A stretch of DNA of 64,000 nucleotides, taken from positions 1,070 through 65,069 of the forward strand of contig CBFHYP010000011.1 of assembly GCA_965660095.1 (NCBI GenBank). The letters are read 5' to 3'. Origin of the DNA: Candidatus Puniceispirillaceae bacterium. GTDB taxonomy: Bacteria > Pseudomonadota > Alphaproteobacteria > Puniceispirillales > Puniceispirillaceae. Under the pieces are notes generated by a model. It made no database searches and was not told where the DNA came from. It saw nothing but the letters and a program-made list of their open reading frames with translations. The position numbers were made by a program, and so were the translations under genes. Positions 1 through 64,000 of this stretch are shown here, one piece after another. Each line of letters starts with the position of its first letter. The first letter of the stretch is position 1.

Positions 1-1046
1 AGGAAAGCATCACGCTCATTTGCTGTTGCATAGTTGATTTTGCTACCATCTGCCTGACGGTCTTTCATGCCAACATAGATACGATTTGGTGCAGGTTCTT
101 GGCCGTGATTATAGCCAGCTGCCACGATAACCACATAGTCTTTATGACCTGAGTTGATCGGCATAAGCTTCTCATATCCGGTCTGGCCAAGCGCAGGTGC
201 AGTGTAAGCAGTGCGATTTGCAATATCGACCACGACACTTGCAAGGCCAAGAGTTGCTGCTGAATCAGACTTTCCAGCTGGGAACATTCTACCGATTTCC
301 CATTCTTCAGCTGTCAGCCATACATCATCGGAAAAACCAATGCCATCGCCATATTTATTGGCTTGCTCATACCAAGCGCCGCAGAAACTTTGGAAGAAGT
401 AATCTGCTTTACTTAAACGGAAATCAGGCTTGAACTGCACCAATGTTCCATCTGGACGAGTTTGGTTGCCCCATTTACCAGATAGATAGGCCGGGTCAAA
501 TGATGGTGCAGATACGATTTCGCCGAAACCATTATAGACTGTATCAAACAGTTTTCCTGAACCTTTGACCATGTCCTGTGCAGTGTTTTTATTATTCATG
601 AAATCTGCAAATTTTGCTCTGTCATAATCGATTGTATGGATGTGTGAGCCTGTGAAGGTAACACCATTTTTCATCTGCCACGGATATGTTTCAGGCTGAG
701 GGGCACGTCCCATTGTTGCATAAGATTCGCTTTGATAGATAACCCGAACGGTTTCATCATCTGCAAGCATGGCTGCCTGACCATCTGGATAGCCTGTCAA
801 CGCTAATCCTGATTCGGCATCAATTTCACCGACAGTAGCAATGGCTTTGAAATTTGCGAAAGGGAAGTTGGTATTTGCGCTTTCGCCATCCTTTAGCGGC
901 TGTGTTGCAAGACCAGCTTCTGGAATAAGTGCGCTCGTTTCACCAATTGCTTTATGCGATCCATGACCGTCAGCCAATGCTGGAAAAGTGAGTGAAGACG
1001 ATAAAAGAGTAGTGCTCAAAAGTGCAGTAAGAATGAACTGTTTCAT
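1..1046 (-). CDS. secreted protein, C-terminus outside window (possibly PhoX/DUF839-like; function uncertain)
   Basis: Minus-strand frame is open from the ATG (cat at 1044-1046) to the window edge. It is absent from the ORF track because no stop lies in the window. GAAGAGG lies 8 nt upstream of the ATG. The N-terminus MKQFILTALLSTTLLSSSLTFPALA looks like a Sec signal peptide. Motifs GYPDG, FCGAW...VWLTAEEW and ALGQTGYEK loosely recall PhoX-type propellers. Confidence 0.6.
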   Translation of the reverse strand, partial: MKQFILTALLSTTLLSSSLTFPALADGHGSHKAIGETSALIPEAGLATQPLKDGESANTNFPFANFKAIATVGEIDAESGLALTGYPDGQAAMLADDETVRVIYQSESYATMGRAPQPETYPWQMKNGVTFTGSHIHTIDYDRAKFADFMNNKNTAQDMVKGSGKLFDTVYNGFGEIVSAPSFDPAYLSGKWGNQTRPDGTLVQFKPDFRLSKADYFFQSFCGAWYEQANKYGDGIGFSDDVWLTAEEWEIGRMFPAGKSDSAATLGLASVVVDIANRTAYTAPALGQTGYEKLMPINSGHKDYVVIVAAGYNHGQEPAPNRIYVGMKDRQADGSKINYATANERDAF

Positions 1047-1537
1047 GTCGAAAGCCTCTTCAAAGGGTTAGTTGATAGGGCTTTCAAATTCCGGTTATTT
1101 CGTTACATTTGTGTGATGAGAATGCTAAAGTAATTTTACAAAGATATTCTCTGCACAGGGCAACCCCCGCAGGCAGGTTTGGGCTCTTGGCCATTTTGTC
1201 CGCATTAGAACGCTTCGCTGACCTATGCAGAAAAGATTGAAGATGAGGCAAGCTTATCAAGGGCAGTGGGTCTTATCGTTGGCGACCTTCTGATATGTCA
1301 TGATATAGCTGTTTCAAAGGATATGAAGACGAACACCAACGGTCTGTTGTACCACAGCTCAAACCACCCACACATTTTCGATGCAAAAAGCTCGGGATAA
1401 CAGCGGATAGTCAACACCATTATGAAATAGCACATAGCTATTAGCATATTTGTTTCTCATCTTGTTTCACACCACTCATCTGCAAACATTGAAAATGATT
1501 GCAAATCAATTGGTTGTGGATAGTGAAACAAGGAAAT

Positions 1538-1612
1538 TGGCGCACCCGGCAGGATTCGAACCTGCGGCCTCTGCCTTCGGAGGGCAAGCTAGCCAACAAT
1601 AGCTACGGGTGC
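1538..1612 (-). tRNA. tRNA-Arg (anticodon CCG)
   Basis: The reverse complement reads GCACCCGTAGCTATTGTTGGCTAGCTTGCCCTCCGAAGGCAGAGGCCGCAGGTTCGAATCCTGCCGGGTGCGCCA. It has a 7-bp acceptor stem, a GGTTCGAATCC T-loop, an anticodon loop CTCCGAA and an encoded CCA. Confidence 0.9.
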
Positions 1613-1804
1613 CTGTTGATATCCCTACTATACCCAAACCACCTTGTGATGGATAGCCCTATTTGGCGCGTTTTAATATGAAATCAATTTAGCCCCAAAA
1701 TCATACGGTTTTCAGTTTCCATCTACCTGGCAAAATATGCTACAGATAAGATGATAATGGCGGAAGGCCACAACGGCAGAAGACTGCATTTAAGAGGGAT
1801 ATAA

Positions 1805-2002
1805 ATGTCACAAGAACAGCACAGCTCAGACCAGCCAATAACCACAGTTGCTAAAGGCGTTAGCCGCGTATCATGCAATGGCGGCGGCGGCGCACTTGGC
1901 CATCCGCAAATCTGGCTTACCTTAACCGCACCAATTGCCTCTCAGGCTAAATCTGTTACCTGCCCATATTGCTCACATCATTTCGCAGAACAGGCTGATT
2001 AA
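1805..2002 (+). CDS. zinc-finger (zf-CHCC / NDUFS6-like) domain protein
   Basis: 65 aa with the pattern VSCNGGGGALGHPQIWLTL...VTCPYCSHHF, typical of the small CHCC zinc-finger family common in Alphaproteobacteria. Confidence 0.7.
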   Translation: MSQEQHSSDQPITTVAKGVSRVSCNGGGGALGHPQIWLTLTAPIASQAKSVTCPYCSHHFAEQAD

Positions 2003-2064
2003 AGCTTTTACCATCAGCCAGACTTTTAATCATTCACTGGTTAGTAATCAACAAGGACGTCATT

Positions 2065-4917
2065 ATGCCATCATCTGCGCCTAACTCAGAAAACGCATTG
2101 GTCCTTGTTGATGGCTCTGGCTATATCTTCCGTGCATTCCACGGTTTGCCAATGATGAACAGAGCTGACGGCACACCGATAAATGCGGTGTTCGGGTTTA
2201 CCAAAATGCTGATGAAGCTGATGGAGGACTTAAACCCATCACATGTTGCGGTTATTTTTGATGCAGGGCGCACCACCTTTCGAAATGATATTTATCCTGA
2301 ATATAAAGCCAACCGCTCAGAACCACCTGAGGAACTCGTGCCCCAATTCGCCTTGGTCAGAGAGGCAACAGAAGCGCTAAGCTTGCCAATGCTTGAAATG
2401 GCCGGTTTCGAAGCTGATGACCTTATCGCAAGCTATGCAAAAATCGCGGCCGCACAAGAAAAAGACTGTATTATCGTATCCTCTGATAAGGATTTGATGC
2501 AATTGGTGCAACCTTTTGTGCGCATGCTTGACCCGATGAAGCAACGCCCGATTGGCCCTGATGAGGTGTTTGAGAAATTTGGTGTTCAGCCAGATAAGGT
2601 CATTGATGTACAAGCCTTGGCAGGGGATTCAACAGACAATGTCCCTGGAGTGCCAGGTATTGGAGTGAAAACCGCAGCAGAATTGATTAATCAATTTGGT
2701 GATTTAGACGCATTGCTTGCCCAAGCAGAAACCATAAAACAGCCTAAACGCCGCGAAAACCTTATCCAATTTGCAGAGCAAGCGCGTATCTCGCGCCAGC
2801 TTGTTGCGTTAAAGAATGATGTTGAACTTCCTTTTTCCATTGAACAGCTCAAAAAGCCAGAAACAGATAAGGATAAATTGACAAGCTTTTTAAGCGCGCA
2901 AGGCTTTAACTCCTTACTTGTTGCGATGGGGCAATCTGCATCTTCACCGCAAGCATCTAGCCAACAGCCGCAGCAAAAAACATCTGATGATGCAAGCCAA
3001 GATAAACCGGCTATTCTGCCGCCAAGTGTCGAACAAACAGAATATGAGCTCGTGACCACAGCAGATAGGCTAAAAAGCTGGATTGACGAAGCTACAGCAC
3101 AAGGGTTTGTGGCGATAGATACAGAAACCAGCTCGTTGAATGCAGCAGCAGCTGATCTTATTGGGGTTTCACTTGCCACTGCGGCAGGGAGGGCATGCTA
3201 TATTCCGCTTCGCCATCGCCACAAACAAGCTGATTTAGAGGCTGGATTTGATTTCTTAGACGCAGACGAGGAAGCTGGCGAGCGGATAGAGCAAATTGAC
3301 TTCAATACTGCAATGCAGATGCTCAAAGGCTTGTGTGAGGATGCCTCTGTATTGAAGATTGGGCATAATCTGAAATATGACAGCCATGTGCTTGGACATG
3401 CGGCAAACGGGGCTATCGAGCTTCATCCGGTTGATGATACGATGTGTTTATCTTATGTGCTTGATGCTGGGCGCACCGAGCGTCATGGGCTAGATGCACT
3501 TGCATTAAACATGCTTGGTCATCAAAATATTAAGTATGAAGATATTTGCGGAAAAGGCGTAAAACAAATCCCATTTTCACAAGTGCCGGTTCAAAAAGCA
3601 TGTGACTATGCAGCAGAAGATGCAGATATCTGTTTGCGGTTATGGATGATGCTAAAACCGCGATTAGCACAAGAGGGGATGAGCGCGGTATATTACCGGC
3701 TTGAACGCCCGCTTATCACTGTGCTTGCTGATATGGAGCGTCGGGGTATTTGTGTTGACCGAGCGTTTCTACAGCGCCTTTCTCATGATTTTTCGTTGCG
3801 TATCGCTGAGCTTGAAAAAACTATCCATGATGCTGCAGGTGAAAGCTTTAATATTGCTTCCCCGAAACAGCTTGGAGAAATCCTATTTGATAAATTAGGA
3901 TATCCGCCGCCAAAAAAATCGAAGACAGGGGCCTATTCAACAGGCGCTGATATTTTAGAAGATTTAGCAGCACAAGGGGTAGATATCGCTTCATCCGTGC
4001 TTGATTATCGGCAGTTAGCTAAGCTGAAATCAACCTATACAGATGCGTTAAATGGGTCTGTGAATGCGCGTACTGAACGTGTCCATACCTCGTTTTCGAT
4101 GGTTGGGGCATCCACAGGTAGATTATCTTCATCAGACCCAAATCTGCAAAATATTCCTATTCGCACCAGTGAAGGGCGGCAAATCAGAAAGGCATTTATT
4201 GCCCAGCCAGGCTATCAGCTTATCTCAGCAGATTATAGCCAAATTGAATTGCGTTTGGTTGCCCATGTCGCCCAAGAAAGCACCATGCTTGATGCCTTTC
4301 AAAAAGGTGTCGATATTCACGCACAAACAGCATCTGAGGTATTCGGTATCCCGCTTGATCAAATGGATGCTGAGACTAGAAGACGTGCAAAGGCAATTAA
4401 TTTTGGCATTATTTACGGTATTTCAGCCTTTGGGCTAGCCCGCCAACTTTCTATCGGCAGGTTAGAGGCAGGGCAATATATTGGAGCCTATTTTGAAAGA
4501 TTCCCTGGCATTCAAGCCTATATGGATGAAGCAAAGGAATTCGCAAAAGAACATAAATTTGTACAAACCTTGTTTGGCCGCAAAATTCATATCCAGCAAA
4601 TTGCCTCCTCTAATGGGGCTGTGCGTGCATTTGCAGAACGTCAGGCCATTAATGCACCGATTCAAGGAAGTGCCGCAGATATTATCAAACGTGCAATGGC
4701 CAGACTGCCAGATGCACTTACCGCACATAAGCTAGACGCAAGAATGCTGCTACAAGTCCATGATGAATTGATCTTTGAAGTGCCAGAAGACCAAATCGAG
4801 GAAACCAAATCTGTAATTGTTGAGGTGATGCAGTCTGCACATCTGCCTAGCCTTGAGCTTTCTGTGCCCATAATTGCAGAGGCAGGAATAGGTACATCTT
4901 GGGCTGATGCGCATTAA
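2065..4917 (+). CDS. polA: DNA polymerase I
   Basis: 950 aa. It has an N-terminal 5'-3' exonuclease (LVDGSGYIFRAFH), a 3'-5' exonuclease (AIDTETSSL) and polymerase motifs (RLSSSDPNLQNIP, DYSQIELR, QVHDELIFE). Confidence 0.97.
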   Translation: MPSSAPNSENALVLVDGSGYIFRAFHGLPMMNRADGTPINAVFGFTKMLMKLMEDLNPSHVAVIFDAGRTTFRNDIYPEYKANRSEPPEELVPQFALVREATEALSLPMLEMAGFEADDLIASYAKIAAAQEKDCIIVSSDKDLMQLVQPFVRMLDPMKQRPIGPDEVFEKFGVQPDKVIDVQALAGDSTDNVPGVPGIGVKTAAELINQFGDLDALLAQAETIKQPKRRENLIQFAEQARISRQLVALKNDVELPFSIEQLKKPETDKDKLTSFLSAQGFNSLLVAMGQSASSPQASSQQPQQKTSDDASQDKPAILPPSVEQTEYELVTTADRLKSWIDEATAQGFVAIDTETSSLNAAAADLIGVSLATAAGRACYIPLRHRHKQADLEAGFDFLDADEEAGERIEQIDFNTAMQMLKGLCEDASVLKIGHNLKYDSHVLGHAANGAIELHPVDDTMCLSYVLDAGRTERHGLDALALNMLGHQNIKYEDICGKGVKQIPFSQVPVQKACDYAAEDADICLRLWMMLKPRLAQEGMSAVYYRLERPLITVLADMERRGICVDRAFLQRLSHDFSLRIAELEKTIHDAAGESFNIASPKQLGEILFDKLGYPPPKKSKTGAYSTGADILEDLAAQGVDIASSVLDYRQLAKLKSTYTDALNGSVNARTERVHTSFSMVGASTGRLSSSDPNLQNIPIRTSEGRQIRKAFIAQPGYQLISADYSQIELRLVAHVAQESTMLDAFQKGVDIHAQTASEVFGIPLDQMDAETRRRAKAINFGIIYGISAFGLARQLSIGRLEAGQYIGAYFERFPGIQAYMDEAKEFAKEHKFVQTLFGRKIHIQQIASSNGAVRAFAERQAINAPIQGSAADIIKRAMARLPDALTAHKLDARMLLQVHDELIFEVPEDQIEETKSVIVEVMQSAHLPSLELSVPIIAEAGIGTSWADAH

Positions 4918-5033
4918 CCGTGCCTTTTTTTGAACATATTTATGCCGTGATTTCACCCTCTAGCCTGTTGATAAAGACACTACATATAAACCGCAGGTAA
5001 TCAAAGAGACGGGATAAAGGAAGGAAGTTGGTG

Positions 5034-5732
5034 ATGGCAGTTCGTTTAGTTTTAGTCGATGATGATATTCATATTACGGAGTCTGTTTCAGTTGCGTTAG
5101 AGGCAGAGGGCTTTCAGGTTACGTCCTTTTTTGACAGTGAAGCTGCGATGATTGAGCTGATGCGCAATCCGCCTGATTTGGCTATTTTGGATATCAAAAT
5201 GCCGCGCATGACAGGCACAGAGATGTTGAAAAAAATCAGGGAGAGAAGTGACCTTCCTGTGATATTTTTAACAAGTAAGGATGATGAAATTGACGAGGCT
5301 GTTGGCTTTGAGCTTGGGGCTGATGATTACATCACAAAGCCATTTTCGCTGAAATTGCTGATCGCGCGTATCCATGCATTATTGCGGCGAGTGTCAGGTG
5401 CAGGCAGTGCAGGCAAAAAACAAGCTATGCTGATGCGCGGTAATTTAAGCATTAATCTTGAAAGCTATAGCTGCAAATGGAGGGGTGAAGAAGTTAAGCT
5501 TACCTTAACAGAATTTCTGCTTTTGCAAGAATTGGCAGCACGGCCAGGGCATGTTAAAGCGCGGCAAGCATTGATGGAAACAGCCTATTCTGACAATATG
5601 GATGTGGATGATAGAACAATCGATAGTCACATCAAACGCATTCGAAAGAAATTCAGAAAACATGATGAGCAGTTTGACGAAATCGAAACCCTATATGGTG
5701 CAGGATACCGGTATAAAGAACAGCATCAATAA
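5034..5732 (+). CDS. chvI: OmpR-family response regulator, ChvI type
   Basis: LVDDD...DIKMPRMTGTEMLKKIR...VIFLTSKDDEIDE...GADDYITKPFS closely matches ChvI/BvrR. ATG at 5034 is preceded by AAGGAAGGAAG; the track start at 5028 is a TTG two codons upstream. Confidence 0.9.
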   Translation: MAVRLVLVDDDIHITESVSVALEAEGFQVTSFFDSEAAMIELMRNPPDLAILDIKMPRMTGTEMLKKIRERSDLPVIFLTSKDDEIDEAVGFELGADDYITKPFSLKLLIARIHALLRRVSGAGSAGKKQAMLMRGNLSINLESYSCKWRGEEVKLTLTEFLLLQELAARPGHVKARQALMETAYSDNMDVDDRTIDSHIKRIRKKFRKHDEQFDEIETLYGAGYRYKEQHQ

Positions 5733-5798
5733 GATGGTTGTGCGGTGTATAGCGATGATGTTTTTATCTGCTCGAAATAGTGATGCGGCATCTGTGTC

Positions 5799-7391
5799 AT
5801 GCGGCTAGCTGGATTTACAAAATGGGTTCCTAGCCGGCTAACTGCAAAAATTCTGGCGATTACCATCTTTCCCGTTATCGCGTTTTTAATAGGCGTATTG
5901 GTAATAGATGATTACCGCATTACCTTAATCGAAGCTGAATTAGAAGCGTTGCAACGTCAAGGCGTGACCTTAGCACGTTCCCTTGCCCTTGAAGAGGCTG
6001 CAAAAGCACCAAGCAATCCTGGTCAGCTTTCTTCTGAAACAATGAAAAGCCTGCTTCCTTTGGTGGGGTATGGCTCTAATCTCAGGGCGCGGGTTTTTAA
6101 TACAAAAGGGGTGATGATTGCAGACACAATGCGACTTGCAGGTGGACGCCCGTTTATTCGTCTTCAGCGCAGGCACAAAGACGGCATGCACAGACATATG
6201 TTTGATGTGTTATTTGCAGGCATGTTGCGTTTGACAGAAACCGTCAAAGGCAGAGAAGATATTCAAACTGTTAATATAAGAGCAATCCGCCGTGCCCAGC
6301 AATTACCAGATATTTCAGCAGGGCTTCAAGGTCAGGTTTCGCGCAGTGTCTTCAGAAGTCCGCGTGGTCAAATGGTGCTTGCGGTTACCATCCCTGTTTA
6401 TGATTTAAGAGTGATAAAAGGTGCGTTGCTGGTGACCACTACAGGCGGCTCTTTAGAACAAAAAATTGCCACCGTGAATAGCACCTTTTTTACAATATTT
6501 TTGGTGGTACTTGGCTTTACCGCCCTGTTTGGTTTTTTCTTGTCACGTTCGATTGTTACGCCGATTAAGTTTCTTGCAAATGCAGCAGATAATCTGCGCC
6601 AATCCCAAGACCCGACCACAAGCTTGCGCAGACTTCCCGACCGTAAAGATGAAATAGGTCAGCTTTCAGTCTCGCTTGTTCAAATGACAGAAGAACTTCA
6701 AAATAGGATTAAAGCCACTGCTAGCTTTGCAGCGGATGTATCCCATGAGATTAAAAACCCGCTTGCGTCACTGCGCTCAGCGGTTGAGACTATCGCGCGT
6801 ATTGATGATGCGGATCAACAGCGCCGCTTGATGAATGTGATTTTAAATGATGTGCAACGTATTGACAGGCTTATTACCGATATCTCTTCTGCAAGCAGGT
6901 TAGATGCTGAATTATCTGGTGAACTTCCCCCGCCTTCTAATTTAACCGAGATGATGTCGAACTGGACAATGATGCTTGAGCAGCAATATCAAGAACTTCG
7001 CTTTATCTGTGATATCACCACCGATGGGCTGTTTGTGGCGATGCATAGGGATAGAATTCTTCAGGTGCTTGATAATATTTTCACCAATGCCGTCAGCTTT
7101 CACCCGGTTAATTCTGAACACCCTATTCGTATTTCATTAACGCGCGATAATGAAAATGCGATTATTTGTATATCAGATAAAGGCCCAGGAATTTCGCCCA
7201 ATATGCTAGAGCGGATTTTTGAACGATTTTACACTGAAAGGCCAAATAAAAAGGATTTTGGAATTCATTCAGGTCTAGGCCTATCTATTTCAAGACAGAT
7301 AACATCTATGCATGGTGGCAGTCTAACAGCAGATAATCACCCTGAGGGCGGGGCAGTTTTTACATTGAAATTACCACTTGCCTCTATCTAG
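5799..7391 (+). CDS. chvG: sensor histidine kinase, ChvG/BvrS type
   Basis: 530 aa with two TM segments flanking a periplasmic domain and a HAMP-like region. H-box is FAADVSHEIKNPL; the ATPase domain has N and G boxes (DNIFTNAVSF, DKGPGI, GLGLSISRQI). It lies directly downstream of chvI. Confidence 0.85.
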   Translation: MRLAGFTKWVPSRLTAKILAITIFPVIAFLIGVLVIDDYRITLIEAELEALQRQGVTLARSLALEEAAKAPSNPGQLSSETMKSLLPLVGYGSNLRARVFNTKGVMIADTMRLAGGRPFIRLQRRHKDGMHRHMFDVLFAGMLRLTETVKGREDIQTVNIRAIRRAQQLPDISAGLQGQVSRSVFRSPRGQMVLAVTIPVYDLRVIKGALLVTTTGGSLEQKIATVNSTFFTIFLVVLGFTALFGFFLSRSIVTPIKFLANAADNLRQSQDPTTSLRRLPDRKDEIGQLSVSLVQMTEELQNRIKATASFAADVSHEIKNPLASLRSAVETIARIDDADQQRRLMNVILNDVQRIDRLITDISSASRLDAELSGELPPPSNLTEMMSNWTMMLEQQYQELRFICDITTDGLFVAMHRDRILQVLDNIFTNAVSFHPVNSEHPIRISLTRDNENAIICISDKGPGISPNMLERIFERFYTERPNKKDFGIHSGLGLSISRQITSMHGGSLTADNHPEGGAVFTLKLPLASI

Positions 7392-7455
7392 CTTTTTTGA
7401 AACCGTGTAAGCTTCTGGATGATAGCCTCTTTAAAGCGAGTGAAATTATACCGCC

Positions 7456-8370
7456 ATGCAATATTGGATGGATGAATCAGAAACAAATAACAACAGCACA
7501 AGAGATGCTGATAGTGACCTTCAGCTTGTTTGCGTTATTGGACGGTCAGGTGCAGGGCATTCTACCGCCTTGCGCCATCTTGACGATGTCGGATTCACAG
7601 CCGTAGATAACATGCCGCTTGCCCTTGTTGACCAGTTGATAAGTTTGGTGGTCGAAACAGAGGGGCGCAAATTAGCGATTGGTGTTGATTTACGCACCTC
7701 AGGTTTTGATGCAGAAGCGATTGACAGGCTTGCCCTAAATATCGCGAACCAATTTGGTGAAAAGGCACAGATTGTCTATGTCACCGCCTCTGATGATGAA
7801 TTATTTAACCGCTTTAAAGCAACGAGACGTCGCCACCCCTTAATGGACAAGCAAGGCACTTTAGAATCTGCGATTGCAGCAGAAGCAGATATCCATTATC
7901 TGCTGCGTGATAAAGCAGATATCGTTATTGATAGCACTGGAAAGTCGCCGCATATTTTTTGTGAAGAATTAAGCGCAAGGCTGGAGCTAAGCTTAGCGCA
8001 TCAACCGGTCTTATCGGTTATGAGTTTTTCGTATAAAAATGGCCTACCCCCTGCTGCAGATATTATTTTTGATATGCGTTTTTTATCTAATCCGCATTGG
8101 CATGCAGATTTGCGGGCACAAACAGGTCAAGATGCCCCTGTGCAGGATTTTGTAGCTGCTGACCCTGCATTTATCCCGTTTATGCAGAATATAACCGCAC
8201 AGCTTGAAAACCAAATCCCGCTATTTGTTCAGCAGGGCAGATATCAGGTTACGGTTGCTTTTGGATGCACAGGCGGGCGCCACCGTTCCGTGGCTAGCGC
8301 ATGTTGGCTAGATAAATGGGCATCACAGCAAAAACTTCATTCTGTATTGCTCCATCGTGAATTAAGATAA
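7456..8370 (+). CDS. rapZ: RNase adapter protein RapZ (YhbJ family P-loop NTPase)
   Basis: Walker A is GRSGAGHSTAL. The C-terminal signature AFGCTGGRHRSVA is typical of RapZ/YvcJ. Confidence 0.85.
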   Translation: MQYWMDESETNNNSTRDADSDLQLVCVIGRSGAGHSTALRHLDDVGFTAVDNMPLALVDQLISLVVETEGRKLAIGVDLRTSGFDAEAIDRLALNIANQFGEKAQIVYVTASDDELFNRFKATRRRHPLMDKQGTLESAIAAEADIHYLLRDKADIVIDSTGKSPHIFCEELSARLELSLAHQPVLSVMSFSYKNGLPPAADIIFDMRFLSNPHWHADLRAQTGQDAPVQDFVAADPAFIPFMQNITAQLENQIPLFVQQGRYQVTVAFGCTGGRHRSVASACWLDKWASQQKLHSVLLHRELR

Positions 8371-8475
8371 ACTTTTGAACTTCTAGCCAGAACCTGCTAA
8401 AAGCTAAGCCAGCGCGCTATATCATGAGGATATATAAGTTTAGTTTCGCGTTTTGCATCCATCAAAGGTGAATAA

Positions 8476-9870
8476 ATGTCTGAAGATTTTGTAATTGCTG
8501 ACGCATCCCTTGCGTCTTGGGGCCGTAAAGAAATTGCTATTGCGGAAAGTGAAATGCCAGGGCTAATGGCGCTAAGAGATGAGTTTGGTGCAGCCAAGCC
8601 GCTCTCAGGTGCGCGTATCGCAGGCTGTTTGCATATGACGGTTCAAACTGCGGTTCTGATTGAAACCTTAAAAGACCTTGGGGCTGATTTACGGTGGTCA
8701 TCTTGTAATATTTTCTCCACACAAGACCAAGCCGCAGCAGCTATTGCCGAAGCAGGTATTCCGGTCTTTGCTAAAAAGGGTGAAAGCCTTGCTGAATATT
8801 GGGAATATGTTGACCGTATCTTTGATTGGTCAGATGGCAAGCCAGCAAATCTAATCTTAGATGATGGTGGTGATGCCACCATGTATATTCTGCTTGGCGC
8901 AAGAATGGAAGCTGGTGAAGAGGTGTTAACATCTCCTGAAACTGAAGAAGAAGAATATTTGAAAGCACAGCTTGATAAGCGTTTTGCTGCCTCTAAAGGG
9001 TGGTTCACCGCCCAGCGCGATGCCATTTTAGGCGTTTCAGAAGAAACCACAACAGGCGTCTTAAGATTATATCAGATGGCTGAAAAAGGGCTGCTGCCTT
9101 TCCCTGCTATCAATGTGAATGACAGTGTTACCAAGTCAAAATTTGATAATTTATATGGGTGCCGTGAATCTCTTGTGGATGGAATTAGACGCGCAACAGA
9201 TGTGATGCTTGCAGGTAAGGTTGCTGTAGTATGCGGCTATGGCGATGTGGGTAAAGGCTCTGCAGCTTCGCTTCGTCAGGGCGGCGCGCGTGTGATGGTT
9301 ACTGAAATTGACCCGATTTGTGCATTACAAGCTGCGATGGAAGGCTATGAAGTGGTCACCATGGAACAGGCGGCATCAAAGGCGGATATTTTTGTGACCG
9401 CAACAGGCAATAAAGATGTCATCACCCTTGACCATATGAGAGAGATGAAAGATAGAGCGATTGTGTGTAATATCGGCCATTTTGATAATGAAATTCAAGT
9501 CTCGTCTTTGCAGAATATGAACTGGCATGAGGTTAAGCCTCAGGTAGATGAGATTGAATTCCCTGATGGTAAGCGGATGATCCTGCTTGCAAAGGGCAGA
9601 TTGGTTAATCTTGGTTGCGCAACAGGGCATCCTTCGTTTGTAATGTCAGCATCTTTCACCAATCAAGTATTGGCGCAGATGGAATTATATGCGAGCAGCG
9701 ATAATTACAAAAATGAAGTATATACCTTGCCACGTCACCTAGATGAAAAAGTGGCGGCACTTCATTTGGACAAGGTTGGTGCTACCTTAACCACATTGCG
9801 TGATGACCAAGCAGGTTATATTGGTGTTGAAAAACAAGGCCCGTTCAAGACTGAACAATATCGTTACTAA
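8476..9870 (+). CDS. ahcY: adenosylhomocysteinase
   Basis: 464 aa with [24 protein letters not shown], an NAD-binding GYGDVGKG motif and the C-terminal tail FKTEQYRY. Confidence 0.97.
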
Positions 9871-9872
9871 AT

Positions 9873-10424
9873 TTGCATAAGATGTCTGCACTTCATTGCC
9901 AGCTTGCAAGCCTTCAGCACACCTATCAGGTTGCGCATGGGCTTGCAGATTGGCTGGTGCAGGCTAATCCAGAAAATTTTCTTATCTGCCTTTATGGCGA
10001 TTTAGGCGCTGGAAAATCTGAATTTTCCCGCCATCTTATCCGTCTATGTTGTGGTGATATGGATATGGAAGTGCCAAGCCCAACCTTTACGCTTGTGCAA
10101 CAATATGCTGCAGAGCGGGCAACTCAGATAGGCTGGCAAGAAATTTGGCATATGGATTTATATCGCCTAGAAGACCCTGAAGAAGTTTGGGCGTTAGGGC
10201 TGGAACAAGGCCTAGCATCTGGTATTTGCATGATTGAATGGCCAGAACGGATTGCTGATTTCCTGCCCCAAAATAGGCTTGATATCCAGCTTGAACATAT
10301 TCAAGACAAGCAAGATGCGCGATATCTGACATTATCTGCACAAGATTCAGAAATGCTTGAACATATGCAGGCTATAATGCAGTCCAAGGGGCTCATTATC
10401 GAAAATGCAGATGAAACAGCCTAG
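9873..10424 (+). CDS. tsaE: tRNA t6A biosynthesis ATPase TsaE
   Basis: P-loop YGDLGAGKSEF and SPTFTLVQQY are characteristic of TsaE/YjeE. The start may be the ATG at 9882 instead of the TTG at 9873. Confidence 0.8.
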   Translation: MHKMSALHCQLASLQHTYQVAHGLADWLVQANPENFLICLYGDLGAGKSEFSRHLIRLCCGDMDMEVPSPTFTLVQQYAAERATQIGWQEIWHMDLYRLEDPEEVWALGLEQGLASGICMIEWPERIADFLPQNRLDIQLEHIQDKQDARYLTLSAQDSEMLEHMQAIMQSKGLIIENADETA

Positions 10425-10456
10425 TTTTTGATATTCTTGTTTTGTTCTAGTCGTGA

Positions 10457-13400
10457 TTGATGTATTCTATAGCTTCAATGGATACAGAATATCAGCGCGA
10501 AAAAGTGAAAACAGATACTGAAATGATGCGATCTGCAGGGGTGTTTAACATTCCAGCTGGGCAAGATTTTGCGCAGCAGTTAGCGCAGGGTGTGTTAGCG
10601 CGTGTAGCTGATATCAAAGACCTGCCTAAATGGCGTATCTATCTTCCATCGCAACGCGCCTGCCAATCTCTTCAAACCGCTTTTTTAGATAGTGTTGATG
10701 GCATGCCGATATTACTGCCCCAGCTTATTGCGCTAGGGGAGAGTGATGAATGGACAGATGAGCTGTTTGACAGTTTAGTAAAAGGGCAAGATGCTTTATT
10801 GGCTGATGCGATAGACCCTAAACAAAGACAGTTTCTGCTTGCAAATTTAATCAGCAAAATGACTGTTGGCGGGTATCGGGTAAGCCACCCTCAAGCCTTA
10901 TTGCTGGCAGAAGAGCTGTGTGCTGTTCTCGATCAAATTAGACAAGCAGGCAGTGAGCCAAGTGAAATCCCAACCCTTATTCCAGATGAATTTTCATCGC
11001 ACTGGGCAGATATTGCACAGTTCCTAGAGATTATTTTTAAGCATTGGCCAGCTATTCTTGATGCGAGTGGAATGCTTGACCCTATCGACAGGAAACTAAA
11101 ATTACAGGAAAGATTGTGTAAAAGCTGGCAAGAAAACCCGCCTGAAAATCCAATAGTTATTGCTGGTTCTACCGGCAGCCTGCCTAGTACTGCCAAATTA
11201 ATGCAGGCGGTGCTATCGCTACACAATGGCATGGTTGTGCTGCCAGGTCTTGCGACTGAGAGCGCAGATACTTCAGACCAAGAAGCGATTATTGAGGATA
11301 TTTGCCACCCGCAACACCAGCTTTTCAGCCTATGCAAAACACTTGGCTGGCAGGTGAGCACGGTCAAGCTGTGGCGAGAGTTTCCGCAAACAGAAACAGA
11401 AATTCAGCGCCAGAAATTATGGCGTGAAGTGTTCAGGCCGTATCAGCAAACCCATATGTGGCGCCGTATGGATAAGACCGAAATGATGCTGACTGCAAAA
11501 GCTGTTTCAGGGATATCGATGATCTCAGCACGCTCACTGCATCATGAAGCAGACCTTATTGCGGGCCTTTTGCGCAAGACCTTGAATGAGCCAGGGAAGA
11601 CAGCGTTGCTGGTTACCCCAGACAGAAAGCTTGCCCGCACGGTGCGGGCATCTTTGCTTCGTTGGGGGATAGAAATAGAAGATAGTGCAGGACAGCCGCT
11701 AAGCCAGACCTCAAAAGGAAGCTATCTTGATTTAGTAGCGCGGTGGATGTGTTCTGATGGAAGCGCAGAGTGTTTGCTGGCACTTGCAAAGCATAGATTA
11801 GCATGCGGGGGGCTGTCTAAGGCGCAGTTCAATAGTACTATCCGGCAAATCGAGCTAGCGGTTTTGCGCGATATCCTCCCCCAAGATAATGCAGAAGGGA
11901 TAGCAAAGCAGATTTCCAAAAAACCGGACTTAACGGTACTTGCTGATTTCTATCGGGAGCATATTTTAAAGCCTTTATCACCGCTATATGAGCTTCTCCT
12001 CCGCCCCACCGTTAGTCTTGCAGAATGTAGTGAAGCTCATGGCAAGGCAGCTGAATATTTAGCACAGACAGATTTTGAAAATGAAGCTTTGCTTGATTTA
12101 TGGGGCGGGGCGGATGGCAAAATAGCCGTACAGCTGTTATCTGACATGGCAAAATATGGCCATGATATTTTAATCAGCCCATCTGAATATGCGGAATGTT
12201 TCTATCAGCTTGCTCAAAAGCAAACTGTCCGTACCGCTTGGCGGACGCACCCCAGACTTGCAATTTTAGGAACAGTGGAAGCAAGGATGCAATCTGCTGA
12301 TGTGGTGATTTTAGGCGGGCTGAATGAGGGGGTATGGCCGCCGTTACCAGATAATAGCCCTTGGGTAAATCAGCAGATGAGAGAGCAGCTTGGCTTGCCG
12401 CATAAACGCTGGCGTGCAGGGCTTTCCGCACATGATTTTTATATGCTAGCCCATCATAAAGAGCTTGTGATAACACGGTCTGAAACAACAGATGAAGCCA
12501 GTAATGTTGCAAGTAGATGGTGGCAACGATTAGAGGCAGTGCTTGGTGCAACAGGCCTTAATACGCTTTTGAAACCGCACATCCCGCCAGATATTCAAGC
12601 AGGTTTTACAGCAGAACATACAGCGCATCCCACGCCAATTTCAGCCCCTAGACCGTGTCCTGAAATATCTGCTCGGCCGCGTAAATTCTGGGCAACAGAT
12701 ATGGATGTTCTGATAAGGGACCCTTATGCGATTTACGCAAAACATATTTTAAAATTGCGCCCGCTAGAGGATATTGCACGGCAACCTGATGCTGCCCTTA
12801 GGGGTAGTTTATACCATGATTGCCTAGCAGAATTTTTAGAGAAATATCCAACAGGGCCATTACCGAGGAATGCGTTTGAAACGCTAGAGGCAATGGCAGA
12901 TAAGGCGTTTTCAGCATGTGTGGACACCATCCCTGTCAGGCGGTTTTGGCGTCAACGTTTCAGGCAAATTGCCTCGTGGTTTATTGAACATGAAACATAT
13001 CTAAGACAGCAAAACAGCCAATCGCTATCTGAGAAAAAAGGCAGAATTGAAATCACATCTCCACATGGCGCTATCCTATTAGGGGCAAAAGCAGATAGGC
13101 TGGATAAATCTGCTGATGGGCGTTGGGCAGTCATTGATTATAAGACAGGCTTGCCGCCATCCCTCAAACAGGTGGAAAAAGGCCGAGCAACACAGCTTCT
13201 TATTGAAGCGTTTATCGCAAGCCAAGGCGCGTTTGACGGTCAGGAAGAAGATGGCAATCTTGATATCTCAAAACTTGAATATTGGCATCTAACAGGCAAG
13301 GCGGACAACCCTGCTGAAGTTAAAGACGTCACCCCACATGAATTTGATCTCCCCTATTATTTTGAGCAGATGAAAGCGTTGCTGCTTTCTTTTGATCGCC

Positions 13401-13519
13401 CCGATAGTACCTATCCAAGTGAACCAGATAGTGCGCAACGACCACGTTTCTCACCTTACCGTCATCTTGCGCGAGTTCGCGAATGGCGCACACATGAGGT
13501 GGATGATGATGACAAATAA
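10457..13519 (+). CDS. addB: double-strand break repair protein AddB (alphaproteobacterial type)
   Basis: About 1000 aa with a C-terminal PD-(D/E)XK nuclease motif (RWAVIDYKTG). It directly precedes and overlaps addA. The true start may be the MM at about 10523. Confidence 0.85.
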   Translation: MMYSIASMDTEYQREKVKTDTEMMRSAGVFNIPAGQDFAQQLAQGVLARVADIKDLPKWRIYLPSQRACQSLQTAFLDSVDGMPILLPQLIALGESDEWTDELFDSLVKGQDALLADAIDPKQRQFLLANLISKMTVGGYRVSHPQALLLAEELCAVLDQIRQAGSEPSEIPTLIPDEFSSHWADIAQFLEIIFKHWPAILDASGMLDPIDRKLKLQERLCKSWQENPPENPIVIAGSTGSLPSTAKLMQAVLSLHNGMVVLPGLATESADTSDQEAIIEDICHPQHQLFSLCKTLGWQVSTVKLWREFPQTETEIQRQKLWREVFRPYQQTHMWRRMDKTEMMLTAKAVSGISMISARSLHHEADLIAGLLRKTLNEPGKTALLVTPDRKLARTVRASLLRWGIEIEDSAGQPLSQTSKGSYLDLVARWMCSDGSAECLLALAKHRLACGGLSKAQFNSTIRQIELAVLRDILPQDNAEGIAKQISKKPDLTVLADFYREHILKPLSPLYELLLRPTVSLAECSEAHGKAAEYLAQTDFENEALLDLWGGADGKIAVQLLSDMAKYGHDILISPSEYAECFYQLAQKQTVRTAWRTHPRLAILGTVEARMQSADVVILGGLNEGVWPPLPDNSPWVNQQMREQLGLPHKRWRAGLSAHDFYMLAHHKELVITRSETTDEASNVASRWWQRLEAVLGATGLNTLLKPHIPPDIQAGFTAEHTAHPTPISAPRPCPEISARPRKFWATDMDVLIRDPYAIYAKHILKLRPLEDIARQPDAALRGSLYHDCLAEFLEKYPTGPLPRNAFETLEAMADKAFSACVDTIPVRRFWRQRFRQIASWFIEHETYLRQQNSQSLSEKKGRIEITSPHGAILLGAKADRLDKSADGRWAVIDYKTGLPPSLKQVEKGRATQLLIEAFIASQGAFDGQEEDGNLDISKLEYWHLTGKADNPAEVKDVTPHEFDLPYYFEQMKALLLSFDRPDSTYPSEPDSAQRPRFSPYRHLARVREWRTHEVDDDDK

Positions 13520-16500
13520 TCCCCAGCATCACAAAGCCTATCAACAGGCATTACAGAAACAGGCTGCGGCTACCTCGCCGCACAGCTCTGTCTTCGTATC
13601 TGCAAATGCCGGCACGGGAAAAACCCATGTGCTTACCAACAGGGTATTGCGGTTGTTGCTTTCAGGGGCAGCACCAGATTCGATTTTATGTGTGACTTAT
13701 ACCAAAGCAGCGGCAGCTGAAATGCGGCATCGACTTTCAGAGCGGTTACAGAAATGGGCGATTTGCGCGCAAGAGGTTCTAATCGCTGACATCAAAGATA
13801 TGGGGGAGCCAAGCCCAACACAAAGCCAAATGGATAAAGCAAGGGAGCTATTCGCCTATATCCTTGATTTTGGCGATAGCCCGCAAATAGATACATTGCA
13901 CGCTTTTTGCCAACGTATTTTGCGCCGCTTCCCGTTAGAAGCTGAAGTGCCGCCTTTTTTTGAACTTTCAGATGAAGAAACAACCGCACGATATCTGCAC
14001 ACAAGTTTGATGGAGGTGGTGGATACTGCTTATCGTCAGTCCACTGATTTGCGTGATCACATTCAATTTCTGATTAGCAAAGGTCTTGATGAGCAATTAT
14101 TTGACCATCTCAGACGTATCCTATCAGACAGAAAAACAATTACCCAGCTTAGCGCCGCACCTTTGGGGGTTCGGGAATTTTCCAAAAGGCTTGAGACAGA
14201 GTGCGGATTTACACCACCAGAAAAATTAGATGAGGTGCTTACAAAATGGGTTCTTGAATTATCCGCTGAAAATAGCCATCTCCGCCAATTTGCGGTGCAG
14301 CTTAGTGATGGCGGAAAACGCCTTTCCGACCGTGCGCTAAAAATACAAGATTGGCTTAGCTTAGAAAGTAATGCGGAAAAAATTGCCAAGATAGAGCGTC
14401 TATATCAAGGTGTATTCAATGCTGATGGCGCTAGACCCAAATCGTATTCGGATAAGAAGATTAAGGGAAAATGGGGGGATATTAGCGCCCTTGCAGAACA
14501 GGTTGCAGGGGATGTTGAGCTGGTGCGCGAGATACAGCAATCGGCTGAAAGCTACCGTGTGAGTGTCGCATTATGTGACCTTGCTATCCATGTGTTTCGC
14601 CAGTTTCAAAGAGCTAAACGCGAAAGTGGTTTGCTTGATTTTGATGATCTTATTTATTGCACAGAACAATTGCTGAGTAAGAGTGAGATTATGGCTTGGG
14701 TACGGTTCAAATTAGACCAAGGGGTTGACCATATTCTGTTAGATGAGGCGCAAGATACAAGCCCATCTCAATGGGCGCTTATCGATAAGCTAACCGACAG
14801 TTTTTTTGATGGAAGTGAACAGGATAGAGAGCAAGAGAGAAGCCTGTTTGTGGTCGGCGATTATAAGCAATCAATCTACAGTTTTCAGGGCGCAAAGCCT
14901 GGCATTTTTACCCATAATAAACAAGCCTATCAGCAGAAGGCAGAACAGGCGCAAAAGCCGTTTCAAGCACTTCAGTTCGGAATGTCTTTCCGCTCAAGTG
15001 CGGCTGTACTTCAATTTGTGGACGCATTGATGACAGCACAAAGCGAGGAGGTGGGACGCCCCTTATCTGGGCTTGGGGATGAACATACAGCCCATGAAAG
15101 CTTTAAGTACCAGATGCCAGGGTTTGTAGAAATACGCAAACATACCATTGCAGAGACGGAAAAGAATGAGCCAGAACCCTTTGCATTAGTGGATGATAGT
15201 GACGTGGTTCAGGCTGATTTGGAACATGCACAATCTATCGCCCAGCAAGTACAAGCGCTTATTCAAGGTAGCCATAATGAGCGGCTTGGGCGGATTGTCA
15301 GGCCATCTGATATTTTGATTTTGGTGAAGAAAAGAAACCGGTTTTATGCCTTATTACGCGCACAGCTTGAAGCGCTAAATGTGCCTTTTGCTGGCGGGGA
15401 TAGAATTAAGCTTAACAACCAAATTGAAATATTGGATTTGCTTGCTCTTGGGGATGTGTGCCTCCTGCCGCAGAATGATTTGCAGCTTGCATGTCTATTA
15501 AAATCACCTCTATTTGGGCTGGATGAAGATGCATTATTCAAGCTTGCATATGGGCGAGGGGCACATAGTCTGTTTGACCAATTACGCAGCCATGATGGCG
15601 CAGATACACAATTAGGTCAGGCCGCATCCAAGCTTCGCCATTGGCTTAATTTGGCTGAAAAAAAATCTGTTTTTGAATTTTATAGTGAGGTTCTGAATAC
15701 TGGCGGGCGTCAGGCATTTTATCAAAGACTTGGTTCGGTGATTGATGATGCTTTGAATATGTTTTTACAAAAAGCACGAGATGCCTGTCTTAAGGGCAGC
15801 AATGATTTACACGGATTTTTGGCCGATTTTAGGCGTTCAGCTGGAGAAATAAAACGAGAATTTGATGTAAGAACCCGAGATGAAGTTCGCATTATGTCGA
15901 TTCATGGGGCGAAGGGGTTGCAAGCGCCAATTGTCTTTCTGCCAGACACGTTGCGCGATAAATCCATCCATGAATCGATTTATAATAGCGCGGTTGGGCC
16001 TATATGGTCATCTGCTGCGACAAAATATGTAGGCTATGTGCGCACCCTGAAATCAGAGCAAGAGAAAACCGAACAGGAGGAGGAAGACAGATTGCTATAT
16101 GTAGCGCTAACCCGTGCAGAACAGGCGCTATTTATTTCAGGCTGGGAGAAAAAGCAAAATAGATTTTATGAAGGAAGCTGGCTTGCCTTAATGGACCAGG
16201 TAAAAGACTATATTGCTCAGGCTCAAGCGCATGACCCAACTACGCTTAGAATAGATGAGAATTGCTGGCAGCTTAGTTCTGGTAATGCAGATATATCCGC
16301 ATTAGAAGAGGCTTCAGAGGAAAAGGACGGCCCAAGTCTAGATGAGGCGCCGCAATGGTTTTTTGAGACCCCGCCAAATGAGCCGCTACCTGCACGGCCA
16401 TTAAGCCCATCTGATCTCGTGGATGGCGGTTATGCGACAAGCTTTGTGCAGGCAGATAGAAATAAAGCGCTTCTGTTCGGGCAGTTTGCGCATAAATTGC

Positions 16501-17012
16501 TAGAAATACTGCCAAATTATCAACATGAGCAACGTCCTCAGGCTGCATTGCTCATACAGCACCAGCTTGCATCGCACTATAAAAATGAAGCCGCATTTCT
16601 AGAAGCAGAAGGCGCGCATGTCATTGCTAATATGTGCAAGATTATCGATGATGATAAATTTGCGCCCCTGTTCCAAGAAGATGCGTTGGTGGAAGCGTCT
16701 GTTTCAGGGCTTGTGGGGCATTTGCCTGTCGCAGGTAAAATTGATCGCATGATCATTCAGCCAGACAAGGTGATTATTCTTGATTTTAAAACGGGTAAGC
16801 CTGCACAAGCTGGCAGTGAGGTGCCTATAAATTATGCGGCACAAATGGCGGCTTATGGCGCTTTAATGGCAGAAATTTATCCTGATAAGGAGATAAAATG
16901 CTATTTATTATGGACACAAAATCAGAGTATTACTGAAATTACACAGCACAGAAGGGCTGAAATAATCACGCAGCTTTTGGCAAATTCGTCTGAGCAGATC
17001 TTGAATTCATAA
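13494..17012 (+). CDS. addA: double-strand break repair helicase AddA (UvrD/Rep superfamily 1 helicase-nuclease)
   Basis: Helicase motif I is ANAGTGKTHVL. Other motifs are LLDEAQDTSP, VGDYKQSIYSFQGA and the C-terminal nuclease GKIDRM...LDFKTG. I place the start at ATG 13494 (MRWMMMTNN). The track ORF start at 13392 lies deep inside addB. Confidence 0.9.
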   Translation: MRWMMMTNNPQHHKAYQQALQKQAAATSPHSSVFVSANAGTGKTHVLTNRVLRLLLSGAAPDSILCVTYTKAAAAEMRHRLSERLQKWAICAQEVLIADIKDMGEPSPTQSQMDKARELFAYILDFGDSPQIDTLHAFCQRILRRFPLEAEVPPFFELSDEETTARYLHTSLMEVVDTAYRQSTDLRDHIQFLISKGLDEQLFDHLRRILSDRKTITQLSAAPLGVREFSKRLETECGFTPPEKLDEVLTKWVLELSAENSHLRQFAVQLSDGGKRLSDRALKIQDWLSLESNAEKIAKIERLYQGVFNADGARPKSYSDKKIKGKWGDISALAEQVAGDVELVREIQQSAESYRVSVALCDLAIHVFRQFQRAKRESGLLDFDDLIYCTEQLLSKSEIMAWVRFKLDQGVDHILLDEAQDTSPSQWALIDKLTDSFFDGSEQDREQERSLFVVGDYKQSIYSFQGAKPGIFTHNKQAYQQKAEQAQKPFQALQFGMSFRSSAAVLQFVDALMTAQSEEVGRPLSGLGDEHTAHESFKYQMPGFVEIRKHTIAETEKNEPEPFALVDDSDVVQADLEHAQSIAQQVQALIQGSHNERLGRIVRPSDILILVKKRNRFYALLRAQLEALNVPFAGGDRIKLNNQIEILDLLALGDVCLLPQNDLQLACLLKSPLFGLDEDALFKLAYGRGAHSLFDQLRSHDGADTQLGQAASKLRHWLNLAEKKSVFEFYSEVLNTGGRQAFYQRLGSVIDDALNMFLQKARDACLKGSNDLHGFLADFRRSAGEIKREFDVRTRDEVRIMSIHGAKGLQAPIVFLPDTLRDKSIHESIYNSAVGPIWSSAATKYVGYVRTLKSEQEKTEQEEEDRLLYVALTRAEQALFISGWEKKQNRFYEGSWLALMDQVKDYIAQAQAHDPTTLRIDENCWQLSSGNADISALEEASEEKDGPSLDEAPQWFFETPPNEPLPARPLSPSDLVDGGYATSFVQADRNKALLFGQFAHKLLEILPNYQHEQRPQAALLIQHQLASHYKNEAAFLEAEGAHVIANMCKIIDDDKFAPLFQEDALVEASVSGLVGHLPVAGKIDRMIIQPDKVIILDFKTGKPAQAGSEVPINYAAQMAAYGALMAEIYPDKEIKCYLLWTQNQSITEITQHRRAEIITQLLANSSEQILNS

Positions 17013-17114
17013 CCCAAGGTGATTACGTTAAAAACAAGGACGGGTGTAGATATTAAGACCATTAAGGGTGTAAACCTGTTCCTGGGGAATGAAAATATTT
17101 GAAAGGAAATTCTT

Positions 17115-17435
17115 ATGCCGACAATGAAAACAAGTGATGGTGATTTTAACACAGATGTATTGTCAGCAGATAAGCCTGTGCTGGTAGATTTCTGGGCAGA
17201 ATGGTGCGGGCCATGTAAAATGATCAGCCCTGCTTTAGAAGAAATCGCAGACGAAATGGGTGATGCTATCACCATTGCAAAATTGAACATTGATGAAAAT
17301 CCAACAACCCCTCAAAACTATAATGTAAGAGGCATCCCAACCTTACTTATTTTCAAAGATGGTGAAGTTGTGGCTGAAAAAATTGGTGCAATAAGCAAAT
17401 CTCAGCTTCAGCAATGGATTGCTGATAACAGCTAA
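17115..17435 (+). CDS. trxA: thioredoxin
   Basis: 106 aa with the WAEWCGPCK active site. Confidence 0.97.
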
Positions 17436-17460
17436 CACGATAAGAAAACCTGTTTTACGA

Positions 17461-17495
17461 AAAGCTATCTAGGCGGTGGTCTAGGTAGCTTTTTA
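17461..17495. terminator. bidirectional Rho-independent terminator between trxA and folC
   Basis: An 11-bp stem (aagctatctag / ctaggtagctt, one G-U pair) has an 8-nt loop. It is followed by TTTTT on the plus strand and preceded by AAA. Confidence 0.6.
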
Positions 17496-17507
17496 TATGC
17501 CTAATTC

Positions 17508-18848
17508 TTATGTTGGAAGGGTTTGGTTTTGCGCTAGCACATAACCGCCTAGATAAAGCGATCCGCAAATCATCACCGGCAATGCTGTGTTGTCCTTATC
17601 TGCTGCGATCCGCTGCATGGCCTCTTCAAGGCTGTTGCAGGCTTGCGCATTTATCCCCAATTCTACTGCAATATCCCGAAGCTCAGTGCCGTCATATGAG
17701 GCAGGTTGGTCAGGGATAGTGAGGGTGTATATTGTGTCAATAAGCGGGCGCATCTGCTTTAGGAAATCAGCTGCTGGCCGTGTATTTAAGGTGCCAAACA
17801 CCATTATCCATTTTGGCTGTTCTGGCTGAAGCGGTTTAGCCAGTTGTGCCATCGCTTCTGCCAGGGCTTTTGCGCCATGGGCATTATGCGCACCATCTAG
17901 CCACAGCTCCGAACGGGTAGATTGGGCAAGCAGTTTTCCGCTTTCAAGCTTTTGAACACGCGCTGGCCACACGGTATTCTGCATTCCTTTATGTAAGCAG
18001 TTTGCATCAAACGTTATGCCAAGCACCTCAAGACAGCGCAAAGCAAGCCCTGCATTTTGGATTTGATGCGCCCCGATTAAAGCAGGCTGGATAAGCTTAA
18101 TATCATGCTGTGCGCTATGGTAGGTGAAGCTGTTATCCTCCATGCTTTGCGTTGAAAAATCTTCCCCCTCAATGCTAAGCGAACCAATAGTGATGTCATC
18201 TGCGGTGTTTTTAAGGCTTGTTTGCGCCTCATGGTCTTGTATCGCCCAGATAGTGGGGCAATCAGGCTTCATAATACCTGCTTTTTGCAATGCGATTTCG
18301 CCCAAATTTGTGCCTAAAAAATGCTCATGATCATAGGCTATTGGGGTAATGATAGAGCAGGCATGTTCGGTGATGATATTGGTTGAATCAAACACCCCAC
18401 CAAGCCCTGTTTCTAAAATTAAAAAATCTGCTGGATGTTCTGCAAAGGCTGTTAGTCCTGCAACAGTGGTGCTTTCAAAAAAGGTAATGGGGTTATCGCC
18501 ATTGACCTGTTCTATCCGCTCTAGCAAATCTGCAAGGGCTTCGTCCGATATCAGTTTGCCTGCAAGCCGAATGCGCTCGTTAAACCTGCAGAGATGCGGC
18601 GAGGAATACACATGCACCTTATAGCCATTAGCTTCGAGCAAACTGCGCACTATCGCAGCTGTTGAGCCTTTGCCATTTGTGCCGGCAATATGAATAGTGG
18701 GGGGCAGGCTAAGATGTGGTGCCCCCATTTTTTCAGACAAAGCAAGCGTGCGTTCCAGCCCTAAATCAATTAATTTGGGGTGAAGCTGGGTAAGCCTGTC
18801 TAGTGCTAGCTGGCACCTGCTGCTATTCTGCAGCGATCGGGGTGTCAT
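17508..18848 (-). CDS. folC: bifunctional folylpolyglutamate synthase / dihydrofolate synthase
   Basis: Mur-ligase P-loop is HIAGTNGKGST. It is 446 aa and sits in the classic position downstream of accD. Confidence 0.9.
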   Translation of the reverse strand: MTPRSLQNSSRCQLALDRLTQLHPKLIDLGLERTLALSEKMGAPHLSLPPTIHIAGTNGKGSTAAIVRSLLEANGYKVHVYSSPHLCRFNERIRLAGKLISDEALADLLERIEQVNGDNPITFFESTTVAGLTAFAEHPADFLILETGLGGVFDSTNIITEHACSIITPIAYDHEHFLGTNLGEIALQKAGIMKPDCPTIWAIQDHEAQTSLKNTADDITIGSLSIEGEDFSTQSMEDNSFTYHSAQHDIKLIQPALIGAHQIQNAGLALRCLEVLGITFDANCLHKGMQNTVWPARVQKLESGKLLAQSTRSELWLDGAHNAHGAKALAEAMAQLAKPLQPEQPKWIMVFGTLNTRPAADFLKQMRPLIDTIYTLTIPDQPASYDGTELRDIAVELGINAQACNSLEEAMQRIAADKDNTALPVMICGSLYLGGYVLAQNQTLPT

Positions 18849-19698
18849 GTGTAGAATGGGTCATCATCTGAAGCATGGAAATAAAGGTGTCACGCTGCTG
18901 GGAACGCGGAATAACCATATCCACCATACCATGATCTTTGAGATATTCAGCTGTTTGGAAATTATCTGGCAGCTTTTCCCGAACGGTTTCTTCAATAACG
19001 CGCCGCCCTGCAAAACCAATAATCGCACCAGGTTCAGCAACATGAATATCGCCAAGCATGGCAAAGGATGCGGTGACCCCGCCAGTTGTTGGATGGGCTA
19101 GCAGCACGATATAAGGAAGCCCGGCTGACTTTACCTTATTGATGGCAATGATGGAGCGGGGTAATTGCATTAAGGATAAAATGCCCTCTTGCATCCGTGC
19201 CCCCCCTGATGAGGGCACCGTGATAAGGCATGCATTATGCTCAAGCGCTAATTCAGCTGCTTTTAATAATCCGTCCCCCACAATGCGTCCCATTGAGCCG
19301 CCCATAAATTTAAAATCAAAAGCTGCTACGACAAGATTCATCCCGCCAATTTTGCCATGCGCAATCGCAATCGCATCTGATTTACCTGTTTTTGTCCTAG
19401 TTGCTTTAAGCCTGTCTACATAGCGTTTGCTATCTTTGAACTTAAGCGGGTCATCGGCACGCTCGGCTATTTCAACAAGAGTGAATTCACCGCCGTCAAA
19501 AAGCATCTTGAACCTATCTTCAGGCGGCAAGCTTGCATGATGACCACAGGTAGAACAGCAATTAAAGGATTCGTGATAATCTGTGTGAAACAGCATCTGA
19601 TCACATGATGGACATTTAATCCATAAATTATCCGGAACATCCGATGACTGCACCCACGCTTTAATTTTAGGCAGCACAGAATTTGTAATCCAGTTCAT
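18823..19698 (-). CDS. accD: acetyl-CoA carboxylase carboxyltransferase subunit beta
   Basis: N-terminal Zn ribbon is CPSCDQ...CSTCGHH. The carboxyltransferase core includes GGSMG and SGGARMQEG. Confidence 0.95.
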   Translation of the reverse strand: MNWITNSVLPKIKAWVQSSDVPDNLWIKCPSCDQMLFHTDYHESFNCCSTCGHHASLPPEDRFKMLFDGGEFTLVEIAERADDPLKFKDSKRYVDRLKATRTKTGKSDAIAIAHGKIGGMNLVVAAFDFKFMGGSMGRIVGDGLLKAAELALEHNACLITVPSSGGARMQEGILSLMQLPRSIIAINKVKSAGLPYIVLLAHPTTGGVTASFAMLGDIHVAEPGAIIGFAGRRVIEETVREKLPDNFQTAEYLKDHGMVDMVIPRSQQRDTFISMLQMMTHSTHDTPIAAE

Positions 19699-19728
19699 AG
19701 ACGCCTCTTTAGTATAGTGTTTTTCGTA

Positions 19729-20547
19729 TTATCTTTTCATAGCCTGTGCAAGTTCTGCACAGAAACCTCCAATATCGGAGAGTAACTTATCACGATTAAT
19801 TGGATTTGTCTCGGCTGCTTGCTCAATACGTTGCACAAGCGCAGAACCAACAACAACACCATCACTCAATGTGGCTGTTTTTGCGGCCTGTTCAGCATTT
19901 CGGATGCCAAAGCCTGTTACTGAGGGCAGGCTCGTTGCAGATGAAATGCGTTCCATTGCTGATTTAATGGTATCTGTATCTGCGCTTTTTGTGCCTGTAA
20001 TACCGGCAATGGCGACATAATACACAAAACCGCCAGCTTTGTTCAGCACAACCTCTAGCCTGTCGCCCAATGTGGTTGGCGTAACAAGGCGGATAAAGTC
20101 TAAGCCTTTTTCGCGCGCAGGGTCACATAGCTCAGAATCTTCTTCAGGGGGAAGGTCGACAATAATCAGCCCATCAACCCCAGCTTTTACAGCATCATCT
20201 AAGAAATTCTCCACACCATAAATGTAGATAGGGTTAAAATAGCCCATTAAAATAAGCGGTGTGTTCGGGTGTTTTGCCCTAAAACGTTCTGCTACCTTCA
20301 GCGTTTCAGACAAATTCATGCCAGCTTTAATGGCGCGCAAGCTAGAGGCCTGAATAGCAGGTCCATCTGCCATAGGGTCAGAAAATGGCATGCCTAATTC
20401 AATGAAATCAGCGCCGTTTTCAACCAGCTTGTCCAAAATCATTTCTGATGTTTCAAGATCAGGATCACCAGCAGATACAAATAACCCCAAAACAGCTCTA
20501 TTTTCTGCTTTGGCGAGCTCAAAACATTTACTAATGCGGCTTGTCAT
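19729..20547 (-). CDS. trpA: tryptophan synthase alpha chain
   Basis: 272 aa with ELGMPFSDPMADGPAIQ and GFGI motifs. It is adjacent to trpB. Confidence 0.95.
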   Translation of the reverse strand: MTSRISKCFELAKAENRAVLGLFVSAGDPDLETSEMILDKLVENGADFIELGMPFSDPMADGPAIQASSLRAIKAGMNLSETLKVAERFRAKHPNTPLILMGYFNPIYIYGVENFLDDAVKAGVDGLIIVDLPPEEDSELCDPAREKGLDFIRLVTPTTLGDRLEVVLNKAGGFVYYVAIAGITGTKSADTDTIKSAMERISSATSLPSVTGFGIRNAEQAAKTATLSDGVVVGSALVQRIEQAAETNPINRDKLLSDIGGFCAELAQAMKR

Positions 20548-20551
20548 GCCT

Positions 20552-21793
20552 TTATTCTCCAGTTCTCACATCCAGCAGGCCGCGCGCATCAAGTTGCGGC
20601 AATACCGCCTCAAGATCCTTGTCGCCACGTCCACACATATTCAGAATTACAATTTGCTCCGGGTCCATTTCTGGCAGCATTTTCGATGCATAAGCAAGCG
20701 CGTGTGATGGCTCTAATGCTGGAATAATCCCTTCCAGACGCGAGCAAAGCTGGAACATTCTTAACGCTTCTTCATCTGTGGCAGATACATAATTTACCCG
20801 CCCCACATCATGAAGCCATGCATGCTCTGGCCCGATGCCAGGATAATCTAATCCTGCTGAAATAGAATGCGCATCCGCAATTTGCCCATCATCTGTTTGC
20901 AGCAGATAGGTACGGTTGCCATGAAGTACGCCAGGGCTTCCCCCTGTCAAGCTTGCCGCATGAAGGCCAGAATCAATGCCGTGGCCAGCAGCTTCTACAC
21001 CATAAATATGCACATCTTCATCATTCAAAAACGGATAGAATAATCCCATCGCGTTTGAACCACCGCCAATACAAGCAATAAGCGCATCAGGCAATCTGCC
21101 TTCTGCTTCCACAATTTGCTGACGTGCTTCTTGGCCGATGATGGATTGGAAATCCCGCACCATTTCTGGGTAAGGGTGAGGGCCTGCGACAGTGCCAATA
21201 ATGTAGAAATGCGTGTCTGGATGTGCAACCCAATATCTCAATGCTTCATTCATCGCATCTTTTAAGGTTGAAGTGCCTGAGGTGACGGCATGCACTTTCG
21301 CACCTAAAAGCCGCATTCTATCCACATTTGGCTTTTGGCGTCTTACATCCTCGGCACCCATGAAAACTTCACATTCCATGTTAAATAATGCACAGGCTGT
21401 TGCTGTGGCTACCCCATGCTGGCCTGCCCCTGTTTCAGCGATAATTTTGGTCTTGCCCATTTTCTTGGCAAGTAAGGCTTGGCCAAGCACATTATTAATT
21501 TTATGTGCGCCTGTATGATTAAGCTCGTCACGTTTGAGGTATAATTTTGCGCCGCCGAAATGTTCTGTTAAGCGTTCTGCAAAATATAACGCAGATGGGC
21601 GGCCAATATAATGAGTATGTAATTTTTTCAACTCAGCCTGAAACGCTGGGTCTTCTTTCGCTTCATAATAGGCTTTTTCAACATCAAGGATAAGCGGCAT
21701 TAAGGTTTCGGCAACAAATCTGCCGCCATGAATGCCAAAACGACCAGCTTCATCTGGCAGATTTTGAAATGAATTGGGAGTCTGCTCAACCAT
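20552..21793 (-). CDS. trpB: tryptophan synthase beta chain
   Basis: 413 aa with the PLP-lysine motif HTGAHKINN, plus GGGSNAMG. Confidence 0.97.
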
Positions 21794-21962
21794 AAAAAAT
21801 ATTCCTGTTCTTTCAAAAGCCTTAGCGCCTATGCGCGGCTATTTTGCTGAACACAAGATAGGTATTGTTGGGGGTATTGACCAGAAAAAAGCGCAAAATC
21901 CTGACGAAAAATACGATTTTTTCGCCTATTGCTTCAGCGTATTGGCTTTGGGCTATTCCGCT

Positions 21963-22607
21963 TTATGCGGCGGCTGTACGAACAGCAGCAATAAATTCAT
22001 CAATCAAGGCGATATCTTTGATACCTTTTATGCGTTCAACCCCTGAGGATATATCCACAGCATCTGGTTGTGCTGTATATATCGCCTTGTGCACATTACC
22101 CGCATTTAACCCGCCTGCCAGCATCCACGGCATTGCAGCTGAAAAATCATCTAGCATGGTCCAGTCAAAACTTTTCCCCAAACCCCCGGGGATATGGGCA
22201 TCGGCCGGCGGGGCAGCATCAAATAATATCCAGTCACAATAACCGGTGAAGTGAGACGCATTTTCAACATCCTTTTGAGCGGATATTTTCACCACTGGCA
22301 TCACGGGAATGCCAAATTTTTGCTGTATTGCATCAGCCCGCATTGGGGTTTCATCCCCATGGAGTTGCAGCATATCTGGCTGTGCCGCCGACACAATATC
22401 TGTCAGCATTGCATCGCTTGCATTGACGGTTAAGGCGACATGCTTCATTTCACCATTTGTTAAGCTGACAAGCTGTTCAGCCTGTTCAAGCTGAAGATGC
22501 CGAGGTGATTTTTCAAAAAACACAAACCCTACCCATTCCACCGCATGTCGGGCGCAATGTGCGTAAGTATTTGTATCTGTAATGCCGCAGATTTTTATCT
22601 GTGTCAT
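21963..22607 (-). CDS. trpF: phosphoribosylanthranilate isomerase
   Basis: Starts MTQIKICGIT and is 214 aa. It lies upstream of trpB-trpA, matching alphaproteobacterial trpFBA-accD-folC synteny. Confidence 0.9.
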   Translation of the reverse strand: MTQIKICGITDTNTYAHCARHAVEWVGFVFFEKSPRHLQLEQAEQLVSLTNGEMKHVALTVNASDAMLTDIVSAAQPDMLQLHGDETPMRADAIQQKFGIPVMPVVKISAQKDVENASHFTGYCDWILFDAAPPADAHIPGGLGKSFDWTMLDDFSAAMPWMLAGGLNAGNVHKAIYTAQPDAVDISSGVERIKGIKDIALIDEFIAAVRTAAA

Positions 22608-22900
22608 GTGAGTTGCCGTCTCTGCTCAGATGGTTCTGCTGATTGGCTAAGGGTGTTAATCTGCCGCTTTAGCCGCCATATGTGTGATTTATAGAACAGA
22701 ATCCTAATCCAGAATATGCCTGCCCCAATAACCAGCCCAACAGCAACCGAGCCAAGGATTAACACCCATGTTTCAAGCTCAAGCCCTTGCTGTGATGGCC
22801 AGAATGAGATGCGTGTAAGGTGCTTGTTTAAGGTCACAAACAAAGCCACACATCCAAAGATGATAATGCCGCAAATAAGCCTGAAAAGATTATGAAGCAT
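22604..22900 (-). CDS. LapA-domain (DUF1049) inner-membrane protein
   Basis: 98 aa with two predicted TM helices. It follows ihfB and overlaps the trpF start, the usual alphaproteobacterial arrangement. Confidence 0.7.
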   Translation of the reverse strand: MLHNLFRLICGIIIFGCVALFVTLNKHLTRISFWPSQQGLELETWVLILGSVAVGLVIGAGIFWIRILFYKSHIWRLKRQINTLSQSAEPSEQRRQLT

Positions 22901-22982
22901 ATTTAAGTCCCTCTAGCTGACTAAAAGCCACATAAGGGTGAGGCGTGTCGCTTATAAGGTGTCAAGCTAAGTGCGATTGAGA

Positions 22983-23267
22983 TTAGGCATCTCGATTTAA
23001 GCGTTCTTTCATGCCTTTGCCCATTTTGAAAAAAGGCATACGCTTTGCTTCAACGCTAACCGCATCACCTGTTCTAGGGTTGCGTCCAACACGTGCTTTA
23101 CGCTCACGAATAGAAAACGCGCCAAAGCCTCTCAACTCAACTCTGTCCCCATTTACAAGGGCAGTTGTAATCGTATCAAAAACGGTGTTCACCAGATTTT
23201 CAATATCCCTATGATACAGGTCTGGGTTTTGCTCAGCGAGACGGGCAATCAATTCAGATTTAGTCAT
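22983..23267 (-). CDS. ihfB: integration host factor subunit beta
   Basis: 94 aa: [11 protein letters not shown]...[26 protein letters not shown]. Confidence 0.95.
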
Positions 23268-23383
23268 GCTATTTTTTGCCTGCTAGTATTTATACAAATT
23301 TACAGCTTTAAAAATGACCTGTTTTACATTTAAGGTCAAGCTGAATGACCCATTGTCTGAGCTTCAAGCACTATCTAGGGCAT

Positions 23384-23418
23384 AAAAAATCCCCCTAGCA
23401 GTTATCCTGCTAGAGGGA
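23384..23418 (-). terminator. Rho-independent terminator downstream of rpsA
   Basis: On the minus strand the sequence reads CCCTCTAGCAGG-ATAA-CTGCTAGGGGG followed by ATTTTTT. Confidence 0.75.
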
Positions 23419-23443
23419 TTAATCATGTTTCTAGCAATACGCT

Positions 23444-25186
23444 TTATTCTTGCGAATCACCATCTTCTTTCTTTGCAAGCGCTGCGCCAAGGATATCACC
23501 CAAGCTTGCACCGCTATCTGAAGAACCGAAATCAGCCATTGCTTTACGTTCTTCATTGATTTCGCGTGCTTTGATAGACAGGCCTAGATTGCGCGACTTT
23601 TTGTCAAACTGAACCACAGTAGCGTCAATCTTCTCATCTACTGCGAATCTATCTGAACGCTGCTCGCTCCGCTCGCGTGATAAGTCACCACGCTTGATAA
23701 AGCCAGTTAGGTTTTCACCTACACGTACTTCAAGACCTTGTTCAGTTACTGCAGTGATTGTACAGGTGACAACTTCACCCTTCTTAATCTTATCTACATC
23801 ACCTGCAAATGGGTCTTCAGTAAGCTGCTTGATCCCAAGTGAAATACGCTCTTTTTCAAGGTCGATTTCAAGGATTTTCGCTTCGATATTGGCGCCTTTT
23901 TCAAACCCTTCAAGGGCTTCTTCACCGCTATGTTCCCAAGAAACATCAGACAGGTGAACAAGGCCGTCAATCTCACTATTTAGGCCAACAAAAATACCGA
24001 ATTCAGTGATATTTCTAATCTCACCAGTAATCACAGTTCCAACTTCATTGTTATTCTTGAAGTCTTCCCATGGGTTTGGTGTGCACTGTTTCAGGCCAAG
24101 GGAGATACGTCTTTTGACCATATCAATATCAAGCACAACCACATCAATTTCCTGTGAGGTTGATACGATCTTGCCAGGGTGAACATTCTTCTTCGTCCAG
24201 CTCATTTCTGAAACGTGAACAAGACCTTCAACACCTTCATCAAGCTCTACGAACGCGCCATAGTCAGTGATGTTTGTTACGCGGCCATTTAAGCGTGTGC
24301 CGATAGTGTATTTCTCAGCTGCTGCTTCCCATGGGTCTGACTGCAACTGCTTCATACCAAGGGAAATACGCTGTGTTTCAGAATTGAAACGAATCACCTG
24401 AACATCAACAGTCTGACCAACAGTAAGGGCTTCTGATGGGTGGTTGATACGCTTCCACGCAATATCCGTAACGTGCAGCAAACCGTCAACACCGCCCAAA
24501 TCAACGAATGCGCCGTAATCAGTGATGTTTTTAACAACACCTTGTAGCAATTGACCTTCTTGAAGGTTTGATACAAGTTCACTTCTTGCTTCTGCCCGTG
24601 ATTCTTCGAGAACAGCACGGCGTGAGACAACGATATTGCCTCTGCGTCTGTCAATTTTCAAAATCTGGAATGGCTGTGGTGTACCCATTAATGGGCCAAC
24701 ATCATGGATAGGTCTGATATCCACTTGGCTGCCAGGAAGGAAAGCAGTTGCCCCTGAAAGGTCAACAGTGAACCCGCCTTTAACACGGCCAAAGATAACG
24801 CCTGTTACACGCTCTTGTGCTTCAAAGGCATTTTCTAGGATTACCCAAGCTTCTTCGCGGCGCGCTTTCTCGCGGCTAAGTACAGCTTGTCCGTCTTTAT
24901 CTTCCATGCGTTCAACATATACTTCAACAGTATCGCCGACTTGGACTTCAGCTGACTGGCCTGCAATGCCGAATTCTTTTAATGCAACACGGCCTTCTGA
25001 CTTTAGGCCAACATCAATTGTTACATAATCATCGTTAATGGCAACAACACTACCTTTAACAACACTGCCTTCAATGCTGGTATCTTCTGAGAAAGTTTCA
25101 GCAAGTAAGCTAGCAAAATCTTCAATAGCGGGATTTTCCGCAGTGGTTTGTGACACGTTTTTCTCCGTAAAAGCATCCGGGCTCAT
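23444..25186 (-). CDS. rpsA: 30S ribosomal protein S1
   Basis: Six S1 repeats are present (for example GVVKNITDYGAFVDLGGVDGLLHVTD). The start is placed at MSPDAF... (25186). The track ORF extends to 25279, and the alternative MYGK start is at 25213. Confidence 0.93.
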   Translation of the reverse strand: MSPDAFTEKNVSQTTAENPAIEDFASLLAETFSEDTSIEGSVVKGSVVAINDDYVTIDVGLKSEGRVALKEFGIAGQSAEVQVGDTVEVYVERMEDKDGQAVLSREKARREEAWVILENAFEAQERVTGVIFGRVKGGFTVDLSGATAFLPGSQVDIRPIHDVGPLMGTPQPFQILKIDRRRGNIVVSRRAVLEESRAEARSELVSNLQEGQLLQGVVKNITDYGAFVDLGGVDGLLHVTDIAWKRINHPSEALTVGQTVDVQVIRFNSETQRISLGMKQLQSDPWEAAAEKYTIGTRLNGRVTNITDYGAFVELDEGVEGLVHVSEMSWTKKNVHPGKIVSTSQEIDVVVLDIDMVKRRISLGLKQCTPNPWEDFKNNNEVGTVITGEIRNITEFGIFVGLNSEIDGLVHLSDVSWEHSGEEALEGFEKGANIEAKILEIDLEKERISLGIKQLTEDPFAGDVDKIKKGEVVTCTITAVTEQGLEVRVGENLTGFIKRGDLSRERSEQRSDRFAVDEKIDATVVQFDKKSRNLGLSIKAREINEERKAMADFGSSDSGASLGDILGAALAKKEDGDSQE

Positions 25187-25404
25187 GATATAGGGCAGAT
25201 TATTTTTGCCGTACATCTTCTTTCTTGCTGGAATAAGAAAGAAATTTATCACTCTGAAAACGGATAATGAGCGAGCCATTGGCTCTGATATTCACTATCA
25301 GCTGATAAACTTAAGGTCATCTAAGCGGATGCGATATGACTCTCCAGCTTGGTTTAAGTTACAATGTCCGACGAGCATTCAGAGACTGCATATCGGACAG
25401 GTTA

Positions 25405-26064
25405 TTATGCACGCATTGGCTCAAGCAAATTTTTCTCTGCTAGAACGTTTAGCGCTAGATTTAAAACTTCTTCGGCGTTCATGTTCGATGAGTCAATAAA
25501 AAACGCATCATCTGCTGCAATTAATGGAGCTACTGTGCGGTTTTTGTCACGACAATCACGTTTGATAATATCTGAAAGCACCTCAGAATACTCAATTTCA
25601 TATCCAGAAGCCTCTAATTCTAAATGGCGGCGGGTCGCTCTTATATCGGCGGCCGCATCTACATAGAATTTAGCATCTGCTTCAGGGACAATAACAGTGC
25701 CGATATCTCTGCCATCCAAAACAGCGCCGTTGCCTGATGGCGGGTGATGTGCAAAATTCCGTTGCTTCTCTAACAAAGCTTGTCTTACGGCTGGAAGGGC
25801 TGCGAGTGCCGATGCACCTTCTGCAATATCTGAGCTGCGCAATTTGGATGCAACAAGCGCGGATAAATCTAACTGCTCAGCATATGTTGCCAGCTCCGCC
25901 TCACTTGTTTGTTCAATATCTAAGCCAGCTTCAAGCAGATTATGGGCGATCCCGCGATACAGCAGTCCTGTATCCAGATAATCCAGCCCTAATTTCATCG
26001 CAATGGTTCGGCCCAAAGTGCCTTTGCCAGAAGCTGCTGTTCCATCGATTGCAATAATCATCAT
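25405..26064 (-). CDS. cmk: cytidylate kinase
   Basis: P-loop IAIDGTAASGKGT. It is 219 aa and sits between aroA and rpsA. Confidence 0.93.
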   Translation of the reverse strand: MMIIAIDGTAASGKGTLGRTIAMKLGLDYLDTGLLYRGIAHNLLEAGLDIEQTSEAELATYAEQLDLSALVASKLRSSDIAEGASALAALPAVRQALLEKQRNFAHHPPSGNGAVLDGRDIGTVIVPEADAKFYVDAAADIRATRRHLELEASGYEIEYSEVLSDIIKRDCRDKNRTVAPLIAADDAFFIDSSNMNAEEVLNLALNVLAEKNLLEPMRA

Positions 26065-27431
26065 TGCACGTCCATTCCATCACGCATATCAGCCCCTGCC
26101 GCATTCATCAGTGTGTGAAAGCCAGGGAAGCTAGTTGCGATCGTTTCAATATCAGTTACTTTAATTGGCGATTTGCTCACCATACCTAAAATCAGAAAAG
26201 ACATTGCGATACGGTGATCATGGCTTGAATTAATCGTAGCGCCACCTGCAATCTGTGTGCCGCCTGTCACGGTTAGGCTGTCTTGTGTTTCTGAAACCTC
26301 AACACCGCATGCTGCTAGCCCTTGTGCTGTGGTTGCAATTCTATCTGTTTCTTTGACGCGCAATTCAGCAACCCCCGACATAAAGGTTTTGCCTGTTGCA
26401 GTTGCAGCGGCAATCGCCAAAATAGGATATTCATCGATCATCGATGCGGCACGTTCTTGTGGCACAGTAATCCCTTTGAGCTGACTTGATTTAACCTGCA
26501 AATCAGCTACCGCCTCACCGCCTTCAATTCGCTCATTTATAATCGTAATATCCCCGCCCATATCTATCAAGGTGGTGATAAGCCCCGTGCGTTGCGGATT
26601 CATGCTGATAGCGGGCAGAAAAACATCACTATCTGGGGTGATAAGCGCTGCTACAATCGCAAAAGCTGCTGAGGATGGATCACGCGGTACATGAATATCC
26701 TTTGCAATCAGGTTTTGGCCGCCGTTAAGCCGAATGCGGTGCCTGCCATCCTCAAGATGTTCTTGGCTAATTTCCACCCCAAAATGACGTAGCATAGATT
26801 CGGTGTGGTCACGCGAGATATGCGGCTCTGTGATAATGGTCTCAGAACGTGCATTTATCGCCGCTAACATCAGTGCAGATTTGATTTGTGCAGATGCAAC
26901 AGGCGTATCGTAATCAATTGCAAGCACAGGGTCTGCACCGGTGATAGCGACAGGCAAAAACCCTTTATCTGCATTTTTTGGCTCATATTCGACTTGCGCG
27001 CCCATTTTTTCCAGCGGGTCAGTTATTCTGCGCATCGGACGTGATGACAAGGAAGGGTCACCTGTGAATTGCGCTGTGATAGGCTGGCCTGCTACAGCGC
27101 CCATCAGCAATCTCACCCCTGTCCCTGCATTACCTAAATCAAGCGGCTTTGCTGGGGAGATAAAACCTGCATTGCCGACACCATCAATACAAATACGGCC
27201 ATCTGCTTCTTCTGTGATATCTACACCCAAGTCTCTCATCGCTTGCAAGGTTGAAAGTACATCCTCGCCCTTCAACAGGCCAGTAACATAGGTTCTGCCT
27301 ATTGCCATGCCGCCCAGAATAAGCGCACGATGCGATACAGATTTGTCGCCAGGAATGTCTATAGTACCTGTCAGCGCGTCACAGGCATGAGATACCAGAG
27401 ATGATGTCACGTAATTTTCCAATTTCTGCAT
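26061..27431 (-). CDS. aroA: 3-phosphoshikimate 1-carboxyvinyltransferase (EPSP synthase)
   Basis: 456 aa with PGDKSVSHRALILG, LGNAGTGVRLL and a RVKETDR-type motif. Confidence 0.95.
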   Translation of the reverse strand: MQKLENYVTSSLVSHACDALTGTIDIPGDKSVSHRALILGGMAIGRTYVTGLLKGEDVLSTLQAMRDLGVDITEEADGRICIDGVGNAGFISPAKPLDLGNAGTGVRLLMGAVAGQPITAQFTGDPSLSSRPMRRITDPLEKMGAQVEYEPKNADKGFLPVAITGADPVLAIDYDTPVASAQIKSALMLAAINARSETIITEPHISRDHTESMLRHFGVEISQEHLEDGRHRIRLNGGQNLIAKDIHVPRDPSSAAFAIVAALITPDSDVFLPAISMNPQRTGLITTLIDMGGDITIINERIEGGEAVADLQVKSSQLKGITVPQERAASMIDEYPILAIAAATATGKTFMSGVAELRVKETDRIATTAQGLAACGVEVSETQDSLTVTGGTQIAGGATINSSHDHRIAMSFLILGMVSKSPIKVTDIETIATSFPGFHTLMNAAGADMRDGMDVQ

Positions 27432-27689
27432 GCTTTAATCATCTAAAGCAGCGCACAGATTTGAGTTAAGTACACGCCTTTTTGCGTTGTTATTTCTTGA
27501 ATGCGTGCCTTTTACACTGATGATGCAGATTTGGCAAAACAATTTTAGGTGAATGGTGTTCTTAGACCCATAAAGAGGGTTTTTTTCATTAAAATAATCA
27601 TCTTTAGTGAAAATTCTTTTGACAGCATGCAGATTTTAAGCTTTATCCCTGTGACACAGGAATTTTTGGTTATTTATAGGAGCTGGTAG

Positions 27690-28112
27690 ATGAGTGCAGC
27701 AGAACTAGGTCAGAAACGACGCTGTAATTCGTGTGGTATGAAATTTTATGATTTCAAAAAGACACCTATCATCTGTCCTAATTGCAGTACAGAGTTTGAC
27801 CCTGAAAGTCTGTTGAAAAGCAGACGCGGACGCGGGGCAGCCAAGGCTGTAGAAGTCAGTGCAACTGCAAAAGATGAAACAAAAGACGAAGATGAGCTTC
27901 TTGCTTCAGAAGATGAGGATTTTGAATCTGAAGACAGCTTTAATGATGGTGATGATCTGCCAGCAGATGATGATGGTATCATTCCTGTGCAAAGCGACGA
28001 TGATGATGAAACCGAACTTGATGAAGGTTCAACAGATTTTATCGATGTGCTGGATAATGAAGATGATGTCGAACTCGGCTCAGATGACGAGCTAGAGGAT
28101 GATGAGCAATAA
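27690..28112 (+). CDS. TIGR02300-family zinc-ribbon protein with poly-acidic tail
   Basis: The N-terminus is KRRCNSCGMKFYDFKKTPIICPNCSTEF (CxxC...CxxC). The C-terminal ~80 aa are dominated by D and E. Confidence 0.8.
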   Translation: MSAAELGQKRRCNSCGMKFYDFKKTPIICPNCSTEFDPESLLKSRRGRGAAKAVEVSATAKDETKDEDELLASEDEDFESEDSFNDGDDLPADDDGIIPVQSDDDDETELDEGSTDFIDVLDNEDDVELGSDDELEDDEQ

Positions 28113-28255
28113 GACTAGGGTCATTACCTTGGGCTACCGTTGACACCTGATCTAGTCAACGAGAGAGATTAATCTTGCTTGAACATGCCAAAATGAGGTA
28201 GAAATTAGGTATCATATATGCTGTTTCGGCGATGATAACAGCATGATGGAAATGG

Positions 28256-28331
<76 letters not shown>

Positions 28332-28340
28332 ACTCCATCA

Positions 28341-28401
28341 CATAAATAGCTTGCACTGCACATAAATTAGCCTGCACTGCACATAAATAGCCTGCACTGC
28401 A
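28341..28401. repeat. three tandem 20-21 bp direct repeats (CATAAAT(T)AGC(C/T)TGCACTGCA)
   Basis: Read directly as cataaatagcttgcactgca / cataaattagcctgcactgca / cataaatagcctgcactgca. They start 10 nt after tRNA-Ala and end about 60 nt before the lptB stop. Confidence 0.9.
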
Positions 28402-28462
28402 CAGGCATCACATTTTTAAAAAATCTCATAAAGCGATAATAGCCCAAGAGTTGGGCGGATGC

Positions 28463-29254
28463 TTAAATTGAGAATTGGTTTCCAAGATAGACTTGGCGAA
28501 CACCTTCATGCTGGATGATTTCTTGCGGGGTGCCATGCATCATCAGCCCGCCATCATGAATAATATAGGCATGCTCAACAATCCCAAGCATTTCGCGTAC
28601 ATTATGGTCGGTAATTAAAACCCCAAGACCATGTTGCTTAAGCTGAATAATCAAATCTCGAATTTCACCAATAGCGATAGGGTCAATCCCTGCTAGTGGC
28701 TCGTCTAACAACAGAAATGCAGGGCGTGCGGCAAGTGCACGCGCAATTTCAAGTCTTCGGCGCTCCCCACCAGACAAATTGACCGCCGGCGTATTGCGCA
28801 AATGCCCGATACCAAACTCAGCAAGCAATTCTTCCAGCATTACATCTCTTAATTCAGGGTTTTTCTCACCAACTTCTAAGACAGCTCTGATATTTTTTTC
28901 AACAGATAGCCCGCGGAAAATGCTTGATTCTTGCGGTAGATACCCAACCCCTAGCCGAGCACGCTGAAACAAAGGGGTTTCAGTAACATCCATACCATCT
29001 AGAAAAATGGCGCCTTCATCACATGGGATAAGACCTGTAAGCATATAAAAGGTGGTGGTTTTGCCAGCACCATTTGGACCAAGCAATCCAACAACCTCAC
29101 CTCTTCTCACCCCAAGAGAGATATTGCGGACGACACGCTTATTCCCAAAATGCTTGCCAAGTCCTCTAGCCTGAAGCCCTTTATTTTCAGCAACAAGCCG
29201 TATCGATTCTGACCCATCTTGCTGGCGTTCCTGAAAATTGTGAATGGTTGACAT
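28463..29254 (-). CDS. lptB: LPS export ABC transporter ATP-binding protein
   Basis: Walker A is GPNGAGKTT, the signature is LSGGERRR and Walker B is LLLDEP. It is 263 aa and lies downstream of lptC-lptA. Confidence 0.93.
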   Translation of the reverse strand: MSTIHNFQERQQDGSESIRLVAENKGLQARGLGKHFGNKRVVRNISLGVRRGEVVGLLGPNGAGKTTTFYMLTGLIPCDEGAIFLDGMDVTETPLFQRARLGVGYLPQESSIFRGLSVEKNIRAVLEVGEKNPELRDVMLEELLAEFGIGHLRNTPAVNLSGGERRRLEIARALAARPAFLLLDEPLAGIDPIAIGEIRDLIIQLKQHGLGVLITDHNVREMLGIVEHAYIIHDGGLMMHGTPQEIIQHEGVRQVYLGNQFSI

Positions 29255-29399
29255 AAGCCGGTCTCTTGGTGAAAGCTATTTCGCTGCTACAGAAGCGCGC
29301 TAACAGCATGGTGTTAATATTATGGTGTTAATACTTTAGATTTGGTTCATATATCATCGTGTAAACTATTGGAAGATAACATATAAAACCCTTCATACC

Positions 29400-30248
29400 C
29401 TAATTTTGTGATGTTGTAAAACGTCCTGATATGCGTTTGCCTTGGGTTGGCGAAAGCATACGGCTAATGCCTGAGGTAAAATCAATTTCAGCGCGCTCCC
29501 CTGTTAAGACACTGTCTTTTTCTGAAATAACAACATTACCTAAAAATAATGCGGTGTTTGCAAGCTTGTCATAATCAGCTTTATCTGAGGTAGCGACCTG
29601 TCCATTAGGTTGTTTAACAACAACATTTCCTTCTGCATTAATCGTGGTCACATTCTGCTGATCATCTAAAGAAACGGTGACGAAATCGCCTGCAAGCTCA
29701 CGCCCATCATTCAGCACAATCATCGCATTGTCTTTCAGCGTGATTTTATTGTCTGATTTCTCATAAAAGATACTTTGCTGGGCAGACGCATTTCCATCTG
29801 GTCCTGAAATGTTCGCATTTGGGCCATTTAGCAAATAGCTTTCTTCGGTTTTGTTATAATCTAATTTCTGACCTTGCCCTTGTTGCTGCTGGTCAATAAA
29901 ACGTACATTACCTTCACCAATAATCCGTATGATGTCTTGGCTATCACTATTTGGGTCATAAGTTGCGGTAAGGGTATCTGCATCAATGCGCTGGCTACCT
30001 TGTTCTGCGCTGGCATTGCCGACCGCCTTATATTGCCCTTTTTTCTGGTCCCATTCCAATGAGGTAGAGGCTTCAACAACTAAATCACGCTCTGAAGCGG
30101 TTGTTTGTGCTATGGCTAGTGGGCTTATCGCCATCCAACTTGCCGCAAGCATACTAAGGCAGGCCATATTCAAAAACCATTTTTGGTGAAGCAGGTTATT
30201 ATTCGCAATTGCCAGTGAGAAGCGTGTGAAACATCCATCAAGGGTCAT
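29400..30248 (-). CDS. lptA: LptA/OstA-family periplasmic LPS transport protein
   Basis: Repetitive beta-jellyroll-like sequence, positioned between lptC and lptB. The likely true start is M28 (30167), giving the signal peptide MACLSMLAASWMAISPLAIAQ. Confidence 0.75.
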   Translation of the reverse strand: MTLDGCFTRFSLAIANNNLLHQKWFLNMACLSMLAASWMAISPLAIAQTTASERDLVVEASTSLEWDQKKGQYKAVGNASAEQGSQRIDADTLTATYDPNSDSQDIIRIIGEGNVRFIDQQQQGQGQKLDYNKTEESYLLNGPNANISGPDGNASAQQSIFYEKSDNKITLKDNAMIVLNDGRELAGDFVTVSLDDQQNVTTINAEGNVVVKQPNGQVATSDKADYDKLANTALFLGNVVISEKDSVLTGERAEIDFTSGISRMLSPTQGKRISGRFTTSQN

Positions 30249-30272
30249 GTGATTTTCCTATGGGTGAGGTGG

Positions 30273-30944
30273 TTAGGGTTTATCAGATGGTGAAGGCTTA
30301 ACAATAAGTTTTGTTTGGCCTGTAAATAAGAAATAATTGCCGCTATCGCGTGCACTCATGGATTGCGAGGTGAGGTGAAGGGTAGGGCTTACAAGTACTA
30401 CATTTTGAGGGGCATCAAACCGCCCTTGTCCAATATCAGCTTCGGCATATTCTGTGCGCAGGGTTAAATCATTTTCACTTTGATAGATAACCACATCGCC
30501 GCGCATATTCATCTGGTCTTTATTTGCGAAATAAACAGCTTGATTAGCGCGCAGTTTTGTTTCTTGATTATTTTCACCCTGCAGATTTCCATCAGGTGCT
30601 ATCAGGGTAATCTCACCACTACCTGCTTGGCTTTCGCTGGCTTTTTCAGCTGTGATAACATAGCGTTTTCCGGTTGTAGTGGTGCCTGCATAACGCGCGC
30701 CTGTCATCTCAATCCCTGAGGTTTTGGTGGTGGCAACAGACTGTACAGAGATTTCTATCGTATTATCGTCATTCAGAAAATTCGTCCAAATGATGGCCAG
30801 AATACCTGAAAAAACAAGGCTAGCTGTCAGGATCAATAATTTACGCTGAGAGCGCACTGCCCGTGGGGTAGCAGCAGGCCTGATATCTGCTGAATCACGT
30901 GGTGCAAAAACAGTGGTTTTTTTAGTCTCTGGACTATCTGTCAT
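30273..30944 (-). CDS. lptC: LPS export system protein LptC
   Basis: A single N-terminal TM anchor (LLILTASLVFSGILAIIW) is followed by an OstA-like domain. It lies immediately upstream of lptA. Confidence 0.75.
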   Translation of the reverse strand: MTDSPETKKTTVFAPRDSADIRPAATPRAVRSQRKLLILTASLVFSGILAIIWTNFLNDDNTIEISVQSVATTKTSGIEMTGARYAGTTTTGKRYVITAEKASESQAGSGEITLIAPDGNLQGENNQETKLRANQAVYFANKDQMNMRGDVVIYQSENDLTLRTEYAEADIGQGRFDAPQNVVLVSPTLHLTSQSMSARDSGNYFLFTGQTKLIVKPSPSDKP

Positions 30945-31005
30945 CTATGGTGCACCTTAACTTGCATTTACCTAAGCGTGATGTCGTCATGTTTTAATCA
31001 TGGCC

Positions 31006-31617
31006 TTAGTGATGGAAGATATCTACATCTTCAAAACCGGATAAATCCAGTTTGACCCGGTGGATAAGAAAATCAAAACTGGCTTCAGCTAATGCCATGC
31101 GGTCTAGGCGTTTCAGCATCATTTCAAGCTTTTCGGCAATCTGATGTAGATATAACACATCCCCTGCCGCATATTTTTTTTGTGCTTCAGTGAGGGTGTC
31201 TGCACCCCAATCTGATGATTGTTGCTGTTTGGAGATTTCGATTTCAAGCAATTCACGCGTTAATTCTGCCAAACCATGCCTGTCCGTATAGGTTCGGGTG
31301 AGTTTCGATGCGATTTTTGTGCAAAAAATAGAACCGCGCACAGGGCCAATATCGCGCATCAAAACAGCTAAATCAAATCGCCCAAAATGAAATAATTTAC
31401 TGATTTTTTCGTCATTAAGCAGTTTGGCAAGGTTAGGAGACGGCGCTTTATTGGCAGCAATTTGCACAAGATGGGCATTGCCGTCACCTGATGAAAGCTG
31501 TACCACGCATAATCTATCTCTGGTAAGCTTTAGCCCCATTGTTTCAGTGTCGATAGCAACCTTATGTCCTAGATCAAGCGTTGCTGGTATATCGTCTTGA
31601 TAAAGCGTGATACTCAC
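31006..31617 (-). CDS. 3'-5' exonuclease, short RNase D-like (DEDDy)
   Basis: Contains VAIDTETMGL, FHFGRFDL and YAAGDVLYLH exonuclease motifs. 203 aa. Confidence 0.8.
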   Translation of the reverse strand: MSITLYQDDIPATLDLGHKVAIDTETMGLKLTRDRLCVVQLSSGDGNAHLVQIAANKAPSPNLAKLLNDEKISKLFHFGRFDLAVLMRDIGPVRGSIFCTKIASKLTRTYTDRHGLAELTRELLEIEISKQQQSSDWGADTLTEAQKKYAAGDVLYLHQIAEKLEMMLKRLDRMALAEASFDFLIHRVKLDLSGFEDVDIFHH

Positions 31618-31718
31618 TGATTCACCTTTCCTGTAAAGATGCTAAACCGCCGCGAATTTATGTGATTTCACAGTAACGCAAATGGAATTAGAAAAACAGA
31701 GAAATTCTAAACTAGTGC

Positions 31719-32294
31719 TTATAGCTCTAAGGTGCTCACCACATCATCTTGCTCTGGCCGGCGGCGTGGTTTTGGCGGCTCAACGGCCTTACCAACATAA
31801 ATGAAACCTGCGATTTGGTCATGTTCAGTATCGCCGCCTAAAGCATGAAGCATGTTATCATTATAGCTATACCATTCTGTCACCCATTGTGCGCCATACC
31901 CTAATGCTAATGCTGCAGTGAGCAGATTTTGGCACACTGCACCTGCAGAAAGATGCATTTCCCATTGCGGTATTTTGGCATGTGGGGGTGCTTTTGAGAT
32001 AATCGCAAAGATTAGACCGGTTCTGCAAAATCTGTTTTCTTCAAAATCTAGCATAGTCTCTGTTGCATCTGGGTGCAGGCGCAAAAATTCTGGGCGCAAG
32101 ATATGGGTGCCAAGTTTCTGGCGTGTATCGCCGGTGATGATTTTAATATGCCAAGGCCCTAAAACCCCGTGATCAGGCACCCGCAAGCCACATGCAATCA
32201 TATCCTCTATGTCTTGTTGCGGGATATCTGTGGGGCGCAAATTTTTTACAATCACAGAACGGCGTTCTTTTAAAAACGGAATAACTTCAGACAT
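31719..32294 (-). CDS. nitroreductase-family flavoprotein
   Basis: 191 aa. The N-terminal LKERRSV motif and overall pattern fit the nitroreductase fold. Confidence 0.75.
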   Translation of the reverse strand: MSEVIPFLKERRSVIVKNLRPTDIPQQDIEDMIACGLRVPDHGVLGPWHIKIITGDTRQKLGTHILRPEFLRLHPDATETMLDFEENRFCRTGLIFAIISKAPPHAKIPQWEMHLSAGAVCQNLLTAALALGYGAQWVTEWYSYNDNMLHALGGDTEHDQIAGFIYVGKAVEPPKPRRRPEQDDVVSTLEL

Positions 32295-32539
32295 AAGAAA
32301 TCCTTTTCACATCGCTGATTTAAAGCAGGTTATATTGATATGTTTAGCCATCAAAAAAACATCAAGTGCTGTCTATAGCAGAGCTAGGGTGAGGTTAAAA
32401 GGATTTCAATTTTTTTGCTGAACAGATTGTATAAACGCAGCGATAAATGAGACGCCACGCTTTGCGAAGTAGACAGGCAGGACTTGACAAAATATCTTCA
32501 CAATACCAAGTTGAAAGTGGAAAAATAAGGTTTTTAAGT

Positions 32540-32962
32540 GTGACTAATCCAACTAACATTGCAGAGAAGCTTCGGGCATATGGGTTGCGTCCAACACGTC
32601 AACGCGTGTTTCTTGGCCAGCTTTTGTTTGATGGTAGAAACAAGCATATCACCCCTGAAATGATAGCCGATGCGGCAAATGATAGTGGTAAGCATATCGC
32701 ACTTGGTACTATCTATAATAGCCTGCGCCAATTTGCCGAAGCAGGGCTGCTGAAAGAAGTGCATGGTGTGCAAGACCGGCTTGTCTATGATACAAATCTG
32801 CATGAACATCACCATTTTTTAGATGTTGAAACCGGTGAGCTTACAGATGTTCCAGCCGATAAGATTGCACTTTTGGACTTGCCTGAGTTGCCAAACGGGT
32901 TTGGCCTTGATGCTGTTGAGGTTACTATTCGGGTGAAAAAATCATCCCCCTTTTCAGCCTGA
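32540..32962 (+). CDS. irr: Fur-family regulator, Irr (iron response regulator) type
   Basis: Winged-helix region is LRPTRQRVFLGQLLF...GTIYNSLRQFAEAGLL. There are no CxxC zinc motifs, and HEHHHF matches the Irr HHH heme motif. The start is placed at GTG 32540 with AAGG about 10 nt upstream, giving 140 aa. The track ORF starts at 32447. Confidence 0.65.
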   Translation: MTNPTNIAEKLRAYGLRPTRQRVFLGQLLFDGRNKHITPEMIADAANDSGKHIALGTIYNSLRQFAEAGLLKEVHGVQDRLVYDTNLHEHHHFLDVETGELTDVPADKIALLDLPELPNGFGLDAVEVTIRVKKSSPFSA

Positions 32963-33015
32963 TAAAAAACTGTTGTTCTATTAGTTTAAAATCATTTCAA
33001 TCTGCTTGACTTTGA

Positions 33016-35226
<2,211 letters not shown>

Positions 35227-35254
35227 GCTCTAGATAAGCGTCAATGATATTTTT

Positions 35255-35294
35255 AAAACAGCCTCTAGCCTTAAGTGGTTAGGGGCTGTTTTAT
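35255..35294. terminator. bidirectional Rho-independent terminator between katG and glk
   Basis: A 16-bp stem aaaacagcctctagcc / ggttaggggctgtttt (two G-U pairs) has the loop ttaagt. Flanking A and T runs serve both strands. Confidence 0.7.
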
Positions 35295-35306
35295 GCCATA
35301 TAGGCT

Positions 35307-36293
35307 TTAAATTCTGCGATGTGCTAGGCTTGGATTATCCAAGGCAGCTGCTGCCCCGCGCAATCCTGAATAGCTATCTTCCATAAGGTAAACAGGCACC
35401 GAGCCGATGAAGTCTGAAAATTTGTCATGCTTCTCAATCCGGTCATAAAATGCGCTTGAAGATAGGAATGGCAATAGCTTTGGGGTTATCCCGCCGCAAA
35501 TAAATACACCCTGCCTTGCCCCGATATGCAGAATAGCAGAAGCAATATAATTCCCTAAAAAATCCAGAAAATATTGAATAGCTAGTTTAGCTTGCGGGAT
35601 ATTATTATGGGCCATTGCGCTAATCTGTGCTGCTTCATTTTCGCTTAATTTTTGTTCTCCCAAATGATTGAATAAACATACAAGCCCCCTGCCGCTAAGC
35701 ACATCTTCAGCCACTAGCCTGTGATGCTGTTCATCTTCGGCTTGGCTTTTTCGGATTCTCATCAATAACTGCTCTTCTGCAGGGGTTTGTGCGGCAAGCC
35801 CGATTTGCCCGCCTTCAGTCTCAAGCGGAAGCATATGGTTCTGGGCAGGGATAAGGGCGGAAAACCCTAGCCCTGTTCCAGGGCCAAGCACCGCAATAGG
35901 GGTGTTTTTATCGCCCTTACCAGCACGCAATACACGGTAAAGAGAGCTCGTTTCATCAGCTAAATCTAAGGTAGTTACCCCAAGAGCCTGGGCTGTAAAA
36001 TCATTGATAACGGTTAATGCATCAAGCCCTAATGCTGCCTTTAAGGCCTGTTTAGAAAAGCCCCAATGATTATTGCTTAACTGCACCTCATCCTGATCAA
36101 CAGTTCCTGCGATAGCAAGACATAGCCTGTGTGGCTTTGATGTAAGATTAAGCGCAGAAGTGACGTGGTGTAAGGCATCTTCAAACGTTTCAAAATCAGC
36201 ACAATATAGCTGAATGGGCGTGCCAATTACCCCCTTTTCAGAAACCGCAAAACGTGCATTAGTGCCGCCAATATCTGCTACAATATCTGTCAT
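35307..36293 (-). CDS. glk: glucokinase
   Basis: N-terminal ADIGGTNARFAV is the ROK-less Glk-family ATP motif. 328 aa. Confidence 0.88.
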   Translation of the reverse strand: MTDIVADIGGTNARFAVSEKGVIGTPIQLYCADFETFEDALHHVTSALNLTSKPHRLCLAIAGTVDQDEVQLSNNHWGFSKQALKAALGLDALTVINDFTAQALGVTTLDLADETSSLYRVLRAGKGDKNTPIAVLGPGTGLGFSALIPAQNHMLPLETEGGQIGLAAQTPAEEQLLMRIRKSQAEDEQHHRLVAEDVLSGRGLVCLFNHLGEQKLSENEAAQISAMAHNNIPQAKLAIQYFLDFLGNYIASAILHIGARQGVFICGGITPKLLPFLSSSAFYDRIEKHDKFSDFIGSVPVYLMEDSYSGLRGAAAALDNPSLAHRRI

Positions 36294-36336
36294 TCAAAAC
36301 CTCTAAAATAGAAAGATGTTCAGCATGGCACTCGTG

Positions 36337-37086
36337 CTATGAGCGTAATGCAGGCAAGCCAACGCCTGTTGCTTCAAACCCGCCATCAGCCGCCAGTACC
36401 TGCCCTGTAATATAGCTGGCTTTGTCTGATGCTAAGAAACAGATTGCTTGTGCGATTTCATCTTCTTGGCCATATCGGTTTAGCGGAATAGCATCATGAT
36501 AAGCATCAATAATATCTTGGGTATGCACTGCCATTGCAAGCTTTGTGCGCACCGGGCCAGGGCAAACACAATTCACTCGAATATTATATTCGCCAAGTTC
36601 GACTGCCTGTTGCAGGGTAAGCTGAATAACAGCTGCTTTTGAAGTGCCATAAGCTACCCTAAGGGTAGAAGCGCGCAACCCAGAAATAGAACCGATATTC
36701 ACAATAGCCCCTTGGGTTTGCTTCAAATAGGGGATGGCTGTCTGTGCGCATAAAAATACCCCATCAAGGTTGGTGCGCATCACTGCCTGCCAACGCTCAA
36801 AATCAGTTTCTTCGATTGGACCAAAATCTGCAACACCTGCATTATTAACCAAAATATCAATCCTGCCGCATTTTTCCATCACTTCCATCATCATGGCAGA
36901 GACGTGGTCAGGTTGTGCGACATCGCATACGATTGGCAACGCGTTTTCGAGCTGTGTAGCAGCGCTAGCTAATTCTGCTTCATCAATATCCACAAGCACA
37001 GGGATGATGCCGTCTTGTGCCATCATTTTAGCTGTAGCAAGCCCTATTCCTCTTGCGGCTCCGGTAATGATTGCTGTTTTTGTCAT
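36337..37086 (-). CDS. SDR-family oxidoreductase
   Basis: Contains TGAARGIG (TGxxxGIG), NNAG and the catalytic YGTSK. 249 aa. Confidence 0.88.
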   Translation of the reverse strand: MTKTAIITGAARGIGLATAKMMAQDGIIPVLVDIDEAELASAATQLENALPIVCDVAQPDHVSAMMMEVMEKCGRIDILVNNAGVADFGPIEETDFERWQAVMRTNLDGVFLCAQTAIPYLKQTQGAIVNIGSISGLRASTLRVAYGTSKAAVIQLTLQQAVELGEYNIRVNCVCPGPVRTKLAMAVHTQDIIDAYHDAIPLNRYGQEDEIAQAICFLASDKASYITGQVLAADGGFEATGVGLPALRS

Positions 37087-37116
37087 TGTTCGACTATGCC
37101 TTTATCTTTACGGGGG

Positions 37117-38214
37117 TTAAAGCTCATTCATTGCGACCACACGTCCTTCGGATGCTGCAATTTGTGCCGCCTGCCCAATTTTAACAGCTTTCATCCCATC
37201 ACTCAGACTAACCAGGGGTGCGGTGTTGTGCTCAAGCATTTCTTTAAAGGCAAGATGCTGAAAATAGGTGGCGCCAGCATGGTCACCTGCAATCATCAAG
37301 GCTTCATCAACATCACAATAAATCGTCTCAATTTTATTGCGTTCGCGCGGGCTGAGTTCAAGCTTTGGGCGCGGCATTTCTGATGTTTCGTCTGACCAAA
37401 AACGCACTGCCCCTGGCACAAACGCTTCTGCCTTGCCATCAACGCCTATTGCCGTGATACGTTCTTGATAGGCTGAACCTTCAGCAAACATGGACAATTC
37501 AAGCATTGCTTTTGTGTGATTATCAAAATCCACAATTACATAGCCATGGTCCCATATATCAGGTGTTTTGCCATTATAGCTTTCATCCTTATGATTATGA
37601 GCTTGGCCTGCAGATGCCATCACCCGAACAGGTTCAGCTTTTAAAATAAGCCGCATCAAATCAAAGAAATGACAGCATTTTTCAACAAAAGTGCCGCCTG
37701 AATAGTGATTAAATCTGTTCCAATCACCAACCTTTTCTAAGAAAGGAAAGCGATGTTCTGTGATGGATAGCATGGAAATACCGCCGCAGAAATCATCTGC
37801 TCTCCGCACTAATTCTGCTATTGGCGGCATGAAGCGATATTCCATCCCCACCCAAATTGGCGCTTTATAATTTTCAATGAGCTTGGTGATAAGCGCAGCA
37901 TCATCAGGGTCTGTATAAAGTGGTTTTTCACACAAGATGGGCAGATTGCGCTGATTTGCAATCTGCTTGAGCTGTTCTGCATGACAAAAATTAGGGCTAG
38001 TGATAATAAGCGCATCTATATTGTCATGTTGCAGAAGAGCGTCTAGCGCGCTGTAAAATTCAGCATCAGGTGCAATTTTAGCTGATTCTGCCTGCATCTT
38101 TGCATCAGGCTCAAATATCGCTGTTACAGCACACCCATCTATCAAATTCAGGTTGCGGATATGTTCTTGGCCCATCATGCCGCATCCTACAAAGCCGTAT
38201 CGTGTCACACCCAT
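37117..38214 (-). CDS. Gfo/Idh/MocA-family oxidoreductase
   Basis: N-terminal Rossmann motif GFVGCGMMG and the EKP motif (CEKPL). 365 aa. Confidence 0.85.
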   Translation of the reverse strand: MGVTRYGFVGCGMMGQEHIRNLNLIDGCAVTAIFEPDAKMQAESAKIAPDAEFYSALDALLQHDNIDALIITSPNFCHAEQLKQIANQRNLPILCEKPLYTDPDDAALITKLIENYKAPIWVGMEYRFMPPIAELVRRADDFCGGISMLSITEHRFPFLEKVGDWNRFNHYSGGTFVEKCCHFFDLMRLILKAEPVRVMASAGQAHNHKDESYNGKTPDIWDHGYVIVDFDNHTKAMLELSMFAEGSAYQERITAIGVDGKAEAFVPGAVRFWSDETSEMPRPKLELSPRERNKIETIYCDVDEALMIAGDHAGATYFQHLAFKEMLEHNTAPLVSLSDGMKAVKIGQAAQIAASEGRVVAMNEL

Positions 38215-38343
38215 TTAATTCTCTTTTTTCTTTGTTGAATTGGCGCTAGCTTGTTACCGTAAAATCAGTATTGTTCATAACTATATAACGCATTACAACT
38301 CACTTCCCCATAGATAATCTTTGCAGATTAAGGAGAAACATTT

Positions 38344-39501
38344 ATGAGTGTCGTACCTATCATGTCAGCGGAATTAGAGGCAAGTGAAGTCTCTTGGTTT
38401 GCTCCACTTTGCTCTGATGATTTCAGATTACTTGGTGTGCCAGAAGGGGAATATCGCAGCTCATGGCAACATACATCTAAGATTATTCAAACAGCAGACA
38501 AGCTAGGGTACCGTAACATCCTATGCCCTTCTTCATATCAGGTAGGCCAAGACACCCTTAGCTTTGTTGCAGGTAATGCCCCCCTAACAGAGCAAATTAA
38601 TATGCTCGCGGCGGTAAGGTGCGGGGAGCTGCATCCCTTAATGCTTGCCAGAACCATCGCTACTTTGGATCATATGCTGTCTGGGCGCTTAACGATTAAT
38701 ATTATTTCATCAGACTTCCCAGGTGAAAAAGCAGAAAGCGCTTTTCGCTATCAGCGCTCGCATGAGGTGGTTGAGATTTTGAAAATGGCTTGGTCACAAG
38801 ATGTGATTAATTATGATGGGGAAATTTACCGCTTTAGCGATGTCTCAACAGACCCTGTGCGCCCCTATCAGCAAAATGGCGGGCCATTGCTTTATTTCGG
38901 TGGGTATTCCCCACCTGCGCTAGAATTGTGCGGCAAACATTGTGATGTGTATCTGATGTGGCCTGAGAAAAAAGAAAATTTAGCCCAACGAATGCAGGCT
39001 GTGCATGAAAGGGCAGAGAAATATGGGCGAGTTCTGGATTATGGTTTGCGGGTGCATATGATTGTCCGTGATACAGAAGCCGAAGCGCGTGAATATGCAG
39101 ATTATCTGGTGAGTAAACTAGATGATGATACAGGCACTGAGATCAGGAACAGAGCGTTAGATGCAACCTCACTTGGGGTTGCACACCAATCTGAAAACAG
39201 GCTTAGCGCTGATGATAAAGGCTATATTGAAGACCATCTATGGACAGGTGTTGGCAGGGCACGCTCTGGCTGCGGGGCTGCCTTAGTGGGGTCAACAGAA
39301 CAAATTTGTGAACAGATTGAGGCGTACCGCAAAATGGGTATTCGCTCGTTCATTTTTTCAGGGTATCCGCATTTGGATGAATGCACACATTTTGGTGAGA
39401 AGGTTTTGCCGCAACTTGCAACCTGTTCCTTGCCTGAAATTTATGGCCGGGTGCCGCAAGAAATGCCTGCAACCCCATTAGGACAGGGAGAGAGACGATG
39501 A
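38344..39501 (+). CDS. LLM-class flavin-dependent monooxygenase, SsuD (alkanesulfonate monooxygenase) family
   Basis: It aligns by eye along its length to E. coli SsuD: LLYFGGYS, GLRVHMIVRDTEAEA, LWTGVGRARSGCGAALVGS and FIFSGYPHLDE. Confidence 0.8.
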   Translation: MSVVPIMSAELEASEVSWFAPLCSDDFRLLGVPEGEYRSSWQHTSKIIQTADKLGYRNILCPSSYQVGQDTLSFVAGNAPLTEQINMLAAVRCGELHPLMLARTIATLDHMLSGRLTINIISSDFPGEKAESAFRYQRSHEVVEILKMAWSQDVINYDGEIYRFSDVSTDPVRPYQQNGGPLLYFGGYSPPALELCGKHCDVYLMWPEKKENLAQRMQAVHERAEKYGRVLDYGLRVHMIVRDTEAEAREYADYLVSKLDDDTGTEIRNRALDATSLGVAHQSENRLSADDKGYIEDHLWTGVGRARSGCGAALVGSTEQICEQIEAYRKMGIRSFIFSGYPHLDECTHFGEKVLPQLATCSLPEIYGRVPQEMPATPLGQGERR

Positions 39502-40415
39502 CCAACTTAGCGGAAAATTCTGTGCACAGAATAGCGTTTGAAGATGGCTTAAGCTTTAGCAGATTAGTCTATGGGATGTGGCGCCTGATTGATGATGGTT
39601 ACAAGGGGGAGGCATCAACACAAGCCAAAATAGAGGCCTGTCTTGAACAAGGTATCACCACGATGGATCAGGCAGATATTTATGGTGATTATGGCTCAGA
39701 AGAAGCGTTTGGAAGAATGCTTGCCACAGCACCGCATCTTAAATCCAAGATTGAGGTGGTGAGTAAATGTGATATCCGCTTGATATCCGATAAATTTCCT
39801 GATCATCGCGTTAAATATTATGATACCAGCGCTGAATATATCACTGCGCAAGTTGAAAATTCGCTTCGTTTGATGGGCTTAGATAGGCTAGATATGCTTT
39901 TGCTTCATCGCCCAGACCCGCTGATGGATCAGTATGAAACAGGGGCGGCGTTAGATAAGCTGATTGAGACGGGGAAAATTCGTTCAGTAGGGGTTTCCAA
40001 TTTTAAGCCTTGGGATATCAGCCTGCTTCAATCTGCGATGCAAACCCCCATTCAGCTTAATCAAATTGAGATTAGCCTGATGGCGCATACCGCGTTTACA
40101 AATGGCGATTTAGCATTTTGTCAAGAACATCATATTGCCCCAATGGCGTGGTCACCACTTGCAGGTGGCCAGCTTTTTAACGGGGAAAACAAAGCCCTTA
40201 CCCAAGTTCTGGAGCGCTATGCAGAACAGCATGAATGCAGTGTGTCCACAATTGCGATAGCATGGCTGCTTGCCCATCCTAGCCAAATCATGCCTGTGTT
40301 AGGAACCAATAATCTGGATAGAATTAAGGATTTCTCCTCTGCCATGTCTGTTGAAATGGATAGGCAAAGTTGGTTTGAGCTGTATGAGGCCGCACTTGGA
40401 AATGAGGTTCCTTAA
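39498..40415 (+). CDS. aldo-keto reductase, YdhF-like
   Basis: FSRLVYGMWRL..., MDQADIYGDYGSEEAFG, LLLHRPDPLMD, GVSNFKPW and NQIEISL closely parallel E. coli YdhF. The ATGA start overlaps the stop of the LLM gene. Confidence 0.85.
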   Translation: MTNLAENSVHRIAFEDGLSFSRLVYGMWRLIDDGYKGEASTQAKIEACLEQGITTMDQADIYGDYGSEEAFGRMLATAPHLKSKIEVVSKCDIRLISDKFPDHRVKYYDTSAEYITAQVENSLRLMGLDRLDMLLLHRPDPLMDQYETGAALDKLIETGKIRSVGVSNFKPWDISLLQSAMQTPIQLNQIEISLMAHTAFTNGDLAFCQEHHIAPMAWSPLAGGQLFNGENKALTQVLERYAEQHECSVSTIAIAWLLAHPSQIMPVLGTNNLDRIKDFSSAMSVEMDRQSWFELYEAALGNEVP

Positions 40416-40458
40416 TTACAGAAAACCACCCCTATCCATCAGCAAAAAGGGCTAGCAT

Positions 40459-41379
40459 ATGACAAGGTTGAAAGTTGGTATGGTGGGGTGCGGTATGGTC
40501 AGCTCTGTCTATATGGACGTGTTTAAGTCCTTATCAGATAGGCTTGAGCTTGTTGGGGTAATCGCATCCAGCTTGCAATCTGCTCAGGATTTCGCCTCAA
40601 AGCATCAGGGTGCAGATTTGCCAAATCTTGCAGGGTTTGAGAGCATTGACGAGATGCTTAAAGCCGAAAAACCTGATTTTATTCTTCTCACCACACCACC
40701 AAATGCGCGTGAAGCCTATATTGAAAGCTGTATCGGGCATAAGCTTCCTGTATTAATGGAAAAGCCTGTAGAACGCGATATTACTGCTGCTACTTCACTT
40801 GTTACACAATGCGAGAGGGCAAAGCTGTCTTTGGGGGTGATGTTACAGCACCGCGCGCGCCCCTCAGCCCTTGCGCTACGTGAGCAGCTAGAAGCGCATG
40901 ATGCAGGACCATTGCATGCCGTTGAAATCACAGTGCCTTGGTGGCGAGAGCAAAGCTATTATGACGTGCCAGGGCGCGGCAGTTATGGGCGAGACGGGGG
41001 CGGGGTGATGATCAGCCAAGCCATCCATACCCTTGATTTAGTACTGCAATTCACCTCTGAGGTTTCAGGCGTATCTAGCTACCGGGCAACAACGGGGTTC
41101 CACCGGATGGAGGCAGAAGATTTTGTCTCAGCAGGGATTGCATTTTCAGGTGGTGCGCATGGTCATTTAATGGCGTCCACAGCCTGTTTTCCTGGCAGAG
41201 CAGAAGAATTTTGGCTGCATTTTAAACATGCTTCCTTCAATGTGCAATCCGCCCAATTAGAGGTGTTTACACAAGCCAGCCACCCGCGTGGCGCTAGCCA
41301 GTATAAAATAGGGGATGTTGCGGCAACGGACAACATGCGCCCTAACTGGCCTTTACCTCAGATTGGCATAAAGCCATGA
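40459..41379 (+). CDS. Gfo/Idh/MocA-family oxidoreductase, 3' end apparently frameshifted
   Basis: Contains VGMVGCGMV and MEKPV motifs. The ORF stops at 41379 without the usual C-terminal helix segment, which is encoded in another frame just downstream. Confidence 0.8.
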   Translation: MTRLKVGMVGCGMVSSVYMDVFKSLSDRLELVGVIASSLQSAQDFASKHQGADLPNLAGFESIDEMLKAEKPDFILLTTPPNAREAYIESCIGHKLPVLMEKPVERDITAATSLVTQCERAKLSLGVMLQHRARPSALALREQLEAHDAGPLHAVEITVPWWREQSYYDVPGRGSYGRDGGGVMISQAIHTLDLVLQFTSEVSGVSSYRATTGFHRMEAEDFVSAGIAFSGGAHGHLMASTACFPGRAEEFWLHFKHASFNVQSAQLEVFTQASHPRGASQYKIGDVAATDNMRPNWPLPQIGIKP

Positions 41380-41497
41380 TTGAAAATTTTATGGATCATC
41401 TTGAAAATGGCGCCCCGTTAATTGCTTCTGGCCGTTCCGCTTTAAAGGTGCATCATCTTATTGATCAGATTGAAAAAGCCTCATTTAAAAAAGGCTA
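41346..41497 (+). pseudogene. detached C-terminal segment of the preceding Gfo/Idh/MocA gene, in the -1 frame
   Basis: The frame starting at 41346 reads LAFTSDWHKAMIENFMDHLENGAPLIASGRSALKVHHLIDQIEKASFKKG*. This is the canonical Gfo/Idh/MocA C-terminal region. An in-frame TAA lies at 41343-41345. Confidence 0.6.
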
Positions 41498-41530
41498 AAC
41501 ACCGGCGTTGCTAAAAAGACAGGAAAGAAA

Positions 41531-42559
41531 ATGACAGATTTCAAACAGCTAACAATTGGTGTTCTAGGCATCGATCATGCGCATATTCATGGGATGCTTG
41601 GCAATATGTTGACACAAGGATGCCAGGCTAAATATTGGTGGACAGATGGTCAGCCCAATACCCAAACAGCGTTTGAAAATGCGTTTCCTCAGTTACAGAA
41701 AGTAGCGGAGAAAAATCAAATTCTTGACGATCCAGATATTGATATGGTGCTCATCTCAGCCGTACCAGTGGACAGGGCAGGGCTAGCTATTGAAGCGATG
41801 CGTGCTGGTCAGGATGTGATGGTGGATAAGCCAGGATGTACCACCCAAGAACAGCTTGAAAGCCTGCGTGCGGCGGTTGCAGAAACAGGACGTATTTGGA
41901 CGGTGAATTTTTCAGAAAGGTTTGAGGTGCCAAGTGCTGCCAAAGCAGAACAGCTTGTTGAAGAAGGCGCGATTGGCAAGGTTATTCAAACCCTTGGCAC
42001 AGGCCCACATCGTCAAGGGCTTGCAAGCCGCCCAGAATGGTTTTTTAGGCGGGAGGCTTTTGGCGGGATTATTACTGATATTGGCTCACACCAAATTGAC
42101 CAATTTCTCTATTTCACCGGCTCTGATAAGGTGAAAATTGCCCATGCGCTAGTTGAAAATACAACACTGCCACACCATCCAGAAGTGCAGGATTTTGGTG
42201 AAATTGTCCTGCATGGGGATAAAGGGCATGGCTATATTCGGGTAGACTGGTTTACCCCGGAGGCGTTGCCAGTTTGGGGCGATGGTAGGCTAACGATTTT
42301 AGGTGAAGAGGGATATATTGAATTACGCAAATATATTGATGTTGGTCATGGCGGGCTAGCAAATCAGCTGATTTATGCCAACCATAAAACAGTGGAGCAT
42401 ATTGATTGCCGTGATACGCCTTTGCCTTATTTTCCGCGTTTATGTGAAGATATTTTAAACAGAACAGAAACAGCCGTATCTCAAGAACACACCTTTAAAG
42501 TGATGGCACTTGCGCTGGAAGCTCAGAAGATGGCAGAGGAAGCAGTTTCATGGGATTAG
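41531..42559 (+). CDS. Gfo/Idh/MocA-family oxidoreductase
   Basis: 342 aa with VDKPG in place of EKP and a typical C-terminal alpha/beta domain. It overlaps the next gene. Confidence 0.8.
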   Translation: MTDFKQLTIGVLGIDHAHIHGMLGNMLTQGCQAKYWWTDGQPNTQTAFENAFPQLQKVAEKNQILDDPDIDMVLISAVPVDRAGLAIEAMRAGQDVMVDKPGCTTQEQLESLRAAVAETGRIWTVNFSERFEVPSAAKAEQLVEEGAIGKVIQTLGTGPHRQGLASRPEWFFRREAFGGIITDIGSHQIDQFLYFTGSDKVKIAHALVENTTLPHHPEVQDFGEIVLHGDKGHGYIRVDWFTPEALPVWGDGRLTILGEEGYIELRKYIDVGHGGLANQLIYANHKTVEHIDCRDTPLPYFPRLCEDILNRTETAVSQEHTFKVMALALEAQKMAEEAVSWD

Positions 42560-43608
42560 CGGTTGCTATTTTGGGGGCAGGGATAGGCGCAGAACATCTG
42601 CAAGGCTATCGTCAGCTAGAAGATGATTTCCAGGTTAAGGCGATTTGCGATATTAATGCACAAAGAGCAGGGTTGCTTGCCGCTGACAGCGATATTGCTA
42701 TCTTCTCAGATTATCAGGAAATCCTATCTGACCCGCAGATAGATATTGTTGATATTTGCTTGCCGCCTCACCTGCATTTCAGCGCGATATCTGAAGTGTT
42801 ACATGCAGGCAAGGATGTGATTTGTGAAAAGCCGCTTCTAGCCTCTTGTGCGGAATGTGACCAGATAGAAGCCTTATCTTTGCAAACCGGTAAACAGGTT
42901 TTTCCTGTTTTTCAATATCGGTTTGGCAAAGGGGCTAGCCAGCTTCATGCGCTTATGAAATGCGGTCTTGCAGGCAAAGCCTATACCGCGACCTTGGAAA
43001 CCCACTGGAATAGAGATGCCGCCTATTACGATAATGACTGGCGCGGCACCTGGGCAGGTGAGCAAGGCGGGGCTATTCTTGGCCATGCTATCCATATTCA
43101 TGACTGGGTGTGTCATATTTTAGGGCCTGTATCACAGGTTTTTGCGTTGCTAGATACGCGGGTAAATGACATTGAGGTGGAAGATTGCGCGGCGCTCTCA
43201 TTGCGGATGCAAAATGGGGCGTTGGTCACAAGTTCTGTGACGCTTGGCAGTGCAGATGACTTTTCACGACTGCGTTTTTGCTTTGAAGGCTTTACAGCAG
43301 AATCAGATATTCTCCCCTATACGCCTGCTCAAGGGGTATGGCGTTTTACAGCGCGTGCGCCTTATCACCAGCAAGATATTGATGCGCGACTAGCTGAAAT
43401 TCAGTACCAAGATTATGCAGGATATGCCGGGCTTTTCCATGAAATCGCAAAAGCTTTGAGAGGTGAGAGCCATCAGGCAGTATTGCTAAGCGATGCTCGA
43501 AATTCGCTTGAATTGGTGACGGCTATTTATCAATCCGCTAGGACTTTACAAGCGGTTAGCTTACCGCTAACACCACAAGATAAAGGGTATGATAGCTGGT
43601 TGCCCTGA
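42550..43608 (+). CDS. Gfo/Idh/MocA-family oxidoreductase
   Basis: Contains ILGAGIGAEH and CEKPL. 352 aa. Confidence 0.85.
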   Translation: MGLAVAILGAGIGAEHLQGYRQLEDDFQVKAICDINAQRAGLLAADSDIAIFSDYQEILSDPQIDIVDICLPPHLHFSAISEVLHAGKDVICEKPLLASCAECDQIEALSLQTGKQVFPVFQYRFGKGASQLHALMKCGLAGKAYTATLETHWNRDAAYYDNDWRGTWAGEQGGAILGHAIHIHDWVCHILGPVSQVFALLDTRVNDIEVEDCAALSLRMQNGALVTSSVTLGSADDFSRLRFCFEGFTAESDILPYTPAQGVWRFTARAPYHQQDIDARLAEIQYQDYAGYAGLFHEIAKALRGESHQAVLLSDARNSLELVTAIYQSARTLQAVSLPLTPQDKGYDSWLP

Positions 43609-43697
43609 GAATAATTTTTTCTATTACTAGCGATGATTTAAAATAGGCGCAAAAATGGCGCTGCCAAAACGTTAATACGAGCTAGAAATAGGCAGAT

Positions 43698-44618
43698 ATG
43701 ACCCAGCAATCACCCCAACCGCCAGTAATGTCAGATAATCTGCATAGCGCTATTTTGACAATATTATCTTCTTTTGTCTTTACCATTAATGATGCGCTGA
43801 TGAAGCTTATTCTATTTGAATATGAGCTTTTTTTTGCCCTGCTGATAAGAGGGGTATTTGCCCTTCCAATACTTATCCTCTTATGCATGTATGAGCGGAT
43901 GCTATTTGTGCGTCTTGGTGGACGGGATTGGATGTTAGTGTTTGGGCGCGCATGCTGTGAAGTTGGTCTTGCTTATTGTTTGCTGACAGCGTTGATGCAA
44001 ATGCCGCTTGCAACCTTAACAGCATTGTTGCAGTCCTCTCCTTTATTTCTTTCGCTTATTGCCTTTATCTTTTTTGGCGAGCGGTTCAAATGGCGGCGAT
44101 GGGTAGCGCTAGGGGTAGGATATGTTGGGGTTTTGATTATTATCCGGCCATCTGAGGCAATGAGCCTATCTGCTGCATTTTTTGGCATAGCATCGGTGGG
44201 TTTCATCGTTGCAAGAGATAGTTTCTCACGGCTATTTTCACCACAAGTACCAACACTGTTCCCTGCCTTAATCAATGTCATGGCTGTCATGATATTTGCA
44301 GGGTTATTGGCAGATAGCTGGCATCTTGACCAGCTGATAAGCTGGCAGATAAGCTGGCCACCCATGTATATGATTTTAGCCTTTGCAGGGGCTGCATTAA
44401 CTATCATTATCGCCAATATGCTGGTGGTTGCGATGATGCGCAAAGGGGATATCGGTTTTGTGAGCCAATTTAGATATTCTGCAATTCTATTCTCGCTTGT
44501 TGCAGGCTATTTCCTATTTGGAGAATGGCCAGATATTATCACCTTTTTTGGCGCAGCACTTGTGATAGCAGCAGGGCTATATAGCTTTGCACGCGAGCGG
44601 CAGGCCCAACATGCCTAA
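43698..44618 (+). CDS. DMT-superfamily (EamA-like) transporter
   Basis: About 10 hydrophobic segments in two EamA-like halves. 306 aa. Confidence 0.75.
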   Translation: MTQQSPQPPVMSDNLHSAILTILSSFVFTINDALMKLILFEYELFFALLIRGVFALPILILLCMYERMLFVRLGGRDWMLVFGRACCEVGLAYCLLTALMQMPLATLTALLQSSPLFLSLIAFIFFGERFKWRRWVALGVGYVGVLIIIRPSEAMSLSAAFFGIASVGFIVARDSFSRLFSPQVPTLFPALINVMAVMIFAGLLADSWHLDQLISWQISWPPMYMILAFAGAALTIIIANMLVVAMMRKGDIGFVSQFRYSAILFSLVAGYFLFGEWPDIITFFGAALVIAAGLYSFARERQAQHA

Positions 44619-44626
44619 GCTTAGGC

Positions 44627-45097
44627 CTATTCAGATGTGTCTTCGTTTGTTTGTGGTGAGAGTTGGCTGACAAAATTGGTGAAAAAAGCGCCAGCAAGTT
44701 TCTTTGCTGTTCCCAAAATAAGGCGTGAGCCTAGCTGGGCAATTTTACCGGTAACAGCGGCATCTACCTCGTAATTCAGGCAAGTGCCCTGGCCGCCATC
44801 TATCTCTGTTAGGGTTACCCTTGCACTGCCTGACGCACCGCCAGCAACCCCGCCAGTACCAGAGCCTGTAATCATATAGGAATACGGCGGATTAAGCTCG
44901 GTTAAATGCACCTCGCCTTTAAAGGTGGCTGAAACCGGGCCAATTTTTAGCTTCACCTTTGCATGCAGTTCTGTTGGGCTGATTTGTTCAAGCTCTTGGC
45001 AACCTGGAATGGCGTGCTTTAGCGTTTCAGGGTTATTTAATTCATCCCAAACGGTTTGAATGGGAAGCGGAAGTGTTGCACTATCTTTTATCTCCAT
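44627..45097 (-). CDS. SRPBCC-fold protein, CoxG family
   Basis: 156 aa with WDELNNPETLKHAIPGC...GPVSATFKG...GGxAGGASG...GKIAQLGSRL, typical of CoxG. Confidence 0.75.
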   Translation of the reverse strand: MEIKDSATLPLPIQTVWDELNNPETLKHAIPGCQELEQISPTELHAKVKLKIGPVSATFKGEVHLTELNPPYSYMITGSGTGGVAGGASGSARVTLTEIDGGQGTCLNYEVDAAVTGKIAQLGSRLILGTAKKLAGAFFTNFVSQLSPQTNEDTSE

Positions 45098-45639
45098 GCC
45101 TTCATCTCCTTTGAAAACCCGTGTTGTTAAGCGAATGCCAGAAATACCATTATGATAAAGCCAGACATATCAGCAAGCATTATCAGCACCTGATAAGATT
45201 TGCTAGTGTAGATGATACACAAGAATTTGAAACTATTTCTTATCGAAGAAATACACCAAGAATCATACAGAATATTTTGCAATACTCAATTAAGGGCTGT
45301 GAAAATTTCTTTATTTTCTTCAAGATTTGCACATAGAATAAAACTTTACCAAGATGCCGTTTTGATGTGTTTCAAAGACTAATACCAGCGCAAAAAAACC
45401 GTTTTTAACATAGTTTCGCTTAACTTTTTGTTTAATGTGAATGTGTTAGCCTATTTATGCATATTCATTTCAGATTTAATTACTTTAAATTTTTTAAAAT
45501 TAGAGAATTTTTTATAAGTGAAAATGCATTCCCATTTTCTTGACGCGTAGGTTTTTCTGGTGCAGATTTTTTGAAATAAAATGACATTTCATATTAGAGT
45601 GACGTTCAAAGTCTTATCTATTTTCTGGAGGAGAAATAT

Positions 45640-46992
45640 ATGTCTTTAACCACAAAAATGTTTGGTGCTGCAACGGCGTTTGTTGCCGCATCATTCGCGT
45701 TTTCAGGCAGTGCGCTAGCTGATGGTCACGTCTGTGATACCCCATCAAAGCTTTCTGCTGATTTAGGAAGTTTCCAAGGTGAAGTGATCACCATTGCAGG
45801 TTCCATGCAAGGCAAGGATGAAGAAAACCTGCTTGCGACCGTAAGCTGCTTTGAGAAAGCAACAGGGGCAGTTGTTAAATATTCAGGTTCACGCGATTTT
45901 GCGGCATTAATCGTTGCAGACCTTCAGTCAAACAATGCGCCAAATATTGCGATTTTCCCGCAGCCAGGTCTAGCAGGTGATATGGCAAAAGAGGGTTATC
46001 TTTCGCCATTGGGAAGCGGGCTTTCAGATTGGATGACCAATAATTACGGTGCGGGTTCTTCTTGGGTTGATCTTGGCACCTATACCGGCCAAGACGGCAA
46101 GGACGCATTTTATGGCTTTGCATTCAAGCAAGACCTGAAATCACTGGTGTGGTATTCACCTGAGCAGTTTGAAGATAATGGCTATGAAATTCCAACAACA
46201 ATGGAAGAGCTGATTGCCCTATCTGATCAGATGGTTGCTGATGGCAATACACCGTGGTGTATTGGTGTTGAATCAGGCAATGCAACAGGCTGGACAGCAA
46301 CAGACTGGATGGAAGATTTAATGCTTCGCACAGCCTCACCTGAAAAATATGACCAGTGGGTATCAAACGAGCTTCCATTTAATAGCCCTGAAGTGCTAAA
46401 TGCAATGGAAGTGTATGGTCAGTTCTCACGCAATGATGATTATGTTGCAGGTGGTTCTGCTGCGGTAGCAACAACCTTCTTCGGTGATGCCCCTAAGGGT
46501 CTGTTTACTTCACCAGCACAATGTATGATGCACCGTCAGGCTTCATTCATTCCTGCATTCTTCCCGAAAAAAGGTGAAGAAGTGGCAGCTGGCGAAGCAG
46601 ATTTCTTCTACTTCCCACCATTTGCATCAGCAAATCTAGGTAATCCAGTGCTTGGTGCAGGTACATTATACACTATCACCAAGGATTCTGCTGCAACACG
46701 TGCATTCTTCCAGTATCTAACTGAAGCTAAGGCACATGAGGTGTGGATGTCACAAGGTGCGTTCCTAACAGCGAATAAAAATGCTGATTTGTCTGCCTAT
46801 GCATCTGATGCACAGCGCAAGCAGGGTGAAATTTTGGTGAATGCAACTACCTTCCGTTTTGATGCGTCTGATTTAATGCCAGGGGCAATCGGTGCAGGTG
46901 CATTCTGGAGCGAAATGACAGCCTTTGCAAATGGCCAAGATGCAAAAACAACAGCTGATAATATTCAAGCTGCTTGGGATGCGATTAAGTAG
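45640..46992 (+). CDS. aglE: alpha-glucoside ABC transporter substrate-binding protein
   Basis: Family-1 solute-binding protein with a signal peptide and a GGAGGAG RBS. It is the first gene of a block ordered SBP, permease, permease, GH13, ATPase, identical to Sinorhizobium aglEFGAK. Confidence 0.7.
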   Translation: MSLTTKMFGAATAFVAASFAFSGSALADGHVCDTPSKLSADLGSFQGEVITIAGSMQGKDEENLLATVSCFEKATGAVVKYSGSRDFAALIVADLQSNNAPNIAIFPQPGLAGDMAKEGYLSPLGSGLSDWMTNNYGAGSSWVDLGTYTGQDGKDAFYGFAFKQDLKSLVWYSPEQFEDNGYEIPTTMEELIALSDQMVADGNTPWCIGVESGNATGWTATDWMEDLMLRTASPEKYDQWVSNELPFNSPEVLNAMEVYGQFSRNDDYVAGGSAAVATTFFGDAPKGLFTSPAQCMMHRQASFIPAFFPKKGEEVAAGEADFFYFPPFASANLGNPVLGAGTLYTITKDSAATRAFFQYLTEAKAHEVWMSQGAFLTANKNADLSAYASDAQRKQGEILVNATTFRFDASDLMPGAIGAGAFWSEMTAFANGQDAKTTADNIQAAWDAIK

Positions 46993-47020
46993 TTATTTTG
47001 CAAAGACACTATCTCATGAA

Positions 47021-47045
47021 AGAGTGCGGGTTTCGCTCGCACTCT
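47021..47045 (+). other. intra-operon hairpin after the SBP gene
   Basis: 8-bp stem AGAGTGCG / CGCACTCT with a 9-nt loop, followed by a T-rich tract. Confidence 0.5.
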
Positions 47046-47106
47046 TCTCTATTCTTTAAAGACGTGTATATAAAACATTTATTCAGAATATTCACGGAAT
47101 CAAAAC

Positions 47107-48357
47107 ATGCGTTCGATTAAGCCGCTCATTGCTGGAAATGGAATAGCGATATTCCTCACAGTGGTGTGTCTACTGCCCCTTACAGCTATTTTTGCGCTTG
47201 CGGCAACGGCGCCGCTGGACGGGCTTATGGCTAATTTTGGCATGTGGTTGCATGATGTCTTTAGCTGGTCTGCTTCTGAATTTGATACCCAAGCGCGCTT
47301 CTCGAAAATTGGCTTTGCCATTCGTATCGTAACGATTTCCGTCGGTATTTCATTTCTGTATTTTGGTGTGAGCAACTGGCTGACCTTGGGGCTAGCGCGC
47401 AGAACTGCCAAAAGCTCCCCTGGCAAACAATCTGCAATTATCGAAGCTATTCAGCCTTGGATTTTTGTTGGTCCTGCTTTGATGCTATTATTGCTGTTTT
47501 TATTGGTTCCAGGATTTTTAACCTTAAAACAATCCATGCAAGAAGCGAGCGGCACCTTTAGTTTTCAAAATTATGCTTTTTTATGGGACCCTACTGCTTT
47601 GGGCTATGTGCAATTTAGGTTTGCCATGCGGAACAGCCTTATGTGGCTGATATTGGTGCCAACAGCTTGCATATCGTTGGGGCTGTTAATTGCGGTGCTT
47701 GCTGATTCATTGCGCTGGGGTGTGATTGCAAAAACCTTTATTTTTGTGCCATTGGCGATTTCTTTTGTAGGGGCTGCGGTTATTTGGCGAAATATTTTTG
47801 CAGGCGGCGGTATTGAATCCCTGCAAGCGATTAATGGGGCAACACCCTCATATCAAGTGGGGTTAATGAAGGCGTTGCTTGGCCATACTGCTGCCTATAA
47901 TGAGCCTTTATATAATTTGAAATTCTGGGGTAATTTCTTTTTGATGTGGATTTTAGTCTGGGTTCAAACTGGCTTTGCGATGGTGATTTTTTCAGCTGCT
48001 TTGCGCGGCGTGCCACAAGATACCATTGAAGCGGCAACCATTGATGGGGCTAATCCGTTTCAGATGTTCTTCTATGTGAAACTGCCACAAATCTATTCAA
48101 CGGTCATGGTAGTATGGACCACTTTGGTTATTTTGGTTTTGAAAGTCTTTGATATTCCATATGCCTTATCTGCGAATGATGATGATAAATTATTGCTGGC
48201 GGTGATGATGGAAAATGCCCGCAATAACTGGTCTATTGGTGGTGATAATGTCGATAATTTATTTGCGGCTATTGCGGTGATGTTAATGCTTACTGTTGTT
48301 CCAAACATGGTCTTTAATGCATGGCGTATTCGCCGTGAGCAAAAAGATTTAAGTTAA
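47107..48357 (+). CDS. aglF: alpha-glucoside ABC transporter permease
   Basis: MalF-type permease with the EAA-like loop IEAATIDGANPFQMFFYVKLP. 416 aa. Confidence 0.7.
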   Translation: MRSIKPLIAGNGIAIFLTVVCLLPLTAIFALAATAPLDGLMANFGMWLHDVFSWSASEFDTQARFSKIGFAIRIVTISVGISFLYFGVSNWLTLGLARRTAKSSPGKQSAIIEAIQPWIFVGPALMLLLLFLLVPGFLTLKQSMQEASGTFSFQNYAFLWDPTALGYVQFRFAMRNSLMWLILVPTACISLGLLIAVLADSLRWGVIAKTFIFVPLAISFVGAAVIWRNIFAGGGIESLQAINGATPSYQVGLMKALLGHTAAYNEPLYNLKFWGNFFLMWILVWVQTGFAMVIFSAALRGVPQDTIEAATIDGANPFQMFFYVKLPQIYSTVMVVWTTLVILVLKVFDIPYALSANDDDKLLLAVMMENARNNWSIGGDNVDNLFAAIAVMLMLTVVPNMVFNAWRIRREQKDLS

Positions 48358-48374
48358 GAAAAGAGCTTTTCAGC

Positions 48375-49601
48375 ATGATTAGTCGTACCTTACATCACAC
48401 GGTTCTTGCCTTAATCGTCTTTATTTGGGTTGTCCCTTTTATTGCGCTTGTGACGACCTCGCTGCGTTCTGAGCTGGCTTCAAAGACTTCTGGCTTTTGG
48501 ACCTCTTTTACCCCAACTGAATTGGGGCACCGTTTTAGCACCCATGATAAGGGAAATGATGCAGAAATTCTGGAAATGCAGGGTAACATTTTTGCGCGGT
48601 TAAATGTAGGCGAAGAAGATTTTCCAATCTCTGGTAAAGTGAAATCTGTATTATTTAAAGGGCGCATTCAAGACCCAGATAATCCTGATAAAACAAAGCT
48701 TATAAGAAAACTTGTCCCGGTTGGCGAAGTGATGGATGTGCGGGGCGGGGATTTTAGCTTTGCTGAAAATGGCGATTTTCTATGGACCTTTAAAGAGCCC
48801 ACAATCCCAAGGCCTAAAACCCTAGATGTGTTCATCGACCAAGACCCTGTGTTTGGTGCGCAGGCTTATGAAGAAGTGCTGTTTGAGAATAAGCATGTGC
48901 CTAATGCGTTAATCTCATCTTTTATTGTTACTATCCCTGCGACCATCATTCCGATAACCATTGCTGCATTTGCGGCTTATGCCTTTGCATGGATGCGTTT
49001 TCCTGGTCGTGACTGGCTGTTTGTGATTGTTGTCTCCTTAATGGTAGTGCCAACCCAGCTTGCTTTTCTGCCTATTCTGCAGGGGTTTAGCGGCATTGCA
49101 TCATGGGCAACATCCTTAAATCAATGGATGACAGATTGCGAGGCGACAAAGAGTTGTGAGGTGGCTTCAAAAAGCTTTGCAAGCCTGTGGATTACCCATA
49201 CTGCTTTTGGCCTTCCATTAGCGATTTACTTGTTAAGAAATTATATTGTGGGTTTACCACGGGAATTACTGGAAAGCGCCAGAATTGATGGTGCTAATCA
49301 CTTGCAGATTTTCACAAAATTGATTGTGCCTCTATCTGTGCCTGCATTGGCGTCTTTCAGCATTTTCCAATTTTTGTGGGTGTGGAATGATTTGATTGTC
49401 GCATTATATATCGGGCCGAATAATTCAGATGATTTGGTTTTTCCAATTCGTCTTCAACAACAGCTTGGCACCTTTAAAGATCAGCTTCATTTGCTGAATG
49501 CGTCTGCGGTAATCTCGATGATTGTGCCTGTCATTGTGTTTCTTGCGATGCAGCGTTATTTCATCCGTGGTCTGCTAGCAGGTTCGGTCAAGGGAGGCTA
49601 G
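48375..49601 (+). CDS. aglG: alpha-glucoside ABC transporter permease
   Basis: MalG-type permease with the EAA loop LESARIDGANHLQIFTKLIVP. 408 aa, with a long hydrophilic loop after TM1. Confidence 0.7.
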   Translation: MISRTLHHTVLALIVFIWVVPFIALVTTSLRSELASKTSGFWTSFTPTELGHRFSTHDKGNDAEILEMQGNIFARLNVGEEDFPISGKVKSVLFKGRIQDPDNPDKTKLIRKLVPVGEVMDVRGGDFSFAENGDFLWTFKEPTIPRPKTLDVFIDQDPVFGAQAYEEVLFENKHVPNALISSFIVTIPATIIPITIAAFAAYAFAWMRFPGRDWLFVIVVSLMVVPTQLAFLPILQGFSGIASWATSLNQWMTDCEATKSCEVASKSFASLWITHTAFGLPLAIYLLRNYIVGLPRELLESARIDGANHLQIFTKLIVPLSVPALASFSIFQFLWVWNDLIVALYIGPNNSDDLVFPIRLQQQLGTFKDQLHLLNASAVISMIVPVIVFLAMQRYFIRGLLAGSVKGG

Positions 49602-49604
49602 TTG

Positions 49605-51155
49605 ATGTCAGCATTAAAATGGTGGGAGACAGCGGTTATCTATCAGATTTATCCGCGTTCTTTTCAAGATTCAAATGGGGATGGTATTGGGGATTTACCA
49701 GGCATTACCTCTCGGCTAGATTATGTTGCTGGGCTTGAGGTGGATGCCATTTGGATTAGTCCTTTCTTTAAAAGTCCACAGCATGATTTTGGCTATGATG
49801 TATCTGATTATTGCGATATCAATCCTGAATATGGCACGCTTGCGGATTTTGATGAGATGCTTGGGTGCGCACATCAGCTTAATCTAAAGGTAATGGTAGA
49901 TATCGTGCCTGCGCATTGTAGTGCAGAGCATGAATGGTTCAAACAAAGCAGGCAATCACGCACCAATGATAAAGCAGATTGGTTTCACTGGGTTGACCCG
50001 CTAAAGGATGGTTCTGCACCAACAAATTGGCTGTCCTTTTTTGGTGGCCGTGCATGGAGTTGGGAGCCGCGCCGCCAGCAATATTATCTGCATAATTTTC
50101 TGCCTAGCCAGCCTAATCTTAATCACGCTAATCCTGATGTTACAAATGCGATGATGGAGGTTGCACGTTTCTGGTTTGACCGTGGCGTAGATGGGTTTAG
50201 GCTAGATGCGTTGCATACGATTAATGCAGACACCCCGCCCTTTAAGAATAACCTGCCTAACCCTGAATTTGTGCCTGGTCCATTGCCGCAAGACCAGCAG
50301 CCATTTTTTCGCCAGCTTCATGATAGCGCACAGCTTAATCAGCCTTCCTTACAGCATTTCAGCGATGCCATTCGTAGCGTAGCAGACCAGTATGATGACC
50401 GGTTTTTGATGGGTGAGGTTGATGGCGATAATGATAGTGCGATGGAGGTAAGTGCCGGATTTACCCAAGCTGGCAGATTGCATGCGACCTATAATTTCGA
50501 TTTGCTGGAATGGGATGGTCTTAGCGTTGCTGAGATGAAATCTGTGATCTCCAACGCGTTAGATAAATTTAATGACACTGGCAGACTGTCCTTTGCATTT
50601 TCTAATCATGATGTGCCGCGTTCTGCAACACGCCAGCTAAAAGCATTAGGGCTAGAGGAAGATGCGATAGATGACATGCAGCTATTATTGCTGAAACTTG
50701 AGGCATGTTTAATTGGCTCTTGTTGCGTTTTTCAAGGCGAGGAATTAGGACTGACCGATGTTCGCACCATCCCTCTTGAAAAGATGAAAGACCCGTGGGG
50801 AGTAGAGTTTGCACCTGAATTTTTGGGTAGGGACACATGCCGTACGCCGATGGTGTGGCGCGGGGATGAAAAACATGGCGGCTTTTCTGTTGGCAATGAA
50901 ACTTGGCTTCCGGTTGCAGATGCGCATTTGCCGCGCGCAGGTCTTGATGCTACTGAAAATGCCAATTCGATATATACCCAATTTGCACAATTTTTAAAAT
51001 GGCGCAAAACCCAGCCTGCCTTTACGCACGCGAATAAGATGTCACAGATTACAGGTGGTGAAAATGAGATTTGTTTTAACCGTATATCACCCCATCAGAC
51101 CATCAGATGCAGGTTTGATTTTAACAGCCTAACCGCATCTTTTGAGGAGATTTAA
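49605..51155 (+). CDS. aglA: GH13 alpha-glucosidase
   Basis: The N-terminus is WWETAVIYQIYPRSFQDSNGDGIGDL. GH13 conserved regions are DIVPAH, GFRLDALH, GEVDG and FSNHD. Confidence 0.85.
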   Translation: MSALKWWETAVIYQIYPRSFQDSNGDGIGDLPGITSRLDYVAGLEVDAIWISPFFKSPQHDFGYDVSDYCDINPEYGTLADFDEMLGCAHQLNLKVMVDIVPAHCSAEHEWFKQSRQSRTNDKADWFHWVDPLKDGSAPTNWLSFFGGRAWSWEPRRQQYYLHNFLPSQPNLNHANPDVTNAMMEVARFWFDRGVDGFRLDALHTINADTPPFKNNLPNPEFVPGPLPQDQQPFFRQLHDSAQLNQPSLQHFSDAIRSVADQYDDRFLMGEVDGDNDSAMEVSAGFTQAGRLHATYNFDLLEWDGLSVAEMKSVISNALDKFNDTGRLSFAFSNHDVPRSATRQLKALGLEEDAIDDMQLLLLKLEACLIGSCCVFQGEELGLTDVRTIPLEKMKDPWGVEFAPEFLGRDTCRTPMVWRGDEKHGGFSVGNETWLPVADAHLPRAGLDATENANSIYTQFAQFLKWRKTQPAFTHANKMSQITGGENEICFNRISPHQTIRCRFDFNSLTASFEEI

Positions 51156-51156
51156 A

Positions 51157-52215
51157 ATGGCACAGCTTGAATTAAAAGATGTGAATAAATCCTTTGGGCA
51201 GACAGATGTTATTCGTAATGTAAATCTGGATATTGAAAAAGGTGAGTTTGTGGTTTTTGTAGGCCCATCAGGGTGCGGTAAATCTACATTATTGCGGCTC
51301 ATTGCAGGGCTAGAAACGCTATCTACAGGTGAGATTATTATCGCCGATAAACCGGTGATGGATTTGCCGCCATCTAAGCGCGGTATTGCGATGGTCTTTC
51401 AATCCTATGCGCTATATCCGCATATGACGGTATTTCATAATATGGCATTTTCGCTCAACCTTCAGGGGTTCTCAAAAGCGGAGATTAAAGAGCGTGTTGA
51501 AGCGGCAGCAACGATTTTGCAGATGGAACATTTGCTAGACCGCCGGCCTGCTGAACTCTCTGGTGGCCAACGTCAGCGCGTTGCCATTGGACGGGCAATT
51601 GTACGAAACCCTGAAGTGTTTTTATTTGACGAACCACTATCTAATTTAGATGCGGCACTGCGGCATGATACCCGTGTTGAAATCGCAAAATTACATAATC
51701 AGTTAGGCGCAACCACGATTTATGTGACCCACGATCAGGTTGAAGCGATGACCCTAGCAGATAAGATTGTGGTGCTAAAAGATGGGGTGGTGATGCAGGT
51801 CGGTGCGCCAATGGATTTGTTTAATCATCCTGCAAATGAATTTGTTGCTGGTTTTCTTGGCTCGCCAAAAATGAACTTTTTTGAAGGCACAATTACAGAG
51901 CTAGACCCATTAAAAGGCACTGCTAGTTTTTCGGGTGAGGGAATTGAAGCACCATCTATTCGGCTAGTGTCTTCTGATAAAACAAAAGGCGATAAGGTGC
52001 GTTTAGGTATCCGTCCACAATATTTGCAGCTTGATTCAAAAGGCGGCGTGAAAGGCCACATCACGTTGGTTGAAAGGCTAGGGACAGAAACGGTGGTCGA
52101 GCTGAAAACATCAGCAGATACCGTGTTTCGCTTTGCCTCGCCAGACCTGCTCGATTTAGAGGTTGGCCAGCAGGTTAGCTTTAGCTTTGCAGCTGAAAAA
52201 GCACATTTATTTTAG
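51157..52215 (+). CDS. aglK: sugar ABC transporter ATP-binding protein (MalK/UgpC type)
   Basis: Contains GPSGCGKST, LSGGQRQRVAIGRA and FLFDEPLSNLD. ATG 51157 is preceded by GAGGAG; the track start at 51142 is less likely. Confidence 0.85.
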   Translation: MAQLELKDVNKSFGQTDVIRNVNLDIEKGEFVVFVGPSGCGKSTLLRLIAGLETLSTGEIIIADKPVMDLPPSKRGIAMVFQSYALYPHMTVFHNMAFSLNLQGFSKAEIKERVEAAATILQMEHLLDRRPAELSGGQRQRVAIGRAIVRNPEVFLFDEPLSNLDAALRHDTRVEIAKLHNQLGATTIYVTHDQVEAMTLADKIVVLKDGVVMQVGAPMDLFNHPANEFVAGFLGSPKMNFFEGTITELDPLKGTASFSGEGIEAPSIRLVSSDKTKGDKVRLGIRPQYLQLDSKGGVKGHITLVERLGTETVVELKTSADTVFRFASPDLLDLEVGQQVSFSFAAEKAHLF

Positions 52216-52305
52216 ACAAAAAAACCTCGGTTTTTTCCATCAGATAAAATAGGACTAATTTTGTCTTTTTATAATTGACAATCCCACAATGCTGAATTAG
52301 GTGTT

Positions 52306-52324
52306 GTGAATGATAATCATTCGC
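52306..52324 (+). promoter_or_regulatory. Fur box
   Basis: GTGAATGATAATCATTCGC matches the 19-bp consensus GATAATGATAATCATTATC at 15/19 positions. Its core GAATGAT-A-ATCATTC is a perfect palindrome. It lies 25 nt upstream of the Fe(3+) SBP start, and TTGACA is at 52275-52280. Confidence 0.7.
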
Positions 52325-52348
52325 AACTGTTAAGAAAGTACATTTAGA

Positions 52349-53374
52349 ATGTTTTCAGCGCGTCAATCCAGCGTATTTCTGTGCGTAATCGTCATGTCGG
52401 TATTGTCTGTGTCAGCGTCAATGGCTTCAACACTTGGCATTTATACCCATCGCCAGCCATTCCTACTTCAGCCTATTTTGGAAGCTTACACGGCTAAAAC
52501 AGGGGTTGAATTTAAGGTGGTGTATGCGCCGAAAGGTCTTGCGGAAAGGCTAAAGGCTGAGGGCGATAGAACTCAAGCGGATATCGTGCTAACGGTTGAT
52601 ATCAGCCGTATCAAGGAGCTTGCAGATACAAATTTACTCAGCGATTTAGGTTCTGATATCCTAGATGCGCAGGTTCCCCCTCATCTGCGTGATGCGAATG
52701 ATAAATGGACAGCCCTATCTTTGCGTGCGCGAATTATTGCTGTATCGAAGATGCGTGTAGGCAAGCAAGCTATCACCACCATTGAAGATTTAGCGCGCCC
52801 GAAATGGGCTGGCAAAGTGTGTTCTCGCAAAGGTAGCCATGTATATAACCGCGCCTTGCTTGCATCCCTAGTAGCGCATCATGGCGAAGAGGAAGCCCGC
52901 AATTGGGCATTGGGGTTTGTGAATAATATGGCGCGCCGTCCGCAAGGTAATGACAGAGCGCAGGCAAAAGCCATCTTTGCAGGGGAGTGTGATGTGGCTT
53001 TGATGAATACCTATTATTATGGCAAGATGAAGTTTAACACTGAAAAGCCTGAACAAAAGCAATGGGCAGACGCGATTGATATCGCCTTTTTCAATCAAGA
53101 AGGGCGCGGTCAGCATGTGAATATTTCAGCCGCAGGCATCACCAAGGGCTCATCACAAAAAGCAGATGCGCGCGCTTTCCTTGAATGGCTCACTTCGGTT
53201 GAGGCACAAACCCTCTACACCGAAATTAATTATGAATATCCGGTAAACCCAAATGCCGCTTTAAGTGAAGAGGTTGCATCTTGGGGGATGTTTAAGATGG
53301 ATGCATTATCCATGAATACCATCGCTGAGAACAGCCCAACCGCACAACGCATTATTCATCAAACAGGCTGGTAA
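52349..53374 (+). CDS. Fe(3+) ABC transporter substrate-binding protein (FbpA/AfuA type)
   Basis: 341 aa with a signal peptide and overall FbpA-like pattern (YTHRQP..., MNTYYYGKM). A Fur box lies upstream. Confidence 0.75.
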   Translation: MFSARQSSVFLCVIVMSVLSVSASMASTLGIYTHRQPFLLQPILEAYTAKTGVEFKVVYAPKGLAERLKAEGDRTQADIVLTVDISRIKELADTNLLSDLGSDILDAQVPPHLRDANDKWTALSLRARIIAVSKMRVGKQAITTIEDLARPKWAGKVCSRKGSHVYNRALLASLVAHHGEEEARNWALGFVNNMARRPQGNDRAQAKAIFAGECDVALMNTYYYGKMKFNTEKPEQKQWADAIDIAFFNQEGRGQHVNISAAGITKGSSQKADARAFLEWLTSVEAQTLYTEINYEYPVNPNAALSEEVASWGMFKMDALSMNTIAENSPTAQRIIHQTGW

Positions 53375-53429
53375 GCGTGTTGGCCAGTTGCTTATAGGGT
53401 TTGATAAATTAATGTTTGGTTTTCAGTAG

Positions 53430-54515
53430 GTGACTGGCGTGTTAAAGCTAAAAAAATCTTGGCTTTCTGTTCAGCAAGCTGTTTTGGTCTGCCTTAGCCT
53501 TTTCACATTTAGTGCATGTAGTGAGCGTATGGATTATTCGTCTTCTCCCCAATTTAATACCCAAAAAGGCCAGTTTGAGCATCCGTTAGGGGATCAGCAT
53601 GATAAAGGTTTTTTTGAACTTATTGGCCTTGCAAAACGCTATTTCTCACGGGAAAAAGATATAGCCGAAGAAACCGGTTTTCCCATTAGCACAACAGGGG
53701 CAGAAGCGCTTCGCACTTTCACTGAAAATCTGATCTGGGTTGGGCATTCTAGCGTGCTTATTAATCATGATAATCTAACCATTCTTACAGACCCGCATTT
53801 CAGCTTTCGGGCTTCACCTTTTAGCTTTATGGGGCCAAAACGTGTCACGCCTGCCCCGTTTCAGATTAAAGATTTGCCGCCTATTGATGTGGTTGTGATT
53901 AGCCATAATCACTATGACCATCTAGACAAGAACAGCATCAAAGAACTCGCACAGCGCCAGCCAAAAATTCAGTTTCTTGTTCCGCTAGGACTGAAAACGC
54001 TACTTGAGAAATGGGGCGCACAACAGGTTGTAGAATTAGATTGGTGGCAAGAGGTAGGTATTGGAAGCGCCACAATCCAACCAACCCCTGTTCAGCATTG
54101 GTCAAAACGTTCTGCTTTCGACCGCAATAAAACATTATGGTCAGGCTGGATGATGAATTGGGATGATTTCTCATTCTATTTTGCAGGGGATTCAGGTTAT
54201 TCAGAGGATTTCAAAAAAACAGCTGAACGGCTTGGCGCGCCCACCCTTGCAGCTATTCCCATCGGGGCGTATGAGCCGCGCGAATTTATGTCCTCAGCGC
54301 ATGTAAACCCTGATGAAGCGGCACTTATTTTTAACGATTTAGGCGCTTCTTACGCATTAGGAATACATTGGGGGACGTTTAAATTGACGCTTGAGCCCAT
54401 GGCAGAGCCGGTGCGTAAATTAGCGAACGCATTAGTGCGTGAAAATATTCCAGCAGATAGGTTTGTAACGCTAAAACATGGTGAGGCTTGGAAAGCGCCT
54501 TTTGATCGCCGTTAA
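53430..54515 (+). CDS. MBL-fold metallo-hydrolase lipoprotein (NAPE-PLD-like)
   Basis: Contains VISHNHYDHLD (an HxHxDH variant) and the lipobox-like FTFSAC. Confidence 0.75.
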   Translation: MTGVLKLKKSWLSVQQAVLVCLSLFTFSACSERMDYSSSPQFNTQKGQFEHPLGDQHDKGFFELIGLAKRYFSREKDIAEETGFPISTTGAEALRTFTENLIWVGHSSVLINHDNLTILTDPHFSFRASPFSFMGPKRVTPAPFQIKDLPPIDVVVISHNHYDHLDKNSIKELAQRQPKIQFLVPLGLKTLLEKWGAQQVVELDWWQEVGIGSATIQPTPVQHWSKRSAFDRNKTLWSGWMMNWDDFSFYFAGDSGYSEDFKKTAERLGAPTLAAIPIGAYEPREFMSSAHVNPDEAALIFNDLGASYALGIHWGTFKLTLEPMAEPVRKLANALVRENIPADRFVTLKHGEAWKAPFDRR

Positions 54516-54535
54516 TTTTCTGCATCATCAAAACA

Positions 54536-55150
54536 TCAATGGCCGTGAGATGCCATCCGCTCATGCACCGCAGCCATGCCGCGTGCTGACATATCGCTGA
54601 CCTCTGCTGCGTGGGTTTGAAGCAACGCGACAACCGCTGGATTTGCAGAGGTCTGGGTGACTGCAATCCCTAAATCGGTGGTCTCAATTTCTGTTTCAAT
54701 TTCAGTATACACCTCAAACAAAGCATCCAAGGTAGGGGATTGGATAATCACCTCAGGGTTTTTGCCTTCTTCTAATCGCGTAACCATCATAGAGACATGG
54801 GTGACAATCGCATCCCGCAAGGCGCCATCTTCTGCTTCGGTAACTGTTTTTATCCCGTTTGGTAAATTGACCACCTCTCTTTTAATTCCTGTGTGAAAGC
54901 GGAAAATAGTTTTGAGGTCTTCAACTTCTTGGGGTGTCGTATCCTTGCCCTGTAGCCCAGGCATATTCACCTCATCATGCTGGTGATGTGCGCCTTGGTG
55001 GCTGCCTTGTTTCGGCGGCTCGCCATGATGCATCCGATGCATAGCCTCATAAGTGCCAATGTGATTCTTATGCTGAAAAAAGAAAAAAGAAGCACCTGCG
55101 CCTAGGCTAAAAATCACAGCAGTGAAGAGAATAATTTTCAGAGTTTTCAT
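54536..55150 (-). CDS. secreted or membrane-anchored His-rich protein of unknown function
   Basis: An N-terminal hydrophobic segment is followed by 9 His within the 35-residue stretch QHKNH...HHQHDE, and the protein ends ...HERMASHGH. I recognise no family. Confidence 0.55.
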   Translation of the reverse strand: MKTLKIILFTAVIFSLGAGASFFFFQHKNHIGTYEAMHRMHHGEPPKQGSHQGAHHQHDEVNMPGLQGKDTTPQEVEDLKTIFRFHTGIKREVVNLPNGIKTVTEAEDGALRDAIVTHVSMMVTRLEEGKNPEVIIQSPTLDALFEVYTEIETEIETTDLGIAVTQTSANPAVVALLQTHAAEVSDMSARGMAAVHERMASHGH

Positions 55151-55333
55151 TATTGGGAATCACTTTAAGGTTTGAATTAACATTATCATAAACTCTCCTC
55201 TAACAGGAGGGTAAAGTGTTTATCACAATTTTTTTTGTGGCAGTTGTGCGATGAAATTCTGCTCACTAGCTGAACCAATTCACGATTAACACTGTATGAG
55301 AAGAAAGCGTTGGTGATTTAGGGAACCGGTATA

Positions 55334-55975
55334 TTGAAAGCGTTATTTTTGGGCTCGATTGGGGTCATTGCAGAAACATCTGAATTACAAAGACAAGCCT
55401 ATAACAGCGCTTTTGCTGAATATGGGCTTGATTGGTATTGGAGTGTTGGAAATTATTGTGAGATGCTGAAGCGGCCAGGCGGAAAGAAGCGTATTTCTGC
55501 TTTTTCAAATCTTGGGCTAGATGAAGATTTAATCCAAAATATTCACTTGCGGAAACAAGCTATCTATACTGAAATGCTTGATGGCGGCATCGCGCCGCGT
55601 GCAGGGCTTGTTGAGTGTATTGCCAAATGCCAAGAGCAGGGCGTAAAGCTTGGCCTGATTGCAACTACAACTCAGGCTAATATTAATGCGCTTTCGCATG
55701 CGATGAAAAAACATGTTGATTTCAAAGCATTTGATTTGATCACTATTAAGGATGATGTAAGTGCTGAAAAACCAAATGGTGAAGTATATCGCTATGCGTT
55801 AGAAAAATTAGGTGTTTCTGCACCCGATGTACTTGCTGTTGAAGATACAGAAGCCAATCAAACAGCTGCCATGCATGAACATATCATCTGCTATTTATTT
55901 GCAGGAGAATATGCAACAACAACGCATAATTTGAACGCGATAAATAATTTAGAAATCTTAACAGGGCAGTTATAG
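55334..55975 (+). CDS. HAD-fold protein with degenerate motif I
   Basis: Motif II (LIATTT), the motif III Lys (EKPNGE) and motif IV (VEDTEAN) are present. Motif I reads LFLGSIGVIAET instead of hhhDxDG. The start codon is TTG. Confidence 0.65.
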   Translation: MKALFLGSIGVIAETSELQRQAYNSAFAEYGLDWYWSVGNYCEMLKRPGGKKRISAFSNLGLDEDLIQNIHLRKQAIYTEMLDGGIAPRAGLVECIAKCQEQGVKLGLIATTTQANINALSHAMKKHVDFKAFDLITIKDDVSAEKPNGEVYRYALEKLGVSAPDVLAVEDTEANQTAAMHEHIICYLFAGEYATTTHNLNAINNLEILTGQL

Positions 55976-55993
55976 CCTGACCATAAAGTGAGC

Positions 55994-56980
55994 TTAAATG
56001 CCTGCAAGGATATCCTGACCTTGCATGTTTAGAAAATGAAGTAGATCAATAAAAATCCAATTTTCAGCTAGCTTATCACCGTCACGGCGGTAGATATCAA
56101 CAACCCGCATATCTGCGTAATCATTAAAAGCTGGCATCCCTAAATATCCGCCTGTTGGCTTGATGCTAAGATTTGGCCAGCCAAAAAAGCCGCCATAATT
56201 GCCCTCTGCCATCCTGCAAATATGGCCATTAAACCGCCGCCCCTCATTCTGTGTCCTAAAAGGGCGCTGATGTTGCTGGATATATCGCTCGATAGTGTAG
56301 GTCGCCCCAATGCCAGTTGGCCCCCACCACAGCATGTCTTCATGCCAGCATTGGCGAAGTTCTTCTTCAGGGGTCGCATACTGACCCTGGTTGATATCCC
56401 CTATCATTCGGTTAATGAGGGCAAGTGTTTCTTGTGATTTGGCTTGGTCTTGAGGTTCAAATAAAAGCCCATCATGGGTGCGCGGGCCAGGCTGAATAAG
56501 GTGCATAGCTGTCTGTGCTGTTATGGGGGTAATCCCCACCTGCGCCATTAAATGCAGCAGGTCTATGAATAAGGCTGTTTCAGTGATTTTGTTATTTTCA
56601 ACCTTATGAAATTCAGCATATCGGATCATCGCAATTTTATGATGCGGCGGGATACCCACAAATGGCTTGTCAAACAGACCCATAAAATGTCCCATTGATG
56701 CAACCCAAATAGCGTTAAAACCATCTATTTCATTGTGGCCTGCGAAAAAAATATCCTGTCTTCTTTGGATAGATGTGAAGGCTGTTTTGAAGGGTATGTA
56801 AAAATTTTTGATGACAGAATCAGTGCCATATTGTTCATGAAAAGGGTGCATGCCATACCAATGATAGGTATCTGACATGAATTTAGCAAAACATGAAGTT
56901 AGTGTGTCGATATCGGCATTTTCACTTGATTTCTGCCAATCTAGAACATGTTTTTTTGCGAATTCAAATGCATCTGCCAT
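55994..56980 (-). CDS. tandem SnoaL-like (NTF2-fold, 'ester cyclase') two-domain protein
   Basis: 328 aa. Each half carries the ...F.G.P.T.K/H...DF/Y.R..G.K..ENW...DLL....Q.G pattern. It is a paralogue of the 62001-63068 product. Confidence 0.7.
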   Translation of the reverse strand: MADAFEFAKKHVLDWQKSSENADIDTLTSCFAKFMSDTYHWYGMHPFHEQYGTDSVIKNFYIPFKTAFTSIQRRQDIFFAGHNEIDGFNAIWVASMGHFMGLFDKPFVGIPPHHKIAMIRYAEFHKVENNKITETALFIDLLHLMAQVGITPITAQTAMHLIQPGPRTHDGLLFEPQDQAKSQETLALINRMIGDINQGQYATPEEELRQCWHEDMLWWGPTGIGATYTIERYIQQHQRPFRTQNEGRRFNGHICRMAEGNYGGFFGWPNLSIKPTGGYLGMPAFNDYADMRVVDIYRRDGDKLAENWIFIDLLHFLNMQGQDILAGI

Positions 56981-57049
56981 GATGATTTCTTTCTGGATTT
57001 GGGCAATAGAAAATTAGACTTGTCAAACCTGTAATTATTCTTCTACCAT

Positions 57050-57069
57050 TTTTGCATAGGTATGCAAAA
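57050..57069. promoter_or_regulatory. 20-bp near-perfect palindrome, candidate LacI-family operator
   Basis: TTTTGCATA-GG-TATGCAAAA has 9-bp perfect arms. It lies in the 120-bp divergent intergenic region, just downstream of a TTGTCA (57020)...TACCAT (57044) promoter-like pair. Confidence 0.5.
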
Positions 57070-57100
57070 TTCGTTTTGTCATGTGGGAAAGCAGAACAAT

Positions 57101-58156
57101 ATGGCTTCAATTGAGTTAAAAAATGTCCATAAGCGATGGGGTAGTTTCATTGCTGTTGATGATTTTAATCTCACTATTTCAGATAATGAATTCCTCGTTC
57201 TGCTTGGGCCTTCTGGCTGTGGAAAAACAACCACTATGCGGATGATAGCTGGCTTGGAAGATGCAAGTTCAGGCGATATCCTTATAGATGGCAAGCGGGT
57301 GAATGAGCTTGAACCAAAAGACAGAGATGTTGCAATGGTATTTCAGTCTTATGGGCTGTATCCAAATATGAATGTCTATGAGAATATCCGCTTTCCGCTA
57401 AAGGTCAGGAAAATTGACCAAAGCAGCCATGATGCAAGGGTAAGACGTGCCTCGGCGATGGTTGAGCTAGACGAATTTTTGCACCGTAAACCTGCAGAAT
57501 TATCAGGCGGGCAGCGTCAAAGAGTTGCCCTTGCTAGAGCGATTGTGCGTGAGCCAAACGTATTTTTAATGGATGAGCCTTTATCCAACCTAGATGCTAA
57601 ATTGCGGGTTTCGACCCGTGCGCAAATAAAACATCTGCAACATGAGCTAAAGGTCACTACCATTTATGTAACCCATGACCAGATTGAGGCGATGACGCTT
57701 GCTGACCGTGTTGTGGTCATGAATAAAGGGGTTATTCAACAAATCGGCACTCCCACAGAAATTTATGACAAGCCTGCGAATTTATTTGTTGCTGGATTTA
57801 TCGGTAATCCTGCGATGAATTTGATTGAAGGTGAGATAAGGGCGGGCTGTTTTTCAGCTGAGCATATTTCAGTTAATGGCTTAAACCTGCCAGATGGCAA
57901 GGTTACGTTAGGCTTTCGGGCAGAAGATGCCGAGATTACGGACAAGCCGCGTAACGCACAAATTAAAGCGCCTACATATGCAATGGAACTGCTAGGGGAT
58001 GCAACGATGGTAACCGTAGTGGCGGGGCAATCACTTGTTGCGGTAAAGGCGCATAAGGAATTCCGCACAGAAATTGGGAGTGATGTCTATATTTCTGTTC
58101 CGGAAGCAAGCTGTCATCTGTTTGACAGCCAGACAGGTGAAAGAATGAGGGGCTAG
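57101..58156 (+). CDS. sugar-type (CUT1) ABC transporter ATP-binding protein
   Basis: Contains GPSGCGKTT, LSGGQRQRVALARA, FLMDEPLSNLD and a MalK-like C-terminal domain. The start is placed at MASIELKNV (57101); the track start at 57062 lies inside the palindrome. Confidence 0.88.
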   Translation: MASIELKNVHKRWGSFIAVDDFNLTISDNEFLVLLGPSGCGKTTTMRMIAGLEDASSGDILIDGKRVNELEPKDRDVAMVFQSYGLYPNMNVYENIRFPLKVRKIDQSSHDARVRRASAMVELDEFLHRKPAELSGGQRQRVALARAIVREPNVFLMDEPLSNLDAKLRVSTRAQIKHLQHELKVTTIYVTHDQIEAMTLADRVVVMNKGVIQQIGTPTEIYDKPANLFVAGFIGNPAMNLIEGEIRAGCFSAEHISVNGLNLPDGKVTLGFRAEDAEITDKPRNAQIKAPTYAMELLGDATMVTVVAGQSLVAVKAHKEFRTEIGSDVYISVPEASCHLFDSQTGERMRG

Positions 58157-58243
58157 TGCTCCTGCATGATCACATTTTACCCGATTTATCGGGGTAACAC
58201 CAGATGGCAGCGTAATCTGTCATCAACAATAAGGGAGAGACTA

Positions 58244-59470
58244 ATGTATTTAAGAAAAATAGCTTTAGCATCTGCTGTTGCCATTATGGCTAGCACTGCA
58301 GCACATGCGTGTAATATTTCAGCACGTGTTAGTGTCGTTGGAAATGAATTTCCAGCCATTCAAACTGTGGGCGCAGGCGCTCAAGCGTGTAGCGGTGCTG
58401 AAGTATCGACAAACCTTACAGCAGACCATCAAAAAATTAATGTTGCAGGGATGAGCGGAAATCCAGCTGAATATACGTCAGCGATTATTGCAAACTCATC
58501 TATTGTCGCCTTGATGAATAATGATGTTATCCGTCCGCTAGATGATTTAGTTGCAAAACATGGTAAGGATCTGAAAAAGAACCAGCTGATCACCATCAAT
58601 GGTAAAGTCATGGCTGTTGCCTTTATGGCAAATGCACAGCATCTGGTATATCGCGAAGATGTTTTGAAAAAGATTGGCATGGAGCCGCCTAAAACATATG
58701 AAGATATGCTGGCTGCTGCTGAAAAAATTCGCGCTGAAGGTATCATGCAAAACCCTGTGGGTGGAGCCTATAAAGCAGGCTGGAACCTTGCGCAAGAATT
58801 CAACAATATGTTCTTAGGATATGGTGGAAGCCACTTTAAGGATGGTTCTGCTCAGCCAAATGTGAATTCTGAAGCTGGTGTAAACGCGCTGAAAATGATG
58901 AAAGCTCTTTCAGCATATATGAACCCAGACTTCCTAACCCATGACAGTAATGCAACAAATGCAGAATTCCGCGCTGGTAATGTTGCGATTATGAATATGT
59001 GGGGCAGTAGAGCTGCAACCTTAGTAGATGTTGATGGTGTAAGTGCCGAGGTTAAAAATGGTATGAATATCGCTGGTCCGATGACTGTTGGCGGCGGAAA
59101 TACACCTGCATCAACCCTATGGTGGGATGGCTGGACTGTGGCTAAAAATGTGAGTGACGCAGAAGCAGAAGCGACCTTCATTGCGATGATGAACGGTATC
59201 GACCCGTCTATTTTGCAAGATGAAGAAATCCGGAAGCAAGCGGTGTGGCTGATTGATGGTTATACACCAACAGACGCAGCACGCGGGGTATTTGCGGCGG
59301 CACAGGCGAACACAATCCCTTATCCAATGTTGCCATATATGGGCTTATTGCATACGGCACTTGGTGCTGAGTTATCCGACTTTATGCAGGGCAAGGAATC
59401 TGCTGAACAGGCTCTTGCTGATGTAGAAGCAGCTTATATTGCAGCAGCTAAAGAAAAAGGCTTCCTATAA
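58244..59470 (+). CDS. extracellular solute-binding protein (family 1)
   Basis: ATG 58244 follows AAGGGAGAGA. The signal peptide is MYLRKIALASAVAIMASTAAHA. 408 aa. Confidence 0.8.
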   Translation: MYLRKIALASAVAIMASTAAHACNISARVSVVGNEFPAIQTVGAGAQACSGAEVSTNLTADHQKINVAGMSGNPAEYTSAIIANSSIVALMNNDVIRPLDDLVAKHGKDLKKNQLITINGKVMAVAFMANAQHLVYREDVLKKIGMEPPKTYEDMLAAAEKIRAEGIMQNPVGGAYKAGWNLAQEFNNMFLGYGGSHFKDGSAQPNVNSEAGVNALKMMKALSAYMNPDFLTHDSNATNAEFRAGNVAIMNMWGSRAATLVDVDGVSAEVKNGMNIAGPMTVGGGNTPASTLWWDGWTVAKNVSDAEAEATFIAMMNGIDPSILQDEEIRKQAVWLIDGYTPTDAARGVFAAAQANTIPYPMLPYMGLLHTALGAELSDFMQGKESAEQALADVEAAYIAAAKEKGFL

Positions 59471-59483
59471 GAAGCGCCACCTT

Positions 59484-59517
59484 TTTGGGAAGGGGGCTAT
59501 ATGTCTTCCTTCCCAAA
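59484..59517 (+). other. intra-operon hairpin after the SBP gene
   Basis: 10-bp stem TTTGGGAAGG / CCTTCCCAAA with a 14-nt loop. Confidence 0.5.
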
Positions 59518-59550
59518 TATTGCCCCAGACAATGTCATAGATAACCTATC

Positions 59551-60576
59551 ATGAAACACTCAACTTTTTTCTGGTTTTTTGCGCCAACTGGACTTGCGAT
59601 GCTCTTATTTATCGCTTTTCCGCTTGTGTCTGTTGTGTTGCAATCTGTGCATACACCGCATGAAGCTGTATTGGTTACGGTTGAGACATGCGGGCCATTT
59701 GGTTGCAGTCAAGAAACAGCGATTGATCAGGATGCGACAAGCGCCCTTCGTGCAGCTGAACCGCTAGGTCGTTTTGTGGGGCTGGATATCTATTTTGACA
59801 GAGCCCACTTAGCCGTTGGTGAAGTAAAGCAAGCGTGGGCGGCAGCTGATAGCTGGGGCGGATTTTTGGATGCGATAGGGAATTTGCCCTTTTATCGGGC
59901 GATGGCATTCACCCTAACCTTTACTTTCACAGTTACCCCTATTTTAATTATTTTTGGTCTGATGATTGCGCTTGGCGTGAATGCATTAAGCGAAAAAATT
60001 AAGGGGGTTGTTATTTTTGTCTCCTTATTGCCGATGATTGTCACCCCGCTTATCGGTTCACTTATTTTATTTTGGATGATCGATAGTCGTGGCATTCTTG
60101 GCAATGCTATTCAATGGCTGGCAGCAGATCCTGATTTATCTTTGAAAGCGTCTACAACCTTAACATGGGTAATGTTGATTGTGTATGGCGTTTGGCATTC
60201 TGCCCCCTTTGCCTTTGTGGTGTTTTATGCTGGTCTGCAGACCTTGCCAATGGACCAAATAGAATCTGCTCGGATTGACGGGGCGAGCAGATGGCAGCAA
60301 GTGCGCTATGTCATCGTACCGCATCTGATGCCGCTTATTACCTTTGTTGCGCTTATCCAATTAATGGATAATTTCAGAGTGTTTGAGCCTATTGTTGGGT
60401 TTAATGCCGAAGCGCATGCCACCTCATTAAGCTGGATTATCTTTAATGATTTAGGGGGGGAAACCCGTCAGCTTTCTGCAGCAGCAACTTCATCTATGCT
60501 GACGATTTTTGGGGTGGCGATATTGCTGTCACCTGTATTATGGCGCACTTGGCAAGATTTTAAGGGGAAATCGTGA
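59551..60576 (+). CDS. ABC transporter permease (MalF-like)
   Basis: EAA loop is IESARIDGASRWQQVRYVIVP, with six or more TM segments. Confidence 0.85.
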   Translation: MKHSTFFWFFAPTGLAMLLFIAFPLVSVVLQSVHTPHEAVLVTVETCGPFGCSQETAIDQDATSALRAAEPLGRFVGLDIYFDRAHLAVGEVKQAWAAADSWGGFLDAIGNLPFYRAMAFTLTFTFTVTPILIIFGLMIALGVNALSEKIKGVVIFVSLLPMIVTPLIGSLILFWMIDSRGILGNAIQWLAADPDLSLKASTTLTWVMLIVYGVWHSAPFAFVVFYAGLQTLPMDQIESARIDGASRWQQVRYVIVPHLMPLITFVALIQLMDNFRVFEPIVGFNAEAHATSLSWIIFNDLGGETRQLSAAATSSMLTIFGVAILLSPVLWRTWQDFKGKS

Positions 60577-61457
60577 TGAGTAGTGTTGCTAATCGTTATC
60601 CTCTTCACCTCAGAGCGTTGATTTACGGTTTTATCCTGTTATGGGTGCTCATGGCCGCATTTCCGTTTTTCTGGACGTTATGGGGCTCGTTCAAAGTAGA
60701 GCTTGATTTCTTTTCTATTGCCGACTGGACGAATGCGATTACAGGGCAAAATACTTTTGATACCTATGGCTCGTCCTTTACCGATACAGGCTATATAGGG
60801 GCGTGGATACAAGAAGAATTTTGGCGTTCAGCCATCAATACAGCGATTGTATGTTTCTTTGTGGTCTGTACATCGCTGACCATTGGAACGTTGGGCGGAT
60901 ATGCGCTTTCTCGGTCTGGATACCGCTATACATTCTGGTTATTAATCACCGCCCTTATTTTTAGAGCAATGCCGCCTATCACGCTTGTTTCTGGCTATTT
61001 ATTGCCCTTTTTCGAGTGGAATTTATGGGGCATATTACCCACAACGATTATCGTACTGGTGGCGATTAATCAGCCCTTTACCTTGTGGATGCTGCATTCA
61101 TTTTTCCAAAGTATCCCAAAAGAATTAGATGAAAGTGCAAAGGTAGATGGTTGTAGCCAGTTCCAAGCTTTCAGATTTGTTATCATCCCTGTGATGTGGC
61201 CTGGCGTTATCACAACAGGGCTATTCTCGTTTCTGCTTGCCTATAATGATTTCGCAGTTACCTCCATGCTGCTTTCAGACGAAAACAGAACCATGGTGCC
61301 GAAAATTGCAGCCTTTTTAGGCACTACCTATACGGAGGGCAATGTGATGTTTGCGGTCGCTGCTGTGGTGTCAGCAACCGCGCCTCTGTTTATTTTGGTG
61401 ATGTTTTTCCAGCGCCGAATTGTGTCTGGGCTAACCGCAGGTGCTGTGAAGGGATAA
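60576..61457 (+). CDS. ABC transporter permease (MalG-like)
   Basis: EAA loop is DESAKVDGCSQFQAFRFVIIP. The ATGA start overlaps the stop of the upstream permease. Confidence 0.85.
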   Translation: MSSVANRYPLHLRALIYGFILLWVLMAAFPFFWTLWGSFKVELDFFSIADWTNAITGQNTFDTYGSSFTDTGYIGAWIQEEFWRSAINTAIVCFFVVCTSLTIGTLGGYALSRSGYRYTFWLLITALIFRAMPPITLVSGYLLPFFEWNLWGILPTTIIVLVAINQPFTLWMLHSFFQSIPKELDESAKVDGCSQFQAFRFVIIPVMWPGVITTGLFSFLLAYNDFAVTSMLLSDENRTMVPKIAAFLGTTYTEGNVMFAVAAVVSATAPLFILVMFFQRRIVSGLTAGAVKG

Positions 61458-61461
61458 TGTA

Positions 61462-62004
61462 ATGGTCAAAGGGTCTCGTCCAGAACAAGCAACACTTAGT
61501 CGGGATACTGACCTCTCAAAGACGGATGAAACGCGCCGGGTTATCGAAGGTATGGTTGATGGGCTAAACGACCACCGGATTGATGATATTGGGGCTTTTT
61601 TTGCTGAGCATTTTCGCTGGATGGGTAACCAAGGGTGCGGCAGCAAGACAGGCTTGCGTGAGTTTCAAGATAATTGGCAACGCCCTTTTCAAGCCGCTTT
61701 TTCAGACAAGGTCTGTGTGGATGAAGCACGTCTTTATATGGGCGAATGGGCAGCTGCTTTTGGGCGGCAAGAAGCTGTGCATAGCGGCAGGTTTATGGGG
61801 GTGGAGCCGACCGGCAAGAAGGTGGAAATCCGCTATATGGATTTCTGGAAAGTTGTGAACGGAAAAATTGTTGATAATTGGGTGATGGTGGATTTCCCTC
61901 ATGTTCTCGCCCAGCTTGGTGTCGATGTTTTCAATGGTGAAGGCTGGGAAGCATTTGATGAGGGGCGGAAGTCGCCCCCCAGACCTGACGGGGGCAGCTC
62001 ATGA
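61462..62004 (+). CDS. single-domain SnoaL-like (NTF2-fold, 'ester cyclase') protein
   Basis: 180 aa with GRFMGVEPTGKKVEIRYMDFWKVVNGKIVDNWVMVDFPHVLAQLGVDV. It starts 4 nt after the permease stop. Confidence 0.75.
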   Translation: MVKGSRPEQATLSRDTDLSKTDETRRVIEGMVDGLNDHRIDDIGAFFAEHFRWMGNQGCGSKTGLREFQDNWQRPFQAAFSDKVCVDEARLYMGEWAAAFGRQEAVHSGRFMGVEPTGKKVEIRYMDFWKVVNGKIVDNWVMVDFPHVLAQLGVDVFNGEGWEAFDEGRKSPPRPDGGSS

Positions 62005-63068
62005 GTGATGCCCATCATCACAATAAAACAGCAATCAAGAGCTTGTGCAGGGCTTTATATGATTTTGACGAACAGGCAGTTCGCTCTATCCTAAACCAGT
62101 TGCTTGATGCTGATGCCATGTGTCATTTCAGCCGCCCTATAGGTGATGTGGAAAGCTCTCAGCTCTATGATGAGGTGTTTGCACCACTTGTTTTTGCACT
62201 ACCAGATTTAGAACGCAGAGATGTGATTTGCATTGCAGGTTCTGACCATGATGGGATGGAATGGGTGGGGTGCGCAGGGCATTATATGGGCAATTTTAGG
62301 AAGCCTTTTTTAGGCATTCCGCCAACAGGACATATTGCCCATATCAGGTTTCATGAATTCTTTCGCTTTGAAAATGGCAAGGTGGTTGAGATACAGGCTA
62401 TTTGGGATATGCCTGAGCTTATGATGCAGGCTGGGGTATGGCCAATGGCGCCCTCATTGGGTCGTGAGTGGCATGTGCCAGCCCCCGCCACCCAAGATGG
62501 ACTTAACCCGCCCGTAACCTATCGCGAGCAGGCAAGTGCAAATGTAGCACATATTGTTGATATGCTTACCGCGTTGCAACGCTATCCCAGCCAAGGCGGG
62601 GTAGAGGTAATGGAGATGGAGGTATATTGGCATCCCCATTTCAGCTGGTACGGCCCTGCAGGTATCGGCAGTTCACGCGGCGGCGATGGGTTCCGCAATT
62701 GGCATCAGCAGCCATTTTTAAATGCAATGCCAGATAGAGGCCAATATCCTGAAGAGGTAAGCCACCATTTCTTTGCTGAAGGTGCGTATGTCGGCGTTAC
62801 AGGCTGGCCGAATATGGCACAAACACTAACCGGTGATGGCTGGCTTGGTATTGCGCCAACACATCAGAAAATTACCCTCCGCTCGCTTGATTTTTGGCGG
62901 CTGGAAAAAGGGCTAATAAGAGAAAACTGGGTGCTGGTAGATTTGCTAGATGTATGGGCACAAATCGGTGTAGATGTAATGGCGCGGATGCAACAGCTTG
63001 TATCTGCTCGCCCCGATTATCAGATGTATTCTAAGGGGCAGGCGTATCAAAGTAGGGGTGTTGGATGA
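62001..63068 (+). CDS. tandem SnoaL-like (NTF2-fold) two-domain protein
   Basis: 355 aa. Domain 1 has GNFRKPFLGIPPTGHIAHIRFHEFFRFENGKVVEIQAIWDMPELMMQAG. Domain 2 has GIAPTHQKITLRSLDFWRLEKGLIRENWVLVDLLDVWAQIGVDV. ATGA overlaps occur at both ends. Confidence 0.75.
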   Translation: MSDAHHHNKTAIKSLCRALYDFDEQAVRSILNQLLDADAMCHFSRPIGDVESSQLYDEVFAPLVFALPDLERRDVICIAGSDHDGMEWVGCAGHYMGNFRKPFLGIPPTGHIAHIRFHEFFRFENGKVVEIQAIWDMPELMMQAGVWPMAPSLGREWHVPAPATQDGLNPPVTYREQASANVAHIVDMLTALQRYPSQGGVEVMEMEVYWHPHFSWYGPAGIGSSRGGDGFRNWHQQPFLNAMPDRGQYPEEVSHHFFAEGAYVGVTGWPNMAQTLTGDGWLGIAPTHQKITLRSLDFWRLEKGLIRENWVLVDLLDVWAQIGVDVMARMQQLVSARPDYQMYSKGQAYQSRGVG

Positions 63069-64000
63069 TGCCCAAGCAACAGGACGCACTGCACAGACTG
63101 CACCCAAAACCTGCATCATCGGGGCGCATTACTTCTGCTGATGTTGCACGTCTTGCCGGCGTAAGCCAATCTGCGGTAAGCCGTGTCTTTACTGATGGTG
63201 CATCTGCATCCGCAAAAACATCCGCCAAAGTAAAACAAGCTGCAAAGGCGCTTGGGTATCGCCCAAATCGGCTTGCGCGTTCCTTGCTTACAGGCAGGTC
63301 TTATATTGTTGGATTAGTTGTGGCGTATCTGGATAATTATTTCTATCCAGACGTGCTTGAAAAGCTGTCCAAATCTCTGCAACAGCAGGGCTATCATGTG
63401 CTAATATTTATGGCGGCACAAACTGCTGAAAACATCGATAATGTGGTTGAGGAAATCTTAGAATATCAGGTGGATGCGATTGTCACAGCATCTGTTGCCT
63501 TATCTTCTGAGCTGGCAGATAGATGTCAGTCTGCTGGCATTCCAATTGTCCAATTCAATCGTATTCAAGAACAATCTCATCTCTCTTCTGTCACTACAGA
63601 TAATTTCCAAGGAGGGCGCGAGATTGCATATCACCTCATTGCGCAAGGCTATCAAAGTTTTGGCTATGTTGCAGGTTGGGAAGGAGCCTCTACACAAAGA
63701 GACCGAGAGGCTGGATTTCGTTCAGGATTAGCAGAGCAGGGCTATAATATAAGCTTTCGTGCGGTTGGAAATTTTCGTACAGAACAAGCAAATGAAGCCG
63801 CCTACCAGCTTGTACGCACAAAAGATAGACCGCGCGCGCTGTTCGTTGCAAATGACGCTATGGCCCTTGTGGTGATGGATGTATTGCGGCACAAGGCAGG
63901 GCTATCGGTGCCAGATGATATTGCTGTGGTTGGCTATGATGATACTCCGCCAGCAGCTTGGCCAAGCTATGATTTAACCTCATATAGTCAGCCTGCAGAT
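63065..64000 (+). CDS. LacI-family transcriptional regulator, C-terminus outside window
   Basis: My own translation (not in the track, because the frame is open to the window end) gives MMPKQQ...ITSADVARLAGVSQSAVSRVF (HTH) ...GYRPNRLARSL.... A periplasmic-binding-fold sugar domain follows (VGYDD). Confidence 0.85.
   Translation, partial: MMPKQQDALHRLHPKPASSGRITSADVARLAGVSQSAVSRVFTDGASASAKTSAKVKQAAKALGYRPNRLARSLLTGRSYIVGLVVAYLDNYFYPDVLEKLSKSLQQQGYHVLIFMAAQTAENIDNVVEEILEYQVDAIVTASVALSSELADRCQSAGIPIVQFNRIQEQSHLSSVTTDNFQGGREIAYHLIAQGYQSFGYVAGWEGASTQRDREAGFRSGLAEQGYNISFRAVGNFRTEQANEAAYQLVRTKDRPRALFVANDAMALVVMDVLRHKAGLSVPDDIAVVGYDDTPPAAWPSYDLTSYSQPAD

Follow-up and report, generated by a model that had tools for sequence, protein, structure and literature searches.

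A rearranged SqgA-type sulfo-SMO gene cluster predicted in a Puniceispirillaceae (SAR116) genome

The sulfo-SMO system for sulfoquinovose (SQ), the sulfosugar of plants and algae, was founded on the smoABCDEFGHI genes (Atu3277-3285) of Agrobacterium tumefaciens C58 (Sharma et al. 2022, PMC8795539). Clusters that combine sqgA, smoC and smoB and contain no GH31 gene have also been documented (Kaur 2023, PMC10755693; Ma 2025, PMC12780224), and a GH188 SqgA in place of the GH31 enzyme is described as near-universal among Roseobacter-clade SMO clusters. The GH188 supplementary list already includes SAR116/Puniceispirillum SqgA homologues, and current surveys regard a genome as sulfo-SMO-positive when SmoB and SmoC are co-localised.

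In the window, by which we mean the whole 64-kb stretch of DNA analysed, positions 35307-44618 are best read, with a probability of about 85%, as a sulfolytic, SqgA-type sulfo-SMO cluster carried by a marine bacterium of the Puniceispirillaceae (SAR116). SmoC and ribosomal protein S1 of this genome show 82% and 91% identity, respectively, to proteins of Ca. Puniceispirillaceae MAGs. The enzymes SqgA, SmoC and SmoB were identified from sequence, and the activities ascribed to them are predictions from characterised orthologues. The system itself has been published before (release of SQ from its glycosides, removal of the sulfonate as sulfite and recovery of glucose); the present locus is a rearranged copy with a few extra genes. 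An initial annotation of this DNA had described the combination as different from the described smo cluster and unassigned. The cluster does differ from published SMO clusters in its accessory genes, lacking smoA, gntR and TRAP genes and carrying an SDR gene, glk, a Gfo trio and a DMT gene, but "unassigned" was too strong, as SqgA-type SMO clusters have been published.

Gene layout of the locus

The ORF coordinates in the cluster agree exactly with those of the initial annotation, and the family of each gene was confirmed with Pfam and NCBIfam. The genes, overlaps, gaps and broken Gfo gene claimed there were all recovered, including the 129-bp divergent region, the ATGA coupling of the LLM and AKR genes (smoC and smoB) and the overlap between two Gfo genes, which measures 10 nt (GfoX2/GfoX3). 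The features are as follows.

31719-32294, minus strand: nitroreductase-fold protein, a weak candidate for an NAD(P)H:flavin reductase and the only one in the window
32447-35226, plus strand: Fur-family regulator and catalase-peroxidase KatG, a conserved neighbour outside the pathway proper
35307-36293, minus strand: glk, glucokinase, at the end of the sqgA-SDR-glk string
36337-37086, minus strand: SDR-family oxidoreductase, between sqgA and glk (Pfam adh_short_C2, 240 bits)
37117-38214, minus strand: sqgA, predicted NAD+-dependent sulfoquinovosidase (GH188), 365 aa
38215-38343, no strand: 129-bp divergent intergenic region between sqgA and smoC, from ORF coordinates and sequence
38344-39501, plus strand: smoC, predicted FMNH2-dependent sulfoquinovose monooxygenase, 385 aa
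39498-40415, plus strand: smoB, predicted NADPH-dependent 6-oxo-glucose reductase (AKR), 305 aa
40459-41498, plus strand: GfoX1, Gfo/Idh/MocA oxidoreductase by family match, frameshifted (40459-41379 and 41376-41498)
41531-42559, plus strand: GfoX2, Gfo/Idh/MocA oxidoreductase by PDB matches, with the atypical N-terminal loop GVLGIDHAHIHG
42550-43608, plus strand: GfoX3, Gfo/Idh/MocA oxidoreductase by PDB matches
43698-44618, plus strand: DMT/EamA permease, at the end of the plus-strand string (PF00892, two stretches)
45640-52215, plus strand: ABC sugar importer (SBP, two permeases of 408-416 aa, ATPase) with an embedded GH13_23 alpha-glucosidase, a block whose place near smoCB is kept in SAR116 relatives

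The genes behind smoB and those behind sqgA are co-directional and are separated by gaps of 30-90 bp or overlap. No promoter-like site is reported inside 38215-38343, sites across the region being no commoner than in shuffles, and sequence conservation of this interval was not seen past the closest relative.

The clustering of sqgA, smoC and smoB is not due to chance. Among the genome loci recovered through SmoC (comparison loci are given L numbers), smoC and smoB are adjacent in all seven, with sqgA also present in five (L001-L005) and not detected in the remaining two (L006 and L007). In the plasmid and metagenome loci examined, the three genes also stand next to one another. The smoC-smoB adjacency extends over loci from Puniceispirillaceae, Granulosicoccaceae, Primorskyibacter, Oceaniradius, Rhizobium, Ruegeria and Marinovum, with sqgA alongside except in L006 and L007.

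Core enzymes and the proposed route

Comparison of the LLM protein with SmoC, SsuD, MsuD and SfnG by bit scores placed SmoC far ahead. The protein aligns ungapped over residues 1-384 with the SmoC structures of A. tumefaciens (7olf) and R. oryzae (7oh2) at 652 bits, against 208 bits for MsuD, 195 for SsuD and 103 for SfnG. All seven named active-site residues (W206, R236, H238, Y341, H343, Y136 and S189; PMC8795539) are present, in agreement with the SmoC-like identity first proposed for it. The AKR likewise proved SmoB-like: it matches the SmoB structures 7bbz/7bby at 361 bits versus 217-229 bits for YdhF-type AKRs, and 10/10 named residues (D71, Y76, K104, K120, H151, R152, W232, F241, N285 and R289; window numbering n-14) are kept (PMC8795539).

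It had also been suggested that one of the four Gfo/Idh/MocA paralogues is an NAD+-dependent sulfoquinovosidase. Comparison of each with that family points to the minus-strand protein, SqgA, which matches RdSqgA of Roseobacter denitrificans (8zn9) at 480 bits and FlSqgA and ArSqgA (8qc2/8qc3) at 337-341 bits; the next PDB match after the SqgA structures reaches only 67 bits. The seven catalytic and sulfonate-binding residues of RdSqgA (K98, Y127, R156, L160, K162, E179 and H183; window numbering n-1) are all kept, and the motif EHRFPFLEK is identical in the two proteins. The GxGxxG loop is included only if the 365-aa start is taken. RdSqgA has been shown to hydrolyse sulfoquinovosyl glycerol (SQGro) and SQDG, and the window SqgA is predicted to cleave SQ glycosides such as SQGro to free SQ. 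In alignments, the sulfonate-binding loop of SqgA is absent from GfoX1, GfoX2 and GfoX3.

The proposed route would begin with the import of SQ glycosides, chiefly SQGro, for which the candidates are the DMT permease and the ABC system next to the cluster. SqgA would free SQ through the GH188 NAD+-dependent mechanism (oxidation, elimination, hydration and reduction). SmoC, with FMNH2 and O2, would then cut the C6-S bond to give 6-oxo-glucose and sulfite, SmoB would reduce 6-oxo-glucose to glucose with NADPH, and Glk would convert glucose to glucose-6-phosphate. The FMNH2 would probably come from a flavin reductase encoded beyond the cluster. The glucokinase assignment (PF02685, 271 bits; TIGR00749, 208 bits, under the cutoff of 225) bears out the claim of a glucokinase clustered with SmoC and SmoB that would complete the route. 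The glk gene holds the same position in L009 and L016 and not in other SMO loci. The neighbouring SDR is 77-81% conserved in L009 and L016; its best PDB match is a 2,3-butanediol dehydrogenase (164 bits), and no sulfoquinovose dehydrogenase appeared among its PDB matches at E<=1e-40.

Accessory genes and alternative readings

The Pfam scan of all window ORFs of at least 150 aa detected no GH31 enzyme, PF01613/PF03358 flavin reductase or regulator in the cluster, and tblastn queries with SmoA, GntR and DctP gave no match, so the absence of a flavin reductase, GH31 enzyme and regulator from the cluster, as initially annotated, was upheld. No SmoA-type or SsuE-type flavin reductase was found anywhere in the 64-kb window. 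The nitroreductase-fold protein that had been put forward as a weak candidate is indeed the only one in the window and a weak one (PF00881, 69 bits; 85 bits on a YdjA-type model with a cutoff of 183), and it is syntenic in L009 only. Most of the other SMO loci examined have an adjacent smoA gene.

The ABC system noted downstream of the cluster was confirmed and contains a GH13 gene. The block lies directly after smoB in the SAR116 relatives L012-L014, with its five genes 74-91% identical, and the importer is a possible carrier of SQ or SQGro. Its SBP is not SmoF-like, the best PDB match being AcbH at 41 bits, and no homologue of the SmoEFGH transporter (searched via the SBP SmoF) or of the TRAP system of Roseobacter was found. 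The window GH13 protein matches 6aav at 452 bits and HaG (3wy1) at 430 bits and falls in the HaG/XgtA group, the subfamily of MsGH13, the GH13_23 enzyme of the Marinovum SMO cluster, which was tested and found inactive on PNPSQ (Li et al. 2023, bioRxiv 10.1101/2023.03.31.535182). As the same-subfamily MsGH13 is not a sulfoquinovosidase, such a role appears unlikely for the window GH13. The Fur-KatG pair borders the SQ genes both in the window and in L009, and comes after the ABC ATPase in L012-L014.

The frameshift claimed for the first plus-strand Gfo gene is real. The 40 C-terminal amino acids of GfoX1 lie in another frame (41376-41498), while L009 and four near-identical contigs from other samples (L021-L024) carry it unbroken, with 346 aa. 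Relative to those four contigs, the window sequence at 41328-41346 is scrambled and 1 nt shorter overall; the frameshift may be an assembly error. GfoX2 is closest to structural-genomics proteins without assigned function (3u3x and 2p2s, 296-303 bits). GfoX3 matches 3q2k/3q2i best (96-103 bits) and the SqgA structures at just 29-32 bits. The trio most likely represents an independent sugar or cyclitol oxidoreductase module, inserted 3' of smoB in one SAR116 sublineage, because it also stands alone in unrelated contexts: in the same order and without smo genes it accompanies IclR, GH88 and ABC-system genes in Celeribacter, adjoins a LysR gene in a gammaproteobacterial MAG and, in other places, is surrounded by housekeeping genes. 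It adjoins smoB only where GfoX2 identity is at least 73%. The DMT permease, which may import SQ or export sulfite or another product, accompanies the trio only in the smoB-linked loci, being kept after it in L009, L016 and L021 and absent from other SMO loci.

It is unlikely that the trio, the SDR and the DMT permease are instead working parts of sulfosugar catabolism in this sublineage. Their roles might then be to convert a related 6-anionic sugar or glycoside to SQ or glucose, to give 6-oxo-glucose a second fate or to handle the aglycone, with the DMT protein as SQ importer or sulfite exporter. The tight co-directional spacing behind smoB fits co-transcription and shared function, and the whole arrangement is kept in four lineages (window, L021-24, L009-11 and L016). 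The SMO cluster of Marinovum algicola has an extra dehydrogenase, 40% identical to GfoX1, and an esterase after smoA; GfoX1 and GfoX3 weakly match glucuronide 3-dehydrogenase (8tdi, 48-61 bits); and the GH88 uronyl hydrolase beside the Celeribacter trio hints at C6-anionic sugars. Against these observations stand the autonomy of the trio, its absence from most SMO clusters, including those of other Puniceispirillaceae (L001, L012-14), the broken GfoX1 of the window genome itself and the lack of the sulfonate loop in all three proteins. Moreover, the loci that link trio and smoB all fall in a single SmoC clade (90% or more), and their linkage thus reflects one event.

Still less probable is a decaying or incomplete locus, in which the pathway would be non-functional because a flavin reductase, dedicated transporter and regulator are missing and one gene is frameshifted. 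Although no SmoA homologue is present, relatives L012-14 likewise lack an adjacent smoA, and two-component monooxygenases can draw on unlinked flavin reductases, as established for SsuD-type systems. The frameshift affects an accessory gene only; SqgA, SmoC, SmoB and Glk are complete in length and have kept every functional residue, and assemblies of several independent samples yielded genes that are the same or nearly so. A classical SsuD-type alkanesulfonate sulfur-scavenging enzyme lying by chance near sugar oxidoreductases, or an inositol or anhydro-sugar cluster, is effectively refuted by the NCBIfam cutoffs and the structure matches of SmoC, SmoB and SqgA. Alkanesulfonate monooxygenase is the best NCBIfam name for the LLM protein, but it scores 255 bits on the SsuD equivalog model against a cutoff of 518 and is about three times closer to SmoC, and ssuE and ssuABC are absent. 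Several Gfo proteins have weak IolG or levoglucosan-dehydrogenase matches, yet the IolG and LgdA matches are all far under their cutoffs, and iolB, iolC, iolD, iolE and lgdB are absent.

Comparison with known systems

The sulfo-SMO clusters of the Roseobacter/Rhizobium type (R. denitrificans OCh 114, the Ruegeria sp. TM1040 megaplasmid and the Rhizobium sp. SL42 plasmid) share with the window the divergent arrangement of sqgA and smoC-smoB, the absence of GH31 and the conservation of all functional residues (PMC10755693, PMC12780224). SmoC is 72-74% and SmoB 56-57% identical to the proteins of these clusters, and SqgA shares 53-55% identity with its Rhizobium and Marinovum counterparts. In contrast to the window, they have gntR beside sqgA, smoA right after smoB, TRAP dctQMP genes and a putative sulfate-exporter-family gene; in the window, sqgA is instead followed by the SDR and glk genes and smoB by the Gfo trio and the DMT gene, with the ABC/GH13 block nearby.

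A. tumefaciens C58 has SmoC and SmoB orthologues and the same proposed chemistry, but the window encodes a GH188 SqgA rather than the GH31 SmoI, lacks SmoA, SmoD and SmoEFGH, has an SBP unrelated to SmoF by sequence and includes a glucokinase in the cluster. The Marinovum sp. cluster (Li et al. 2023, 10.1101/2023.03.31.535182) places smoC and smoB near an ABC importer with a GH13_23 gene, as do L012-L014, whereas in the window that block lies about 5 kb from smoB, with the Gfo trio, the DMT gene and a CoxG-like gene between, and the SmoA encoded in Marinovum has no counterpart. The ssuEADCB system of Escherichia coli also uses a two-component FMNH2-dependent LLM enzyme to release sulfite from a sulfonate and shares sulfonate- and FMN-binding residues; it differs in its SsuD, which the window protein matches at only 195 bits, in having SsuE and SsuABC, and in serving sulfur scavenging rather than the sugar carbon catabolism predicted here. 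The sulfo-SDO pathway of Marinomonas and Alteromonas (SqoD; PMC10507154, PMC12780224) follows the same course from SQ to 6-oxo-glucose and sulfite and on to glucose, and can pair with SqgA, but its C-S cleavage is performed by an Fe/alpha-ketoglutarate dioxygenase, while the window encodes the putative flavin-dependent SmoC.

Core genes and predicted route

The ORF map of the initial annotation was reproduced exactly, and the family of each gene was confirmed with Pfam and NCBIfam models. Two divergent strings of genes are separated by a 129-bp gap between sqgA and smoC.

Genes of the locus (window coordinates, strand, family)
35307-36293, minus strand, glucokinase (glk)
36337-37086, minus strand, SDR
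37117-38214, minus strand, Gfo/Idh/MocA protein, predicted sqgA
38344-39501, plus strand, LLM monooxygenase, predicted smoC
39498-40415, plus strand, aldo-keto reductase, predicted smoB, joined to smoC by an ATGA overlap
40459-41379, plus strand, GfoX1 (Gfo/Idh/MocA), broken, with its remainder in another frame at 41376-41498
41531-42559, plus strand, GfoX2 (Gfo/Idh/MocA)
42550-43608, plus strand, GfoX3 (Gfo/Idh/MocA)
43698-44618, plus strand, EamA/DMT permease

The locus had been read as a candidate sulfoquinovose (SQ) desulfonation system, and this interpretation is supported by matches to characterised SmoC (SQ monooxygenase), SmoB (6-oxo-glucose reductase) and SqgA (GH188 NAD+-dependent sulfoquinovosidase) together with their conserved residues. 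When the LLM protein was compared with SmoC, SsuD, MsuD and SfnG, SmoC was clearly the nearest. The alignment with the SmoC structures from A. tumefaciens (7OLF) and Rhizobium oryzae (7OH2) is ungapped over residues 1-384 and scores 652 bits, against 208 bits for MsuD, 195 for SsuD and 103 for SfnG. The sulfonate- and FMN-binding residues of SmoC have been named by Sharma et al. (PMC8795539), and W206, R236, H238, Y341 and H343 as well as the FMN phosphate residues Y136 and S189 are all found in the window protein under the same numbering (seven of seven). Classical SsuD identity was rejected, as the TIGR03565 model gave 254.7 bits against an equivalog cutoff of 518.2, and a Pfam scan of the cluster detected no ssuE-type reductase or ssuABC-type transporter genes flanking smoC. 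The aldo-keto reductase is likewise SmoB-type, with 361 bits to SmoB (7BBZ/7BBY) compared with 217-229 bits to YdhF-type enzymes, and it keeps all ten residues compared, namely the D71/Y76/K104/H151 tetrad, the glucose contacts K120 and R152, and W232, F241, N285 and R289.

The suggestion that one Gfo/Idh/MocA paralogue serves as an NAD+-dependent sulfoquinovosidase is borne out for the gene at 37117-38214 by its GH188 matches and residues. Its product scores 480 bits to RdSqgA (8ZN9) and 341 and 337 bits to FlSqgA and ArSqgA (8QC2/8QC3), and the next PDB match after the SqgA structures falls to 67 bits. FlSqgA and ArSqgA are the founding GH188 enzymes (PMC10755693), while RdSqgA of Roseobacter denitrificans OCh 114 is encoded upstream of an SMO cluster and hydrolyses sulfoquinovosyl glycerol (SQGro) and SQDG with NAD+ (PMC12780224). 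The RdSqgA residues K98, Y127, R156, L160, K162, E179 and H183 correspond to K97, Y126, R155, L159, K161, E178 and H182 of the window protein (seven of seven kept), the sulfonate-binding triad R166/L170/K172 of ArSqgA is matched, and the sulfonate loop EHRFPFLEK is identical to that of RdSqgA. A Rossmann dinucleotide-binding loop (GCGMMG) occupies residues 10-15 of the 365-aa ORF. GfoX1-3 were rejected as a second SqgA, with at most 32 bits to the SqgA structures and no R-x3-L-x-K sulfonate loop.

On the NCBI contig SqgA is called as a 353-aa protein (P0245) that starts at M13 (window 38179-38214) and loses the GxGxxG loop. For the 365-aa ORF, alignment with RdSqgA begins at residue 3. The annotation of the Rhizobium sp. 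SL42 SqgA begins at the same internal methionine (MMGQEH...).

Together these proteins would form a short route to central metabolism. SQGro or SQ would be imported by a candidate carrier, and SqgA would free SQ via transient C3 oxidation by its bound NAD+. SmoC would then use FMNH2 and O2 to convert SQ to 6-oxo-glucose and sulfite, SmoB would reduce 6-oxo-glucose to glucose with NADPH, and Glk would yield glucose-6-phosphate. The SqgA, SmoC and SmoB assignments are predictions from sequence identity to characterised enzymes and from the residues shared with them, and we infer the activities, the induction, the FMNH2 source and the transport steps of the route.

Relatives, surroundings and absent partners

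Judged by its best named matches, the window probably comes from a SAR116-family MAG. Its ribosomal protein S1 is 91% identical to a protein from a Candidatus Puniceispirillaceae MAG, and the nearest species-representative genome with a SmoC relative (82% identity) is also in the Puniceispirillaceae. Relatives of SmoC are very numerous, at least 7985 reaching E<=1e-100 among the 8000 candidates scored. The smoC-smoB pair is adjacent in loci of the Puniceispirillaceae, Granulosicoccaceae, Primorskyibacter, Oceaniradius, Rhizobium, Ruegeria and Marinovum, and sqgA lies beside it throughout, save in one of the four Granulosicoccaceae loci (L006) and in the Oceaniradius locus (L007), where no sqgA was detected. 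The extended layout of the window is kept in four near-identical contigs (L021-L024, GfoX2 99% identical), in L009-L011 (SmoC 90%) and in L016 (SmoC 91%). Three SAR116 relatives (L012-L014) are arranged differently: the divergent sqgA and smoC-smoB are followed by the ABC/GH13 block (74-91% identical to that of the window) and then by Fur and katG. They carry no trio (GfoX1-X3), DMT, SDR, glk or smoA, and the regulator is a LacI gene after smoB in L013 and L014 and a GntR gene adjoining sqgA in L012. At another locus, L001, pyruvate kinase follows smoB, and smoA and a TRAP system lie some kb away. Across the loci only the sqgA-smoC-smoB core is stable and its periphery is plastic; plasticity of the transporters across SMO clusters was pointed out earlier by Sharma et al. 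(PMC8795539).

Compared with L009, its nearest relative in synteny, the window has diverged very unevenly. Identity is 97% for the SBP, 93% for a permease and 90% for both KatG and SmoC, and it drops to 64% for Glk, 61% for GfoX1, 68% for Fur and 72% for GfoX3. Such unevenness within 20 kb suggests recombination or very different constraints. Between its DMT and CoxG-like genes, L009 further carries a gene of the histone-deacetylase family, which is missing from the window.

The ABC importer described 1 kb downstream of the cluster is present and includes a GH13 gene. Because its adjacency to smoCB is conserved in relatives, the ABC system is a candidate SQ/SQGro importer. Its SBP was rejected as a SmoF orthologue: SmoF was not among its PDB matches at E<=0.001, of which AcbH ranked first with 41 bits. 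No homologue of the SmoEFGH importer or of the Roseobacter TRAP transporter was found in the window. The system (45640-49601) is atypical, with a 450-aa SBP (45640-46992) that hits none of the Pfam SBP families at E<=0.001 and unusually long permeases (416 and 408 aa) in which BPD_transp_1 is confined to the C-terminal half. The GH13 protein (49602-51155) belongs to GH13_23 (452 bits to 6AAV, 430 to HaG 3WY1) and by analogy with MsGH13 of the same subfamily is probably not a hidden sulfoquinovosidase. MsGH13, encoded with an ABC transporter in a Marinovum SMO cluster, is a broad alpha-glucosidase inactive on PNPSQ (Li et al. 2023, bioRxiv 10.1101/2023.03.31.535182).

A Pfam scan of every window ORF of at least 150 aa (GH31, PF01613, PF03358) agreed with the earlier statement that the cluster encodes no GH31 enzyme, flavin reductase or regulator. 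A tblastn search of the 64-kb window with two proteins of the flavin reductase SmoA returned no match (best E=2), and the same search found SmoA in L001, L002, L004, L006, L007, L019 and L020. GntR, DctP and the sulfate-exporter-family gene were also not detected by tblastn in the 64-kb window, and a LacI-like fragment at 63140-63952 has merely 27% identity to the L013 regulator. The sole flavin reductase candidate within the window is a weak one, the nitroreductase-fold protein at 31719-32294, which scores 85 bits to the YdjA model against a cutoff of 183 and is syntenic in the closest relative only. Promoter and terminator scans gave site counts no higher than in shuffled sequences, the 129-bp intergenic region showed no operator conservation past the closest relative, and an Rfam search of the window returned two tRNAs and nothing else.

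Several other neighbours deserve mention. Peroxide-defence genes were seen repeatedly beside sulfo-SMO clusters. A Fur-family regulator and katG flank the SQ genes in the window (32447-35226) and L009 (4223-6914) and follow the ABC ATPase in L012 (19020-21158), L013 (20461-21158) and L014. A peroxiredoxin follows the ABC ATPase on the Marinovum algicola DG 898 plasmid pMaD9 (L028, 21289-21825), and the SMO cluster of Ruegeria TM1040 includes a cytochrome c peroxidase (L020, 16843-18072). Hydrogen peroxide from uncoupled FMNH2/O2 chemistry is a possible basis of this linkage. Further downstream, at 55994-63068, three SnoaL-domain proteins (328, 180 and 355 aa, two with tandem SnoaL) are grouped around another ABC importer (ATPase, SBP and two permeases), and L012 has a 371-aa SnoaL protein and an amidohydrolase near its SMO genes.

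The Gfo/Idh/MocA trio

The frameshift reported for the first plus-strand Gfo gene is real, the C-terminal 40 residues of GfoX1 being encoded in another frame (41376-41498). The gene is intact (346 aa) on the four near-identical contigs from independent samples, from which the window differs by a scrambled 18-nt patch at 41328-41346 (nearly every position different, net -1 nt) that breaks GfoX1, and by a GGG/TAC codon at 40735-40737. The break may be an assembly error at this site, or it may mark a true pseudogene; in L025 GfoX1 is split too.

Elsewhere GfoX1-X2-X3 occur in the same order, with 50-69% identity and no smo genes. The Celeribacter copy is accompanied by IclR, GH88, an ABC system and a fourth Gfo gene, that of a gammaproteobacterial MAG adjoins a LysR gene, another contig has the trio between housekeeping genes, and on a further contig GfoX1 is broken. 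Adjacency to smoB is confined to loci whose GfoX2 has 73% or higher identity, as would fit one insertion event in a single sublineage. The simplest interpretation is that the trio is an autonomous oxidoreductase module. Its integration in SQ catabolism is the rival explanation, and a tight, co-directional spacing behind smoB, an extended layout kept across four lineages, and a GfoX1-like dehydrogenase (40% identity) with an esterase after smoA on pMaD9 all speak for it; set against the occurrences without smo genes, we regard such integration as unlikely. A broader proposal, that in one SAR116 sublineage sulfo-SMO is extended by a sulfosugar-acting trio, the SDR and the DMT with no dedicated flavin reductase, appears improbable. 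In one version a second C6-anionic sugar (sulfofucose-like or another sulfoquinovoside) would become a SmoC substrate by oxidoreductive epimerisation or deglycosylation, in the other 6-oxo-glucose would take a new route, and either version would make the DMT a new carrier of SQ or sulfite.

The link to inositol or anhydro-sugar catabolism that the initial annotation had named as a counter-explanation was not seen. Assignment of the extra Gfo genes to the IolG, LgdA or BT_2158/2159 families was rejected, with 20-116 bits far under cutoffs of 355-750, and the cluster holds no Iol/Lgd partner genes or xylose-isomerase-like lyase. The nearest structures to GfoX2, 3U3X and 2P2S, have no assigned function, and a search of the literature on them turned up nothing relevant. 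The SDR is generic, and its best matches, BudC and FabG-like proteins, lend no support to a role as a sulfo-ED SQ dehydrogenase. Glucokinase matches the pathway product glucose and is not a conserved gene of SMO clusters elsewhere.

The trio spans 40459-43608 in the window, 8007-11090 in L015, 2034-5216 in L026, 7952-11093 in L027 and 2140-5420 in L025. Its hosts are marine Alpha- and Gammaproteobacteria with unrelated gene contexts, and X2 and X3 overlap as a rule. GfoX2 has an atypical N-terminal loop (GxxGxDHAHxHG), its only structure matches being the unannotated 3U3X and 2P2S. On pMaD9 an acetyl esterase and the GfoX1-like dehydrogenase lie between smoA and the ABC transporter (14566-16579), and a second LLM gene, paired with one for a flavin reductase, is located 1.5 kb downstream of that transporter (22757-24844). 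The extra genes may be additional, undescribed genes for processing SQ derivatives.

Comparison with described sulfo-SMO systems

To date, Roseobacteraceae (SMO) and Alteromonadaceae (SDO, the dioxygenase counterpart) have been credited with most of the marine SQ turnover. Here a bacterium of SAR116, an abundant group, has, as read from its genes, a complete-looking SqgA-SmoC-SmoB-Glk route within a family whose periphery is highly plastic, with TRAP and SmoA in one relative, ABC and GH13 in others, and the Gfo trio and DMT in the window. This has a modest bearing on the taxon assignment of environmental smoC and sqgA reads, and it bears on survey rules that demand smoA. No new chemistry is revealed, and the one element left to explain is the widespread Gfo/Idh/MocA module of three genes.

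The system at the core of the finding is known, since its elements have already been published. According to Kaur et al. (2023, PMC10755693), GH188 SqgA takes the place of GH31 in SMO clusters and is nearly always present in those of the Roseobacter clade, and their supplementary GH188 list includes SAR116-cluster and Ca. Puniceispirillum entries. RdSqgA has been characterised, and sqgA and smoC have been mapped in Tara Oceans data (Ma et al. 2025, PMC12780224). The Marinovum cluster is described by Li et al., and a 2026 survey counts a genome as sulfo-SMO-positive when SmoB and SmoC co-localise, with SmoA not required. Judged by its sequence, the locus is a published SqgA-type sulfo-SMO cluster in a SAR116-family genome with a lineage-specific periphery, and the residual novelty lies in the Gfo trio, the DMT, the SDR and the missing dedicated flavin reductase. 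In the canonical SqgA-type cluster of the Rhizobium sp. SL42 plasmid and the Ruegeria TM1040 megaplasmid, sqgA-gntR diverges from smoC-smoB-smoA-dctQMP, followed by a sulfate-exporter-family gene. In the window, sqgA is followed instead by the SDR and glk, and smoB by the Gfo trio and the DMT permease, with an ABC importer and GH13 gene 1 kb past the DMT.

Follow-up and report, generated by a model that had tools for sequence, protein, structure and literature searches.

A LacI-controlled sugar-uptake operon is expected to carry enzymes for its sugar. In the last 8 kb of the window (the whole 64,000 nt stretch analysed), a CUT1-type ABC importer and a LacI regulator are accompanied by SnoaL/NTF2-fold proteins, described in a preliminary reading as the only "enzymes" of the operon, which could be an undescribed catabolic or modifying module. 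The locus thus raises two questions: whether these proteins are really the only enzymes of the operon, and what they do there.

Gene content and divergent promoter

All the reading frames of the preliminary description were recovered from the ORF list, and its CUT1 importer and LacI assignments were confirmed by Pfam and NCBIfam searches (Table 1). PF07366 scored above its gathering threshold on two domains of A, one of F and two of G, so that the count of five domains in three proteins stands, and A is a true paralogue of G, the two being 32% identical across their two domains (E = 6e-44). The plus strand, described as a chain of six genes, carries seven. The tight chaining by ATGA overlaps or 4-nt gaps was found at four junctions only: D and E overlap by 4 nt at the GTG start of E, 4 nt separate E from F, and ATGA overlaps join F to G and G to H, while the ATPase-SBP and SBP-permease junctions are gaps of about 80-90 nt.

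Table 1. Features of the importer locus, in window coordinates.
Feature	Position	Strand	Evidence
A, two-domain SnoaL/NTF2-fold protein, 328 aa, cytoplasmic	55994..56980	-	ORF; PF07366 51 bits, two stretches
A/B intergenic, divergent promoter region, 120 bp	56981..57100	.	sequence
Palindrome TTTTGCATA-GG-TATGCAAAA, candidate LacI-family operator	57050..57069	.	just downstream of a -10-like hexamer
B, UgpC/MalK-type ABC ATPase with OB_MalK/TOBE regulatory domain	57101..58156	+	Pfam ABC_tran, OB_MalK, TOBE_2
C, periplasmic solute-binding protein (SBP), SBP_bac_1/8	58244..59470	+	Pfam
D, ABC permease 1, MalF/UgpA-like	59551..60576	+	Pfam BPD_transp_1
E, ABC permease 2, MalG-like, GTG start	60573..61457	+	Pfam BPD_transp_1; weak NCBIfam MalG match
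F, single-domain SnoaL-fold protein, 180 aa	61462..62004	+	Pfam SnoaL, E = 3.5e-20
G, two-domain SnoaL-fold protein, 355 aa	62001..63068	+	Pfam SnoaL, two matches
H, LacI-family repressor, partial	63065..64000	+	Pfam LacI HTH and Peripla_BP_1/3/4

The frame of B opens at 57062, and its start is likely the ATG at 57101 (MASIELKNV), because the resulting length fits that of the homologues (348-355 aa); with this start, the reported 120 bp of divergent promoter region hold. B reached 453.8 bits with the NCBIfam UgpC subfamily, against a cut-off of 432. The frame of C opens at 58166, and translation most likely begins at 58244 with a predicted signal peptide (MYLRKIALASAV...), giving 408 aa, as in the homologues. 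No NCBIfam equivalog was found for C, and its best PDB match, to SmoF, which binds sulfoquinovosyl-glycerol, reached no more than E = 1.5e-11; the island binding protein is only remotely related to any with a known ligand. Since the window ends within gene H, the repressor is incomplete, with 312 of about 350 residues inside (homologues, 344-355 aa).

The plus strand of the divergent region may hold a sigma-70-like site, TTGTCA-18-TACCAT at 57020-57049, on weak evidence. The palindrome of Table 1 has its core, TGCATAGGTATGCA, at 57053-57066. Of 52 related loci, 46 have a core of the form TGCATA-NN-TATGCA, with up to 2 mismatches, between A and B, often in two copies 54-56 bp apart, against a background rate of 0.02 per 250 bp; this core is likely the LacI operator.

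Continuation and distribution of the island

The claim that NTF2-fold proteins are the only enzymes holds for the 8 kb seen, but not for the lineage, as the operon of SAR116 relatives continues with four more enzyme genes. In these relatives (L001 and L005-L009; SBP 88-96% and G 66-73% identical to the window), LacI is followed by I, a further two-domain SnoaL protein, J, a bicupin, K, a core-MetE-like protein, and L, an alpha/beta hydrolase. All SAR116 loci of sufficient length show I-J-K-L directly after LacI, often overlapping or nearly abutting. Judging from these loci, the same genes most probably lie just past position 64000 in the window's own genome; its closest relative (L090, 86% identity) likewise ends in LacI. 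The window holds the first two-thirds of a widespread marine gene island, in the order A / B C D E F G H..., and the SnoaL-only appearance is mostly an artefact of the window edge, which falls within LacI.

J keeps the H-x-H-x3-E motif, and L is PcaD-like, resembling 3-oxoadipate enol-lactonase. K matches models of core-MetE, the short cobalamin-independent methionine synthase-like proteins, and has intact His-x-Cys, Glu and Cys zinc ligands (HICWGNY, FETSNPRH, GSDCGF); unlike methionine synthases, it scores 91 bits as against 406, far below every cut-off, and sits in a catabolic, repressor-controlled operon. In Rhodobacterales and in most of the other lineages, the island also encodes a HisD-like dehydrogenase, an SDR and two further proteins, one RraA-like and one a lactonase-like member of Amidohydro_2. 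The last two recall the lower protocatechuate-4,5-cleavage/syringate pathway (LigI/LigJ, the RraA-like aldolase LigK, DesA/LigM), with which the Rhodobacterales island shares such a pair; however, every score falls far short of its equivalog cut-off, L-fucono-1,5-lactonase is the nearer match for the amidohydrolase, and LigAB- or DesB-type dioxygenases are absent; the likeness is one of enzyme classes only. A methyl/C1 theme is recurrent: besides K, 13-14 loci have a SAM-methyltransferase gene placed between those for J and K, and a DesA/LigM-like O-demethylase (470 bits) adjoins the haloarchaeal version.

Ordinary LacI-controlled CUT1 operons, such as the aglEFGAK-type one at 45640-52215 of the same window or the sulfoquinovose smo cluster, share with the island the transporter architecture, a LacI-family repressor and a palindromic operator with central CG or GG. 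They have a glycoside hydrolase (GH13 at 49602-51155), kinase or isomerase, whereas the island has none of these and carries instead 4-5 SnoaL-fold proteins together with the bicupin, the core-MetE-like enzyme and the hydrolase.

The family was surveyed by using G as anchor: it has 5480 homologous protein clusters, and relatives are encoded by at least 593 species genomes, mainly of SAR116, Rhodobacterales and Hyphomicrobiales, with some Gammaproteobacteria. About 90 loci were inspected, and the 52 with full flanks were used to calculate frequencies. SBP and permeases lie within 10 kb of the two-domain SnoaL protein in 48 of them (92%), so that linkage to the transporter is conserved; the other island genes were found at 88% (I), 81% (J), 79% (K and M), 75% (N), 63% (L) and 60% (O). 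A, F, G and I, all four of SnoaL fold, are very strongly linked to a CUT1 importer across phyla. A canonical 15-gene version occurs in Rhodobacterales, Hyphomicrobiales, Gammaproteobacteria and SAR324. With identities of 41-96%, binding protein and permeases fall into at least three divergent types, which may reflect exchange of the transporter or a difference in substrate from one lineage to another. As SAR116 and Vibrio versions have no HisD-like, SDR or RraA-like genes, the islands need not all share one pathway.

Smaller versions bear on whether importer and SnoaL proteins might, as in the preliminary reading, form a complete unit, taking the substrate to central metabolites or to released amino acids or sugars, with J, K, L and M, N, O as lineage add-ons. 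On a Vibrio pelagius plasmid, ATPase, SBP and two permeases are accompanied only by four two-domain SnoaL proteins, three of them orthologous to A, G and I and the fourth additional, with J to O absent; on Phaeobacter piscinae pP14_a, three SnoaL-fold proteins form a paralogous module with SBP, permeases and LacI; and J, K and L are all missing within 10 kb in 7 of the 52 fully flanked loci. The plasmid records, however, rest on incomplete PLSDB gene tables, about 80% of loci have J and K along with G, K is found with the SnoaL set in a haloarchaeon too, and in SAR116 every locus of sufficient length has I-J-K-L directly after LacI. A self-sufficient importer-SnoaL unit is thus judged unlikely.

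Conservation and relationships of the SnoaL-fold proteins

Profile searches and structure prediction confirmed the PF07366/NTF2 fold, and no characterised enzyme family was matched in NCBIfam, the PDB or Foldseek. NCBIfam returned no equivalog for the SnoaL proteins of the window, and the PDB sequence search gave nothing better than F with SnoaL itself (1sjw, 138 residues aligned, E = 2.6e-10). The AlphaFold2 model of G (pLDDT 85.8, pTM 0.87) shows two alpha+beta cone domains and a linker, and Foldseek matched it only to generic NTF2/SnoaL-fold enzymes (IdmH, ChaU, AclR/SnoaL2, PhzA/B, MonB). Neither curated families, solved structures nor literature, as searched, assigned a function to these proteins, and the literature search found no experiment tying island proteins to a substrate. 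No N-terminal signal sequences are visible in the translations of A, F and G.

The residue pattern F.G.P.TGK...DF.R...GKI.ENW...D....L.Q.G.D, said to be shared by all five domains, is a loose consensus, as none of them matches it strictly. SnoaL also has it (LVGMPPTDRRF...GKIRDHRDWPDF...LRQLG), and it is therefore a generic family signature.

The concern that the proteins might be decaying paralogues finds no support in the alignments of orthologues, which indicate strong purifying selection with many invariant polar residues. Mean column identity is 70% for A, with many invariant residues, and 82% for F, where H107, Y125, D127, D138, N139 and D144 are among the invariant ones; the invariant acids of G include E119, E130, D297 and E308. 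Every SnoaL domain has invariant Asp, Glu, His and Arg, in sets that differ between paralogues.

The closest characterised relatives are the nogalonic- and aklanonic-acid methyl ester cyclases SnoaL, AknH and DnrD (PF07366; PDB 1SJW), with which the window proteins share the alpha+beta cone fold and the family signature. The window proteins differ in being mostly tandem two-domain fusions and in their genomic partners, which are an importer, a repressor and degradative enzymes, with no polyketide synthase context. The position of SnoaL Asp121 is occupied by Val, Ala, Val, Leu or Ile in the five domains, that of His119 by Asn, Ile or Thr, and that of His107 by an invariant Asp or Glu; since these three residues are not conserved, catalysis by the window proteins has to be inferred.

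Cooperation of two NTF2 domains, fused or complexed and each able to catalyse a separate step, is found in the polyether epoxide-opening enzymes Lsd19 and MonBI-MonBII (PDB 9KW6). The latter is the top Foldseek match of G and spans both domains (E = 6e-9), but the polyether enzymes are biosynthetic, sequence identity is 12-13%, and the domain arrangement differs, as TM-scores are 0.30/0.38 and the rmsd is 16 A. PhzA/B of phenazine biosynthesis, at Foldseek ranks 27-44, is a cofactor-free NTF2-fold acid/base catalyst of amino-ketone/imine chemistry; having no detectable sequence relationship and another pathway context, it is a precedent only for the making or breaking of C=N bonds by this fold.

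NTF2 folds are also known as non-catalytic binding modules (NTF2, the OCP C-terminal domain, the CaMKII hub), and conservation alone cannot tell a catalytic from a binding role. The SnoaL proteins could accordingly be cytoplasmic ligand-binding or scaffold proteins, which might sequester the imported molecule, hand it over to K or J, or be structural subunits with the zinc enzyme, all chemistry being left to J, K, L and partners. The replaced SnoaL residues in all five domains agree with such a role, as do the co-occurrence with K even in an archaeon and the overlapping start and stop codons at F/G and G/H, which suggest stoichiometric co-production. On the other hand, four to five distinct, individually conserved paralogues that differ in their invariant Asp/Glu/His/Arg sets are less typical for carriers than for enzymes, no other enzyme is present in the Vibrio module for them to serve, and the nearest structural neighbours are all enzymes; a purely non-catalytic role is as improbable, in our estimate, as the self-sufficient unit.

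Polyketide tailoring, in which "ester cyclases" would cyclise or hydroxylate an aromatic polyketide like SnoaL, AknH and SnoaL2, with the ABC system as exporter of the product, is suggested by PF07366, by the automatic names "ester cyclase" and "polyketide cyclase" and by anthracycline enzymes as best PDB sequence and fold matches, but is contradicted by gene content and extremely unlikely: no PKS, ketoreductase/aromatase or glycosyltransferase genes were found in the about 90 loci, the periplasmic binding protein and MalF/G-type permeases make the transporter an importer, the regulator is a LacI-type repressor, Asp121 is absent, and the hosts include streamlined SAR116 plankton.

Proposed function

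The notion of an undescribed catabolic module survives in that no characterised family or paper was found and linkage is kept; its premise of an operon with no conventional enzymes fails in the SAR116 relatives. The island is probably a repressor-controlled system for uptake and catabolism, the substrate probably being a methylated algal metabolite and the SnoaL proteins cofactor-free early enzymes. The LacI-family protein would repress both divergent transcripts through TGCATA-NN-TATGCA until released by the imported compound or one of its products. The importer would take up a small polar, carbohydrate-like, probably methylated metabolite from algae or phytoplankton. In the cytoplasm, the SnoaL-fold proteins would act as acid/base enzymes in the first substrate-specific steps, with an active site unlike that of SnoaL; they might isomerise, hydrate or dehydrate their substrate, open a ring, or cleave a C-N or C-O bond beside a carbonyl, imine or epoxide. 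J, K and L would act on the product, for instance by metal-dependent isomerisation or cleavage, zinc-thiolate methyl or alkyl transfer and ester or lactone hydrolysis. In the islands that encode them, the HisD-like, SDR, lactonase-like and RraA-like enzymes would act on it too. The several paralogous SnoaL domains may catalyse one step after another or act on a range of related substrates.

Organization of the operon and its control region

The genes of the operon, identified by ORF listing and profile searches, are reported in the table below, together with the surrounding features and with the genes that follow the repressor in SAR116 relatives.

Features of the SnoaL island and its surroundings (positions refer to the window; where two starts are given, the first is that of the longest ORF)
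Feature	Description	Position	Strand	Basis
Sugar operon	ordinary CUT1-type operon	45640-52215		
Sugar operon enzyme	GH13 alpha-amylase family (E = 3e-115)	49602-51155		
Sugar operon ATPase	MalK-like	51142-52215		
Intervening genes	four genes between the two transporter operons	52349-55975		
A	SnoaL-fold, two domains, 328 aa	55994-56980	-	ORF listing and profile searches
Palindrome	candidate operator	57050-57069		
Palindrome core	TGCATAGGTATGCA	57053-57066		
B	UgpC/MalK-type ATPase with OB/TOBE domain	57062/57101-58156	+	ORF listing and profile searches
C	SBP_bac_1/8 binding protein	58166/58244-59470	+	ORF listing and profile searches
D	permease	59551-60576	+	ORF listing and profile searches
E	permease	60573-61457	+	ORF listing and profile searches
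F	SnoaL protein, one domain, 180 aa	61462-62004	+	ORF listing and profile searches
G	SnoaL protein, two domains, 355 aa	62001-63068	+	ORF listing and profile searches
H	LacI-family repressor, C-terminus cut by the window end	63065-window end	+	profile searches
I	SnoaL protein, two domains, 325 aa			SAR116 relatives, after H
J	bicupin, 319 aa			SAR116 relatives
K	Meth_synt_2/core-MetE-like, about 375 aa			SAR116 relatives
L	alpha/beta hydrolase, about 240 aa			SAR116 relatives

The transporter is of the CUT1 type: the ATPase combines the Pfam domains ABC_tran, OB_MalK and TOBE_2 and exceeds the NCBIfam cut-off for the UgpC subfamily (453.8 bits vs 432), and the SBP_bac_1/8-class binding protein is accompanied by two MalF/MalG-like BPD_transp_1 permeases (Pfam, NCBIfam). 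The best PDB relative of the binding protein is SmoF (E = 1.5e-11), and the NCBIfam profile search returned no equivalog for it. The repressor shows the LacI/GalR domain order, with the PF00356 HTH at residues 26-68 plus Peripla_BP_1/3/4 (Pfam). The genes from the ATPase to the repressor had been described as chained by overlaps or very short gaps; the tight packing is real at D/E, E/F, F/G and G/H only, B-C and C-D being separated by about 80-90 nt when corrected starts are used. The longest-ORF starts of ATPase and binding protein are probably wrong, since their homologues are shorter by 9-16 and 26-32 residues, respectively; the predicted true starts are at 57101 (MASIELKNV) and 58244, and the latter opens a signal-peptide-like N-terminus, MYLRKIALASAV, as read from the translation. 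The ATG at 57062 is inside the palindrome described below.

The 120-bp region between the divergent genes A and B contains a perfect palindrome, TTTTGCATA-GG-TATGCAAAA, directly downstream of a -10-like hexamer. Of 52 A-B intergenic regions from related loci, 46 contain its core, TGCATA-NN-TATGCA, with no more than 2 mismatches, the background rate being 0.02 per 250 bp. The central dinucleotide is usually CG; SAR116 loci, including the window, carry a single copy with GG in its place. Elsewhere the element is often doubled, with centres 54-56 bp, or about five helical turns, apart (Rhodobacterales loci L017, L021, L039, L040 and others), a spacing that would suit a repressor binding cooperatively or forming a loop; in Roseibium a further exact copy of the core is found upstream of M, the HisD-like dehydrogenase gene of related loci. 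We infer that this element is the expected signature of the LacI-family repressor of the island. An Rfam search of the whole window revealed no riboswitch or other RNA element near the island; its sole matches were tRNA genes at 1541-1612 (-) and 28256-28328 (+).

The sugar operon located just upstream provides an internal contrast, as it does include a glycoside hydrolase, in addition to two permeases, the MalK-like ATPase and a 450-aa ORF without Pfam match, possibly the binding protein. The four genes lying between the two transporter operons include an SBP_bac_6/8 protein (iron or thiamine-type), a Lactamase_B_2 MBL-fold protein, a His-rich 204-aa ORF on the minus strand, without Pfam match, and, convergent with A, a HAD_2 hydrolase, a neighbour that the window has in common only with its closest relative, L090.

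Family, fold and conservation of the SnoaL proteins

All three SnoaL-fold proteins of the window exceed the gathering threshold of Pfam PF07366, and A and G are paralogues, with 32% identity across both domains. In the AlphaFold2 model (pLDDT 85.8, pTM 0.87), G folds into two alpha+beta cone domains with a low-confidence linker between them. When this model was compared with the PDB by Foldseek, NTF2-fold enzymes were exclusively retrieved (IdmH, ChaU, AclR, SnoaL2, KstA15, PhzA/B, MonBI-MonBII), at 12-22% identity; no two-domain relative superposes well, the similarity to MonBI-MonBII being weak (TM 0.30-0.38). The best match in PDB sequence searches was that between SnoaL and F (E = 2.6e-10).

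Profile searches gave no confident assignment of these ORFs to a characterised family. Scores stay below the NCBIfam cut-offs of both NF033407, the SnoaL/DnrD methyl ester cyclase (37.7 bits vs 200), and TIGR02096, ketosteroid-isomerase-related (26-40 bits vs 97.1). Pfam, NCBIfam and PDB sequence searches with A, F, G, the downstream proteins I to L and the binding protein produced generic superfamily matches only. For the SnoaL-fold proteins and the bicupin there is neither an equivalog in NCBIfam (June 2026 release) nor a solved structure, and the remaining proteins of the island, apart from the UgpC match of the ATPase, match curated models at scores far under the cut-offs. The motif reported earlier as shared by the five domains fits them only loosely; SnoaL itself has it too, and it is thus a generic family signature.

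SnoaL residues 6-143 were aligned by MAFFT with the five domains of the window and with both domains of I as encoded in L005. The catalytic set of SnoaL (Asp121 with His107, His119 and Gln105, SnoaL numbering) is not retained in the window domains: Asp121 is replaced by V/A/V/L/I, hydrophobic in all, His119 by N/I/N/T/N, and His107 by D/E/D/E/D, an invariant acid. Pairwise HMMER alignment agrees with these replacements. The proteins thus have the fold of SnoaL, but not its mechanism. Each domain also has a conserved Arg, three residues upstream of the His107 position, and a conserved acid at position 118. NTF2 epoxide-opening enzymes of the limonene-epoxide-hydrolase/Lsd19-MonB type are defined by an Asp-Arg-Asp or paired-acid catalytic set in the cone and by tandem or paired domains; sequence alignments of the window proteins show tandem domains and, in each domain, an invariant Arg and two acids, next to the weak Foldseek similarity to MonBI-MonBII.

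Mean column identity in orthologue alignments is 82% for F, 70% for A and 66% for G, and in each SnoaL domain numerous Asp, Glu, His, Arg and Trp residues are invariant; these are not decaying paralogues. Rivals to an enzymatic role in catabolism are that the proteins act as non-catalytic binding or scaffold partners and that they tailor polyketides. The former has against it the conserved charged residues and the enzymes retrieved by Foldseek; the latter is contradicted by the genomic context, no PKS genes, and hence no type II polyketide setting, being found among about 90 loci. The translations of A, F and G show no signal peptide, so the imported compound would be their cytoplasmic target.

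The island in related genomes

Homologues of G form 5480 clusters of proteins at 90% identity, the named ones being labelled 'ester cyclase', 'polyketide cyclase' or 'nuclear transport factor 2 family protein', and relatives were found in at least 593 species in a scan of one genome per species. The closest ones on contigs of sufficient length belong to SAR116/Puniceispirillaceae, with A divergent from B C D E F G H, followed by I J K L; in L090, 86% identical, the sequence likewise ends in the LacI gene. The proposal that the SnoaL-fold proteins are the only enzymes of the operon is thus, for the SAR116 lineage, an artefact of the window edge, as relatives carry J, K and L after the repressor. 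The underlying observation holds good and far exceeds what chance would give; the anomaly at its head is in part produced by the window end.

Synteny was surveyed by tblastn in 85 loci. The canonical cluster, with A divergent from B C D E F M G N H I J K L O, also contains a KduD-like SDR (N) and an RraA-like protein (O), and its hosts are Rhodobacterales, Hyphomicrobiales, Granulosicoccus, Leucothrix, Thiolinea and SAR324. Of the 52 loci whose 10-kb flanks are complete, 92% contain the transporter (C, D, E), a genuine and very strong linkage to the SnoaL-fold proteins; I follows with 88%, J with 81%, K and M with 79% each, N with 75%, L with 63% and O with 60%. An Amidohydro_2 protein, nearest to L-fucono-1,5-lactonase, adjoins A in 21-23 loci, and a SAM-methyltransferase gene lies between J and K in 13-14. 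Many Rhodobacterales loci have an additional SnoaL-fold protein between the second permease and F (L059 7083-8090, L075 7155-8132, L040 5641-6612); this fifth member has two domains, with 30-43% identity to G or A, and brings the island to nine NTF2 domains.

The bicupin conserves H-x-H-x3-E in its N-terminal cupin, the His of the second motif being replaced by Arg, and the PDB search found no close solved relative. In K, which is 80% conserved, the zinc ligands (His-x-Cys, Glu, Cys) H243, C245, E277 and C343 show no variation among 18 orthologues, and scores remain far below the methionine-synthase equivalog cut-offs (best 91 bits vs 406). The K gene is part of a repressor-controlled catabolic operon rather than of a housekeeping context. 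No role has been demonstrated for the core-MetE homologues of aerobic marine bacteria (2025 study, PMC12478193). The alpha/beta hydrolase resembles enol-lactonases and esterases in profile searches.

Binding protein and permeases of related loci fall into at least three divergence classes with respect to the window, the binding protein being about 41-45%, 47-57% or 68-96% identical, unlike F, G, I, J and K, which retain 57-90% identity. Either the transporter has been replaced, or the lineages differ in which members of a single compound family they take up.

Plasmids or megaplasmids frequently carry the island (24 plasmid records), the full cluster being found on Marinovum algicola pMaD9 and Octadecabacter arcticus pOA238_160. 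On a Vibrio pelagius plasmid (NZ_CP090616.1, 26063-51064) a CUT1 transporter is combined with four two-domain SnoaL genes, orthologues of A, G and I plus one extra, and with no other enzyme; the module adjoins soxBDAG, purU, the L-serine ammonia-lyase gene sdaA, an AraC-type regulator and a MesD/DUF1852 methionine synthase pair. A plasmid of Halobellus limi, a haloarchaeon from a marine solar saltern (NZ_CP031313.1, 136146-165204), has four two-domain and one single-domain SnoaL genes in succession, then K, which implies inter-domain transfer or an ancient origin of the set of SnoaL genes and K. Nearby, the plasmid encodes an IclR regulator, a PotA-like ABC importer, an aldehyde dehydrogenase, a beta-hydroxyacid dehydrogenase, an MBL hydrolase and a protein with strong resemblance to syringate/vanillate O-demethylases (DesA 470 bits, LigM 432 bits). 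Phaeobacter piscinae pP14_a holds a paralogous module of binding protein, permeases, LacI and three SnoaL-fold proteins, about 29% identical to G. The comparison of these variants indicates a conserved core, formed by the transporter and the SnoaL set and in most cases extended by K and J, around which methyl-group enzymes recur. In Tritonibacter mobilis (L003 17162-21050) the island borders on Tn7-like tniQ/tniB/transposase genes, and that of Octadecabacter has IS elements both within it and on its flanks; together with the plasmid locations, this is consistent with horizontal spread.

Proposed function

The island may be classified as an inducible ABC-importer catabolic operon, a known kind, with an unprecedented enzyme set. 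Most likely, it serves, under control of the repressor, to import and degrade a small polar metabolite, probably a methylated, carbonyl-bearing, carbohydrate- or cyclitol-like compound of algal origin. The SnoaL-fold paralogues would be cofactor-free acid/base enzymes performing the first substrate-specific steps, and J, K and L, with M, N, O and the lactonase where present, would complete the pathway. Gene content, linkage, conservation and the recurrent operator sequence are established by the analysis; catalysis, the class of substrate and the succession of steps are inferred. Another rival holds that transporter and SnoaL proteins form a self-sufficient module, as the Vibrio version, which carries nothing further, would suggest; J and K belong to most of the fully flanked loci.

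Several known pathways were considered and were rejected or found to be unsupported. Homarine as substrate was rejected, its published pathway consisting of the homABCDER genes, unrelated to the island. A link to methanethiol through SBP56/MtoX was rejected, SBP56-type selenium-binding proteins (methanethiol-oxidase family) being found beside the cluster in just 2 of about 90 loci, those of P. piscinae pP14_a and M. algicola pMaD9. The neighbours pointing to methionine salvage, a class II aldolase (2 loci) and a HAD hydrolase (1 locus), are lineage-specific, and scores for membership in the protocatechuate/syringate lower pathway are far under the cut-offs. Full-text literature searches found no paper covering the cluster.

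A bolder proposal, which we regard as improbable, is that the tandem SnoaL/NTF2 proteins are a new class of cofactor-free catabolic enzymes, degrading an abundant 'orphan' methoxylated marine metabolite. Mycosporine-like amino acids or gadusol-type sunscreens would be the most attractive candidates, at a similarly slight likelihood. In such a scheme, paralogous SnoaL domains would hydrolyse the imine/enaminone links to different amino acids, the O-methyl group would be removed by the core-MetE-like enzyme (in haloarchaea, alternatively, by the DesA/LigM-like one), the resulting reductone ring would be cleaved by the bicupin, and the tertiary-alcohol fragment would be processed by the HisD-like and RraA-like enzymes. 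The idea is compatible with the habitats (surface-ocean SAR116 and roseobacters, algal epiphytes, a solar-saltern archaeon), with the recurring methyl-group theme and with the position of the Vibrio module beside sox-purU-sdaA, for glycine/serine handling. The pathway, if true, would be the first by which such compounds are catabolised.

Once the edge artefact is removed, there is still an orphan pathway that is very widespread, well defined and amenable to experiment, directly testable since binding protein, repressor and predicted operator are all defined. In most surveyed loci the relatives of G lie in this island, and their hosts, which include SAR116, the Roseobacter group and algal epiphytes, comprise some of the most abundant surface-ocean heterotrophs. 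A conserved, inducible pathway of 12-16 genes, as widespread as this, points to a common dissolved organic compound, the turnover of which is as yet assigned to no gene. Identification of the ligand would supply a missing flux for marine carbon-cycle models, assign a function to the large group of proteins now wrongly called 'ester cyclase', help to explain what core-MetE-like proteins do in aerobic marine bacteria and probably reveal new NTF2-fold chemistry in primary catabolism.
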